A DNA stretch of 61,762 bases, the filler included, from Squatina squatina (lineage: Eukaryota): NCBI GenBank assembly GCA_031763465.1. It is 4 parts of 4 records of this genome, joined end to end, with 100 filler letters (N's around TTAATTAATTAA, not from the genome) between each part and the next. Parts side by side here need not be neighbours in the genome. Positions count along the whole stretch, not along the records: positions 15,454 to 30,349 come from JARFOE010664962.1; 3 more parts are not named here. One strand, given 5' to 3'. The notes below the pieces were generated by a model that saw nothing but the letters and a program-made list of their open reading frames with translations, did no database searches and was not told where the DNA came from. Every line of letters starts with the position of its first letter. Within the stretch, counting starts at the first letter, position 1. Below are positions 1 to 61,762 of the stretch, piece after piece. Both the position numbers and the translations under genes were made by a program.

Positions 1-3000
1 GTCCAACCTGTCCTCATAATTTAACTCTTTTATGACATTACAATGGTTCGATTACATGTGCTGGTTTAATTACACCCCATCCTCTAACCCTGCTTCACCT
101 GGAGACTACACTTTGTCTTGACTCCCCAATTGTAACACTGTGGGAGATCGACCCACATTACAGACATTTTTTTGCACTTCTCTACCAGTCTAGTGGAAGT
201 GAATGTAAGTTGATTAATCTAGAAATGTTCTTCAGTCTTTCCTCACTGACAACCTGGCCTGCTTTTGGACTTTAAATGCTGGTCCCAATCCATTCTGTGA
301 ATGAATTAATTTGCTGTTCTATTGTGATTCATGTATTCTTAATTTAACATACTAATATATAATTTTTAAACAGTGACAATTGTCAAAAAAATAAAAGTAA
401 ATAAAGTAAAAGCAAACTCAAAAATCCAAAGATTGCTGGCCGAGAGTCTAGTTCCTAGGAACACATACTGGAAATTTGGCTGTTTGTTATGCACAGTTTG
501 CTGATCATTAATTTTAATGATTGGAAAATTCATGGGTTGCGCACATGAATTTCCAATATAAGATCATGACTGACAGACTTGAAAATAATCTTTCTAGTTT
601 GGTTATAGTTCTCCTATTCGTTTAGTTAAATGAACTTCACATTTCAGTGAGTTAAAAAAGGACAAGAAGGTCACAGGTCCGATCCACACTTTGTGCCACA
701 TTAGTTGATACTGCCCAGGGCAACAGTAGCAGTGCTATGATGGGCCTCAGTTCCTTTGATGTACAGATGACAAAAATCAGCCAGTGTTGCTGCCCTTGAT
801 TGTTATCCAGTAATTCCTGCTGGAAATCTCCACGTGTGTGGATGTCAGTTGTGAATAGAATCAGGCTCAGCTGGATTGCCCTCCACAGTAAAATAGCCTG
901 CCTGCAGTTACTGGCTAGGTTCACGCATGAAGAATACTGAAGGTTGGTGGCACCTGGCGGAATGTACCCAACGTAATTCAATTCAATTAAATAATTCAAT
1001 TAAAGAGGGGAGAAAGGCAAGAATATAGGAATAAAAGTGCTATTGTCAACAGAACAAAAAAAATGTCTATCCAACCTAACTGGAAAAAATACTAAACCCT
1101 CCATTTAATGTGATCAGCTAAATATTTAACGGTGTTCCAGAAATAGGGGATTTTCAAATAATTAAAATATTCTGTAACATGGCATGGAACCAAGTCATCT
1201 GCTCGCTCTTTGCAATGTCATGATACACATAGACTTAGAGAGAGAAAAGAGGGGAATTTAAGTACTTAAAAAAATGCTATTTTATTGTCCTCTGTGTCAT
1301 ACAACATGTCCATGTATTTATTGGATAAGCAGCGGAATGTGAAATCAGTGATAATTCCAAAATAGTTCGAAAGTGTTTCCGTAAGGCAGAACCAAGATCT
1401 TAAGTGTACACTAGAGATCATTCTTGCTACTTGAAGTAACATTTTAAGAGATAATAATGTAAATTTCAAATATTGCCTCATCAGCTAATTAATAGGTTAA
1501 TTAGGGTAGGCAAATCAGCTTTCCTGAGGTTAATGCACCAGTGCGCCCATTGTCAGATCCTGGAAACGTTGGGACTGTAGGCATCAAATGGCACGCCGCT
1601 CGTACCAGCAGTGTGGGGGCGGGGGATAATTTCTCTGGCCCATTTTTCAGATGCAGAAAAGTTGGCCAACCAGCTGTTCTTAAAGAGTGCTGCTTGCCCT
1701 TAGAGGCGATTCGAGAAAGGGTGCAGCTGGGTGAAGGTGGAGGTACAGGAGACATTTTCATATGTGTGTAGGATGGCCGTGGAGAAGATTCCCATTTGCA
1801 TGAGTGATGCCTTAGGCATACGTGCCACCCATTGGCATTTGAAAATTGCATCCAGGTCCTACAAATGGCATAAGACACTGATTTGCATATTACATGAAAC
1901 AGGCTAGCGCTCTTGCCACCCATTTCCATGAATGGACCCAAAATGTTGGACGGATCAGGAGTGGGAACAATGTAGTTAATTCAGCTGCCTACTTTTCCAA
2001 AGCATCACCACCCCATTCGCACCCAGCAGAGGCCATGAAAATCAGTCCCATTGTGTCTCCATCCAAAAAGTATCCTTTTTTGTTACAATCCTTCTTTGCC
2101 ACAATCCTTCTTATTGACAGCCTGTTTTGGAATTCTGGTAGCAGGGCCTACATTTGATGCTCAGCTGTGTGATGCATTAAAGTTGTATGATCTTACTGTA
2201 TCAGAAGCCACTGTTTGAGGATTACATTGTAAAATATATTCCTCTTTTGCCTCTCCAGGTGCCCAAGAAAAGGAGATGGCAGAATCCACTAACCAGCTAC
2301 AACCAAGCACTTCACAGCACCTCGTATGACCCACTTGTCCAGTGGCAAGCACCATCACCAACATATTCACTCTGGGGAGGGTAGTGAATGAGCTGCAAGA
2401 GGATGCACTTAGTGAAGCACAAAGCATAAGTCAGGGGGACAAGCACAAGTGGAATTACAGGAGATAAATCCTGCAGTTTGGAGGGCTAGCTCGAAGTCTT
2501 CTTCATTTCAGCTGCTGTAGGATTCAGACCTCACAGGACCTAGCTACAAAGGCACATTAATAGCTCAATGTCAGCATATCATGGATTTTTTTTGAGTGTA
2601 CACACAGCCTTTAGGGAAGGGGGAGAAATGAGGGAGCAATATGATGAAATGGAGGCGCGGCCTACTGAAGTATTAATCAAAGCTGCTATCCTGAGGAGAG
2701 ATCCTCTCGTTGATGTGTGAGCAGAAGGTTCTCCAGCGTCTGTGTGGCTAAGCCCACCCACTGTGCGAATGGAATAGAGTGATAGCCTGTACCGTCAGGT
2801 GTTGCAAGGAATCATCATCTGACAATAAAATGTTTGAGCTTCTACATAGCGATCCTACCTGTATGCACTAATTAACACTCCAAATCACTATTGTTGAGAC
2901 TAGTCCTATGCTGGTAGTGTTGAGATAAAATGTTAAATCCAGCATTACAGAAATATTATGTTGAAATAAATCCAGCTCAGGCAATCCAAGCAAAATCCAA

Positions 3001-3565
3001 TATACCACATTTATGTTCTTAAGTGGGTACGTTGCAGGAATGTATATTTTCTATGGAATTTAGAAACAATTTTAAGAGAAAGAATGAGAATAGCCCAGTT
3101 ATCATGTTGTATCTTGCATTGTTGGCATGTGTCATTTTTCAGGTGAGAAATGTAACTTTATAACATCACAAAGGCCTTAAATGAGGGCACTTCAAAAGTA
3201 GTTCTTTGGATGTGAAGCATTGAGTATCCTGAGGATATCATAAGGCATTTACAAATAAAAAAGTTTTTAAAATGCATGTGAAAAATTGCAAGTTCAAGTA
3301 TTGGTTACACTTCAAAGATACTAGAAATCACAGCCAAAAATGGATCCTATTTACAAGTGTCAAACTTCTATCTTACATTGTATTATTAATGTTTTGTGAA
3401 ACACACCACTGATGGTAGCAAACCTTTGGCTCATAACTATTCTTTCAACAGCCAAGACATTAAAANNNNNNNNNNNNNNNNNNNNNNNNNNNNNNNNNNN
3501 NNNNNNNNNNNNNNNNNNNNNNNNNNNNNNNNNNNNNNNNNNNNNNNNNNNNNNNNNNNNNNNNN

Positions 3566-4539
3566 ACCTATGGTATTATCCTGTCTATCCCTTAGTGGCA
3601 CTATTCCCATCCCAAACTTCCTTTTTTATTGATGTGCAGGTAAAATATTTTAGTATTTTGCTTAATGTTCCTTAATAAGTTAATTTCATAGTTTCTCTTT
3701 CACTTCCTAATTGTTTTTTTTAAACTTCTCTCCTAATCTCTTCGTATTCTCCCTTAGCATGCTCACCACTGCTGTCAATGTACTTAATGTATGCCTCGTT
3801 CCTTACCCTCATTTGTTACTTTAGGGTTTTATTCATCCATGGAGTCTCATTAGCGTTACAGTTGTTCTTTCCTTTTAGCGGAATATATTTTTCCTGCAAT
3901 CTGTTTAACACCATTTTAAAATGTTTTCCATTGCTGTTCTACATCGTTATTTCCCAAGTTCTATTCTCAGCTGCTCAAAATCAGTTTTTCTCCAATTTAT
4001 TAACCTGGTTTTCATCACCTTATGTCCTTCTCAATTGTCATCTTAAAGCATATTATATTATGGTCACTATTGCCTAGATGCTCCCCTACGTTTACTTCTC
4101 TTACCTACTCTGGTTTATTTCCCATTACTAGATCCAATAATTAATCCTCCCTTGTTGGGCCTTTTGCATATTGGGTTAGAAAAGAGTCCTGAACACATTA
4201 TAGGAACTCCATTCCCTTATCCCCTTTACCTACCTCTTCTGCCAAATTAATATCTGGGTAGTTGAAATCCCCCATTATTATTATTCTATGATTTTTACTC
4301 ATTTCCTGAATTTGTCTGCATATTTCTTCCTTTCCACCTCCCTTTCACTATTCGGTGGTCTATAGACTACACCTATTAGTGTGATTGACCCTTTATTATC
4401 TTTTATCTCTATCCATATGGATTCTACTTTTGTCTTGCTGATAGCTACGTCACATTTTTCTACTGCCATTATGTTATCCCTAATAAGTACAGCTACTCCA
4501 CTTCCCCTTTTTCCATCTCTATCTTTTCTAAATATGTTA
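3566..4539 (-). mobile_element. CR1-type LINE ORF2 fragment (AP endonuclease region), decayed
   Basis: Minus-strand translation FRKDRDGKRGSGVAVLIR...VESIWIEIK...IGVVYRPPN...IMGDFNYPDI...LLDLVMG matches CR1 APE motifs, with stops and frameshifts. Confidence 0.85.
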
Positions 4540-4639
4540 NNNNNNNNNNNNNNNNNNNNNNNNNNNNNNNNNNNNNNNNNNNNNNNNNNNNNNNNNNNNN
4601 NNNNNNNNNNNNNNNNNNNNNNNNNNNNNNNNNNNNNNN

Positions 4640-5315
4640 GTTGAGGACTCCCAGGGCCAGTCCTTTCCAATTGTATACCACTGTGCCATCATCCCTGGTG
4701 GGTCTGTTCTGCCGGTGGAACAGGACATACCCAGGGATGGTGATGGAGGAGTTTGGGATATTGGCTGAAAGGTACGATTCTGTGAGTATGACTATCTCAG
4801 GCTGTTGCTTGACTCATCTGTAGGACTGCTCTCCCAATTTTGGCACCAGTCCCCAGATGTTCGTGAGGAGGACTTTGCAGGCTTGACTGGGCTGGGTGTG
4901 CCGAAGTCGAGTCCATAGCCAGTGCCGAGATCGATGCCAGGTGCTCCGTCTGATTTGATTATTCTTAGTGTTTCTTGTAGCAGTTTTTTTTACAACTGAG
5001 TGGCTTGCTCAGCCATTTCAGAGGGCAGTTAAAGTCAACCACAATGCTGTGGGTCTGGAGTCACATATAGGCCAGACCAGGCAAGGGTGGAAGATTTCTT
5101 TCCCTGAAGGATATTAATAAACCAGATGTTTTTTTGCGACAATCCTATCGATTCATGGTTACCATTACTGACACCAACTTTTTATTCCAGATTTATTTAA
5201 TTAACTGAATTTAAATTCCACAGCCACAGTGATGGGATTTGAACTCACTTTTCTGAATTATTAGTCCAGAACTCCTGGATTGTTAGTCCAGTAACATAAC
5301 CATTATGCTACCATT
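4640..5315 (-). mobile_element. 5' part of a LINE with a tRNA-like head followed directly by endonuclease coding sequence
   Basis: Reverse complement resembles 48128-48750: head GGTAGCATAATGGTTATGTTACTGGACT...GAGTTCAAATCCC, then NIWGLVPKLGE...ITIPGYVLFHRQNRPTR. Confidence 0.7.
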
Positions 5316-5339
5316 CCTGATAGTTGGTTAATGGAGAAT

Positions 5340-6062
5340 TGGGGTTACTGTTACCTGTATCACACTCAGATGAGTTCTTCATGGACAGCTTGGGCAGAAA
5401 CAGATTGTCCAGGTTGCCTCCTCCCTTCCTCTTCCTCCTCTTCCACTTACTCCTCCTCCTGATTTCCTGATTCTGCTCCTCATATAGCTGGTGGCAAGGA
5501 CTTTGCCCTTATGATGGCGAGGTTGTGCAGCATGCAGCAGATCACCACAAACCTTGATACCCGCTCTGCCAAGTACTGCAGGACTCTTCAGCAAACCATC
5601 CTTCAGCACCTGCCACACCACTCCTCATAGATTTTTGCAACTTGATACAACTATAGAAAGCACCAAACCCTTGTAGAATCGTAACAACAGCCAGAAGAAA
5701 TCAACCAGCAACTAACCTATAAGTAGTTGATGATCCCTTTAAATAGTACTGGTGGGGGTCCTTCCTGCTGCTGCTGAACATGCGTTTTGCTGTGTGAGCT
5801 TACGAAAGGACATTGGCTGGAGTGTTTAGCTCCAAAATGGCAACACTGGCATCAAATCAGTGTTGCACACTGATTAACATCATGACCTGCCTGCTCTGCA
5901 TACTTCCAATGGATGTTCACTGCGTGCATTCTAATACCCTCACCAATATGGCGCCGGCGCGATTTGCCCCACAAGTCTGGGCATGCGCATCGGACGCCAT
6001 TTTGGTACCTAAACGGCACCTATAACGCCCAAAAACAGGCACTACCAATCCCAATTTCGCTC
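5340..6062 (-). mobile_element. Internally deleted PIF/Harbinger element (transposase C-terminus plus element end)
   Basis: Minus frame QYLAERVSRFVVICCMLHNLAIIRAKSLPP...EEEEEEGRRQPGQSVSAQAVHEELI is nearly the same as the transposase end at 51740-51950. Confidence 0.7.
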
Positions 6063-9000
6063 AGAAAATAGTCAAGTTTCACTCTGAGGATTTATTGTGT
6101 TATTTGAATCCTTCAATTGGATTGTTGCTAAATTAACTTACATGTAGACATTTTTTCCACATGAAAAAGACATTAACAGTTCAAAGTGATGCATAAATAG
6201 CACTCTTTAATTTACTCCATTTAATATTCTCAAATCCATGTAATACCATTTTTACTTTCACAAGTGTGAAATATCAACATTGGAGAATGTGACATTTTTT
6301 TTTAGCACAAATCAGTCTTCTATATTCCAAGCTGAAGGATTTTATATAAAACAATGTGGGCTTGGAATAAGTTAAAGTAATTGTATGATGGAGACATCTC
6401 ATTTAGCAGGTCTGACTCATTAGATTTTTATAAATATGGGCAGTCAATCATCTATTAACAGATGTTCTTTCAGCATCTGTCAATAGCAAAGGCCCTAGGG
6501 TTTGCCTGTGGACATTTTGCTCCAAGTGTCAATACTATGCCATTTGTATGTCCTTTTCACCGAGCAGGTGTCTGATCATTCAAATTACCGATAAGAAATC
6601 CTTTGGGATTTATGTATTGACAGCATCTTGTCACCAGTCAATATTTCGATTGACAGGTGCATGTCAATAATCAGGCAACAGGTGATGTTTACTGAGCTTG
6701 TCAATCGCCCCAGAGCNNNNNNNNNNNNNNNNNNNNNNNNNNNNNNNNNNNNNNNNNNNNNNNNNNNNNNNNNNNNNNNNNNNNNNNNNNNNNNNNNNNN
6801 NNNNNNNNNNNNNNNNAAGAGTACTGGCGAATCATTTTCTAACTATCATGATTTCCTCTGCGGTAAGCATTCTTTGTTAAATAACCGAGATCTGCTCTAA
6901 TACTACCTGGTGCTAAAGTACACTCAAGCCTCATATTTTGACACATGCCTTTGGTTCAAAGGAAAGCAAGCCTCTCCTGTCATTTCTGTTTTTGGTACTG
7001 AGATCAATTCGATGTTATCTCTACGAACTCAAATCCAATCCGTAAGCGTCTGACTGGTTTACAGGGAGGCGATCATTCAAAATAAGATCCTTACAGAAAA
7101 TTAGTATTAATTATCCGATGACCGAAGAACAAAAACCAGATCTGTGGTTTGAAAGTCACACTGCAAAAAAAAACACGTCGAGCAAATTGTACAGTTGAAT
7201 AAAAAAGTATTCAAATTGTGTAGTAGCCCTGCCATTCCGTGACTGTCTCTCAAAATGCGAGCATCGAAAAGGTTATTTAAGCAACGCTTTGTTCATGCTG
7301 CAGAAGCCACCATTATTTCAGTTAAAAACATTTTGATAGAAACGAGATGAAATTGCCTTCTGAGCACATGGATTCAATGGCTTGTTATTGAGTTAATGCT
7401 GCATAGATAACAGTTGTTTCACATATTTTACTAGCTGCTAAATATTACGTTCAATGTTGAAATTAGGGAATGTCACACGTTGTTTAAACTTCAAGCTCAA
7501 ATTATGGGCGATTTTTGCGTTTACATTGCTCTGGATCCAGTGTATTTACTATTTGGGGTTTGAACAAAATTGACAAGGCGCCGAACAAAATTAAATTATT
7601 GGATATTATTCGGAATTCTAAGCATACAAATTGATATTTGACCTAAATTGCCTTCTGTTGGTGCTACTAAAATTAATGCAATTAATGTTAAATGGCATGT
7701 GACTGCGTACTAGTCATGGTTGGGTGAAGTTCTGTGATTGCTTCGTAAGTTTTGGAAGTACAGAGAATCGTGCGGCCGTCAGTCAGTGTGGCGCTTTGAT
7801 AGAACTCATCTGTCCTCTTTCAGTTGAAATGAGATTAACGTCAATAGTACAAATGATCCTACAATTCTGCCAAACCAATTCGCATATTAAATTGTAACAC
7901 TGCTCCAGTCCTTCTTTCTCTTATCTCGACTAGTCGCCTGACATCAGTCTCCTTTTTTCAAAATACAGATGGCAACATAATTAAATCAGTAAGTGGGTTT
8001 GAAGGATATTGTATTCCAGCATTTTATGTGTCCTAGCAATTATCAACCGCCGCAGAGAAGATTTTCCTTTAATTCCTCAGGAGGATTTGACATATTTTGA
8101 AATACTGCAATTTTTACTTCACGTTAATTGCAATTTTGACTGCACTAAGCGTGACAATCGGACATGTCACACACGGATGATTTCTTATAGAAGTTTAAGA
8201 AAACATCCGTCTCTAATTTTTACCCACAATCGTGTAAACAAACTGTTTGCCAAATTTCAGCTGAAATCCGAAAGCTTAATTTGTTATAGTTCAAAGTGAA
8301 CGCTACAAATGGAAACTAGCAGACTATATTTTTCATGAATATTTGTTGTCTGGCTTGCTGGAATTTCATTACAAATTCTAAGAGCTTCAAAAGGCCGAGA
8401 CAGGTGCACGAGGAGGTTATAGAGATGCAATTTCTGATAGCTGCTCAAATGTTCTAAGATTACAAAAGGGGCACTGTCACTGCTACAGAGATTGTATTCT
8501 AAGGCCATTCTCAGATTTATAACAATATAATGTTCAAATATTGCAGCATTTGATCAAAACCCACTCCATGTTACATATGATTTTAAAAGAATGACGCGAT
8601 TTGAAAACGCCTCCGTGACGTTGCCCTNNNNNNNNNNNNNNNNNNNNNNNNNNNNNNNNNNNNNNNNNNNNNNNNNNNNNNNNNNNNNNNNNNNNNNNNN
8701 NNNNNNNNNNNNNNNNNNNNNNNNNNNNNNNNNNNNNNNNNNNNNNNNNNNNNNNNNNNNNNNNNNNNNNNNNNNNNNNNNNNNNNNNNNNNNNNNNNNN
8801 NNNNNNNNNNNNNNNNNNNNNNNNNNNNNNNNNNNNNNNNNNNNNNNNNNNNNNNNNNNNNNNNNNNNNNNNNNNNNNNNNNNNNNNNNNNNNNNNNNNN
8901 NNNNNNNNNNNNNNNNNNNNNNNNNNNNNNNNNNNNNNNNNNNNNNNNNNNNNNNNNNNNNNNNNNNNNNNNNNNNNNNNNNNNNNNNNNNNNNNNNNNN

Positions 9001-9534
9001 NNNNNNNNNNNNNNNNNNNNNNNNNNNNNNNNNNNNNNNNNNNNNNNNNNNNNNNNNNNNNNNNNNNNNNNNNNNNNNNNNNNNNNNNNNNNNNNNNNNN
9101 NNNNNNNNNNNNNNNNNNTAGCTTCCCCTGATAATGTATTCTAGCTTTCTGATAGTTTTTTTTTTAACCAATGTTTTCTATGGAATTGGATTTATCCAAA
9201 AGGAAAGAATAATTTTTGCCTGTTTACAAATCTGGAGCAATCCACTCTTGAGCTCGAACGTGTAGATATACATGTCGCAATTCCTCTGAGAACACTGACC
9301 CAAAACATTTTTTTAATGATACACTTAAAATAACCATTCTATGAAGTGTGAACTGGATGGATTGATTGCTTCCCTATGTAGTGAGAGGGCCTTGGTCCCT
9401 ACTGTCCCCTGGCTCTGTGCCCACACAGCTAGGTAGTATCTTATTGTGTATACAGTGTCACCAGTTACCGAATGGTAACTGCATGCTTCATTCCTCCGAA
9501 CATAAACTTCCCAACGTCTGGCAAGTCATATATA

Positions 9535-9995
9535 GATTCTAATTGGTTTGCTTAGCGCCTTCCATTATTGCCTCCGGGGGCTGATAATGGGGCACTGACC
9601 ACTTACTGACCGGATGGCACGAGATGTTCAACTCCTGCTAAATTCGGCAGGAGCTTTACAGCGGCAGTGGGAAGTTTCGCCTCGGTCTCCTGCCCCTGGA
9701 GATTGTGACGTCATCACCGCGCACATCGCCCTGGTGGCGCCGCAGACCTGAACTTCGGTTCCACCCCCTGCAGTTTCGCCGGCAAAAACACCGGCAGCTG
9801 CAGGAGGCAGCGCTGCACAACTACCTGTGTCCTGTTTGCTCCAGGAAGTGGAGTGCTTGATTTAGCGCTCCACTTTCTTCCTGGAGCGCAAAGCCCGAAT
9901 TTTTTAAAAGTTGAAAAACATTAGTGCTTGACACTAATTTTTTCAACTTTTAAAAGTTAGTGCCCCAAACGGGACGCTCTCGAATTTCTCCCCCC
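9535..9995. mobile_element. GC-rich non-autonomous DNA transposon (Harbinger-type MITE)
   Basis: CpG-rich island in AT-rich DNA with internal hairpins, ending GAATTTCTCCCCCC followed by TTA. Confidence 0.5.
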
Positions 9996-10330
9996 TTATA
10001 TCATAGTTAATTGGGTGAGATCTAGGTCAATCGAGAGAACATCTTTGAATTCTAATAAGACAAATTAATGACCAAAAGGTCATTCGAAAGTTAACCTCAC
10101 CTAATGTGTGTGTAAATATGCATTTAAGTGGAAGTTAGATAAACACATGAGCGAGAAAGGAAGAGAAGGTTATCCTAATAGGATTAGATGAAGAGGAGTG
10201 CGAGGACGCTTGTATGGCGCATGAACACCAGCATGGACTAGTTGGGCTGTACTTTCTATGTCATTCTATGCATTCTATGTCTGGGTAAAAATACAAGACT
10301 GATTTTGTTTGCTTTTCTTTTCTCTTAAAG

Positions 10331-10574
10331 ACCAAGTTTACAGCTGACTGCAATTTCAAGGAGAGGTATCAAGAGAACAGCTACAACACTTATGCCTCGG
10401 CCACTTACAAAAGCGAGAACAATAGCCGAGAGTGGTACGTGGCTTTAAATAAATGCGGTAAAGTTAAAAAAGGGAACAGCCCTCGGGTGAAACCTCAGCA
10501 CATTTCGACACATTTCCTTCCAAGGTTCAAACAGTCTGAAAAAGAAAAGACCTTCAAAATTACGAGAAAAATTC
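10331..10574 (+). CDS. FGF5: Fibroblast growth factor 5, last coding exon (truncated by N-gap)
   Basis: Polypyrimidine tract and AG (ttttctcttaaag), then [91 protein letters not shown] is characteristic of FGF5. Confidence 0.93.
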
Positions 10575-11758
10575 CNNNNNNNNNNNNNNNNNNNNNNNNN
10601 NNNNNNNNNNNNNNNNNNNNNNNNNNNNNNNNNNNNNNNNNNNNNNNNNNNNNNNNNNNNNNNNNNNNNNNNNNNNNNNNNNNNNNNNNNNNNNNNNNNN
10701 NNNNNNNNNNNNNNNNNNNNNNNNNNNNNNNNNNNNNNNNNNNNNNNNNNNNNNNNNNNNNNNNNNNNNNNNNNNNNNNNNNNNNNNNNNNNNNNNNNNN
10801 NNNNNNNNNNNNNNNNNNNNNNNNNNNNNNNNNNNNNNNNNNNNNNNNNNNNNNNNNNNNNNNNNNNNNNNNNNNNNNNNNNNNNNNNNNNNNNNNNNNN
10901 NNNNNNNNNNNNNNNNNNNNNNNNNNNNNNNNNNNNNNNNNNNNNNNNNNNNNNNNNNNNNNNNNNNNNNNNNNNNNNNNNNNNNNNNNNNNNNNNNNNN
11001 NNNNNNNNNNNNNNNNNNNNNNNNNNNNNNNNNNNNNNNNNNNNNNNCAACACAAAAAAAATCACGTTTATTAAAGAAAGCAAGCAACTTTTTTCCTAGC
11101 AGAAAAGTTGAATAAGTTTTGAAAAACGTTGAATCCTTCTTTATTTTAAAAGAAAGTGTTCTTTTTTTCCAGAAAAGTGCCATTCTTTAAGAACAAACAG
11201 GGAATTGTTTATTTTGTTCTCTCTTTAAGATAGACACCACTGGGATGTGGCAACGTAATTTATTTCTGTTTGAAAAGCGCATGCAACAATTCGTTTTTGG
11301 AGTGGTCAGAGTCCGGTGATGAGCGACCCCTGAGCCCGCCTTTCTCCGGCGGAACAGGTGGAAGGATGGATTACAGACCGTCAATCAAACTATCACTTTG
11401 GAGTTTCGATGTTTAAAATATCCCTGCCATGATCCTAGCATTCCACTTCTTACAGACCCGCAGGGAAAGGACTGCTTTACAGGGAAAAAACACACACATG
11501 CTTTTGGGATCCAGCTTCAGTCTATAGGTGTATCAAATGGCAGACATTAACGTCATGGCCCATTATCACACACTGTCATCAGAAACGCTCTGTTAGCAAA
11601 AATCCCTCCTGGGACCCAGGTGGGGAAGGTAATGATTCCTGTGATAGCCATTGCATTANNNNNNNNNNNNNNNNNNNNNNNNNNNNNNNNNNNNNNNNNN
11701 NNNNNNNNNNNNNNNNNNNNNNNNNNNNNNNNNNNNNNNNNNNNNNNNNNNNNNNNNN

Positions 11759-11975
11759 GTGGGTCTGGAGTCACATATAGGTCAGGTAAGGATGGCAAGT
11801 TTCTTTGCTGAAGTTGGCTTTTTTATGACAATCTGGTAATTTCATGCTAAACTTTTTTTTTTTAATTCCAAATATTTGTAATTAACTGAATTTAATTTCC
11901 CCTAGCTGCTGTGGTGGGATTTGAACTCATGTCTCTGAAGTACCAGTCCAATAATATAACCACTATGCTACCCTA
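11759..11975 (-). mobile_element. tRNA-headed SINE/LINE 5' fragment
   Basis: Similar to 4980-5315, 48128-48430 and 56545-56880. Confidence 0.65.
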
Positions 11976-11979
11976 CCCT

Positions 11980-12800
11980 TGCTCAATTAATCATACAGTT
12001 CAGAATTTTATCTTAGATTCCATGAGCTTTCCTATCAGCTCTCAGTCTGCTGTAAGGACGTTATCAAATGCTTTCTGAAAGTCAAGTTTTATAATTTCTA
12101 CCACCTTATGTTCGCCGACTAACTCTTGTTACATGCTGGAAGAGTTCCAATAAATTTGTTAGGCATGACCTGCCTTTCATAAACACATGTTGGCTTGGAA
12201 CTATTGCTATTATGCTTGTTAAATGTGCTTGAATTGTTTAATAGATGCCAATATTTTTCCCATTATGGATGTTAAGCTAGCATACCAACGAATCCCAAGA
12301 TGATATTTCTGACCTATTTTAAAAATTGCAATAACATTAGTTATTTTACAATCTTCTGGTACCACCCCTGTGCCTAATGAACTGCAAAAACTTTTTGCCG
12401 CAGCTCCCCTACCTCTCCCATTATTTCTTTAAGTACTCTTGGACATGTTCCATGTGGTCCGGATGCCTTACTTGTTACAACATACTGAACAGGTTTTTAC
12501 ATTTTCTTAGAACATCCTGTTGCTGTATTTGAAAAGCGATTTTGTCAGTTACTTCATAGGTCTTAATATATTATTGCCCCATGTATCCCAAGTGTTTTTT
12601 TATTGCCATGTTTGTGACTTGGGAGTGATTAATATTGACACTGGAAAAGTGTTCTATTCTTTAACACTGACAACTCCAGTCTTGAAGAGAAATTTTCCCT
12701 CACAGACACAAAATAATAACCAGACTGACGGATTTTAAAACTAGTTTAAACTAGTTGATTTGCTTAAGGGCAGATTTTTAAAAAAAAAACGTCCCTTGCT
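11980..12800 (-). mobile_element. CR1 LINE reverse-transcriptase fragment, decayed
   Basis: Minus strand gives QHVFMKGRSCLTNLLELF and LDFQKAFDNV RT motifs. Confidence 0.75.
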
Positions 12801-13394
12801 GTAACTGTTTCTTTGCTTATCTCCTGTTCCCTAATTATTTCTGTATCCTCTTTGTATTCCTGCTTGTTGTTTGTTTATTGCCTCCTTTTTTCTCCATTTT
12901 GTGGCTTTTACACATATTCATCATTTATGTATCTGTCTATCCTGATAGCAACCATCCTTTACACCCTAAGTAGAACCAAAGGTGACCCAACACAGGAAGG
13001 GTCCATTCCTTTCTCTGGCCTCCACCACACTCAACAAAATAGGTGTTGCTCTCTTTCTCCCTCCTCTTCCTTAAACAGAGTGTTCCNNNNNNNNNNNNNN
13101 NNNNNNNNNNNNNNNNNNNNNNNNNNNNNNNNNNNNNNNNNNNNNNNNNNNNNNNNNNNNNNNNNNNNNNNNNNNNNNNNNNNNNNACCGTATACATTCC
13201 TCCAGCCTGACAAACAACCATTCACCACTACTCTCTGTTTCCTGTCACTGACACTTCATTGTCCGTTCTTGAGACCACCATGCTGCAGAACTGTAATCCC
13301 CATTGTTGGAAGCTTACCAGGTCTACAGTGCATAGGAAGGATTCAAGACATGATATAGAGATGCCCACGCACTGCAAAAAAAATGCTAGATTAA

Positions 13395-13672
13395 TCCAAG
13401 GCCCTATCTGCCTCTCAACCAGATATTAAAAAAATCCCATGGCACTATTTGAAGAACAGCGTTGGAGGTATCCTGGCCAATATTTATCCCTCAACCATGA
13501 CCAGCAAAACTGCTTTTTCATCTCGTTCCTGTTTGTGTAACCCAATTGTGTGCAAAATAGTTCCCGTGTTTGCTTACACAACAATGATTACAATTCAAAA
13601 GTAATTCATTGTGGGCAAAGCACTTTGGGACAACCTAGATAAAGATGCTGCATGAATGCAAGTTCTTTCTTC
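13395..13672 (+). mobile_element. tRNA-derived SINE (SacSINE1/DeuSINE-like), 3' part
   Basis: ATCCCATGGCACTATTTGAAGA...GGCCAATATTTATCCCTCAAC core and ATGCAAGTTCTTTCT tail shared with 55010-55410. Confidence 0.65.
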
Positions 13673-13719
13673 TTACTACTAGAAAACAGGTAAAAAGTAA
13701 CATTATTAATCTTTTTCAG

Positions 13720-13796
13720 CACTGAAGAAAGCTTTTGCTGAAAATGAAGAAATCCAGGCTATGGCTGACAAAGATTTCATTATGTTGAATCTAATG
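13720..13796 (+). CDS. Anterior gradient protein (AGR3-like, AGR2/AGR3/Ag1 family) internal exon
   Basis: ctttttcag|...|gtaag, 77 nt, phase 1 to 0, encoding (A)LKKAFAENEEIQAMADKDFIMLNLM; compare human AGR3 ALKKVFAQNEEIQEMAQNKFIMLNLM. Not in the ORF track. Confidence 0.85.
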
Positions 13797-14369
13797 GTAA
13801 GCATTGCTCTGTTTACTTATTACAAGGGAAAATTTTACAAAATTGTTCATTGACCTCCTCCCTCCCCTCAAATTGAATTGAATATCTTCCATCACATTTC
13901 TATTAGCCAACCTTTCGTAACTAATCTGCACAGCTGACATCTCTATCGTCTGAGTAATCTAGGGGCCATTGTGCTGCAAGGAGTTTTTTTTAGCTTTATA
14001 GTCTAGGTAATGAATAAATTACTCAGTGGAAAACAAATATAACCTTCAACCCTTTTTTCTTAACCAGGTATCTGTAAGCTTCTTTTTTGAAAGAGTTAAT
14101 CAACACAGCATTAACAGTTTTTGCTGAGAGTCTGTTTCACATAATCACTGCTCTGCAAGAGGAAAAAAACTTCTTTTAAACTCTTTCGCTTGAGACTTGT
14201 TAATTTTGCACCTGTGTCCTGTAGTTCTATAGTCATAGTCCAAGCTAAATAGTAACTTGTGTTCAATTCTTAAAAATGATGGGAGTTGGTTTCCGACCCC
14301 TGGCGTGCAGTGCAATGATATCATTCCTGTTCCAGTATATCAACAGCAGAAAAAACAAAACATGAGCAA

Positions 14370-14622
14370 CAGCAACTTTCACGAATATAGCACCTTTAAC
14401 ATTAAGAAAATTCAAAGGCGATTCATAGTGGAGATTTATGGAGGGTCAGATGCTGAGCAATGGATAGCTTAGGAGGGATGACCAAAAGCTTGGTTAAAAG
14501 ATGAGCTTTGAGTACATTTTCAACAATAGAAAAAGTAGAGGTGGTGGGGTTTATGGAGCGAGTTCCAGAAAGTAGGAGCAAGGTGACTAATGTTTCTGGC
14601 ACCAATGGTGGGGTGAATGAAA
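14370..14622 (-). mobile_element. L2 LINE 3' end fragment
   Basis: GACCAAAAGCTTGGTTAAA and TATAGCACCTTTAAC match the L2 tail at 52762-52945 and 26840-27235. Confidence 0.5.
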
Positions 14623-15353
14623 NNNNNNNNNNNNNNNNNNNNNNNNNNNNNNNNNNNNNNNNNNNNNNNNNNNNNNNNNNNNNNNNNNNNNNNNNNNNNN
14701 NNNNNNNNNNNNNNNNNNNNNNCATATAAACAAGTGTAAAATTATAGATTTTGACTGAATTCTGATTTTTTTTTACAAATATATTTGTACTTATGTGTTC
14801 TTAGCATAAGGTTTGTAGGAAACACACTTGGTGTGGAGGTCATTGGCAAAGGTACAATACCAGCCCATTTTACAAATCGATTTTATTGCATACCAGTTTT
14901 TTTTCATAAGAGCATTTTGTACTCTAACTTTAAATTCAAAACTAACTCAGCTTTGAATCTCAGAAAAGAATCATTACTGCATGATTGCAGTATTATGTTC
15001 TCCTGAACTTAAGAATGAAAAATGTAACATAGCAGCAAGTTTTATAAATCATTTAGGTTTTTTTCTATGATGTCAACTATTTCAACTATTGCATTGGGTT
15101 TAAATAATTGCTAAATTTAGTTGTACAATGCTTATTTATCATTTGCTTTTATTAATTTTCAGAATTTACAGAAATATTAACATAAGAAAAGTAACACGCA
15201 CCATTGGGTTGAATAGTGTTATGTGATATCTGTAACAAATGAGTTAACAAAATTCCAGTGTCTGCTTTTTTAAAAAATGGGTGGTTTGGGAGTGTGGGTG
15301 TAGTTAAAGTGTTAAAAATATGAATCCCGACCTGAACCCGCCTCCAACCCACC

Positions 15354-15453
15354 NNNNNNNNNNNNNNNNNNNNNNNNNNNNNNNNNNNNNNNNNNNNTTA
15401 ATTAATTAANNNNNNNNNNNNNNNNNNNNNNNNNNNNNNNNNNNNNNNNNNNN
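15354..15453. other. Artificial scaffold-concatenation linker (N44-TTAATTAATTAA-N44)
   Basis: Six-frame stop palindrome centred in exactly 100 nt; the same construct occurs three times. Confidence 0.95.
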
Positions 15454-15645
15454 CAGCACGGGTTAGATACAGAGTAAAGCTCCCTCTACACTGTCCCATC
15501 AAACACTCCCAGGACAGGTACAGCACGGGTCAGATACAGAGTAAAGCTCCCTCTACACAGTCCATCAAACACTCCCAGGGCAGGTACAGCACGGGTTAGA
15601 TCGAGTAAAGCTCCCTCTACACAGTCCCATCAAACACTCCCAGCT
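15454..15645 (+). repeat. ~67-bp tandem repeat, about 3 copies
   Basis: Unit CAGCACGGGTTAGATACAGAGTAAAGCTCCCTCTACACTGTCCCATCAAACACTCCCAGGACAGGTA starts at 15454, 15521 and 15587. Confidence 0.9.
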
Positions 15646-16084
15646 CAGTTACTTTTGAACACATGTTCTTTCGATTTGAAACCAAATTGCTGCAGTTAAT
15701 TTTGATACAAAAACAGAAAACAAACATGAAGGTCAGAACATGATCCGGGGTCCTAATTGTGGGAGTCTGCAGGCTGTTTATTTATCTGAAAGGAACATAT
15801 TTAGCTGAACTAAATATTTTGTAGAGCTCGGTGACTGAATACATTTTTCCTTAATTGTGAAGTCAGTGACTGGACTGGTTTAGATTCTGAACAAAACTGC
15901 TTCATATTTCTGATGTGTTATCGAGCTTTGCTGTTCAAATGAACTGTTAGTTCTCAGTTCAGCACCCGAGGAAGTTCAGTGCCAATTCCATGTCATCCTT
16001 TATCATCCAACTGGGTTAGATTTCAAAGGTTCCTGTTGTTGTTTTAACCAAGGCTGATTGTCATGCATTGGAAGTGGTTGTGAA

Positions 16085-16465
16085 AGGAAGAACTTTCCTT
16101 TTTATATACAGCACCTTTCATGACCTCAGGATGTTCCTGAGCACTTCACTGCCAATGAAGTACTTTTGAAGTGTTTGTAACACAGGGAACATGACAGGCA
16201 GTTTGTGCACAGCAGGATCCCACAAACAATAGCATGATAATGACCAGACAATCTGTTTAGTGCTGTTCCGGGATAAATATTGGCCTGGACATCGGGGAGT
16301 TAGTTTAACGTCTCATCCAAAAGACACCACTTCCAACAGTGCAGCAACCCCTCAGTATTGCACTGGAGTGTCAGCCTACATTTTGTGCTCAAGTCTCTGG
16401 AGTGGGACTTGAACCCACAACCATGTGGCTCCGAGGCGAGAGTGCGACTCTGAGTCACAGCTGAA
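16085..16465 (-). mobile_element. tRNA-derived SINE (SacSINE1/DeuSINE-like)
   Basis: Reverse complement of the 55010-55410 family, with a B-box-like GGGTTCAAGTCCC. Confidence 0.75.
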
Positions 16466-16710
16466 TAGGCGGCTATTGTCTGTATAAACCATCGCCCAAA
16501 GTGAACATTACCCCGCTCATCTCTCCCAAAGAAAGTAACACCAGGCTACTTAATCTTTCCTTCTCACTTAACGTGCCAATACTGGGAACCATCCTGGATC
16601 CGTAGCGCTGTGAGCTCTCATGGCCCAGAGTGTCCTTTGCCATGACTGGGTGATCCAGAATTGCACACAGACCTTCACATGAGGTTTGACCAACCACCCA
16701 CGATACAATG

Positions 16711-16895
16711 GGGGGTGAAATTGGTCTCGGGCCGTAACATGAAACGGGCGATGGTAAATCACCCGCCCGTTATACACCTGCCCAGATTTTAATTCCATTG
16801 ACTACAATAGAAAAGAAAATCGGGCGGAGTGTGGAACGGGCTGTCGATCCACCATTGATCGTTTCGCACAACCATCCAAGACCAATTTCACCCCC
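16711..16895. mobile_element. Palindromic MITE with perfect 17-bp terminal inverted repeats
   Basis: GGGGGTGAAATTGGTCT at 16711 and AGACCAATTTCACCCCC ending 16895, with a central TTCCATTGACTACAATAGAA palindrome. Confidence 0.8.
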
Positions 16896-17264
16896 AGTGT
16901 GTTCTTTTTAAACCGAGTTCTCTGCTGATCCAGCCAAGCTCCTGTTGAGCATTCTTACAGGAGCACTTCAGCAGAGTGCTGAGAGTTTCATGGATTGTTT
17001 CAGTTGTTCCCAGATGCATTTCCCGATCACCACGCCACAACATCGTACGATGCATTGCCCCACACTTACCGCCCAAAAGACCATTGACTGTAAATGCTGA
17101 CTGATATTATCGTGCCACCCGCAATGGAAACACTCAGCAGTTCAGGCAGCACCTGTGGAGAGAGAAGCAGAGTTAACATTTCAGATCGATGACCTTTCAT
17201 CAGAACTCTTTTATTTGGATTTCCAGGATCCACAGCATTTTAATTTTGTTTTACAGTTGTTGAA

Positions 17265-17640
17265 GAAGACTTGAATTTTTACAGTCCTGTTTACAGCTGC
17301 AGGACGTCCCAAAGGGCCACACAGCCAAAGGAATACATTTGAAGTGTAGTCACTGTTGTAATATAGGGAAACGCAGCAACCAATCTGCGCACAGCAAGCT
17401 CCCACAAACAGCAATGAGATAAAGACCAGATCATCTGTTTCAGAGCTGATGGATGAGGGCTAAATGTTGGCCAGGACACTGGTGAGAACTCACCTGGTCT
17501 TTGAAATAGTTCCGTGGAATCTCTTACATCCCATCTCAGAGGGTGGGTGGGTAGATCCTCGGTTTACCATCTCACCCGAAAGACGGCACCTCGGACAGTG
17601 CAGCGCTCCGTCAGCACTGCACTGGAGTGTCAGCACATTA
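17265..17640 (-). mobile_element. tRNA-derived SINE (SacSINE1/DeuSINE-like)
   Basis: Contains GGGAAACGCAGCAACCAATCTGCGCACAGCAAGCTCCCACAAACAGCAATG, the family core. Confidence 0.75.
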
Positions 17641-20306
17641 ACACTTTCCGGGCTCACCAGTCCTCCTGAATCCAGCTCTATTTTTCTTCATTCGCACTGC
17701 CTCCGCTTCTTGTAAAAGAGGCAAATTTGAGGGAGTTTCTCAGGAAAACCTTTCTCACTTTCGGAGACAGTATCTGAGTAATTTCCAGCATGACATGTGG
17801 TCAGTAGCATGCTTGGGAGGAGCCGGTGACTTTAGACTTGTGGGTCTAAAAGCTCTCCACCGTTTGGAGTTTTCCTCGCCTCATGTCTGCGTCTATTGTA
17901 GACTCATCGCTCGAGATTGATCGCTGTGATGAGTCCACAGCTCTATTATCATACCAGGATGGTAGAAGGGTCTAGATTAGGGTGACCGTGCACATTTGTT
18001 TTACATTTGTGGTGTATATGTGCAACTGTTTAAAACAAACTTTTTGCCTCCATTTTCCATTCTGGCTACTTTGCTGTGCTCCCACCCTGTTTATCCCCCA
18101 AATTCAATTTACGAAAGATGGTCACCCTAACTGAGCTGGACCTTAGGAATTGCAGGACCAAGACAGCCCATGTTCCTAAGCCGCAAGGTTCCTAGAACTG
18201 ACAATTGGATATCTCTTTCATAAGCCATTTCAAACCTGAGAAGCCATCTGTGAATACTGTGCATTTCTAGATTGTCTATCCAGCACTGCATCTTATGGTT
18301 TCTGTTCTTTGACACTTTACCTTTGACTTGCATGGCTTTTCATCAGAAGCTGTAGTGCCAGCGGCCAGAATTTTCATGCCTTTGCAGTTCTTGGCTGTCG
18401 ACCGGTCCTCATGGGCAATTTTAACCTACCCTGCAGTTGGCAAACTGAATGGATCGGGTACAATACTGGTTTCACACCCAGCCCGATTTGACTCTGTCGT
18501 CGATGGAGAGTAATATTGGGCAAGGTGTAAAACTGGCATTCCACCCAATCTCACGGCTTTACCGCCCGGCGAGTTAGGTTCAAGTGACCCAATGCTGACC
18601 TCTTGCAGTGGTTTCCATTTCTCACCAGTCCATTGTAATATTTCCCGGGTGAATTAACATGAAAGTCTCATTAACTATTCCCCACCCGCCGCCCCCCGCC
18701 CCCAGTTTCCACTGAGCATCTCCCAACTGTTTGGATTTTGCTGGTCGTTGAACTGATTTGCAGTCGCTTCTACAATCTTGCCGCACAGAAGGATGTCAGT
18801 CCATTCTCTCTCATTCTAGTGAACAGCTCTATTCTGATCACCACATATAAAGAAGTCCTCATCTTCAGCCTGAACTATTCAACCTTGTCACCTTATTAAA
18901 GTTTAAATGCAGAAGAGCCAGTGAACACAGTGGCTGTTGAACAGAAAACCGAGTGATGCAGCACTCCTGCACAACCTGTTGCTCTCTCTCTGTTACTCTC
19001 TCCCCATCTCTATCCTGCACAACCTCCACACACATGCACTAACTTGCTCCTTGGGTTTTCAGCTGTTTTTTATCACCTGTGATGATGAACATCCTGTCAA
19101 TTTACATAAATCTCTGTACAGTCCCATCCTTGCCCTATTTCTAAGAGTTCAGTCATTAATGGCCTTTCTACTTTTACTGTCCTTGACCTCAACTCGCTGG
19201 CCCTCCATCACCTCGGCTTACATTAACCTTCTAATGTTTTATGCCAGTGTGGCCGGCATTTATTGCTCATCCCTGGTTGCCCTGGGGATGTGACTGGAGT
19301 GACATGTAGGCCCAGACCGGGGAGGGTGGCAGGTTCCCTTCCCTGAAGAACTTTAATGAATCAGGTGCGTTTTTACCACAATCTGGCAGCTTCCCCTGGT
19401 CATTTTATCTGGTGCCAGACCAGAAATCACCAGAATGAATGGTCTCAATTTCCCAACTTGCCATGGCGTGGTTTGTACTCACAAACTCTCACACAATGTA
19501 TTTCCATGGGTCCTATTTGTTATCTTACCCATGTGACCATTCTCTGCAGGTTCTGCCTGTCAATTATGTAGAATCTAAAGTACTTTAATCTCCCAATCCA
19601 TGTCACCTCTTTAAAAAGAGGACAAGACTGCTGCCAATGAATCAGAAGCGGTCTGCGCATGCGCACTGACGGTTCGTCACGGGAGCGGGTTCGTTTAAAA
19701 AAATGTTAAAGGTGGGAAAATTAAAAAGAAAAGAAAAGCCGTGAAGGGAGCAGCCTGGTGAAGAAGTCGGAGCACTCCTCAGATCCTCTGTCTGTTGTGG
19801 TGAACATTATTTTAAAAATTTGGGACCTGACAGTTATGCGCAGAATGCTTCTGTGCAGCTTCTAGTAGCTTCCGGTTCGTCGGTAGGAGTCACTCCATTT
19901 TGAGAAAAGTCTCAGTTATTCCAATAACTTGGTGCCGAATCCTGCCATTTCTGTAAACTCCTATCATTCGGTGCAAACATTAATTGGTTTTGGGATGACA
20001 GACAGGGCCTCGGTTTAATGTCTCATCTGAAAGGTGGCACCTCAGACAGTGGAGCACTCCCTCAGTAGTGCACTGGAGTGACGGCCCAGATCATGGGCTC
20101 AAGTCTCTGGATGGGCTTGAAACCACGACTTTCTGACTCCGAGGTGAGAGTGCCACCAACTGAGATTAAAACTGTAAACTCTTGCATATCAGTGTAACTG
20201 TTTTTGGAAATGGCTGGTTTTATACAGAACAAAATCTCTCCTGCTGCATCTGCCTGTAATGAACATTTTTACTCGACTTACCCGTGTGCACCTATTTATG
20301 TTTCAG

Positions 20307-20627
20307 ATGTCCAGTCTGCACCATCAGTCTACATCCCCAACCCTTCCTGCGGCAGGAACTCCAACCAAGATGAGGTCACCTTCCTCTGCCTGGTCAAGGA
20401 CTTTCAGCCCGAGAGCATCAGTCAGACATGGTCCAGTAACAGTGCAGACATCACGACTGGAATCAAGAAGTATCCGGCAGTCTTGGGGCAAAATATGAAG
20501 TACACGATGAGCAGTGTGCTCAAAGTCTCTACGTCAGATTGGAAAGCCAATGGGTTCTACTACTGCAAGGCGGGGTACAAGCCAAATGAAATGGTGGAAG
20601 TTCCGACCCCAATATATGAACCTGAAC
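20307..20627 (+). CDS. IgW: Immunoglobulin W heavy chain CH1 exon
   Basis: tttcag|...|gttagt, phase 1-1. C1-set Ig domain [15 protein letters not shown]...[17 protein letters not shown]...KKYPAVLG...YYCKAGYKP has IgW-type CH1 features. Confidence 0.9.
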
Positions 20628-21009
20628 GTTAGTACAAGACCTTATTTGCCATTTAAACTGCACTATCGGGGGATGTAATTGGACACAGAAATTTCACCAG
20701 CCAATGTAGGAGGTTGTTGTGCAATAGAGCCCGAATGAATTCTTGTGCCCATATATTCTATTCCTGGACGCCAGCAGTGCTGATGGTAACAGAATAAAGG
20801 ACAGTGAGAAATCACATGCAAGGGCAGAGACGTAATGTCATTGGAACCACATCTGCTGTCCGTGATACAACGCGTCCGATATTCAGTTCTAAAGTCAATG
20901 AAGCTGAGCATCGGGCGGAGTGTGTAACGGGCGACCGATGTCATACCGCCTGCATTGGGCCCGTGCCCATGTCCAATTTTAGACCCACCCCCAATCAGGC
21001 TGTGGTTCA

Positions 21010-21750
21010 TCGAATCATACAGGACAGGAGGCCATTTGGCCCATCACGCCTGTATCAGCGGTAGCAGAGGTATCAAATTAGTCCCACTCACCCTGCTCTT
21101 TCCCCAAAGCCCAGGACATTTCCCCTGTTCAAATACTTATTCAATTCTCTTTTGAAAATTACGATTGAATCTGCTTCCACCACCCTCTTTCAGGCAGTGC
21201 ATTACAGATCTTAAATGGTCGCAGTCATTTTTTGGGGGTTAAATTCCTCCCCCTCCCCCACCCTCGGCTTCTTTTTGCCAATTATATTAAATCTGTGTCC
21301 TCTGGCTACCAATCCACCTGCCAGTGGAAACAGTTCCCCACCCCCCATCCACTAAATCCCTCCCAATTTTGAACCCCTCCATGAAATCCTCCCTTCGCCT
21401 TCTCTGCTCTACTTATAACTGAAGTTCTCCATCCCTGGAATCATTCCAATAAATCTCCACTGCACCCTCTGCAAGGCCTTGAATTCCTTTGTAAAGGTGT
21501 GGTGCCCAGAATTGGACACAATATACTAGTTGAGGCCTTACCAGTGATTTATAATGGTTTTGCAATACCTTCCTTGCTTTTGTGCTCTATGCCTCTATTT
21601 CGAAAGCCCAGGGTCCCGTATGCCTTTTATTAAACAGCCTCATCAACTTGTCCTGTCACCTTCAAAGATTTGTGTATATAAACCCACAGGTCGCTTCCGT
21701 CCCTGCACCCCCTTTAATATTGCACCATTTAATTTATTTTGCCTCTTTCG
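21010..21750 (-). mobile_element. CR1 LINE 3' end
   Basis: Starts with the reverse of a CR1 tail (GAATCATACAGG...GGCCATTTGGCCCATC) followed by RT C-terminal sequence (CCAGAATTGGACACAATA). Confidence 0.7.
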
Positions 21751-22388
21751 TTCTTCCATGACTGAAGTCAATGGAAAAGAAAATTGGGTGGAGCACAAAG
21801 CGGGCTGCCAATTCGCTGTTGTGCGTTTTGCGCTCCCACCCGAGACCAGTTTCTATGACATTTTACTTCAAATGGGCTTGTTCTTCCATTGCAATATGGA
21901 GAGAGGAATGTTGTAGGTACGGGCTAAACCTGCCTCCACTATTATGGACAATTGTAATTTCCACATGAAGTCCCCCAAAGGCTCAGCAAAAACTTTACAA
22001 AGTGCGACCCTGTAAGCACCGATCTCCGACCCATCTGTGGGCAATGTGGGATGTTCAGGTGCCAACAGAAAAATGCTGAACATATACAGCAAGTTGGTCA
22101 GCATCTGAAGTGTGAACAGGTAGACTTGTTTGTCCGAACTCAGAGCTGAAGAGTAACCAAACATTTCAGGAGTGGGCAAGAGAGAACCCAGTAGATTTTC
22201 AGACTGCTTGATATGAAAGGTCAACTGAGTGATACACAGCTGGCAGTTGTACTGTCGATACTGATATCTGTACAGAGGAACACAGGAACAGGTGTAGGCT
22301 ATTCAACCCCTCCAGCCTATTCTGCTACTCAATTAGATCATGGCGAGTCTCAACCCCATTTAATCTGCAATATTGCAATGTGTTACAG

Positions 22389-22697
22389 CTCAACCTCCAA
22401 AGCTTATCTCCCTTGTTCCATCCCCGGAGGCTGTCTACAATCAAACCGAAGTGGTACTGGGCTGTGCGATATCTGGATTCCATCCCAACGAACTTCAAGC
22501 TTCCTGGGAGAAAGCCGGAGTGGAACAAACAGATGCTGTTCTCCTCCCTTCCATGCAGAAAACTGATGCAACTTTTGAAACGGTGACTTACCTGATGGTG
22601 CCTGTGGAGGAATGGACCAAAGGAGACGTCTACACTTGCAAAGTGTTCCATGAATCTTCCAGCTTCAGTGACAGGATCAGCATGAGGTATCGAAAGG
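22389..22697 (+). CDS. IgW: IgW CH2 exon
   Basis: ttacag|...|gtaagt, phase 1-1, encoding QPPKLISLVPSPEAVYNQTEVVLGCAISGFHP...WTKGDVYTCKVFHESSSFSDRISMRYRK. Confidence 0.92.
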
Positions 22698-23423
22698 GTA
22701 AGTGGTGTCTGAGGGGAAAAAGAATACACTGTCAGTTATTCAGCCTTGTAAATGAATGCGCTGACACTCACCCTTAATTTGTGAATCCTTGTCCCTAATA
22801 TCGACCTTGGTGAGAGGCAAGATGTTTAATATTTTGAGTTGATATTGAACCGACACTTGGAGAGTAATTTTAAACCAACGCGCTGGGTGGGGAAACTGCC
22901 GGGATCGGGTTGGCCACCTGTTTATACCCTCGCCCAATATTAGTCTCCGCTAACTTCAATGGAAAGGAAAATGGGGCGGAGTGTGAAATGGGCGGCCCAT
23001 CTGATACCATCCACAATTCAAATCACCTCCTACCTGTTCTCTTTCTACTGTCTCCCAAATGTTGTTCTATGAAAGGAATCTATCCAGTTTTGCATTTTAA
23101 TAAATCTTCATGATCTGCTGCCACCATCTCCTGAGGGAGCATATTCCATAGATTGAGCTCTCACTGAAATATTGTTTCCCCAGATCAGATTAGAATTCAT
23201 CCCCCACCCCACCAACTTTCCAGCGCAGGTCCTGTCCTCTGGTTCGACTGCTCAGGACCAGGTGAAACAGCTTTTCATGGTCTACATGATCTGGTCCCTT
23301 TTTAGGATCCCAAAAACTCAGGATGGAGCAGAGTTCAGGGGCTGTGTGGAGCTCCCACTTTCCCAGCACGGGAGGGGAGGTGAGAATGCATAAGGCTTAA
23401 ATCTCCAACTCTTCTAGTTCCAG

Positions 23424-23537
23424 GTGGAAACGGTGCTTGCTCTTGTTCTGCGTGTTTGCCGAAGTTCCTCGACTAGACTAACCTGAACGTGACATTCTCA
23501 ATATAGATGTCGCCAACAAAAGTGCAAAATAAAGTGA
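23424..23537 (+). pseudogene. IgW: IgW short-form cysteine-rich secretory tail exon, copy 1 (premature stop and 17-nt deletion)
   Basis: ttccag| then (G)GNGACSCSACLPKFLD* with TAG at 23474-23476, then TNLNVTF and an out-of-frame QYRCRQQKCKIK*. Aligns to the intact copy at 25257. Confidence 0.8.
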
Positions 23538-23933
23538 TTGGTTGTGAATGGAATTGGCCGTTGGATTTTATTGCAAACTGTTTGGCGGGTCCAAATCCAG
23601 CCCACGGTGTCTGGCGGGATGGAGTATTAACAGGGGGAGTTTATACAGCCGAAGCTCAGGTTCCACACCCAACCCACTCCTTGTCTGTACAGTCATTTTT
23701 TTTGTGAACTGTGCTGGGTCACTTTGGATCAGGTCCCGACTTCCCAGCTTAACTGGTGCCTCTCTGGTCTGACTCTGGAGGCAAGAATTAGAAGCCCATC
23801 TCTCGCCCAGGGATGCAGTGGAGTGGGAGGTGGNNNNNNNNNNNNNNNNNNNNNNNNNNNNNNNNNNNNNNNNNNNNNNNNNNNNNNNNNNNNNNNNNNN
23901 NNNNNNNNNNNNNNNNNNNNNNNNNNNNNNNNN

Positions 23934-23996
23934 CCTGTACAGTGTCTCATCCGCCCTCCAAGTTCCACACCAGCCGGGATGTGAAGAATGACCAAG
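23934..23996 (+). CDS. IgW: 3' end of an additional IgW CH4-type exon (remainder in N-gap)
   Basis: CTVSHPPSKFHTSRDVKNDQ|gtaggc, identical to 28465-28527. Confidence 0.85.
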
Positions 23997-24139
23997 GTAG
24001 GCCCCTGGGCCTGATTCCAATGTTGACATCATGTGTCCCCACTGCTGTAAAGCCTGCTGGAGCTCAACAGGTTCAACACTGATGACATAGGTAATGTAGC
24101 GGTTATGTGAGTGGACGAGTAATGCAGAGGCCTGGAGAA

Positions 24140-24607
24140 AGAAAGAAAGAGAACTGCATTTATGTTTCTCCTTTCACAACCTCAGTGCATTCAAAAGCGC
24201 TTTACAGCCAACAAAGTAAGTTTTCATTGAAGTGTAGTCACTGCTGTCACGTAAGGGACGCATCAACCAACCTGCACACAGCAAGGTCCCATAAACAGCA
24301 ATGTAGAAATGAGCAGATAATCTGTCTTCTTGCTGCTGGTGGAGGGATAAATATTGAGCAGGCCACGGAGGAGATCTCCCTGCTCTTCTTCAAAATAGTG
24401 GAGGTGGGATCTCTTTGGTCCACCTGAGAGGGCAGACGGGATCTCGGTTTAACGTCTCATCTGAAAGGTGGCACAGCCGACAGTGCAGCGCTCCCTCAGT
24501 ACTGGGACTGGGAGTGTTGGTCTGGATTATGTGCTCAAGTCTCTGCAGTGAGGCTTGAACGGACAACTTTCTGACAGAGGAGAGGTTGTTGCCAATGAGC
24601 CAAGGCT
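24140..24607 (-). mobile_element. tRNA-derived SINE, duplicated with the IgW block (counterpart at 28675-29095)
   Basis: Family core present at the same position relative to the CH4 exon in both copies. Confidence 0.75.
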
Positions 24608-25256
24608 GAAAGTCATAGTTAATAATCCAGAGAACTGAGTTCAGATCCCACCAAGGCAGTTTGAGAATTTGAATTCAGTTCCTGAAGTAAAAACTGTAAA
24701 TAAAAGGTTGTTAGAAGTGACCGTGAAGGCCGTTTACACCCTTGCCCAATTGTACTCTCCATGGCTTCAATAGAAAGGAAAATGGGGTGGGCGTGAAGCG
24801 GGCGGCACATCTGGTACTTTCCACAGTTCGAATCACGTCCTACAAGTTCCTTTTATACTGCTTCCAAAATGTTGCTTTGTGTAACAAATCTATCCAAATG
24901 TGGTTTTTTGAAGTAAATTTTGAAATTGCATGAATTACCACAATCTGCTTCCACCGTCTCCCGCGGGAGCAAGTTCCATAGATTCACCACTCACTGAAAC
25001 ATTGGCCCACTCCATTAGATTTGAATTGACACCTCGCCCCATTTAAGCACAGGTCCTGTCGTCTGGTTCTACTGTCCAAGACAAGGTGAAACAGCTTTTC
25101 ATGGTCTGCATGATCTGGTCCCTTTCGAATCCTAAAAGCTCAGGATGAAGCAGAGTTCAAGGACCGTGTGGAGCTCCCACTTTCCCAGCACAGGTGGGAG
25201 GCGGTGGGGGAGGTGAGAATGTATAACGCTTAAATCTGCAACTCTTCGAGTTCCAG

Positions 25257-25390
25257 GTGGAAAGGGTCCTGCTTGCTCATGTTCTGGGTGTATTCCAAGG
25301 TTCATCTACCAGACTTACCTTAACGTGACCCTTTCCAACGGTGCTGAACGTCAATATAGATGTCGCCAACAAACATGCGAAATAAAGTGA
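25257..25390 (+). CDS. IgW: IgW short-form cysteine-rich secretory tail exon, copy 2 (intact)
   Basis: ttccag| phase 1, encoding (G)GKGPACSCSGCIPRFIYQTYLNVTLSNGAERQYRCRQQTCEIK*. Resembles the skate IgX/IgW short tail as recalled (GGKCPGCSKCLPKFIYQSNLNVSFSDG...CEIK). AATAAA at 25381. Confidence 0.85.
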
Positions 25391-26839
25391 TTGGTTGTGA
25401 ACGGAATTGTCCGTTGGATTTTATTACAAACTGCTTGGCGGGTCCACATACAGCCCACGGTGTCTGTCGGGATGGAGTATTAACAGGGGGAGGCGATACA
25501 GCCCAAGCTCAGGTTCCACATCCAACCCACTCCTTGTCTGCACAGTCATTGTTTTGTGAACTGTGCTGGGTCACTTTGGATCAGGTCCCGGCTTCCCAGC
25601 TTAACTGTTGCCTCTCTGGTCTGACTCTGGAGGCAAGAATTAGAAGCCCATCTCTCGCCCAGGGATGCAGTGGAGTGGGAGGTGGGGGAGTGGGAAATGT
25701 CCCATTGATTCAGTGAAAGGTGGGGGGGAGTGAGGGAGGCTTCTTTAATGGTGTTGATCCTGGGACATATTGGTGAGAAGGGACACAGGGATCCAACTGG
25801 TGCCCTGGATGACCCCGGAGGTTTTGGATGAAAACTCCAGGAAGCAGGAACAGAAACAGTTCCATTCACTGCCCTCCCGGATATTGACAGCAGTCAGCGA
25901 GAGGAACTCAATGCTCAATGTTCACAAGGAATTCAAGTTAGGGAAGTATTTATAAATTCCTCCCATCAAGAGTAAACGGAATTACATGTTGCTTGCCCAA
26001 AAAGTTCAGCATTTTGCAATAATAAGCGGAATACTCCCGCCCCTGTGAGGTTTGGGAGACCGCCTATCACCAGGGACTGTTCAATGCTGAAACTTGATTA
26101 CTAATGCAAGGCAGGGCTGAACACCTTACAAAAAAACAGAATATTTAACACCAGCACAGTGCAGATTAAACCAAGGTTTACAAGTCATTGACCATATTCA
26201 AACATAGATTAACAAATCATTGACTGCACACTGTGACAAGCCTCAGCGGGACCAATCCCAATCCATCAGTATTATTGAAAGGATGTTGCTCACCATTTTG
26301 TTGAAAATGCCGGGTGGAGAAACAGAAAACATCTTAAATAATTAAAGACACTGTCCTGTCAGACAGAGACTCTGTACCAAACATCAGCTCAAACTACAGC
26401 CGGAGGAGTTGATTCCCGGTCTTCATTAAAGGTTTTAATCCTGACACAGAGATGGTCATCCTTCTCCAAGTGTTAAGTTAACATCAGACAGAGGGTAAAC
26501 GATCGATGTGAATCAAAGCAGATAGCTTCGCTGTGATTTGCACAGTGAATGTGTGTGTGTGAATAGTGCACAGAACACACAGTGAGCTGCGGGATATCTG
26601 AAATGATGATGGTCCTTTGGGAGACGATTGCAAAGGAGGAAATGTGTGGAGAATATCGTTCTCTTCCTAGTCCAATGGCTCAGACATGAAACGTGGGGAA
26701 GTGCATGTTGTGCAGAAATAATCCCAACCTGCAGCAAGTGGGGGACTTGTTACTTCCTCTGATTGAGGGCTTGGTCTTCCGTTGCAAACTAACCTTCTTC
26801 CTTGACATGGTGTCATCGACAACAACTTACGTTACAGAT

Positions 26840-27235
26840 CGTCAATGCGGTAAAATGTAATGTAAAACATCCCAAGGTGCTTCACAGGACCATAAACAGA
26901 CAAAAGTTGACACTGAGTCAGAGGAGGAGATATTAGGACAGGTGACCAAAAGCTTGGTGGAAAAGGTAGCTTTTCAGGTGCATCTTAAAGGAGAGAGAGG
27001 CGGCAGGTCACTGAGGTTTAGGGATGGAGTTCCAGAGATTAGGGCTGAGACGCTGAAGGCACTGCCACCAAAGCTGGGGTGAAGGGACTGGAGGATGTAT
27101 AAGAGGCCAGAGTTGGAGGAATACAGAGTTCTCAGAGGGTTGTAGGACTGCAGAAGGTTACAGAGATGGGGAGTGGCGAGGCCATGGAGATTTGAATACG
27201 AGGATAAGAATTTTAAAATTGAAGCAATCCTCGGC
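26840..27235 (-). mobile_element. L2 LINE 3' fragment
   Basis: GGTGACCAAAAGCTTGG and AGAATTTTAAAATTGA motifs shared with the other L2 pieces. Confidence 0.65.
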
Positions 27236-27819
27236 CCAGTCTGAAAGGAGAGGAGGGGTCCTCATTGATTCAGTGTGCTCAATGTCACCAATCAATCCAC
27301 AGCCCCACACGGGGGCTCTCAGCAAACACACATTCATTCAATTGTTTATTTTGTTAAGCGGTCTGCATCTCTCACTCCATCTCACAAACCAGAGATTGCT
27401 GGATCGTTATTAACATCACTGCATCGAAATGTCGCTGAGCTTCACAACTCCGTTGCAGTCCCCACTACGGATCAGTTGGTGACGGTTCTGGGAAACGGAT
27501 TCAAAGCAGATCCGGCGGATTATGCTCTGATTATGTTTACTCGGTTAAAACTTGCAAGCCAAGACATGTAAGATATATTTTAAACAATCCTGGGATGTTC
27601 TGATGTTCGATTTGCTAAAATTTAGCTCCAGTGTGGCTGGATCCAATATCAGGCCAAGACATTACAGATTAAAAAGGACTCGGCTTTAAACTGTTTAAAG
27701 TCACTCTGTCCTGACCTTCCATCACTTATCATCAATAGAAAAGTCTCTCCTAAAATTCTGAACCCCGCTGGCACCAGACATTGTCCATTCTTCTGAAATG
27801 TTCCCTTTCTCATTCCCAG

Positions 27820-28122
27820 AAATGTCTGTGTTTCTCCGAAATCCTTCTATTGAAGAGATTTGGATGAACAAGACTGCTACTCTGGTGTGTGAAGTGGTCT
27901 GTGCCGAACCGAGCAAGGTCCAAATCTCCTGGGCGGTGAGCGGGAAGGCGAGAAGAGAAGGGGTTGTGACCCAGCCACCGAGCGAGGTACAGAGCCGACA
28001 AATAGTCATCAGCAAACTGGAAACCAGCGTGAAGGAGTGGGCCAGCGGAGCAGAGTACGTGTGCTCTGTCCAAGGTGCTTCCTCGTCCTCGCCAGTGTCA
28101 AAACGGACAAGGAGTCCAAAAG
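27820..28122 (+). CDS. IgW: IgW CH3 exon (homologous to IgNAR C2)
   Basis: ttcccag|...|gtgggc, encoding EMSVFLRNPSIEEIWMNKTATLVCEV...SVKEWASGAEYVCSV...KRTRSPK. Confidence 0.92.
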
Positions 28123-28209
28123 GTGGGCAGAGATCAGAAATTTAACGCCAAGCTTTGATACACTCTTTTCCTCGAGGTTAACACTTTCTTTCTTGCACGT
28201 CTGTTCCAG

Positions 28210-28527
28210 TTGAAACAAAAAGCCCCACGGTCAGACTGCTGCCTCCAGCAGACCAAGAAACCAAGAGTAACAATACGGCCAAACTCGAGTGTGTGATCAC
28301 TGGATTCTACCCGGACCTCATACACGTCTCCTGGGAGAAAGACCGCTCTCCGATCTCCTCCAACACCAGCGCTGCACTCACCGCTCTGGAGCAGGCGGGA
28401 ACATTCAGTGTCAGGCACTTCCTGACTCTGAGTACAGAGGAGTGGAAGAAAGGCTCAGTCTTCACCTGTACAGTGTCTCATCCGCCCTCCAAGTTCCACA
28501 CCAGCCGGGATGTGAAGAATGACCAAG
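28210..28527 (+). CDS. IgW: IgW CH4 exon (homologous to IgNAR C3)
   Basis: Follows an 87-nt intron. ttccag|...|gtaggc, encoding VETKAPTVRLLPP...LECVITGFYPD...TALEQAGTFS...FTCTVSHPPS...KNDQ. Confidence 0.92.
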
Positions 28528-28674
28528 GTAGGCCCCTGGGCTTGATTCCAATGTTGACATCATGTTTCCCCACTGCTGTAAAGTCTGCTAGAGCTAGACA
28601 GGTTCAACACCAACGACATGGGTGTGGTCAAGTCGTGGTCATGTGAGTTGGACAATAATCCAGAGGCCTGGAGA

Positions 28675-29435
28675 AAGAAAGAGACAATTACATTTATGTT
28701 TCTCCTTTCACAATCTCTGGATGTTCTAAAGCGCTTGACAATTACAAAGTAATTTTTTTGTAGTGCAGTAACTGTTGTAATGTAGGGAACATGTCAACCA
28801 ATTTGCACACAGCAATGTGGTGATGACCAGATAGTCTGTTTTAGTGCTGTTGTTTGAGGGGTCAATATTCGGCAGGCCAAGGAGGAGCTCTCCCCTGCTC
28901 TTCTTCAAAATAGTGGCTGTGGAATCTCTTGGTCCACCCGAGGGCAGACGGGGCTTCGGTTTAATATCAGAAAGACCACATGTCCCACCGTGCAGCATTC
29001 TCTCAGTCCCAGTGCTGTGCTCAAGTCTCTGGAGTGGGGCTCCAACATACAACCACTGACAGAGAGGAGAAGGTACTGCCAATGAGCCGAGATTGACACA
29101 GTTAATAACCCAGAGAACTGAGATCAAATCCCACCCAGGCAGGTTGAGGATTTGAATTAAGTTTAAAAAGTAAAAACTGGAAATAAAACATTGGTATCTG
29201 TAAAAGTGACTGTGAAGCTGTTGGAATGTCAGAAAAACCCAACTGGTTCACTGAGGTTACTTTGTGGAAGGATACTTGTCCTTAACCTGTCTGCCCCACA
29301 CGTGACTCCAGTCCCACACCAAAGTGGTTGACTCTAAACCACCCTCTGAAGGGGCCGAGCAAGGCACTCAGTTCTACCTCTGGAGAGCAGCAAGAAGTGC
29401 TGGCCTTGCCAGCGATGCCCACGTCCCATCAGGGA
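28675..29435. mobile_element. Minus-strand SacSINE1-like SINE followed by a plus-strand tRNA-headed bipartite SINE
   Basis: Family cores as elsewhere. The second element ends TGGCCTTGCCAGCGATGCCCACGTCCCAT. Confidence 0.65.
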
Positions 29436-29469
29436 ACCATGAAATAATAATTGTAATATTTCTCCCAGA

Positions 29470-29789
29470 TGAATGTTTGGATACCAGCATCTCGGTCACT
29501 TTAAGCAAGCCTCTCTTCGAAGAGATTTGGAGGAACAGGACGGCGACCATTCTTTGTGAGGTGCTTCACAGTGATTTAGAGGGCTTCAGGGTAACCTGGC
29601 AGGTGGACGGACGTAAGAGAGAAGTTGGGGTGAAGACTGAGGGGCCTGAAAGGAATGGTGATAAAGACACGATCCTCAGTAGACTGACGGTCCCCGCCGC
29701 AGAGTGGGAGAGTGGGGTTGAGTATTTGTGTGTGGTGGAGGACAAGAGTTTGCCAACGCCGGAGAAGAGGTCAATCAAGAAGGCACAAG
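29470..29789 (+). CDS. IgW: IgW CH5 exon (homologous to IgNAR C4)
   Basis: ctcccag|...|gtacgt (start 29469/29470), encoding DECLDTSISVTLSKPLFEEIWRNRTATILCEVLHSDLE...EWESGVEYLCVVEDKSLPTPEKRSIKKAQ. Confidence 0.92.
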
Positions 29790-30349
29790 GTACGTGTGGA
29801 CAGAGCTCGGTGTGTGTCTGATCTAAGCAAATGAAGTGGTTTATTACCATCCAGCAGTGAGCTGTTTAGTACGAGGTGTCTGAGCATGTTAAAGACCAGA
29901 GATGCTCGGACCCTGCCGAGGAATGGGTCAGAAAATAATCCCAAATCACCGCAACAGCCTCGCCCCAAACCATACTGGTTCCCGTGGGATGAGTTCACAG
30001 CGGTGGGATAGACCCAGAGGGATTGGCAGCTTTCACAACATTAGGAAGAGCCTGAGTCAGGACAGCCATTGGGAGGATGAGGGAGCTTGTTTGTCTGAGG
30101 TGTAGGTTGAAGACAAGCAAATCCATTCAGAGGAAAGAGACATGGAGCAGACGGCACAGGATGAGGCAAGTCCATGGGCCTACCTCTTGACCACAGCAAG
30201 CAAGGGTCTGGGAAGTGGATCTCTGGTGTTTCTCACATAGAAACATAGAAAATAGGTGCAGGAGTCGGCCAATAGGCCCTTCGAGCCTGCACCGCCATTC
30301 AATATGATCATGGCTGATCATCCAACTCAGTACCCTGTACCTGCTTTCT

Positions 30350-30449
30350 NNNNNNNNNNNNNNNNNNNNNNNNNNNNNNNNNNNNNNNNNNNNTTAATTA
30401 ATTAANNNNNNNNNNNNNNNNNNNNNNNNNNNNNNNNNNNNNNNNNNNN
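30350..30449. other. Artificial scaffold-concatenation linker
   Basis: N44-TTAATTAATTAA-N44. Confidence 0.95.
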
Positions 30450-31639
30450 AAACAATGCAACAACAACGCAACAAATAATAACAAATTGTAACAAGTAGTA
30501 ACAGTAGTAACGAGCTAACAAAACATCTAAAAGTATCGCAACTGGCGATCTGAGATACAGCAGGCTTCGGAGAACTTCTGCCATCCACCCGACTGACGGT
30601 CCACCTTCCATGTTCAGCACCATCGATCAGCCCAGGTAGAGGGTGAGCTCCACACCCACGACAGGCGAGCCATCTCCGGGGTCCCACCAGAGCCGTGCAT
30701 CGAGTCGCACCTGGAGTCTGCCGCTGACCACGAGCAGGCTGATTCAGACCACACCATCGGTCCCCATCTGCCACCACCTCTAAAAGACCGAGCTGTTTCA
30801 TTGTCGCCATCAAAGGGGTGCACCAAACCGTGGAGGACGTCCCACCATGAGTCCTGGTGAGCATACGCCCGAACCCCAAGACACATGGGCACCCCAACGT
30901 AAAGCGTGCCCTTCACAACTCTCGGCCAAACTATAGTTTAAAGGGGTATTGCTCTCACTGCTGTATATTATTGATCTTGTCTTATTTATGACTATACATA
31001 ATAAAACATCTTTTGGTTCAACCTGAGACAGGTATTGTTTGCATTGACTCAAGGGTTTTCGCCGATGAAAACATTATCATAAGTCCAGGTCCCTCGAACC
31101 CACAAGATCCGTGGCGTGCAATTGCATTAGGCATTGCCGAGGCATATTCCACCAGCACCGATCTAAAATCACCTACATGCATATCCAAGTACTTTTTAAA
31201 TGCGATGAGGGTTTCTGCCTCCACCACCCTCTCAGGCAGTGAGATCCAGACCCCCACCACCCTCTGGGTGAAATTTCCTCAAATCCCCTCTAAACCTCAC
31301 ACCAGTTACTTTAAATTTATGCCAGAATTGGAGGAGCGCCGAGATCTCGGAGGGGTTGTAGGGCTGGAGGTGATTACCGAGATAGGGAGGGGGGTGAGGG
31401 CCATGGAGGGATCTGAATACGAGGATGAGAATTTTAAAATCCGCGTGTTGCCGGACTGGGAGCCAATGTAGGTCAGCGAGCACAGAGGGTGAATGGGACT
31501 TGGTGCGAGTTAGGACACGGGCAGAAGAGTTTTGGCCGAGCTCAGGTTTACGGAGGGTGGAAGATGGGAGACCGGGCGAGGAGAGCTTTGGAATAGTCGA
31601 TACAAAAGGTTAGAGCCATGGAGGGGCACCTGGATTCTA

Positions 31640-31945
<306 letters not shown>

Positions 31946-32139
31946 TTAGGGAGAAGGTCAAACCAGAGAAAATCCTGACCGGAGCAGAGAGATTCTCCTC
32001 AGATACCCACCAACTCTGTGGCCCAAACACCAGCCAAGTNNNNNNNNNNNNNNNNNNNNNNNNNNNNNNNNNNNNNNNNNNNNNNNNNNNNNNNNNNNNN
32101 NNNNNNNNNNNNNNNNNNNNNNNNNNNNNNNNNNNNNNN

Positions 32140-32699
32140 GTGACATCATCTGAAAACACGTTAGGTTTCACATGTACGCTGACAACATCCAGCTCTGCCT
32201 CACCACCTCTCGAACCCTCCACTGCATCTGATGATTTGTTACACTGCTTGCTCAACATCCAGCATTGGCGGAGCAGAAATTTCCTTCAAATTAAATATTG
32301 GGAAGCCACTGTCTTCAGTCCCCGCCATACTGATGACCAAAGTCATTGTCTTCTGGTCCCTAGCCATTGGCTCCATCTCTCTCTAGCCACTGTGAGGCTG
32401 AACCAGACCGTTCACAACCTTGGCAACTTACATGACCCTGAGCTGACCTACTGATCCCATATTCATTCTATCACCCAGACTACCTACTTCCACCTCTAAT
32501 ATCGCCCATCTCCACCCCTGCCTCAGCTCATTGGCAGCTGAACCCCTCATGCCTTTGTTACCGCTAGACTCAATCATTCTATTCTCTCCTGGCCTCCCAT
32601 CTTACTCACTCCATAAACTTGAGCTCATCCAAAACTCTGCTGCCCGTATCCTAACTCGCGGCAAGTCCTGTTTATCCATCACCACTGTGCTCACTGACC
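32140..32699 (+). mobile_element. L2 LINE RT/C-terminal fragment, decayed
   Basis: FHMYADNIQL and LHKLELIQNSAARILT motifs. Confidence 0.75.
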
Positions 32700-32799
32700 N
32701 NNNNNNNNNNNNNNNNNNNNNNNNNNNNNNNNNNNNNNNNNNNNNNNNNNNNNNNNNNNNNNNNNNNNNNNNNNNNNNNNNNNNNNNNNNNNNNNNNNN

Positions 32800-34934
32800 C
32801 CTCTGACGATGCAGAACCTTCGACAGTGCTGCACCTCTGACAATGCAGCACCTCTGACAACAGAACTTCCGGCAATGCAGCACCTCTGACATTGAAGCAC
32901 CTCCGACAATGCAGCACCTCTGACAGTGCAGCTCCTCTGAGAGTGCAGCACCTCTGACAATGCAGCACCTTCAACAGTGCAGCCCATCCAACAGTGCAGC
33001 CTCTCTGATAATATAGTACCTCTGACAATGCAGAACCTCTGTCGATGCAGTACCTCCGACAATGCACAACATCTGACAATGCAGCACCTCTGACATTGAA
33101 GCACCACCAACACTGACGCACCACTGACAATGCAGCAGCTCCGTCAATGCAGCACTTCTGACGTTGAAGCACCTCCGACAGTGCAGAACCTCTTACAGTG
33201 CAGCAACTCCTCAATGCAGCACCTCCGACAATGCAGTCCCTCTGACAATGCAGCACCAACGACAATACAGCAACTCCGGCAATGCAGCACCTCCTACGAT
33301 GCAGAACCTCTGATAATGCAGCACCTCCGACAATGCAGCACATCCGATAATGCATCACCTCTGACAATGCAGCTCATCTGACAATGCAGCACCTCCGACA
33401 ATGCTGCACCTCTGACAGTGCAGCACCTCTGACAAAGCAGCACCTCCGACAATGCAGCACCTCCGACAATGCAGCACCTCCGATAATGCAGCACCACCGA
33501 CAGTGCAACACCTCTGACAATGCAGCACCCTGACATTGAAGCACCTCTGACAATGCAGCTTCTCTGACAAAGCAGCACATCTGACAATGCAGCACCTCTG
33601 ACAATGCAACACTTCCGATAATGCAGCACCACTGACAATGCTGCACCTCCGGCAATGCAGTGCCTCTGACAGTGCAGCACCTCCCATAATGCAGAATCTC
33701 TGACGATGCAGAACCTTCGACAGTTCAGCACCTCTGACAGTGCAGCCCCTCTGACAGTGCAGCGCCTCCTCAATGCAGCACCTCCTCAATGCAGCATATC
33801 TGACACTGCAGCACCTCTGAGTGTGCAGCACCTCCGGCAATGCAGCATCTCTGACAGTGCAGCACCTGCAACATTGAAGCACCTCTGACAGTGCACCCCC
33901 TCTGACAGTGCAGCACCTCTGACAATGCAGCACCTCCAACAATGCAGCACCTCCGGCAATGCAGCATCTCTGACAGTGCAGCACCTGCAACATTGAAGCA
34001 CCTCTGACAGTGCAGTCCATCTGACAGTGCAGCGCCTCCTCAATGCAGCACCTCTGACAATGCAGCACCTCCGGCAATGCAGCACCTCTGACAGTGCAGC
34101 CCCTCTGACAGTGCAGCGCCTCCTCAATGCAGCACCTCTGACAATGCAGCACTTCTGAGTGTGCAGCCGCTCTGACAGTGCAGCCCCTCTGACAGTGCAG
34201 CACCTCCTCAATGCAGCCCCTTTGACAATGCAGCACCAACAACAGTGCAGCACCTCCAACGATGCAGCACATCCTACTGTGCAGAACCTCCTCAATGCAG
34301 CACCTCTGACAATGCACCACCAATGACAATGCACCACCTCCGGCAATGCAGAACCTCTGAGAATGCAGCACCTCCTACAACAGAACATCCGACAATGCAG
34401 CACCTCTGACAATGCAGCACCTCTGACAGTGCAGCACCTCCTACAACAGAACTTCCGACAATGCAGCACCTCTGACAATGCAGCACCTCCGACAATGCAG
34501 CACCTCTGACAGTGCAGCACCTGCAACATTGAAGCACCTCTGACAGTGCAGCCCATCTGACAGTGCAGTCGCTCCTCAATGCAGCAACTCTGACAATGCA
34601 GCACCCCTGACAGTGCAGCCCTTCCTCAATGCAGCAACTCTGACAATGCAGCACCTCTGACAATGCAGCACCTCCGATAATGCAGCACCTCTGACAATGG
34701 AGCACCTCCGACAATGCAGCACCTCCTACGATGCAGAACCTCTGACAATGCAGCACTTCTGACAGTGCAGCACCTCTGACAATGCAACACCTCTAACAAA
34801 GCAGCACCTCCGACAAAGCAGCACCTCCGATAATGCAGCACATCCTACATTACAGAACCTCTGACGATGCAGAACCTTCGACAGTGCTGCACCTCTGACA
34901 ATGCAGCACCTCTGACAACAGAACTTCCGGCAAT
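32800..34934 (+). repeat. 17-bp minisatellite (consensus CTCTGACAATGCAGCAC), roughly 125 units
   Basis: Repetition is directly visible. It produces the spurious VRGAALSEVLHCQRCC ORFs. Confidence 0.95.
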
Positions 34935-35034
34935 NNNNNNNNNNNNNNNNNNNNNNNNNNNNNNNNNNNNNNNNNNNNNNNNNNNNNNNNNNNNNNNNNN
35001 NNNNNNNNNNNNNNNNNNNNNNNNNNNNNNNNNN

Positions 35035-35274
35035 TGCGCATGCCGTCGCTGCCAGGATATGTCGCAGGAGCTGACTGGACCCTTTAGCCCTTCCGCCATC
35101 TTCACACTGAGGAGGACGGAGTCACCTCCCGCTGGTGAACTGCGGACCACGGAGGTGGCCAAAATGAGGAGCGTGATGCCTACCGATGAGCAGTTTGCTG
35201 CCCTCATCCTGGCGGGCTTTGCCAGCTTATCCATTTTCATCGCCTTTGTATTACAGTATTTCATCATGAAGTAA
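35035..35274 (+). CDS. FNDC3B: Fibronectin type III domain-containing 3B, terminal exon (C-terminal TM anchor)
   Basis: CACRRCQDMSQELTGPFSPSAIF...KMRSVMPTDEQFAALILAGFASLSIFIAFVLQYFIMK* matches the human FNDC3B C-terminus (MPTDEQFAAIIVLGFATLSILFAFILQYFLMK). Confidence 0.93.
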   Translation, partial: CACRRCQDMSQELTGPFSPSAIFTLRRTESPPAGELRTTEVAKMRSVMPTDEQFAALILAGFASLSIFIAFVLQYFIMK

Positions 35275-38200
35275 CGGAGGGAGAAGAAAGCAAGCAAAAC
35301 GATACGCATATAATTCTTGAGGTATAAACTTAGCCACATACTAGTGCCAGCAAAACTCATTTAAATATTCCTTTGTTGAACTTCTATTAATCGTCTTTTA
35401 TTATTAATTTTGTTATTAATATTTTTTCCTCTTCCTTTTTTTTTGTTCNNNNNNNNNNCTCTTTCCTGCACCTTTTTCGGAAATTACTTTGACCCTTTCA
35501 CCACATGCCGTTTGGCACCACCCCCAGGACTAGTCAAGCCGCTGCTACCCTCCCGTGAAGTTGGGTTCTCGGCTGTGCGAGGAGGCTGTGAACGAGTTCA
35601 AGTATTCTCCCAGCCAACTGTTTAGTTGGAGGTTTTAGCATTTTTTTATATATATATATATACAAAAATATATATTTTAAAAAAAAATATTTACGCTGGG
35701 AAGGAGGTTGGGGTGGGGGTGCGGGGGATGCGGGCGGGGAGAGACAACAAGCTTCAAATTGTTCGAAAGCGTCGATCGACTAGAAGAATGCCGGGTTTTT
35801 TTTTAACATTTAGACAGCGTACTTGCAGGAAACGCCATGGGTGGCATATTTCATTTAGCTGTGGGAAGGGGAGCATTCCCTGTGATCAGCTCTGATGCAG
35901 TTCCACCCCTTGGACTATGGGCATGATGTTGGCAGTCAAATTCTACCCGGCAATTCGGGTGCCATATTATTGTAATTATGCCAAGACGGGCCCCTCTGCC
36001 CAGCTTTCGTTCACTGCCCTTATGCGTACGTCATAAGTGAGAGCTACGGCATACCGCCATAGGTGTATTTGTAAGATTGTACGAGCCGCAATCGGGTCCG
36101 GGGGAGCGGTGTTGAAGGCGGCCCCTGATTTGCGCTCTGCCCCTTATTTCTTTTTAACCGTACCAATCCTCTCGGGCACCGGACACCCCTCTTGAGACGC
36201 TTGAACTCCTTTCTGCCACCCGGGGACGGCCGTGTGGTGGTGGGANNNNNNNNNNNNNNNNNNNNNNNNNNNNNNNNNNNNNNNNNNNNNNNNNNNNNNN
36301 NNNNNNNNNNNNNNNNNNNNNNNNNNNNNNNNNNNNNNNNNNNNNATGTACGGGACAAGACACGGTCCTCCGACAAGTGTCGTGAAACAAAGGGGAAATG
36401 ATAGACGCGAACACGAACCAATGGTCAGAGGAAACCGCCCCGCTCCCCACCCTGCCTTCCCTCGGACACATGTTAAAACAAGTTTTGAGTTGAAAACCAA
36501 ATAGAAAATGATAAAGTCGAGCCGAGAGTTTCTGAGCCGAGCCTGAGTCGTCGCGCTTGGTGCAATCCATCTCACTCTCCGCACCTCCCTTACCCCTCGC
36601 CAAACTCAGACGGGGGCGCAATTCCAGCATTTCATTCATCATTTCTTATTTATACTTGTTATTGCATTCAGTACTTTAAAAAGAAAACCAATTTCAGTGC
36701 AATCCTATTATTTATTGTAAGTATGCTTATGTACTCATTTTAGTTTTCTCTGGGTAGCATGCTTTGTGTTTTTTTTGTCTGTGTGTCCATTTTGAATTTT
36801 AGAAGTTTTTTTGCTGTCGGTGTCTCTTAAGTTCTAGTTTTTGTAACGCTTTTTATCTCAAATCGAGAATTCTTTTATCTCGTGTGCGTGCGTGCGTGTG
36901 CACACGAGCGTGTACGTACTGTTCACCAAAAGCATTATTTGCGAATGAAATGTTTACACATAGCCAGGCTAATAACCATAATTGTTTTTTTTTTGTGGGG
37001 GCGGGGATGATTTATCCCCTACAAACTGCTAAGATCGTTGTTGTATTAAAGTACCCGGAATATCCAGGGGGCTCAACCACGGAGAAGTCGGGGGGAGGGG
37101 TGTATGAACCCCAATTTTCTTGACATGAGTTGCGACCCTTTCCCGTGACCTGAATTCCCCCCCCTCCCCTGAATCTTTCTAGGTGGTTGCGTCCCTCAGG
37201 TTATCAGTTGATGTAGCAATGTTAGTCAGGATTTCTAGTTAATTCTTGCTGTTTTTTTTCATTACTTCCGATCGCTGAATTTGACAAAGCAANNNNNNNN
37301 NNNNNNNNNNNNNNNNNNNNNNNNNNNNNNNNNNNNNNNNNNNNNNNNNNNNNNNNNNNNNNNNNNNNNNNNNNNNNNNNNNNNNNNNNNNNAAAGCAAT
37401 CAGAGCAGATAGTTACATTTGAGCAATTATTGTTTTTGAATTAAAGATTATCTTCTATTGCCAAAGCTTCAGGCTTCTCTACTTTAACCATTTTTTTTTA
37501 ATTTAAATTGTTATGTGTTTTGTGACACTTGCTTTTAATAGTTTTTTTTCTTTGAGGTCCCTCATATACATGTCATTCATAGTTTTTAAATGAACATAGT
37601 TTGTCTTTTTTAAAAAGATTTAGAAGACAAGAAGGCAAAACAAATTTTTTTTTGAAGTCGGGTACTGTTGAGTCTGCGCTATTCGATGCAAGTTATGGAA
37701 ATGTTTGCTTCCTGCAGGCACTGCAAACCAACGCTACAAATCTGCCTCGGTGTCGATTCTTGCCATACTCAAATCGATTTGACACTTGAAGTTACGCTCT
37801 GGCATGCCAACCACACGATAAATTAACGCACGCGTCTGAAATTCCTCTGGCCACTAAACCGGTTAACACCTCCCGCTAAAATGGCGGAGAGAGAACTTTC
37901 CGACAGATGTTTGTTCTAGGACTGCTATCGGGGCCTCGTNNNNNNNNNNNNNNNNNNNNNNNNNNNNNNNNNNNNNNNNNNNNNNNNNNNNNNNNNCATT
38001 AAAGCCTTCATCCCTTGGTATCACACAGCGTAATTACAAGGTCTGAATTCTTCAGACTCCCCCTCTCTCTCTCTCCTCTCTTCATTATCGAGCAGTGTTG
38101 CTGTTGTGAGACTATTTCCCCTGCAGCGATGCACCTCTTGGTTAAGTAATCTAAGTTCTGAAAGAAATTAAATGACTCTCTTTTACCTCAAGTGTTGAAC

Positions 38201-38420
38201 GTACATTCCAAGCTTTTCATTAAAAAGGATAAATAAAAATAAGAATGAAATCATAAACATTTGTTGTATTGTAAATTTTAGATTATTTCATAAGCATTAT
38301 ATAAAACTGTCGTATCAATTTTAATGTATAGATTTTGCAAATACTACCCTATGTATGTAAGACTAAACCTTATCTGTAGCGTATATATGTAATATATTTA
38401 TGCCCAAATAAATGTTTTAA
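35275..38420 (+). other. FNDC3B: Probable long FNDC3B 3' UTR
   Basis: U-rich, TE-free sequence after the stop codon with an AATAAA cluster at ~38230-38410. Interrupted by gaps. Confidence 0.55.
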
Positions 38421-39061
38421 TTCTTTCTGGTAGTGCAGATTGCTTTGTGTGATTGTATTTAACCTGCTTGTTCCCGTATCTGCCCTCAGCCAAGGTTCAC
38501 AGCTCTTGAATGCCAAACCAGTGAACCCCTGATTTATTGTCTGAGTACGGGTGTCGATCTCAGCTTTGGTGCCCACNNNNNNNNNNNNNNNNNNNNNNNN
38601 NNNNNNNNNNNNNNNNNNNNNNNNNNNNNNNNNNNNNNNNNNNNNNNNNNNNNNNNNNNNNNNNNNNNNNNNNNNNCATGTGGTGATGGTGCACTTCCCA
38701 GTCCACCGCCAGTACAGCCCCCATGATCGATTTATGTGAATAAACCAAACATTAATTTAGCCAGCAGAAGGAGCTGGGATTGAACCCAGGTCCCACAGTA
38801 GAACGGGCACTGACCCTACCGTCCAGGCCCCTACATGTATTCTGAGCTGGACACTAAGGTCCTCAGCTCTCTTTTGAATCCTTCTAAGGACTGAGGGACC
38901 AGTTATGGTCGGTGTCTTCAAGAACTTGCAAAGTCAAATTGACCTTCATGCAGTCTCCTTTCCCACAAGATCTGTCTTGACCGAGATCACGAGTGAAACA
39001 AGTCCAATTGGACAGCGGGATTCATAATAGTTCCTCTTGTGTGTGTTCTTTCCCCAGCTAT

Positions 39062-39361
39062 CTAACTGACCAGGAACGCACCAAAGAAACTGGATCCTCC
39101 AGCCATATCAATCAAGCTGATGTTGCTGACAGTCACAAATATTCTGTCGAGGTATTTGAGTTCAAACACCCCGCCCTGGTAAATGGAATGCAACCCGAAT
39201 TCCGCGTTCTTAGCCCAGCATGTTGTCCTGGTGTTCTTCATTAAAAGAATGGGGTCGGGGTAGGCGGTGGACTTGTAGATATACTGGATCATCTGTTTGT
39301 TTCTGGAAACCGACAGCGGGCCGCCTGAACTGGAGTCTCCCTCACCTGCGGCTTCGCGATG
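39062..39361 (-). CDS. TNFSF10: TNF superfamily member 10 (TRAIL), 3' part of last exon
   Basis: KQMIQYIYKSTAYPDPILLMKNTRTTCWAKNAEFGLHSIYQGGVFELKYLDRIFVTVSNISLIDMAGGSSFFGAFLVS*. Lies convergent to FNDC3B as in human. Confidence 0.92.
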   Translation of the reverse strand, partial: HREAAGEGDSSSGGPLSVSRNKQMIQYIYKSTAYPDPILLMKNTRTTCWAKNAEFGLHSIYQGGVFELKYLDRIFVTVSNISLIDMAGGSSFFGAFLVS

Positions 39362-39884
39362 NNNNNNNNNNNNNNNNNNNNNNNNNNNNNNNNNNNNNNN
39401 NNNNNNNNNNNNNNNNNNNNNNNNNNNNNNNNNNNNNNNNNNNNNNNNNNNNNNNNNNNNNCTCGTAGTGTAAGGTGAAGTCACAGGAGCAGGTGGATTT
39501 CAGAGCAATCTGAGCTTCCTCGCCGACCTGCAACAGTCGAAGTACGACACGAGTTTTATTTAAGACGAGCAGGCCTAGGCTACCAAGCTGGTCACTGCTA
39601 AGGAGTCCACCCAGCGTGGCCCCGTCACCCGGGGCAGAAAGGGCCAAACGTCCAGCTCCAGTCTGGCCTGGGTTCGATCATCAGTCGAGACGCAGCAAGG
39701 GCCACAATTGGCCTCCGCACGCTGGGCTTGGGACAGGAATCTCAGCCAGGGGTTCCACCCTGGATCGCAGTCCAGGTACGGGCAAGTGTACGGCCATCGG
39801 GGGGAGGTCAGATCAGCTTCAGCTGTGACACCTTTCATGGTCGAACATACTGCAGGCCAGCTGTTTTAGGGAGAGTGGATCTGG

Positions 39885-40389
39885 TGATATATAGTAATGG
39901 CCTGGTCTCGGGTACAGAGGGCATCGTTTCAAGGTTTGCAGATGACATGAAACTCGGAAATGTAGTAAACAGTGAGGAGAATAGCAACAGAATTCAGGAG
40001 GACAGAGACAGGCTGGTGAGATGGGTAGACACACGGCAGGTGAAATTTAACGCCGAGAAGTGTGAAGTGATTCATTTTGGTACGAAGAATGAGTTGAGGC
40101 AATATAAACTAAATGGTACAATTGTAAAATGGGTGCAGGAGCAGAGAGACCTGGGGGTGTGTGTACACAAATCTCAAGGTGGCAGGGTAAGTTGAGAAGG
40201 TTGTTAAAAAGGCTTACGGGATCCTGAACTTTATTAACAGAGGCACAGAGTACAAAAGCCAGGACGTTACACTGAACTGTTTATAACTCACAGGTTCGGC
40301 CCCAGCTGGAGGATTGGGTCCAATTCCAGGCTCCGCACTTTAGGAAGGATGTCGAGGCCTTGGAGAGGGTGCGGAGGAGATTCACCAGA
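39885..40389 (+). mobile_element. CR1 LINE RT fragment
   Basis: SRFADDMKLG...KFNAEKCEVIHFG...EQRDLGV...LERVRRRFTRMVPG. Confidence 0.85.
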
Positions 40390-40519
40390 ATGGTTCCAGG
40401 GATGAGGGANNNNNNNNNNNNNNNNNNNNNNNNNNNNNNNNNNNNNNNNNNNNNNNNNNNNNNNNNNNNNNNNNNNNNNNNNNNNNNNNNNNNNNNNNNN
40501 NNNNNNNNNGACCGAAAAA

Positions 40520-40960
40520 ATAGGAACAATGATCATGATCTGAAATTGTTGAACTCAGTGTTGAGACCGGAAGGCTGTAAAGTGCCTAATCGAAAGATGA
40601 GGTGCTATTCCTCAACCTTATGTTGAGTTTCACTGGGACAGTGTAGGGGGCTGAGGAGACAGAAGTCAGAGTAGAAGTGGAGAATTAGAATGACAGGTGC
40701 CGTGGGAAGGGGAGGGGGTGTTGGAGTGATTGAAGAGTGGAGCAAGGTGTCGTGGAGGGAATGGTCCCTTTGGAATGCTGAAAGATGAGGAGAGGGGAAG
40801 ATGTGTTTGGTGGTGGCATTGCACTGGAGGTGGCGGAAATGACGGAGAATGATCCGTTGAATGTGCAGGTCAGTGGAGTGAAGGTGAGGGCAAGAGGAAC
40901 ACTATTGTGGTTCTGGGAAGGAGATGAACAGGTAAGAGAAGAAGTGCGAGAAATGAAAGG
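40520..40960 (-). mobile_element. Penelope-like element (GIY-YIG C-terminal fragment)
   Basis: Minus strand HLIFRLGTLQPSGLNTEFNNFR. A second copy is on the plus strand at ~50738-50812. Confidence 0.7.
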
Positions 40961-41036
40961 GAACAGTAAAATATGGCAGCTGACTATAAAATAGAATGGT
41001 AGATCACTTCACTTAATTGGCTGCTTTTCTTTGCAG

Positions 41037-41284
41037 GTCATGCTATATGCAGCGCTTCTGGAGATCCTCACTATAATACTTTTGATACACGTGTTCACCA
41101 TTTCATGGGAACATGCAAATATATGCTGTCCAAACCATGCAGTGAATCTTCAGTGCTCCCTTACTTTGATGTGTCAACTATGAATGAGCACAGAGGTGTC
41201 AACACTAAAGTGTCTTGGGTGAACTCTGTGCATGTGTTTGTCCATAACAACACGATTTTAATCATGAAAAGTCATAAAGTGCTG
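41037..41284 (+). CDS. Zonadhesin/FCGBP-like protein, VWD domain exon (N-half)
   Basis: ttgcag|...|gtatgt, encoding [34 protein letters not shown]...[20 protein letters not shown]...KVL. Confidence 0.9.
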
Positions 41285-42092
41285 GTATGTGAGTTTGTTT
41301 TGTATTATTTGTGATTATTCATAGACTGATGCAAGACTTGCCTTAGATCTTTACTTGTTCACTGATGCATTATAACGATGTACTACTACAAACTACATTT
41401 TCATTTCTTGTTGTCAAACTCTGGTGGGGGGTTGCGCGGAGAGGCTGAGGGGAAACAAACTTAAAACATGGACAGCTAGTAGTTGTTTTGTTTCAGGATG
41501 CTTACCGTACTGGTCTTTTCATAGCTTGTGCATAAAACAATGTTGACCCTTGTAAAAAGTAAGTAATGATGTATTTGTTTTGGGGGCAACCTTCATTTAG
41601 AGTAAGATACGGTTCACACAAACGATTTGGAAACACCATGCTCACATGAATGATTCATTGGTACAATTTATTGCATATTAATTCCAATCTTGCAGTCTGT
41701 TAAATGGCAATAGTTCAGCACCAGATCTGATAAAGAGCATGGCAGAATAATGACACAAACAGGACATATTGAAAGTCCAGCAAGTTCGGTTCAAATACCT
41801 GCACTGTCAGATTGGATGCCACTGCCAGGCAGGCCTGATATCACTTTCTAACCTGGAGTAATGCATGTTCATAGTTTGTGGAGTCTATACTGTGTACTGG
41901 AAGTATGAAATAGATAAATGCATCATATAATAAATATTTAACAAAACCCAAGAAATTATAATCTACTGCACTCACCTGAGTTTTGAATTATATAGGTTGT
42001 GTGACAGTTGTTGACTCATAGGTGAAATTGTATGGATGAGGCATATCAGTTTGTAATTTATGTAAACAGCAAGCATATTGTTCTTTCCATAG

Positions 42093-42270
42093 CTGAATGG
42101 AAAAAGAGCAAACCTGCCTGTGTCGGTCGAGGACCTCCTGGTCATACGGATGAGTGGCACCTATGTTTTACTGGAGACTAACTTTGGCCTCTTGGTGAGA
42201 TTTGATGGCATCCATCATGTTGATGTGTCTGTGCCATCTGTGTATGCTGGACTGCTCTGCGGCATGTGTG
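42093..42270 (+). CDS. Zonadhesin/FCGBP-like protein, VWD domain exon (C-half)
   Basis: ccatag|...|gtaggt, in phase with the previous exon, encoding LNGKRANLPV...LETNFGLLVRFDGIHHVDVSVPSVYAGLLCGMCG. Confidence 0.9.
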
Positions 42271-42399
42271 GTAGGTCCTATAGATTTACTGAGCAAATCT
42301 TCAACACATTGCAGGTGTGCCTTTATATCTGTTTATAAATGTTTTAGTTGTAGTAGTTTTTAACTACTGTTCAGCTCTTTATACATGGTGACACCTTTC

Positions 42400-42925
42400 A
42401 GTCATAGGCCGCCAATTGGAGAGTGGAGAGCCCCAGAATGGGGCGCTGCATTGGTCCGGGGCTCGGTGCTTTTGCGCCGGTCCTGGAGCGATGCCTTCTG
42501 TCCCGGAGCTGGGGTCTTTGCTTAATTTCTGGGTCAGCACAATGTGGCAGTGCTAATGAAGTGTTGCCACGGTGCCGACCTGGCAGTGACCCCGCAAATT
42601 GCCGGGAAGTGCAGGCTGGCATCGGCCGTGGCTCCGCCTCTGCCTTAAAGGGAAGGGTCGCCGGCTGAGGCAACGGAGCCTCAGGGCCCTCCACTGGGCC
42701 ACCAGGGAGCCGGGTTGGGGGCAGTAAAATGCCGGCATGCCAGAGAGCATGCCGGCAAGTGTATGCAGCGGCGCTAGTGGGCAAATGGCTGCTAAACATC
42801 GACAGTGGAAGTCGGCCGATGTAAAATAAAAAGGCGGGCAGCGGCACAATCACCTCCCAATTAAGCGTCGTTGGCAAGGACAGGTCCATCTTGTCATTGC
42901 CAGCGGTGCGGGCCTCATTGGCAAG
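42400..42925. mobile_element. GC-rich Harbinger-type non-autonomous element
   Basis: Abrupt CpG-rich block inside an intron, similar in character to 9535-9995 and 55525-56069. Confidence 0.45.
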
Positions 42926-43678
42926 NNNNNNNNNNNNNNNNNNNNNNNNNNNNNNNNNNNNNNNNNNNNNNNNNNNNNNNNNNNNNNNNNNNNNNNNNNN
43001 NNNNNNNNNNNNNNNNNNNNNNNNNAGCCAATACATCGAGCGTCAACCAGCTTTTCAAACATAGGCTCGTAGCTTGACCTTACTGCTGTTGTACACACAC
43101 ACATAGTTTGTGCAAGTGTCACTGGATCTCTGACCAATTCCCCACCCCTCCTCCGGCCCACTGGTTTAAGAGCATTTAGCCCAACTTTGACACTGGTACT
43201 GATTGGCTGAGATCAACTAACTAAATATGATCTGGGATTGAACCTGGGATATTGCTGATCTGTATGGGTCAGTACCATACTGCACGGTACAATTATGGAT
43301 AGAGCTGTAGGCAACACAAATTCAAATCATGAGACCATAAAAAAATATGCTGGTTTCAATATCCATCCTCATTCTTAGCAACCTCCACACACCACTGGAG
43401 TGTGATCAGTATTGTTATCATTAATTAATGAAACATTACAGACTTCATAGAAAGCAGCTTCCATTTAAGACCTTCTGACATACTGACATTGGGAATGTTG
43501 GCAGTGTGACACGTTCTACTGTCATGTAATTTATGTAAGATGAACCACATTGGTGAGATATCAGTTTGTTTTTCTCCCACCTGTTGGAGTGTTAAATAAG
43601 CTAGCTACATAGTTAATTTGAATAAGCTACACTTAGTGAAGCAGAAATGATTGCTAAATACTTGTATGTCTTCTTTAG

Positions 43679-43881
43679 CCTTGTCCTGTCCTGGTGGTAG
43701 TCACTATGAGAGGTGCGGCACTAGTTGTCCTGCGACTTGTACGGACCTGTCTGCACCTGACAGCTGTCTTCTACCAACTGTTGAAGGATGCTTCTGTGAC
43801 CCTGGCTATGTTCTGAGTGTGGACAAATGCGTCCCAAGCAGTCAGTGTGGCTGTGTGGATGAGGACAATACATACTATCAG
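43679..43881 (+). CDS. Zonadhesin-like TIL domain exon
   Basis: ctttag|...|gtaaat, encoding LSCPGGSHYERCGTSCPATCTDL...EGCFCDPGYVLSVDKCVPSSQCGCVDEDNTYYQ. Confidence 0.88.
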
Positions 43882-45294
43882 GTAAATGCATAGGCCTTTG
43901 CCCGGTTCAATCATGTAAGTTACTTGAATTTTCTTCAACAGCACCTCCCAAACCCATTACCTCTACCACCTAGAAGGACAAGGACAGCAAGTGCATTGGA
44001 GCACCATCACCTGCAAATTCCCCTCCAAGTCACACACCATCCAGACTTGGAAATATATCGGCCGTTCCTTCGTCGTTGCTGGCCCGTATTTGACCCCGAC
44101 AGGTTTTTGGTTGTTCACAGTCTTTAGTCTCTGAACATCAATAAGAGTAAAGCACTCCAAAAACAATCCTCAAATCTTTCATAGCAGTAAAGGTCACCTG
44201 TAATGGTTGTTGTGATAGCTTCGCCTCCAAAGGGCGTGCTTAGTGAAGAGATGCTTCAGATGTGTCAGAAGCTGTAGATCAATCCTTTACACTCCACCAA
44301 TACGGTGCAATATTCAGTCCTCAGTGCAAATCTGTTCTCAGACCATTAAGAAGTACACAGTAGCAAGCCATAGGGTGTTTTCTCTTCTCTCCCCTTACCT
44401 GGACCTGGGCTGCTTCACCATCTGCCCCTCAGAGAAAACAATCAGAAAATCACTATGTGGCAACTGTGGGCACAAGCTGCATTCCACCATGCCACGCACA
44501 TCAATTAGTGCTCTGCTGGTAAAATATTTTTCAATCAGCATTTGGCTGCTTCCACCATGGATCAGTGGATAAAAGTGCATGGCGTGCTAATGAGCCAGGA
44601 AGGTCCACGTTCGAATTCCGATCTGTGCTGCGCTCGCTGATCTGACTGGGATGATGCGGGATAAATTAGTCAGTAACCTGAGCTGAGGGGGACTAAATAA
44701 GCCCTCAATATCAAAATCCTGGAACTCCCTCCCTAACTGTGGGAGCACCTTCACCACACGGACTGCAGCGGTTCAAGAAGGAGGCTCACTACCACCTTCT
44801 CCAGGGAAATTAGAGAGCCTTGCCAGCGACGCCCACATCCCAGGAATCAATGAAAAAATGGTGTATGATAATAAACTGTACTGAAAAGTTAAATCTAGAA
44901 CACAAAGTTAAAATGTCCTCTGCAGAAATCTGGAATAATGCTCTAACTTTGAAGAAACTGTGCCAAGAGAAGCTTGCATGCATTTATTTTAAGCAAAATG
45001 GATAACAAAATAACTNNNNNNNNNNNNNNNNNNNNNNNNNNNNNNNNNNNNNNNNNNNNNNNNNNNNNNNNNNNNNNNNNNNNNNNNNNNNNNNNNNNNN
45101 NNNNNNNNNNNNNNNTGTTTTGAGTCAAACAGATCAGGAAGATACTAGGTTTTATCCCCGTCTGTACTGGGTTAGCTGATCATGATGGGAGTATTACAAC
45201 TATAATGTTCCCAAGATAAGCAGTCAGTGTTGCTGCTTCTGTCTCTACCTAGTGGCCCTGGTTGGAAAGTATGCATGTGCAAACATATTTTAAA

Positions 45295-45682
45295 GTGTCA
45301 GCTTGACTCAGTGGTAGCACTCTCACTTCTAAGTCTGAAGGTTGTGGGTACAAGCGCTGCTGCCGGATTTGAGCACATAGTCCAGGCTGACACTTCAGTT
45401 TGTTACTGAGGGAGTGCGACATTGTTGGAGGTGCCGTGGTTTGGATCAGATGCAAAATTGAAGCTGTTCAGGTGGGTATAAAAGATCCAATGGTACCATT
45501 TGCAAAAGAGCAATGGATTTCTCCTGGTTACCTGACAAACAAAACCGATCAACTGCCCATTTATCGAGTTGCTGTAGTGGGACCTTGCTGAGTGCAATTC
45601 AGCTGTTGAAGTGACTACTCTTCAAAAATAATTCTTGGACCATAAAGTGCTTTGGGACATCCTGAGGATGTGAAAGGTGCTT
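45295..45682 (+). mobile_element. tRNA-derived SINE (SacSINE1-like)
   Basis: GACTCAGTGGTAGCACTCTCAC head and GTGAAAGGTGCT tail. Confidence 0.65.
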
Positions 45683-46202
45683 TTTGCTGCTGCTTTTATT
45701 GAAAAAGGATAGGATTGGGCTTCGTTGAGATAGGATACCCTCTGTGGTCAGATAGCCTATAACATTTACTTTCAAGGCTCAACATTAATCATGACCACTT
45801 GGGGGAGATACTGACGGGCAACTTGATACCACGGAACCATATCCCAGCCAGCAATCAATGAATTATTGGCTTCCGGAGAGATGCCAAAGAGGACAGAATT
45901 GGTGAGAAAGAAAATGCAGAAAACTATGATGTAAGGAACTGTCCATCCACCAGTGCAAAAGTAGAAGTACATCAGGACACGCATTGCTACCACAGGGACC
46001 TAATACTGTTTAGCATAAGAACTTACGACAAAGAACTTGAAAATAATAAAGTTGAGCTCGACTTTGATCTGGCATAAAATTTTCCTGAACATCTGTGTAT
46101 CTGAAATTGTTTAGTTTGTCTTCCTGCTTGGTTCAGACTATGTAGAACAAATAATTTGATCCACTCAAGGATCATTAAAACTGTTTATATTTGCCTTTGC
46201 AG

Positions 46203-46411
46203 CTCTGTATTGCCCACCAAAGAGCTACTACGTGACCTGTGCTCCAGCTTGTCCTCCGACATGCAATAATATCTATGCAGGATCCAGCTGTGACAAGCCA
46301 TCTGTGTGTATGGAAGGATGTGTATGTTACAATGGCTTTGTACTGAGTGACGACAGCTGCGTTCCGATCAGTGAATGTGGCTGCAGGGACAAAATCGATG
46401 ATTATCATCGT
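46203..46411 (+). CDS. Zonadhesin-like TIL domain exon (second)
   Basis: ttgcag|...|gtaagt, encoding LYCPPKSYYVTCAPACPPTCNN...CMEGCVCYNGFVLSDDSCVPISECGCRDKIDDYHR. Confidence 0.88.
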
Positions 46412-46999
46412 GTAAGTATATCAGAAAAAAACGCATTGAACTTATTTCAGGAAAGATCAGGGGCGCCCAATTAGATTGCCCTGAGTTTGTGGCGCTACGG
46501 GACGAATTGGGGAATGCAAAGTTCAGGTCTTTGAAATTTTTCTTTAAGGCTAGCAATTAGGGACTTTGAAAAAATCTCTCAGGCAGCTTTAAAAAATGTA
46601 CTATTTTCAGCACTGAAGGGCCCATGCTTAGCGCTGATTATCTTAAATTTTTTCCAATTGCTCAATAGGCCTAACTGCTTCCAATCAACTATCAGGCCAC
46701 ATCAATACTTAAAGGGGGGCCTTTCCCACACANNNNNNNNNNNNNNNNNNNNNNNNNNNNNNNNNNNNNNNNNNNNNNNNNNNNNNNNNNNNNNNNNNNN
46801 NNNNNNNNNNNNNNNNNNNNNNNNNNNNNNNNTGAAGGTGCAGGAAAGATTTACAAGAATGGTTCCAGCGATGAGGGACTTCAGTATATGGATAGACTGG
46901 GGAAACTGGGGTTATTGACCTCAGAGGAGAAAAGGATTGAGAAGAGATTTGATAGAGGTTCAAAATCATGAGGGATCTGGACAGAATAGATAGAGAGAA

Positions 47000-47425
47000 A
47001 GGGGTCCCAATTGATTAGCGCCACGTTGGCATGGTTAGCTGCCAAAAAAAGTATTTGTTAGCGCTGGTTTCAGGGTCCTGTAAAATAACGAGACATTGGC
47101 CTCATAGAATAAAAAATTCAGTGTGGCGCTAATGGGGCTTAATGGGGGCGCCATTCAGTTCAGCTGTTGCTCTAAGAGGGAGAAGCAGTCTGGACTGGGC
47201 CAATTCCACGCACTTTGTATTTGGTGCTAATTATTTTCCAGACTACCCCAGCCCTTAAAGGTAATTTGCAGCCTCATTTACTGCTGTGTGTGGTATGTGG
47301 AAAGTGCATGATGGCTGCTGCAACTCCAGCACAGAGGGCCCGGTGTCCCACTGACCAAGCATTAGAGACGCTGGTGGCATCGGTGGAGGCTCGGTGGGCA
47401 CGACTCTTCATGTCAGTGGGCTGAT
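47000..47425 (+). mobile_element. Harbinger element end plus Myb/SANT-like ORF N-terminus
   Basis: RARCPTDQALETLVASVEARWARLF resembles the RAPRFSD..LE.LV..V..RR..LF trihelix motif. Confidence 0.5.
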
Positions 47426-47809
47426 GAGTGGGACCCCAGATGGTGAGGGCACTGTGTGTAAGTGTTTTGGGTCGGTGTCGATGGGGTCTGCCTTGGTCCA
47501 GCCAAAAGCAACTCCACCTCATGGACCCAGTGGTCCGGGATAAACGGGACTTATGCTAACGTGTCTGTTGGCGGGGAATGAGTCAGTTGTACACAACACC
47601 CTGCTGTCAGGTTGAACCACAAGGGTGTTTATTATGCGCTGCCACAAACTAAAGCAAATCAATAATTACAGAATATAAACAAAAAACGCTGGAAGAACTC
47701 AGCATTACAGAGCAGTTTTCAATAACACAACCTGTATACATACATATGTCTATTACACCAATGCCCCATTTAAACTACTGGATTGGCCGGGACCCTGGAG
47801 AATCACCCG

Positions 47810-47909
47810 NNNNNNNNNNNNNNNNNNNNNNNNNNNNNNNNNNNNNNNNNNNNTTAATTAATTAANNNNNNNNNNNNNNNNNNNNNNNNNNNNNNNNNNN
47901 NNNNNNNNN
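47810..47909. other. Artificial scaffold-concatenation linker
   Basis: N44-TTAATTAATTAA-N44. Confidence 0.95.
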
Positions 47910-48127
47910 GCTGTTTGTGCTGCAATACTGGCCATCGACCACCCATCATGGTGGGTTCCACAGGTGTGCTGATGGAGTTGACCACCTGTTCCATATTGGA
48001 AAGAATGGGCTCCAAGCTTTGCGCAAAGCTCTGTGCCAAGTTGGTGCTAAACTTCTCCATGCTCCTTGACATTGTACAAAGACTTTCTGGCAGGCTTTCC
48101 AGTGTACCAAGCATTTGGTTATGTGGG

Positions 48128-49540
48128 TACAGTAGCATAGTAGTTATGTTACTGGAGTAGAAATCCTGAGGTCTGGACTAATCATCCAGAGATGAGAGTT
48201 CAAGTCCCACCATGGCAGCTGGGGAACTTAAATCCAGTTAATTAAATAAATCTGGAATAAGAAGCTAGCATCAGTAACAGTGACCTTGAAACTATGTTTC
48301 ACTCATGTCCTTTAGGGAAGGAAATCTGCTGTCCTTACCTGGTCTGGCCTACATGCAACTCCAGATCCACAGTAATGTGGTTGACTCTTAACTACCCTCT
48401 GAAATGGCCTAGAAAGCTACTCAGTTGTACAAAACCGCTATGAAAAATAATATAATAAAACCGGATGGACCACTGATATCAACATAGGCACAGCCAGGCC
48501 AGTCGACCCTGCAAAGTCCGCCTCACTAACATCTGGGGGCTTGTGCCAAAATTGGGAGAGCTGTCCCACAGACTCGTCAAGCAACAACCCAACACTCATT
48601 CACAAAATCGTACTTATCAGCCAACTGCCCAGACATCTCCACCTATTTGGGTACGTCCTGTCCCACCGGCAAGACAGGCCCATCAGAGGTGGCGGCACAG
48701 TGGTATACTGTCAGGAGGAAATGACCCTGGGAGTCATCAACATTGAGTCCGGACTCCAAGTCGAGCATGGGCATGGAAATCTCCTGCTAATTACAACCTA
48801 CGGCCCTCACCTACCACCCTCCCTCCCTCAGCTGATGAGCCAGTCCTCCTCCATGTTGAACACCACTGGAAGAAACACTGATGGTAGCAAGGGAACAGAA
48901 TGTACTCTGAATGGGGGACTTCAAAGTCCATCACCAAGAGTGGCTCGGTAACACCACTACTGACCGAGCCCTGAAGGACAAAGCTGCCAGATTGGACTGA
49001 GAACCAACATGAGGGAAAAACCTACTTGACCTCATCCTCACCAATCTACCAGTTGCAGATGCATCTGTCTATGACAGCATTGGTAGCAGTGACCACTGCA
49101 CAATCACTGTGGAGACGAAGTCCCGTCTTCACACTGAGGGCATCCTCCATTGTGTTGTGTGGCACTACCACTGTGCTAAATAGGATAGATTCAGAACAGA
49201 TCTAGCAGCTCAAAACTGGGCATACAGGAGGCGCTGTGGACCATCAGCGGCAGCAGAATTGTATACCACCACAATCTGTAGCCTCAAAGCTCGGCATACC
49301 CTCAATCTATCATTACCATCAAGCCAGGATACCAACCCTGGTTCAATGAGGAGTGCAGATGAGCAAGCCAGGAGCAGCGCCAGGCATTCCTAAAAATGAG
49401 TTGCCAACCTGGTGAAGTCACAGTACATGCATGCCAAACAGTGGAAGTAGCATCCTATAAACAGAGCTAAGCAATCCCACAACCACCGGATCAGATCAAA
49501 GCTGTGTCTTGAAGGACATAGCTGCCAGACTGGACCTGCA
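48128..49540 (+). mobile_element. tRNA-headed LINE (5' head plus APE endonuclease region), decayed
   Basis: AGTAGCATAGTAGTTATGTTACTGG...GAGTTCAAGTCCC head, then NIWGLVPKLGELSHRLVKQQP...GYVLSHRQDRPIRGGGTVVY...GDF...LDLILTN...SDH...PWFNEEC. Confidence 0.75.
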
Positions 49541-50912
49541 TTACATTTTAACCTTTAAGTTAGGTAAAATGTGGCCCCAGAGGTTATCTCATCCACCTAA
49601 TTATACCAAATTCCAATATATGGTCCCGTAAATCTGTATTTCCATCTTCACTTATAGACTTGCCTGGCCGTGTCACCTTTAGAAAGAAAGAATGACTGTT
49701 CTGGTACTGTTCTGTAAAATTATACCCAAAATTATCGTGTAATCTGGGACAACTCCCAATGTTCACTATTTAATGAATACGAAGTTTGCTTGCTGCCTAA
49801 TGCATAACACCCAGTTTGATGTTCAAAAGACTTAATTACAAGAAGGTTTAGAGTGATGTGGAAACCTGACAGATTGAGGATTTCACATGTGTAGCTTCAC
49901 TTTGCAGTCCATCTACACAGAATACAAAATGTGACTGAGCAAAAGAAATTGAAACAATGGCTATCTTTTATTTTGCAATTATCTTCGACCCTGTAAACCT
50001 ACTCTCAGAACAAAACACAGCAACATAGTAGAGTTTTCCCAAGCGATACTGATTTCATCTTTCCATACCCAATTATCAGTGTCTTCACCCAGAATGCTGA
50101 ATGCACTGAGGCAACAGCATTAATACTAGAAGACATACTCTACAAGCCCCACTTCTATGAATTTCTTGATTTTTATTTTAAATGACTTCTCCCCCACAAC
50201 ACCCGAGAGTCCTGGCTCATGCTCCATTAAGGTCCACTAATGTACACAGCCTTAGCAAAGTAACCTCAGGAGGGGCTACATCTCCTGCAGTCTGAGGGAA
50301 AACGAGAATCCACAAACAACTCATTCGCTGGGTTGGTTAAAATAGGTTTGTGACAGTTCCAAGGAGTCCAGTATTGGATTAAATATTTATCAACTATTGC
50401 CTCCAGAGAAAAAAATAATAAAAAAGGAACAGCTGGCTGTAGTAATGAGCTGTCAGGAGCATAACTCATGGTCTGCCTTCCCTATGATTGTCTAAGGTAC
50501 TCTGCACACCCAGTCTTCTAAGCCTCATAATGTATATCGCTGCACCACTCAACAACAATGCTAATGGGAGCTGGCTTGGGTACAGCTGATTCAAAAGGTT
50601 TAATTTCTTGTATCTTTTCCCATGCCTCCCTTTGCTGGGGTGCGGTTTCCTAGCTGCCAGGCATCCTCTTGTGCTTCCAGCAAGTGACCATTCTTCATGT
50701 GCGAGTGTAGCCACTGAGTCTTGGCAGGCAATTCTAACAGCACCTCATCTTTCGATTAGGCACTTTACAGCCTTCTGGACTTAACACTGAGTTCAACAAT
50801 TTCAGAGCATAANNNNNNNNNNNNNNNNNNNNNNNNNNNNNNNNNNNNNNNNNNNNNNNNNNNNNNNNNNNNNNNNNNNNNNNNNNNNNNNNNNNNNNNN
50901 NNNNNNNNNNNN

Positions 50913-51392
50913 CACCATACCTTCGGAAGGATATATTGGCCTTGGAGGGAGTGCAGTGTAGGTTTACTAGAATTATACCCGGATTCCAAGGGTTAAATTA
51001 CGAGAAGAGATTACACAAATTAGGGTTGTATTCCCTGGAATTTAGAAGGTTAAGGGGTGATCTGATCGAAGTTTCAAGGTATTAAGTGGAACAGATAGGG
51101 CAGAGAGAGAAAAATATTTCCCCTGGTTGGGGATTCTAGGACTAGGGGGCAGAGTCTAAAAGTTAGAGCCAGACCTTTCAAGAGTGAATTTAGAAAACAC
51201 TTATGTGCAGAAGTTTGGAATTCTCTTCCACAAACGACAATTGATTTTAAATTGAGATTGATAGCTTTTTGTTAACCAAGCACACTAGGGGATATGGACC
51301 AAAGGCAGTATATGGAGATAGGTCGCAGAGGAGCCATAACCTCGTTGAATGAGGGAACAGGCTCGAGGAGCTGAATGGCCCACTCCTGTTCC
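50913..51392 (+). mobile_element. CR1 LINE 3' end
   Basis: LEGVQCRFTRIIPG...LGLYSLEFRRLRGDLIE and the GGAGCTGAATGGCCCACTCCTGTTCC tail. Confidence 0.8.
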
Positions 51393-52435
51393 CATGTACC
51401 GCAACCGCAAAGACTACCACTCGCTGAATGTACACTTGGTGTGCAATCATGCTCAGCACATCATGATGGTGGATGCACGGTATCCTGACAGCAGTCATGA
51501 TGCTTTCATGTTGCACCAATCCGCTGTTCCCTCAGTCTTTGAGCCACCACGGCAAACCAGAGGGTGGCTACTGGGCCATGAGGACTATCCGCTGACCACC
51601 TGGCTCATGACTCCTCTCCGTAACCCAAGCACACATGTGGGCAGTATGCATACAATGAAAGCCATGCTGCCACATAGAATCTGATAGAGCAGACCATTGG
51701 CATCCTTAAACAACGCTTCCACTGCCTGGACTGAACTGGAGGTTGTGGTCTGCTGCATGCTCCACAACCTGGCCATCATGAGGGCACAGCACTTGCCACC
51801 AGTTGAGGAGGCAGAGGAAGCAGAAGAGAAGGAAGCGGAAGAGGAGGACGAAGAGGAGGAAGACGAAGCAGAAGAGGAGAAGGCGGAAGGGAGGAGGCAA
51901 CCCAGACATCCCCTTTCTGCCTGGACTATCCATGAGCGACTAATTCGACTCATGAGCACCTCATCCAACCAGTGAACGCAACCCCAATTTCCCATTCAAC
52001 AATAATCCCACACCTTATCTTCCCTCTGTTACTGATCATTACAGCGTCCTCTTGGGCACAATGCAGAAATAAAAGCCACCTCAAAAGAAATATTCCAATT
52101 CAACTTTATATATCAATCCACCTAGTATTACATAACAAAGTCAACTAATCAACTTTGTGCATTCCCTAGTGCCTGTCTTCTGTGTGCCTTTACCTGTCCT
52201 ATTGCTCCTACAAAGCGTGGGTAGCAGTGGCTGCTGGAAGGCTGCTGACTTTCAGTGGGTGACACTGTAGATGGCCTTGCAGGACAAACTCGAGCAGCTC
52301 TGGGCCTAGAATGCCTGGCTTCAGACAGCATCATCTCGTCATGGGTGGCAGCAGATTTGGCTTGTTGGCTGACAGGCAACAGCAAGGGCACTGGCGGAGT
52401 GGCAGTGATAGGAGGACAAATGCTGTCATCCTGAG
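51393..52435 (+). mobile_element. PIF/Harbinger transposase (HARBI1-like DDE) remnant with convergent ORF1 tail
   Basis: YRNRKDYHSLNVHLVC...VDARYPDSSHDAFML...GWLLG...WLMTP...IEQTIGILKQRF...CCMLHNLA, with frameshifts. Confidence 0.85.
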
Positions 52436-52661
52436 AGAGAAGCGAGAGGCAGCGGACCTGGGTGTAACAGCAGGAGGCCTGGCAGCAGTTTAAAACCAGT
52501 GGCAGAGCGAGCAGCAGTGAGAGAAGCAAGAGGCAGTGGACCTGGGTGTAACAGCAGGAGGCCTGGCAGCAGTTTAAAACCAGCGGCAGAGCGAGCAGCA
52601 GTGAGAGAAGCAAGAGGCAGTGGACCTGGGTGTAACAGCAGGAGGCCTGGCAGCAGTTTAA
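52434..52661 (+). repeat. 84-bp tandem repeat, about 2.7 copies
   Basis: GCAGAGCGAGCAGCAGTGAGAGAAGC recurs at 52502 and 52586. Confidence 0.9.
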
Positions 52662-52761
52662 NNNNNNNNNNNNNNNNNNNNNNNNNNNNNNNNNNNNNNN
52701 NNNNNNNNNNNNNNNNNNNNNNNNNNNNNNNNNNNNNNNNNNNNNNNNNNNNNNNNNNNNN

Positions 52762-52950
52762 AAACTTCTCCGCCTCTCCCTCCTCCTTTAAGACGCTCCT
52801 TAAAACTTATCTTTTTGACCAAGCTTTTGGTCACCTGCCCTGACATCTCGTTAAGTGGTTTGGTGTCAAATCTTGTTCCGGTAATGCTCCTGTAAAGCGG
52901 CTTGGGACGTTTTACTATGTTAAAAGCGCTATATAAATGCAAGTTGTTGT
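52762..52950 (+). mobile_element. L2 LINE 3' tail
   Basis: SSFKTLLKTYLFDQAF* and a CGCTATATAAATGCAAG(TTG)n end. Confidence 0.75.
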
Positions 52951-55009
52951 TGTCGTTGGTGATCTAATCGAAACTATTGATTGCAATACAAAAGTAAAAT
53001 AATGTAAATAGGCTATTCTGTGAATTATGAACTATTTATCCTGGCCTGATAAATAGGAAGTATTGATCTCTTTGTGAAGACTGGACAATTTTTGAAAGAA
53101 TCACTCTGCTTAACAGAGCTTATAGTGCCCCCTGATGTCTAATTCGCAAAAGTACTGATTATACATCCAGCACACAGGGCTGTTCAAAAAAACACTTTTT
53201 CAGAAGTATAATAATGGTAATTTTTAACTACAGTAGAAAAATAACCCTTACAGATCAAATTATAAATTTATTCACAGTGTCATCGGATAATATCAAGACT
53301 GTTACAGTACCCTTGTCTTTAATAATACATTCCCTCNNNNNNNNNNNNNNNNNNNNNNNNNNNNNNNNNNNNNNNNNNNNNNNNNNNNNNNNNNNNNNNN
53401 NNNNNNNNNNNNNNNNNNNNNNNNNNNNNNNNNNNNAACCTTAAAATTAGAGCCAGGCCGTTCAGGGGTGATGTCAGGAAGCATTTCTTCACACAAAGGG
53501 GAGTGGGAATCTGGAACTCTCTCCCCCAAAAATGCTGTGGATGCTGGGGGTCAATTGACAATTTCAAAACTGAGACTAATAGATTTTTGATGGGTCAGGG
53601 TGTTAAGGGTTATGGAACCAAGGCAGGTAGATGGACTTAAGACGCAGGTTAGCCACGATCGAGCAATAGCAGAACAGTGCTCCAGTTCCTATGTTACTCA
53701 CCCTCAACCTTTTGCCTCAGAGGCGAGAATACTACCACTGAACAAGGATGAATCACATGGGAAATTTCACCAATCCTGTGCTGGTTGTGGGGAGCCGTAC
53801 TCCAAGATGGTGAGAATGAGCGATAGGGCCGATTCTGCTTTTGAGTCTCGCTCCTCACTGCATGTGTGGGATGAGCACATTTATCCAACCACAGACACGA
53901 AAGGAGAATGCCACTTGAAGGGGAAAAAAAGCTTATGATTTTAAGCAGGAAAATTGTGCATTCAGACAGTCACGCAAAAATATTTTCATCCAGACAGCTG
54001 CTCATTCACTCAGTCACCCGCTCATTCACTCAGTCCTACTTTGAGCGTACAGTACAGAAACAGGCCATTCGGCCCGACTGGTCTGTGCTGGTGTTTCTGC
54101 TCCACACAAGCCTCCTCCCACCCCTNNNNNNNNNNNNNNNNNNNNNNNNNNNNNNNNNNNNNNNNNNNNNNNNNNNNNNNNNNNNNNNNNNNNNNNNNNN
54201 NNNNNNNNNNNNNNNNNNNNNNNNNGCAGAGAGGAATGTTCTTAAGACCAAGTGCCTCGTACAATAGCAGCTATCAAGTTCATCATTAATACAGTCTTGT
54301 TTACTCTTGGGAACTTTGTTGCAGTTTTTTCCCCCAATAGTGACTATTAAGAAATACAGAAGACTACGGCAAATAATCAAAGGTTTCACGAATTTTACAA
54401 ATAATTAGGAAAATTATTTTGGTTTCGCCTCTTTCCAAACACTGAAAATCTACAATTGTTTTTGTTTTAAATATTGAAAACACTGCTGATTTTAAAGAGT
54501 TTGCTTTTAAAGGGATTGAAAAGCTCCTAGGCTGCATTTACATGACAACTTAACAGCAAGGTTACAGATGTAGTCTAAACACAGCCTTATTTTCAACAGT
54601 TTTATACAATGTATTAAGTAATTTAACCGTAGTATTACTATTCAAAGCAAATATACAATCCTGAAAAATAGCTGGCTGAGACTAAATGAAAAGTTGGAGA
54701 GCAGGAAAAAAATGTGTCCAATGTTTGCTGCAGCACCATTTAATAGGACCAAGAAATTAGTGGGAAATGGTGGATCTTTCAGAGGTTTATTACAACAGGC
54801 AGAAGGTTACAGTGCCACTTCTGGAGCAAACAACAACAGACTTTACTGTTACAGTGTTGATTTCAGTGGGCTGGGTTGTTACAGTGTTACCATATTGCTG
54901 TCAAACAAACATTATCTGTCCTAAGGAAATCTGCTAGTTTTTAAATATATGTAATCCATTCATACACCTGTCTCCTACTAGTAAATAAAGATACATAATT
55001 CATTCTTAC

Positions 55010-55410
55010 AGTGTCAGCTATGGCTCAGTGGGTAGCACACTTGCTAGTCAGAAGATTGTGGTGTCAAGTACTAAGGGAGTGCTGCACTTTCAGAGGCGCA
55101 GCCTTTTGAATGAGAAGTTAAACTGAGGTCTTGTCTACTCTCTCAAGTGGATGTAAAAGATCCCATGGTGCTATTTCGAAGAAGAGCAGGTGAGTTAACC
55201 CTAGTGCCCTGTCCAATATTTATCCCTCAATCAACATAACAAAAAGAGATCATCTGGTTATTATCACATTACGATTTGTGGGAGCTTGCGGTGAGCAAAT
55301 TGGCTGCTGCGTTTCCCACATTGCAACAGTACTTCATTGGTTGTAAAGCGCTTGGAGACGTCCAGTGATCATGAAAGGTGCTACATAAATGCAAGTCTTT
55401 CTTTCTTTCA
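55010..55410 (+). mobile_element. tRNA-derived SINE (SacSINE1/DeuSINE-like), near full length
   Basis: TGGCTCAGTGGGTAGC A-box-like head, GATCCCATGGTGCTATTTCGAAGAAGAGCAGG core, and L2-like tail TAAATGCAAG(TCTT)n. Confidence 0.75.
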
Positions 55411-55524
55411 TACACCTGCCCCTCNNNNNNNNNNNNNNNNNNNNNNNNNNNNNNNNNNNNNNNNNNNNNNNNNNNNNNNNNNNNNNNNNNNNNNNNNNNN
55501 NNNNNNNNNNNNNNNNNNNNNNNN

Positions 55525-56069
55525 CGGGACGGGAGTGCGCTCCTGGGTGGAACTGGGGTGGCCGGCCTGGAATGTCGCTGAGGTGGCCTCAGGGCCACGC
55601 CAGATGTGACACTGGGCCATCCGGGACGCCGACGGCCGGGCCGCCAGCCTGGCACTCCAGTCGGCGTGCCAGGCGAGGGGATGGTGGCCCGATCCGGCCG
55701 AGGGCCGCCAGCATTCGGCCGACAACAGAGTCGGCTGATAAATAAAGATGGCGGTCGCAGGCGCACAGGCCCTCCCCTTTAAGAGTGCAGTTGTAGTGAC
55801 AGGTTTTGCTGTTGCTGCTACCGCCCGGCGCTGCGGCCATGTCCCAACTCGCGGGACGCAAACAGAGCGCAAACGGGGCACGGTGTCTTCAAGATGTCAC
55901 GTGCCGACCCGCCGTGGAATTCGCCCGGCCAGGCGTAAAGGCCTTTGCGCCCAAGTTGAATTCCCCGAGAGGCGAGATGGCTGCCTCCCAGCGCCATTTT
56001 TCCTGTTTTGCCCCATTAGCACACCTCGGAGGCACTAACGAGGCACAACAGGAGCTGGATTTCTAGCCC
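55525..56069. mobile_element. GC-rich Harbinger-type MITE, right end
   Basis: CpG-rich block ending GGATTTCTAGCCC followed by TTA. Confidence 0.55.
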
Positions 56070-56404
56070 TTAGTTCATATTTAAATGATTATTTTTTTCT
56101 CTACCAATTTTTCATCCTCTCCACCTATCATGAAGGCATTGCGTCCTTGCTTGAAGGATATTTTAACATGCATTGGGTGCCCTCTAGTACCCTGACCAAG
56201 TGGCGTTTTTCATGTTTCTTCAAGCTAAAACTTGACCTTCATCAGAATCAAGGAGGGCTCTGACCCCCATCATTAGGCACCCCCACCCAGTAACTGCAAT
56301 CACTCCTTCCATGGCTAATGCAACTGATGTAATAACTACTTAAAAAGAAAAGTTATATCAGCAGAAATCCTGAAAATGTGTAATTACATTACAACTGAGT
56401 GCAT

Positions 56405-56880
56405 TTTCTTCGTTATTTGTTCCTGGGATGTGGGCAAGGCCAGCATTTATTGCCCAACACCAGTTGCCCTTGAGAAGGTGGTGATGAGCCACCCTCTTGA
56501 ACCTCTGCAGTCCCTTGTGGTGATTCATATTTTGACTTTTCACAGAGGTTGTTTACAACTGAGTAGCTTGCTATGCCATTTCAGAGGGCAGATAAGAGTC
56601 AACCACATTGCTGTGGATCTGGAATCACATATAGGCCATACGAGGTAAGGATGGCAGATTCACTGACCTAAAGGACATTAGTGAACCAGATGGGTTTTTA
56701 CAACAATCTGATAGTTCCACAGTCACCATTACTGACAGTAACTTTTTTAATCCAGATTATTTAATTAACTGAATTTAAATTCCACAGCTGCTGTGGTGGG
56801 ATTTGAACTCGTGTGTTTGGATCAATAGTCCAAGCCTCTGGATTATTAGTCCCGTAACTTAACCACTACACTACCGAGTC
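56405..56880 (-). mobile_element. Bipartite non-autonomous element (tRNA head plus LINE 3' tail)
   Basis: Head matches the 48128-48430 family and tail matches 44720-44860. Confidence 0.7.
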
Positions 56881-56884
56881 CCCA

Positions 56885-57040
56885 TGTGCGTGTGTGTTTG
56901 TGTGTGCGCATGTGTGCATGTGTGAGTGTACATGTGTGTGGATGTGTGTGTGTGAGTGCATGCGGGCATGTGTGGGTGATGTATGCAGGCATGTGTGTGA
57001 GTGTGCGTGTGTGTGTGCGCACGTGTGTGTGTGCGTGCAT
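56885..57040. repeat. Degenerate (TG)n microsatellite
   Basis: Directly visible. Confidence 0.9.
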
Positions 57041-60000
57041 TCAGTTTTATTGTTGCTATTTATTTTATATTACAGTATTTTATGTTGGACACGTGATGTG
57101 TAACACAATGCAACAGTATACTGTACTTCTGAATAAGTAGGTGCCAGAACTAGAGCTAAAAGCTGCTGACAAGGTATGGCTAAATTACATTGCAAAACAA
57201 TGTTTAACAAAAACATAGAAGATGAAACTCCTTTTTTAATGAAAACTGGAAGAATACCCGATTTCTCAATAATTAATGACTAGCTAATGAAATCAGATTC
57301 ACAAAAATAGTGCATTTAACTGGGGCACATTTCAAAGCCACATGAGCCCACATTTTCATTTGTGGACTCGCGCTGTTACAGATCAAAAGAAGCATTTGTC
57401 CATTTTTCATTGAAAAGGAATTTCACCTCCTAAAATAAGTGATGAATAGGTGTGGGTTATAAAGCTGTTAGGATCTGGATAACATCATAAAACATAACAA
57501 CGAAGCTTGAACTATGTCCACAATCCTTTAAATCCGAACTGCATGTTGCAGCGTGGATTGAATTTCTGCATATGTTTTAATTTTTATTATTTTTCTAAGT
57601 TTTAGCACTGGTGTTTTTTGAATCACCATATTACCATCTCTGACTTATTTTGCCAAAAAGGCTTAAAATTACCTTCAATCACTCAAGTAATTCTGTAGCT
57701 GGTACCACAAAGAGCTTTTTGTTTAGAACTTTTAAAGAATATTTTATATAGTTGTGTAATCCACTATTTTAAAAAAAAATTTCCCCTTCCAATCTGAATG
57801 TGTCACTATGTGGCTCCTACTAGTTAAAAAGGTCGAGGTTAGAAATTAAAGATGGCTTGCTGGCGGTCTCCACAACATTTTACAAACCTACTCAAATAAT
57901 AAGCAGGAAAAAGCTACCACACATATAGCAACTGTGATACTCAATACCTTTTTATTAGCCCTTTCTTCTGTAATATTTTTAGCCTCGCATTTCTTCGAAC
58001 ACTGAATAAAACTTCCATATCTGCTCTATTTCGAAAGCTGCTCCAAATAACTTGGTTGCTTTTTGATACCACTCATTTCCCCATGACTCTTAACTTACTA
58101 TAAAACTCAAGTCCATCCCAGCTTGAATATTGTTCCTAGAACTGGAGAAGCTCATCTAACACCTCTCTTCATCTCCTGGACAGGATACAATAAAGAGTCA
58201 GCAATCTGACAAACTATCCTCTCTTGCCTCCAAGTACGTGTCTCCCAGTCGGAACCATTCTCATCTTCCACTATTTTATCAACCCAATTACAATTAGTGC
58301 TTTCCTATCTTATTCCGAGAACTTAAAAAAAAATTAAAACATTAAGATCCAAAGACACCCTTCCTCCTCCCTACATCCCCAATCAAGACAACACAAGCTC
58401 ATTCTTCCTCCTGAGTATTGGGACATTCCTTAATTCAGTCTTCCCTCACTCCTACAATCATCAGGTTTTTTTTTTAATTCAAGTTTGAAGTCAATAATCT
58501 TTATTCTCTGATGTGCCTTATCTTTTGTGTTATTTTCAATGAAATGCTTCAAGTTATATCAAGGAGATGATAGGTCCAGTCAAATATCAATGGATCTTTA
58601 ACTAAGGAGCTTGACGAGGTAGATGTTGGGAAGCTGTTTTCCCTGGCTGGGTCACAGACTCAAAGAGTGGGCCACTTAGAACTGAAATGAGGAGACATTT
58701 TTTTCACTCAGAGGGTGGTGAATCTTTGGAATTCTCTACCCCGGAGGGCTGTGGAGGCTCAGTTGATGAGCAGATTCAAGACAGAGATCNNNNNNNNNNC
58801 AGGAAGGTTAAGCTGAGGTAGAAGATCAGCTATGCCCTTATTGAATGGCAGAGCAGGCTCAAAAGGATCTACTCCTACTTCTTATATTCTTAAGTTGAAC
58901 TCATTCTAAAAAAAAATACTTGATTCCTGCTTTACATTAAAATCTGATTTTACATTTAGCTCTGGACCTCCTCCATCTGCCAGATCTTTCTAGGTATTCC
59001 CGTGTTTTTTTTTTAAAACCTCCCCACACAAGGGGTTTGACTTCGCCATCTTTTAGTATTTGCTATATAGGGCGGATCTTGCTTTGCCAATTTTCTTTCC
59101 TGAATGACTCTTGTTGGGAGTATGGTTCTATGGGCCCTGTAATACCACATGCATCTTTTCAGCCAAGACAGCAAATGTTGGTAGCCTCTTTAACTGCAGG
59201 AGGCATCATAGGCAAGCCTATTCCAGTTCTCATCCAAGTTTGCAAATGTGCAGTTTTTAGCAGGTTTCAATGGATGTTGAGCAGAAGTGTAACACAGGCT
59301 GTGGTTCTGCCTCCTTCTTAACACAGTGGCAGGGCAATAGCACCCCTAGTTTTTACTGGTTCTTCCTGGTGTTCAGCCTTAGAAATTTCAGCAAGTTAAC
59401 ATTGAGGTTGAGAATAGCTATGCAAGGTGTATGTGCCAGGAGCCTATAAGGCTAATACAGGCCTCAAGCAGTCAGTTTTATTATTCTAGATGTTCCATAC
59501 AGAACAAGTGTTCCTACGGCAATACATTCCTCACTGCTAACAGCCATACTTCACATCCAGAGGCACATTACAATGGAATGTGGAGGGTGGAGTAAGAAAA
59601 ACAAGAAACACCCGACCTCAGACACTCCCAGTCTGTTACCACATATCCAATAGCCAGTTTCACAGCAGCATTGGCAAAATCCTGGGAGCGCCCCCCATTA
59701 CGCTCTCAATCGAAACTCTGGAGCACAATTGCAGGGAGACGCGACTCCCAACCTGTGTGATGTGTTGTGGGCACCTGAAGCTTGAGAGCAGAGGGAGGCA
59801 GGACTGTGAAATCTGTATTCTTGTAATGGTCCAAGCTTGTTTAATTAAAAACAGGAGCCCGAGCCATTGGGACTTCAGAGAGTGCCGGGGGTGGGAGGAG
59901 GGAGAACACAGGAGCAGGTCCTACACAAATGCTTATATCACCACTAGCAATAAATATGAAAAAATGCATTTTTCTTTGGGGGTTTGACATTCCATCCTAA

Positions 60001-60764
60001 CCCGAGAGGTTACACTACTTTTTCACATGACCCTGCTTGAACCCAGGACCACATGCCCTCAACAGCAGTGCAACTGAGGTTTTCAACTTCTCTTCTGAAA
60101 CCTTGCAACAAGCACTCTGCAATTTCCTTTTGCTGAAGCACTGCACAGTGCAGCCCAGGGTAATTAAATCCAGATTTTCCATTCATCACTTCTGTTAAAT
60201 GTTCAGTATGTAATTTTTTTCTTATTACATATTTCTTTCTGCCATTTTAAGGCAAAAACACACCCAAGGAATCATGTTTACTGTCACAAATAGAGTACGG
60301 CAATATCTAATTAAATCAATTACCAGGGTTCTCCCCAGTGAATTCAGCCAAAATTGCTAAGGTAACTGGTGTAGATGGCAGTTTTTGATGGGGGAGGGGG
60401 ACATCCAACCGAGGTGATACACTATTACTCTTAAAAGCAGTTAGGAACCAACACTATACCGCAATCTTAAAAAGGCAAACTTTGCCACAGACGTGTCGCT
60501 TTCTGGGGCTCAGGTATTCTGGAGCTCAAGTAATCAAAGTTTAACATAAGAAACAGGAGCAAAAGTAGGCCGTTCGGCCCCTCGANNNNNNNNNNNNNNN
60601 NNNNNNNNNNNNNNNNNNNNNNNNNNNNNNNNNNNNNNNNNNNNNNNNNNNNNNNNNNNNNNNNNNNNNNNNNNNNNNNNNNNNNTTTGTTTTCTGATCT
60701 GGGACAAAGGTTCGGCACAACATCGTGGGCCGAAGGGCCTGTTATGTGCTGTATTTTCTATTAG

Positions 60765-61148
60765 AGGGTTGGCCTATGAGAAGAGATTGAGTAGATTGGG
60801 TCTATACTCTCTGGAGTTTAGAAAAATTAGAGGTGATCTCATTGAAACATATAAGATATTGAGGAAGATTGACAAGGTAGATGCTGAGAGGTTGTTTCCT
60901 CTGGTTGGAGAATCTAGATCTCGGGGGCATAGTCTCAGGACAAGTGGTCGGCCATTTAAGACTGAGATGAGGAGGAATTTCTTCACTTAGATGGTTGTGA
61001 ATCTTTGGAATTCTTGGCCCCAAAGGGCTGTGGATGCTGAGTCATTGAGTATATTCAAGGCTGAGAGATAGATTTTGGGCTCTAACGGAATCAAGCGATA
61101 TGGGGAACGGGTGGGAAAGCAGAGCTGAGGTCGAAGATCAGCCACAAA
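60765..61148 (+). mobile_element. CR1 LINE 3' end
   Basis: YEKRLSRLGLYSLEFRKIRGDLIETYKIL...RGHSLR...MRRNFFT. Confidence 0.85.
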
Positions 61149-61149
61149 C

Positions 61150-61762
61150 AGAGTTCAAAAAGTGAGGCCACGAATAAAAAGTGACGTCAGCACAAGGGAA
61201 GGAGCTGAGCTGGGTGAGTATTTTTACTTGCTAGTCTCAAGTTAATAGTTTATAGTTAATAGTCTGTAAAGTTAAAACATGACAGGGCAGCTCAGCCACA
61301 TGGAATATACATCCTGTGTGGGACGTCGTGGACACTTCTCATGTCCTAGATGACCGCATATGCAGGAAATGTCTCCAGTTGCAGCAATTTGAACTCCACA
61401 TTTCGGAGCTGGAGCTGCGGCTGGAGTCAATGTGGTACATCCACGAGGCTGAGATATATAGTGAGGTGGTCACACCCGCAGCTTAAGAGTGGGCAGGCAG
61501 AAAGCGAATGGGTGACTGCCAGACAGACTAAAAGAACTAGGCAGGTAGTGCAGGAGTCTCCTGAGACCATCTCGCTCATTAATCGGTTTTCCATATTGGA
61601 TACTGATGAGGGAGATGGTTCCTCAGGGGAGTGCAGCCAGAGCCAAGTCCGTGGCACTACGAGCGGCTCAGCTGCACAGGAGGCGAGGAAGAAAAGAGAG
61701 AGAGCAATAGTGATAGGGGATTCTATAGTTAGGGGAACAGACAGGAGTTTCTGCGGTCGCAG
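61150..61762 (+). mobile_element. CR1 LINE 5' UTR and ORF1 (zinc finger/leucine zipper plus SGNH esterase start)
   Basis: ICRKCLQLQQFELHISELELRLE...INRFSILD...AIVIGDSIVRGTDRSFCGR. Confidence 0.8.

Follow-up and report, generated by a model that had tools for sequence, protein, structure and literature searches.

A tandem duplication of the secretory tail, CH3 and CH4 exons in an IgW heavy-chain gene of Squatina squatina, with a probably homogenised core

The window analysed here is a 61,762-nt stretch of the Squatina squatina assembly GCA_031763465.1, in which four pieces are joined by artificial linkers of 100 filler letters; the piece from JARFOE010664962.1 (15454-30349) carries the constant region of an immunoglobulin heavy-chain gene (Table 1). 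By domain search and protein comparison, five of five exons (CH1-CH5) specify C1-set domains that are orthologous to and collinear with CH1-CH5 of IgW, with 72% identity to the named spiny dogfish IgW for CH3 (CH1, CH2 and CH4 in Table 1). The splice donor and acceptors of these exons are canonical, all exons are phase 1, and in a protein tree Squatina IgW groups with Squalus and Heptranchias. An IgNAR identity was ruled out: CH1 and CH2 of the IgW type are present, and the sole IgNAR-like match, P0014, so called from its layout, is 46-55% identical, as against 72-90% for spiny dogfish IgW. Judged from its sequence, the heavy-chain gene is elasmobranch IgW, as the preliminary description had it. 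That the locus is the constant region of a squalomorph shark IgW heavy-chain gene we consider probable, jointly with the whole explanation of the duplication given below.

Table 1. Features of the IgW locus, in positions of the window.
Feature	Position	Strand	Basis or remark
IgW CH1 exon	20307..20627	+	open C1-set domain; 79% to spiny dogfish IgW CH1; phase-1 splice sites
IgW CH2 exon	22389..22697	+	C1-set; 71% to spiny dogfish IgW; AG/GT sites
MITE-like palindromic repeat, intron 2	22860..23030 (limits approximate)	.	aligns with copies 16711-16895, 18400-18595
Duplicated unit, copy 1	22918..24728	+	interrupted by gap; about 4.49 kb if collapsed repeat fills gap
Secretory tail exon, copy 1	23424..23533	+	intact acceptor; TAG 23474-23476; AATAAA at 23528
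77-nt stretch	23757..23833	+	identical to 25609-25685; ends at contig end
100-N placeholder gap	23834..23933	.	would hide about 2779 nt
CH4 3' end, copy 1	23934..23996	+	intact donor; alignment to copy 2
Nested SINE-like repeats, post-CH4 intron copy 1	24090..24728	+	outer element cut at junction
Duplication junction	24728..24734	+	outer SINE-like element fused to 5'-truncated MITE-like element
Duplicated unit, copy 2, complete	24730..29217	+	self-BLAST and global alignment
Secretory tail exon, copy 2, intact	25257..25390	+	TGA 25388-25390; AATAAA at 25381
Putative collapsed repeat R, 2933 nt	25609..28541	+	drawn once, probably present at least 2 times; ends are the 77-mers where gap-flanking contigs stop
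IgW CH3 exon, copy 2 or consensus of collapsed copies	27820..28122	+	C1-set; IgW-like
IgW CH4 exon, copy 2 or consensus of collapsed copies	28210..28527	+	90% to spiny dogfish IgW P0015; C1-set
Nested SINE-like repeats, post-CH4 intron copy 2	28622..29385	+	outer element continues beyond breakpoint 29217
IgW CH5 exon	29469..29789	+	C1-set; 73-88% to penultimate domain of IgW long forms, IgNAR-like P0014 set aside

In a PDB search, the matches were to Ig constant domains in general, to IgNAR and to UrIg2; none of the 60 listed, out of 9111, is a chain named IgW. An Rfam search of the window gave no match. The contig ends 560 nt past CH5, and CH6 with its tailpiece, the TM exons and V, D and J segments are all absent from the window. 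No V or J match was found in 15454-20306 or elsewhere in the window (the piece begins at an artificial linker, and these segments may lie outside it), and the RSS-like matches from a scan of the window were weak, none having an adjoining V, D or J.

Part of this constant region is present twice, head to tail. In a self-BLAST of the window, 22920-23833 aligned with 24732-25685 (965 columns, 81.2% identity, E = 0) and 23934-24728 with 28465-29217 (810 columns, 76.4%, E = 2e-168), and global alignments agreed with this result in placing an abrupt loss of homology at about 22918/24730 and at 24728/29217. The unit of ~4.49 kb comprises the 3' part of intron 2, a secretory tail exon, CH3, CH4 and the 5' part of intron 4. 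At 24728-24730 the intron following CH4 runs directly into the CH2-CH3 intron; no N is present from 23934 to 30349, and the junction therefore sits within a single contig. The head-to-tail duplication of the tail-CH3-CH4 block is thus real, and an internal tandem duplication with an ungapped breakpoint near 24729, as proposed in the preliminary description, is confirmed on both counts.

The breakpoint lies among repeats that we take to be SINE-like and MITE-like from the structure of their copies within the window. On its left, the duplicated unit begins, at about 22918, inside a MITE-like repeat, and the element on the right of the junction lacks its first ~60 nt; the family copy at 16711-16895 folds as a single hairpin (z = -9.4; 0 of 200 shuffles equally good). 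The post-CH4 introns of both copies show identical nesting, one SINE-like repeat inside another, which they would have in common because both inherited it. These SINE-like copies are mutually nearest among those in the window (K2P 0.18 for the outer and 0.27 for the inner element), and their distances to other insertions in the window are 0.38-0.62. The junction had been described as lying between a truncated SINE and a MITE: the elements are there, but truncation is not confined to the SINE, as both are cut. Because the junction fuses two unrelated repeats, its two sides belonging to different families, we rejected homologous recombination between like elements. The parental breakpoint sites, 22918-22922 and 29218-29222, have 5 nt in common, of which the junction retains 4; after 20% divergence such microhomology is weak evidence.

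Of the first copy, the last 63 nt of CH4 (23934-23996) and nothing of CH3 can be seen, so that one full CH3-CH4 pair and the end of another CH4 are visible in cis and the remainder is deduced from the contig ends at the gap. The sequences flanking the gap bear on what it contains. The 77-nt stretch on its left ends at the contig end, and on its right 23934-24010 (77 nt), which begins in the end of CH4 copy 1, is identical to 28465-28541. Exactly 77 identical nt are also found at two other repeat-bounded contigs (32800/34858 and 52501/52585), and the window has 11 exact direct repeats of at least 40 nt, all of them 77 nt long or shorter. Exact 77-nt matches at contig ends point to a k=77 assembly graph in which 25609-28541 would be a collapsed repeat. 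Going by this signature, the gap most likely holds the rest of the intron, CH3 copy 1 and the 5' part of CH4 copy 1. The signature proves that the copies of the core are identical where it begins and where it ends, not throughout, and since 100-N gaps elsewhere in the window divide unrelated pieces (an FGF exon; a thioredoxin-like exon), the gap alone is no proof of linkage. The alignments and the signature together support the order CH1-CH2-tail-(CH3-CH4)-tail-CH3'-CH4'-CH5 put forward earlier. The 8-C-domain long form suggested with it stands as a minimum and not as a definite count: at least eight C domains would be encoded, counting CH3 copy 1 and CH6, neither of which is visible in the sequence, and eight is a minimum because the collapsed loop fits two, three or more units, or mixed 6-/8-domain alleles or clusters.

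Divergence between the copies is uneven. The flanks of the unit differ by about 0.2 substitutions per site, and identity climbs to 100% at the core: on the left, mismatches number 15/200 near the core versus 99/623 far from it (p=0.002) and on the right 22/200 versus 81/453 (p=0.027), with a 200-column near/far cut that was picked after the alignment was seen. We infer that the duplication is old and that its core was homogenised later. An attempt at dating was abandoned: K2P distances of 0.18-0.23 at 7e-10 per generation (the epaulette shark pedigree rate) translate into about 1.3-1.6e8 generations, an age that no realistic generation time allows, and we therefore offer no date beyond 'old'. 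Each CH4 copy of the white shark clusters with the basking shark copy of corresponding position (AU p=0.0025 against the white-shark pair, for groups named after the tree was seen), while the CH3 copies of the white shark are 91% alike. This is the pattern that an old duplication with patchy homogenisation would leave. Against this, positional grouping is not rejected for CH3 (p=0.29). A search of the open-access literature, a scope that mostly excludes subscription papers and so counts for little, found no description of the IgW junction or of IgW core homogenisation. An old duplication with a homogenised core is the more telling feature of the locus, and the preliminary description had left it out.

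Each copy of the unit has its own secretory tail exon. Tail 2 runs for 43 codons past the junction codon, with five Cys and one N-glycan sequon, and is 47-48% identical to the tails of the nurse shark 4-domain secreted IgW proteins P0017 and P0038 (tblastn E=6e-7 and 2e-8). This homology rests on direct comparison with the retrieved nurse shark proteins; when the tail exon by itself, a 43-aa query subject to a word-index limit, was searched against a database, no candidate was returned. Tail 1 has 16 codons past the junction codon, with three Cys, before a TAG and then a 17-nt deletion, and in its frameshifted remainder 9 of 12 residues agree with the nurse shark tails. Two other readings of the tail were rejected because the match to nurse shark is confined to the frame from 23424/25257: an end of 7-8 residues, which would follow from an acceptor at 23507/25360, and an open frame of 119 codons that starts at 25360. 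The first tail had been called a pseudogene; the earlier stop is present, but the term is too strong for a terminal exon whose acceptor and AATAAA are intact. With both retained, tail 1 can presumably still end a short secreted chain.

A repeated CH3-CH4 layout with a tail is already known and common in sharks; what can be read here is the exact join. Of 18 named species of sharks and rays, 11 have database IgW proteins with 2-7 CH3-CH4 pairs; at least two CH3 copies are found in 26 of 40 proteins and the layout 1-2-3-4-3-4-5-6 in 5 of 40. The arrangement CH1-CH2-(CH3-CH4)n-CH5-CH6 has n=2 in Heterodontus, Carcharodon, Cetorhinus, Scyliorhinus and Rhinoraja, and n=3-7 in Scyliorhinus, Chiloscyllium, Pristis and Mobula. 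Many of these homologues come from NCBI records with a loose name or none, which resemble automated predictions, and P0019 at least seems to span two clusters. As is likely in Squatina, the CH3-CH4 pair is repeated and its copies are often near-identical within a gene (90-100% inside one protein); these repeats are known from proteins alone, whereas in Squatina the tail exons and the junction are read from DNA. The nearest relatives in the set, Heptranchias P0011 and Squalus P0015, have one CH3-CH4 pair, although P0015 is a 4-domain membrane form and uninformative on pair number, and the protein trees that bear on shared versus separate duplication are short and mixed.

Zhang, Du Pasquier and Hsu reportedly described, in 2013, nurse shark clusters with two interspersed secretory exons. 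According to three reviews, shark IgW clusters have six to eight C exons and give 2-, 4-, 6- and 8-domain secreted forms, and IgW genes form multiple clusters, each holding 6-8 C exons in nurse shark (PMC4279169, PMC5192425, PMC6795676). Squatina has in common with the known clusters the isotype, the domain order and a Cys-rich tail exon after CH2 and after CH4, and nurse shark P0017 and P0038 represent the 4-domain product that would be expected from it; the nurse shark-type clusters belong to another lineage, and the first tail is shortened in Squatina.

The account we favour, and consider likely, is that of an old 4.49-kb tandem duplication in the IgW constant region whose core was later homogenised and then collapsed in the assembly. 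The duplication may stem from joining that was non-homologous or guided by microhomology; the CH3-CH4 cores would later have become near-identical through gene conversion or unequal crossing-over, while the edges drifted, and a short-read assembler would have collapsed the core, leaving the gap. It is unlikely that the window instead mixes alleles or clusters, with the contig bearing CH1, CH2 and tail 1 taken from a gene of six domains, where the core leads directly on to CH5, and the junction from another allele or paralogous cluster, in which case the duplication exists and the linear order shown here does not. The entry and exit of a collapsed loop cannot be phased, the other 100-N joins of the window are unreliable, and the multi-cluster organisation of IgW would supply such sources, as would a skate species with both 6- and 8-domain predicted IgW proteins (P0010, P0013). 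However, the two contigs sit side by side between two artificial linkers, with order and strand as expected; a second version of either flank is absent from the window, a weak point given its small size; and a molecule running core-junction-core is still required somewhere.

Rather improbable is a gap that conceals a deleted or broken CH3-CH4, leaving a 6-domain long form and a duplicate that is a relic like tail 1. The premature stop and the deletion in tail 1 would suit such decay, as would a CH3 copy 1 outside the visible sequence and an identity proven for only 77 nt per end, but the visible end of CH4 copy 1 and its donor are identical to copy 2, read pairs would normally resolve short identical ends, and relatives commonly have intact repeated CH3-CH4 pairs. 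That there is no duplication and the junction is a chimeric join is very hard to credit, even in a highly fragmented assembly with artificial linkers and at a site among repeats: the 1.6 kb around it differs by about 20% from each of the two sequences that would have been its sources, which argues against a mis-join of neighbouring sequence, the junction has no 77-nt repeat and divergence among the repeat copies of the window is much too great for them to share one, and other sharks show the same layout.

If the core is indeed present twice, then, because all exons are phase 1, the repeat would add two domains in frame and put another tail exon behind CH4. From a single gene, three products are then predicted: a secreted chain of two domains ending in the now short tail 1, a secreted chain of four domains that bears the complete Cys-rich tail 2 and, should CH6 lie past the contig, a long chain of at least eight domains. 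Related events are known. One paper describes two adjacent C exons of shark UrIg2 that were tandemly duplicated and homogenised by gene conversion, and also mentions that IgW and IgNAR underwent a two-exon duplication earlier (PMC12227049); UrIg2 shares with Squatina IgW this combination of tandem two-C-exon duplication and homogenisation but is a non-rearranging gene with different domains, and the Squatina unit includes a tail exon. Coelacanth IgW1 and sturgeon IgD, as summarised in PMC5192425, have tandem C-exon repeats, so that length in the IgD/W lineage changed by C-exon block duplication as in Squatina, although the blocks (Cw3-Cw4-Cw5 and Cd2-Cd3) and the lineages differ.

The Squatina duplication offers a sequence-level account of how a secretory exon reached its post-CH4 position and how IgW lengthened, and a duplication of this kind would explain the known 4- and 8-domain IgW forms. 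More speculatively, and in our view less likely than not, the IgW constant region of sharks and rays may be an array, (tail-CH3-CH4)n, that evolves in concert and varies in copy number, from n=1 to about 7 among species and perhaps also among clusters or alleles, with a secretory exon of its own in each repeat; the window would then contain the founding junction and may hide more than two units, and the function of the Cys-rich tail would pass from the 2- to the 4-domain form as tail 1 decays. If this is true, a secretory exon per repeat would yield a ladder of secreted antibodies (2, 4, 6 or more domains) from one gene. Existing knowledge of IgW function is unchanged by the Squatina duplication. 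The junction is also a marker, whose presence in other shark genomes would tell a single from a repeated CH3-CH4 duplication. Finally, the locus carries two warnings: short-read assemblies undercount IgW domains, and some long ray and shark proteins named 'titin-like' or 'uncharacterized' are IgW.

The IgW piece of the window carries five open phase-1 exons, all five of which (CH1-CH5) encode C1-set domains. These domains follow the same order as in named IgW proteins, with spiny dogfish IgW as best match (79% identity for CH1, 71% for CH2, 72% for CH3 and 90% for CH4), and cluster in trees with those of Squalus and Heptranchias, suggestive of a squalomorph shark; CH4 is the window domain closest to CH2 (29%). 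V, D, J, CH6 and TM exons were looked for and are absent from the window. CH3 (domain 27822-28121), which unlike CH4 sits on a long branch (0.3), contains a third Cys four residues past the first canonical one. As this Cys is present in 14 of 15 displayed homologous domains, each repeat adds a potential interchain bond.

Exons of the IgW constant region identified in the window
Exon	Position	Description
CH1	20307-20627	C1-set, phase 1
CH2	22389-22697	C1-set, phase 1
Tail 1	from 23424	acceptor as in tail 2; stop after 16 codons, then 17-nt deletion
Tail 2	25257-25390	43 residues after junction codon, 5 Cys
CH3	27820-28122	C1-set, phase 1
CH4	28210-28527	C1-set, phase 1
CH5	29469-29789	C1-set, phase 1

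Within this gene a unit of ~4.49 kb, comprising a secretory tail exon, CH3 and CH4, is duplicated in tandem, and the duplication is confirmed as a real feature. Self-comparison of the window yielded two long direct matches flanking a 100-N gap (23834-23933): 22920-23833 with 24732-25685 (81%, E=0) and 23934-24728 with 28465-29217 (76%, E=2e-168). In global alignments homology stops abruptly at ~22918/24730 and 24728/29217, so that both comparisons bear out the breakpoint near 24729 proposed in the preliminary description. Its gapless run of post-CH4 intron into CH2-CH3 intron likewise holds, because 23934-30349 is free of N and the join lies inside one contig.

The junction had also been placed between a truncated SINE and a MITE. 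It does lie among such elements, an outer SINE-like element being cut at 24728 (its copy 2 counterpart runs to ~29385), but the palindromic MITE-like element that starts at 24730 is truncated as well, lacking its first ~60 nt; both labels rest on structure. In both copies the post-CH4 intron holds one SINE-like repeat nested inside another. Between copies these repeats differ by K2P distances of 0.18 (outer) and 0.27 (inner), compared with 0.38-0.62 to other copies in the window (three outer and four inner compared), indicating that the nest is older than the duplication and was inherited by both copies. The parental sites have five bases in common, four of which the junction retains; this would fit microhomology-guided joining, though weakly given the divergence since then, and a subsequent deletion might have altered the join as first formed.

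The splice sites are phase-compatible. Tail 2 is intact; two secreted IgW proteins of nurse shark, each with V plus four C domains (P0017 and P0038), have ends that are 47-48% identical to it. Tail 1 had been called a pseudo-exon, and its early stop and deletion are plain to see; however, it keeps its acceptor, three Cys and AATAAA, and its frameshifted remainder still resembles a tail end. Because a terminal exon of this kind can still end a transcript, we prefer "shortened", and tail 1 may be in use. AATAAA lies within the last tail codons, directly ahead of the stop (25381-25390 and 23528-23537), and would, if used, give a very short 3' UTR; the Ile-Lys at this site is retained in nurse shark tails, which would preserve such a signal. 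Upstream of tail 1 (23410-23423), six bases before the AG of its acceptor, a substitution in copy 1 has introduced another AG that might act as a cryptic acceptor.

In de Bruijn assembly, contigs meeting at a branch have one k-mer in common. Here the last 77 nt of the left contig equal 25609-25685 exactly and the first 77 nt of the right contig equal 28465-28541 exactly; the same length recurs in two further repeat-bounded contigs (32800/34858 and 52501/52585). The window has 11 exact direct repeats of at least 40 nt, all of them no longer than 77 nt. These identities imply a graph of four segments around the gap (edges A-R, R-B, B-R and R-C, with R being 25609-28541 and B the junction segment), whose simplest path is A-R-B-R-C with ~2779 nt missing. 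We infer that a full first CH3-CH4 is hidden in the gap. The signature is compatible with various numbers of loop turns, with copies that differ in the middle, and with A coming from another allele or cluster; a mixture of alleles or clusters is in our judgment unlikely. That the first copy has decayed, as its shortened tail might suggest, is less likely still. An assembly artefact is highly improbable. At least one molecule must have B with sequence like R to its left and to its right, so the CH3-CH4 duplication is independent of gap linkage.

Divergence between the copy 1 and copy 2 flanks amounts to 0.18-0.23 substitutions per site, and identity rises toward the core, from the left through 83, 86, 91, 95 and 100% and from the right through 84, 88 and 100% (near versus far mismatch counts, p=0.002 and p=0.027, respectively, with the cut set after inspection). 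The gradient is explained by an old duplication in which conversion or unequal crossing-over would have homogenised the core and kept it so. Dating with a mutation rate taken from PMC10587355 gave an impossible age, and we assign no date. The reading we consider probable is a duplication whose first CH3-CH4 lies complete within the gap and whose core has been homogenised. Three products are predicted from it: a two-domain chain ending in a short tail, a four-domain chain bearing the entire Cys-rich tail, and a long chain. For the last, the eight C domains first proposed become at least eight, counting the CH3-CH4 that the simplest path would place in the gap.

Two database searches returned 41 proteins, of which one record was dropped and 40 (one IgNAR-like) were mapped. 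At least two CH3 copies occur in 26 of the 40, from 11 of 18 named species. These counts call for caution: the search is biased toward long proteins, isoforms of a single gene account for several records, many others resemble automated predictions, and one, P0019, seems to span two clusters. The exact 1-2-3-4-3-4-5-6 layout appears in five (Heterodontus, Rhinoraja, Carcharodon, Scyliorhinus and Cetorhinus), and CH3-CH4 pairs number up to 4 in Chiloscyllium, 6 in Mobula and 7 in Pristis; the two nearest relatives show one pair. Copies inside one protein are 51-100% identical, many >90%. For CH4, each white shark copy pairs with the basking shark copy at the same position, identity being 90% between the species against 75% within (AU p=0.0025, post hoc); white shark CH3 copies are 91% alike, and for CH3 the trees established neither grouping. 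P0018 and P0020 (Pristis pectinata) are annotated "titin-like" yet are IgW-type, with 6-7 CH3-CH4 pairs, and "uncharacterized" records in Chiloscyllium and Mobula are similar.

The primary paper on nurse shark IgW reportedly describes two interspersed secretory exons. [quoted passage not shown] PMC12227049 describes a two-exon duplication in IgW and, in UrIg2, exon pairs homogenised by conversion. Nurse shark pancreas IgW heavy chain runs at ~150 kDa versus 90 kDa for IgNAR (PMC13007054), which would suit either a long multi-repeat or a heavily glycosylated form. This paper, PMC8692893 and PMC4034164 contributed no information about exon layout. The present locus adds a readable junction, an identity gradient and a shortened first tail, none of which we found described in the open-access literature searched.

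The window contains three artificial linkers of the same sequence, each made of 12 nt between two runs of 44 N, at 15354-15453, 30350-30449 and 47810-47909; the first two bound the IgW piece (15454-30349). Elsewhere small contigs of unrelated content and differing GC are strung together with many 100-N gaps, and the neighbourhood outside this piece is therefore biologically meaningless. A 17-nt satellite (~126 copies) occupies 32800-34918, a contig that starts and ends with the same 77-mer and is thus a collapsed array; an 84-nt tandem repeat (52435-52661; 2.7 copies, 97% alike) runs up to a gap that bears the 77-nt signature. On the plus strand, 10289-10573 is a last-exon-like FGF gene piece (Pfam FGF, E=3e-17), which may resemble FGF5, and 13720-13796 is a small exon, possibly AGR2/AGR3-like, with a weak thioredoxin-like match below cut-off (E=0.0026). 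An open frame at 39602-40192 (+), with a weak reverse transcriptase match also below cut-off (E=0.0099), is probably a retroelement fragment.

Follow-up and report, generated by a model that had tools for sequence, protein, structure and literature searches.

The IgW heavy-chain locus analysed here carries two Cys-rich secretory exons, one broken in the assembly (S1, behind CH2) and one intact (S2, behind a CH4-type exon). This raises the question whether a tandem duplication moved the functional secretory tail from CH2 to CH4, as the first-pass annotation had proposed, or whether a cluster with two tails lost one of them by decay. The window is the whole stretch of 61,762 nucleotides from Squatina squatina (assembly GCA_031763465.1) and consists of short scaffolds; N44-linker-N44 marks separate them at 15354, 30350 and 47810, and 100-N gaps are frequent. 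The region of S1 and S2 belongs to the scaffold 15454-30349, which has a single 100-N gap at 23834-23933. Other 100-N gaps of the window join fragments from different genes, a point that weakens the link across this one. The left contig holds CH1, CH2 and S1; the right-hand contig is gap-free and holds the CH4 end, S2 and CH5-CH7. With S1 and S2 on separate contigs on either side of this gap, their placement in the same cluster is based on the scaffold join and on an assembly-graph argument given below.

Elsewhere in the window, an FGF-family exon fragment (Pfam FGF) lies at 10289-10573 (+) and presumably resembles FGF5. A 17-kb scaffold carries pieces at 31640-31945 (-), 35037-35360 (-), 39065-39361 (-), 41003-41311 (+) and 46160-46471 (+), comprising a kinase (weak Pfam match), a short ORF with no Pfam match that we take to be MMGT1-like, a TNF-family domain, and VWD and TIL domains; the 100-N gaps between them are probably large. 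A degenerate tandem repeat of 2.1 kb at 32800-34934, whose self-match offsets often differ by ~17 bp, yields spurious Cys-rich ORFs. Short tandem arrays were seen at 15454-15652 (unit ~67 bp) and 52435-52661 (unit ~84 bp). The ORF fragments at 4299-4813 (-) and 51349-51684 (+) resemble a LINE endonuclease and a Harbinger-type transposase.

The IgW scaffold holds the following features:

20307..20627, plus strand: IgW CH1 exon, open, phase 1; 79% identical to Squalus acanthias IgW, 78% to Pristiophorus
22389..22697, plus strand: IgW CH2 exon, open; 71% to S. acanthias IgW
22920..23833, plus strand: duplication unit 1, 5' part (intron, S1, 3' flank); 81% to 24732-25685
23424..23537, plus strand: S1, broken Cys-rich secretory exon, with intact acceptor, TAG, deletion and an out-of-frame remnant up to the old TGA (23535-23537)
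23528..23533, plus strand: AATAAA of S1, intact, with GT-rich sequence after it; putative poly(A) signal
23834..23933, no strand: 100-N scaffold gap; a block of ~2.8 kb that includes CH3 and the greater part of CH4 is probably hidden here by collapse onto 25609-28541
23934..23996, plus strand: CH4-type exon, 3' end, followed by a GT donor; same sequence as the CH6 end
24717..24740, no strand: approximate position at which the tandem duplication joins a CH4-type intron to one of CH2 type, within the gap-free contig
25257..25390, plus strand: S2, intact Cys-rich secretory exon (homology, open frame, signals)
27820..28122, plus strand: CH5 (C3-type) exon, open; 72% to S. acanthias IgW
28210..28527, plus strand: CH6 (C4-type) exon, open; 90% to S. 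acanthias IgW C4
29469..29789, plus strand: CH7 exon, penultimate C domain type by homology, open

All five C exons tested matched the Ig C1-set family. The six visible C exons or parts (five full, one partial) are open, in phase 1 and bordered by AG/GT signals, and the C1-set exons stand in IgW order with an IgW-type CH1, as in an IgW heavy-chain cluster. The visible part of the CH4 exon is its last 63 nt, and CH3 is absent from the sequence. The closest sequence is Squalus acanthias AES92979.1 (CH1 79%, CH2 71%, C3-type 72%, C4-type 90%), a 4-C membrane form and as such uninformative on S exons or the 8-C layout; a tree of 25 C3-C4 units placed the window beside Squalus with support of only 86/83. 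V, D, J, CH8 and TM lie beyond the scaffold: neither a V nor a J match was found in the 4.8 kb before CH1 (scaffold begins at 15454), and the 560 nt after CH7 (scaffold end 30349) gave no orthologous match to CH8/TM. Intron read-through after CH2 (22697-22777), CH4 (23996-24082) and CH6 (28527-28646) would give ends of 26, 28 and 39 residues, with AATAAA motifs at 23099, 24699 and 29182, respectively.

S2 starts at 25257 behind an acceptor (ttccag followed by GT), is in phase 1 and stays open until the TGA at 25388-25390, with an AATAAA at 25381-25386. Translation from 25259 gives a peptide of 43 aa (P0001; 44 aa including the split Gly) with 5 Cys and one NVT sequon, which confirms the first-pass description of an intact exon. 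The tail is identical to the Pristiophorus (sawshark) IgW-short tail at 28 of 43 positions (65%), to horn shark secreted IgW at 60-63% and to nurse shark secreted IgW at 20 of 42 (48%). When 1.84 billion representatives were searched with S2, three matches at E<=0.001 were obtained; two are elasmobranch IgW secreted tails and the third is an unrelated repeat protein (1.6e-4). Judged by these alignments, the likeness of S2 to IgW tails is not due to chance. S2 thus combines homology, an open frame, its own stop and poly(A) signal and a preceding C4-type exon, as in an IgW Cys-rich secretory exon, and the first-pass assignment of both exons to this class holds. A Pfam search of the tail gave no match, and a word-index search with the tail alone as query returned no candidate. 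The predicted model of S2 has strands at residues 18-24, 30-36 and 39-42 at low confidence (pLDDT 62, 4 sequences), and a fold search with it was uninformative, as none of 48161 chains reached Z>=5 and the best score was 3.2. A third tail copy is absent from the window, and there is none behind CH6.

Each AATAAA (23528-23533 and 25381-25386) shares sequence with the final codons of its tail, x-Ile-Lys. Ile-Lys is kept in 6/6 intact tails, perhaps because these codons double as poly(A) signal, the relatives being compared as protein. The intron before each acceptor (23411-23423, 25235-25256) still aligns to the longer N-terminal part of the horn shark tail.

S1 has kept its acceptor (16/20 pyrimidines vs. 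14/20 in S2) and is interrupted by a TAG at 23474-23476, where S2 has CAG, and by a net 17-nt deletion just before 23499. Both lesions had been annotated before (CAG>TAG, 23474; 17-nt deletion; 3 Cys) and were recovered by alignment, read from the assembly only. The frame is not open through the C-terminal cysteines, and the predicted product has 17 aa and 3 Cys, in support of the truncated tail first proposed. Among the alternative acceptors screened none restores the 3' frame, and a second in-frame AG 6 nt upstream (exon start 23418) runs into the same TAG. The 36 aligned codons of S1 and S2 show 4 synonymous and 10 non-synonymous differences, with the stop counted among the latter. The first 15 aa of S1 are 80% identical to the sawshark tail, and in our reading of the alignment Gly>Ala, Tyr>Asp, Gln>stop and the deletion are derived in S1 relative to sawshark. 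Past the deletion, 11 of the 13 codons of the remnant are the same as in S2, and this close match suggests that the decay is recent.

If the stop and the deletion were assembly errors, S1 would be intact. The lesions are known from the assembly sequence alone. A sequencing-run search with 23934-29830 pointed to two DNA runs of one study (shares 0.06 and 0.05) and to no RNA run among the matches listed. Runs X1 and X2 were compared over 20200-23833, with observations from 16 of 2551 pieces, and no contig among these 16 supplied S1 letters at 23474. The sole listed piece reaching into S1, X1 record 8 (23331-23451, 11 gaps), fits an 11-nt indel of the S2 flank and is therefore probably S2-type and uninformative at 23474. 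Nevertheless, the lesions are of two kinds, a substitution and a deletion, and lie ~20 nt apart; moreover, the assembly resembles short-read k=77 output, and deletions of this kind are uncommon in such assemblies. Errors at this site are thus regarded as very unlikely.

The duplication itself is visible in the sequence. Besides the match of unit 1 listed above, 23934-24728 repeats at 28465-29217 (76%), and the introns of the duplicated copies are 74-87% identical. Identity between the copies changes from the far intron towards the gap: 77% in the intron, 86% in the S exon, 91-94% downstream and 100% in the overlap. At the left edge of the gap the final 77 nt are identical to 25609-25685, and at the right edge the first 77 nt are identical to 28465-28541; in both cases a mismatch ends the overlap. 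Because exact 77-nt overlaps stand on both edges of the gap, the gap probably hides a collapsed CH3-CH4 block, and the cluster would be of the 8-C type. The overlaps would then be k=77 graph overlaps on a collapsed repeat, with the CH3-CH4 of the gap nearly identical to CH5-CH6; the hidden content would be 2779 bp if it is the same as copy 2. On the pattern of identities, the [S exon-C3-C4] unit is an old duplication with a homogenised core. In eight other elasmobranch proteins C3C4 and C5C6 of one gene are 64% to 97% identical, and gene conversion of duplicated exon pairs has been reported for shark UrIg2 in the available excerpts of PMC12227049. An S exon after CH2, an S exon after the CH4 end and a second C3-C4 pair correspond to the nurse-shark layout, with CH3 and most of CH4 assigned to the gap; full tails from both internal S exons, which that layout would also entail, are not found here, S1 being broken in the assembly.

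The same collapsed repeat could have produced a chimeric scaffold, with CH1-CH2-S1 from one cluster or allele (e.g. a 6-C one with a dead tail) and CH4-S2 from another that has its own intact S1, joined through near-identical C3-C4. Indeed, the join is the N100 gap at that repeat, IgW is a multi-cluster system in which C3C4 of different nurse shark clusters are 90-94% identical, and several CH1 versions occur in runs X1 and X2; in X1 at least two distinct CH1-like contigs cover a single stretch, an indication that the organism has several IgW clusters. However, A-R-X-R-Y is the most economical order that accounts for every piece observed, and the right-hand contig (B) itself combines the CH4 end, S2 and CH5-CH7 without a gap, so that we consider a chimera unlikely. 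Slightly less probable again is a cluster that is decaying as a whole, a pseudogene with S1 as its first visible lesion. Several changes do fall within ~50 nt of S1, including the loss of a Tyr that 6/6 intact tails carry, and V-D-J was not seen on the scaffold, which begins 4.8 kb before CH1. Against this, the five complete C exons and S2 are open and keep the conserved Cys/Trp residues and splice sites.

Known shark IgW provides a frame for these observations. According to the excerpts available from PMC5192425, PMC4279169, PMC6795676 and bioRxiv 2022.06.22.497154, the IgW clusters of nurse shark contain between six and eight C exons, splicing yields secreted IgW with 2, 4, 6 or 8 C domains, and the 2-C secreted form carries a long Cys-rich tail. 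IgW multimers and protein have been detected in sharks, as stated in parts of PMC8692893, PMC13007054 and PMC10707392. A profile search gave 65 proteins among 8000 scored candidates. Five of 78 collected proteins have a tail (three after CH2, two after CH4), and 29 of the 78, many of them gene models and not cDNAs, have two or more C4-type domains, as does none of the seven squalomorph records retrieved. Some IgW gene models are mislabelled 'titin-like' or 'immunoglobulin mu-like' (P0009-P0017, P0002, P0018, P0022, P0025), and the sawfish and Mobula IgW models have 6-7 or more C4-type domains.

The nurse shark (Ginglymostoma cirratum) chains AGY29600.1 and AGY29602.1 (P0034 and P0041) consist of V, four C domains and a Cys-rich tail. 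As in the window, the tail follows C4 in a gene with duplicated C3-C4, and like S2 it has 5 Cys and a sequon. P0041 is nearly identical to the 8-C chain P0072 (C1C2 202/203, C3C4 206/208) and P0034 to the 6-C chain P0071 (C1C2 204/204, C3C4 205/208); the same cluster also gives an 8-C (AGY29605.1) or a 6-C (AGY29601.1) chain. Here, in contrast, the CH2-proximal tail is broken, the tails are only 44-48% identical to those of nurse shark, and the arrangement is known from genomic sequence alone. We presume that the four AGY accessions stem from Zhang, Du Pasquier and Hsu 2013; nurse shark IgW is reportedly described in Zhang 2013 with 'two interspersed secretory exons'. Two further nurse shark chains of secreted type have little or no tail, namely AAT02199.1 (2C, ending two residues past CH2; P0077) and P0046 (4C, 7-residue end). 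They look like products of intron read-through, unlike the nonsense-truncated exon S1.

In horn shark (P83742/P83743) and in the sawshark 'IgW short secretory form-like' protein (P0005), CH2 is followed by the same Cys-rich tail, 60-65% identical to S2 and intact, unlike S1; in horn shark the tail has 6-7 Cys and additional residues at its beginning. The horn shark 2-C chain with tail, P0008, differs from the 8-C gene model P0018 at 2/87 residues of CH2, which indicates that the CH2 tail normally survives the duplication and that both tails coexist. The six intact tails have 5, 5, 6, 7, 5 and 5 Cys, and an odd number, which the first-pass annotation had named for the truncated tail together with a possible change in polymerisation, is therefore nothing special (5/6).

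On the first-pass reading, a shift of the working tail from CH2 to CH4 by duplication would be a regulatory or structural innovation, and CH2-S2 exon skipping would serve as a rescue. In its favour, S2 still encodes a full tail and S1 no longer does; compared with sawshark, S2 shows in our reading about five derived residues and the insertion of a Pro, a 1-codon insertion relative to S1 as well. In addition, the 2-C transmembrane forms mentioned in reviews show that the CH2 donor can reach distant acceptors. The duplication is nevertheless old by its intron identities, while the decay of S1 looks recent, and in other sharks the 4-C form already exists and the CH2 tail persists next to the duplicated unit. 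Skipping from CH2 to S2 would have to pass an intact S1 acceptor, a poly(A) signal, two C exons and ~5.2 kb. A move of the tail was thus rejected on the 2/87 difference in horn shark CH2 and on the existing nurse shark 4-C form, and we hold it to be highly improbable. The related claim of a secreted short IgW with four C domains stands insofar as S2 can give such a chain; the form is not new, since P0034 and P0041 already consist of V, 4C and tail.

We favour, with a probability of about 0.75, a single IgW cluster of a squalomorph, probably dogfish-like shark, in the order CH1-CH2-S1-[CH3-CH4]-S2-CH5-CH6-CH7-(CH8, TM), which arose by tandem duplication of [S exon-C3-C4], whose chain lengths are set by RNA processing, and in which S1 decayed later. 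The duplication would have created the cluster with two S exons. From each C-exon donor, splicing would then lead to the following C exon or, alternatively, to an S exon with its own stop and poly(A) signal. Splicing of CH4 to S2 would give a normal V+4C+Cys-tail chain as in nurse shark, and read-through to CH8 an 8-C chain. S1 would once have served as a functional second tail, lost by fairly recent decay within this cluster or allele. Given the horn shark 8-C gene with its intact CH2 tail, the duplication would have provided two tails, S1 decayed afterwards, and nothing moved.

Since the acceptor and AATAAA of S1 are kept, this exon may still yield a 2-C chain that ends in a 17-residue stub. 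A stop in a terminal exon usually escapes nonsense-mediated decay. The most likely residual product, with chances about even as judged from the exon sequence, is a 2-C chain whose 17-aa CxCxxC stub would be without the predicted beta-hairpin, the sequon and the last two cysteines; all strands of the S2 model would be lost in it. The animal probably still obtains normal IgW-short from its other IgW clusters.

A literature search that covered a minority of the primary IgW papers, and is weak to that extent, turned up no account of a broken IgW secretory exon. The lesion of S1 is the sole particular feature of the locus, as architecture and 4-C product are already known, and the finding therefore mainly extends the layout and the 4-C secreted form to another shark group. 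It also shows that exons of this kind are missed by automatic annotation. Most likely, S1 is an optional exon of one cluster among several and has decayed recently; in one of several redundant clusters, a broken exon of this kind is otherwise as neutral decay predicts. In the less conventional case, which we think improbable, the loss of S1 would be fixed in the shark lineage, perhaps across IgW clusters, with a full tail only on the 4-C chain and a 17-residue three-cysteine stub on the 2-C chain, and this would possibly be the first squalomorph 8-C IgW cluster with two S exons. Reviews leave open what the IgW Cys-rich tail does. A fixed loss would represent a natural split of the tail into a CxCxxC part and a hairpin part and could show which of them drives IgW multimer formation; if the stub form is expressed, it would be a natural truncation mutant for tail function.
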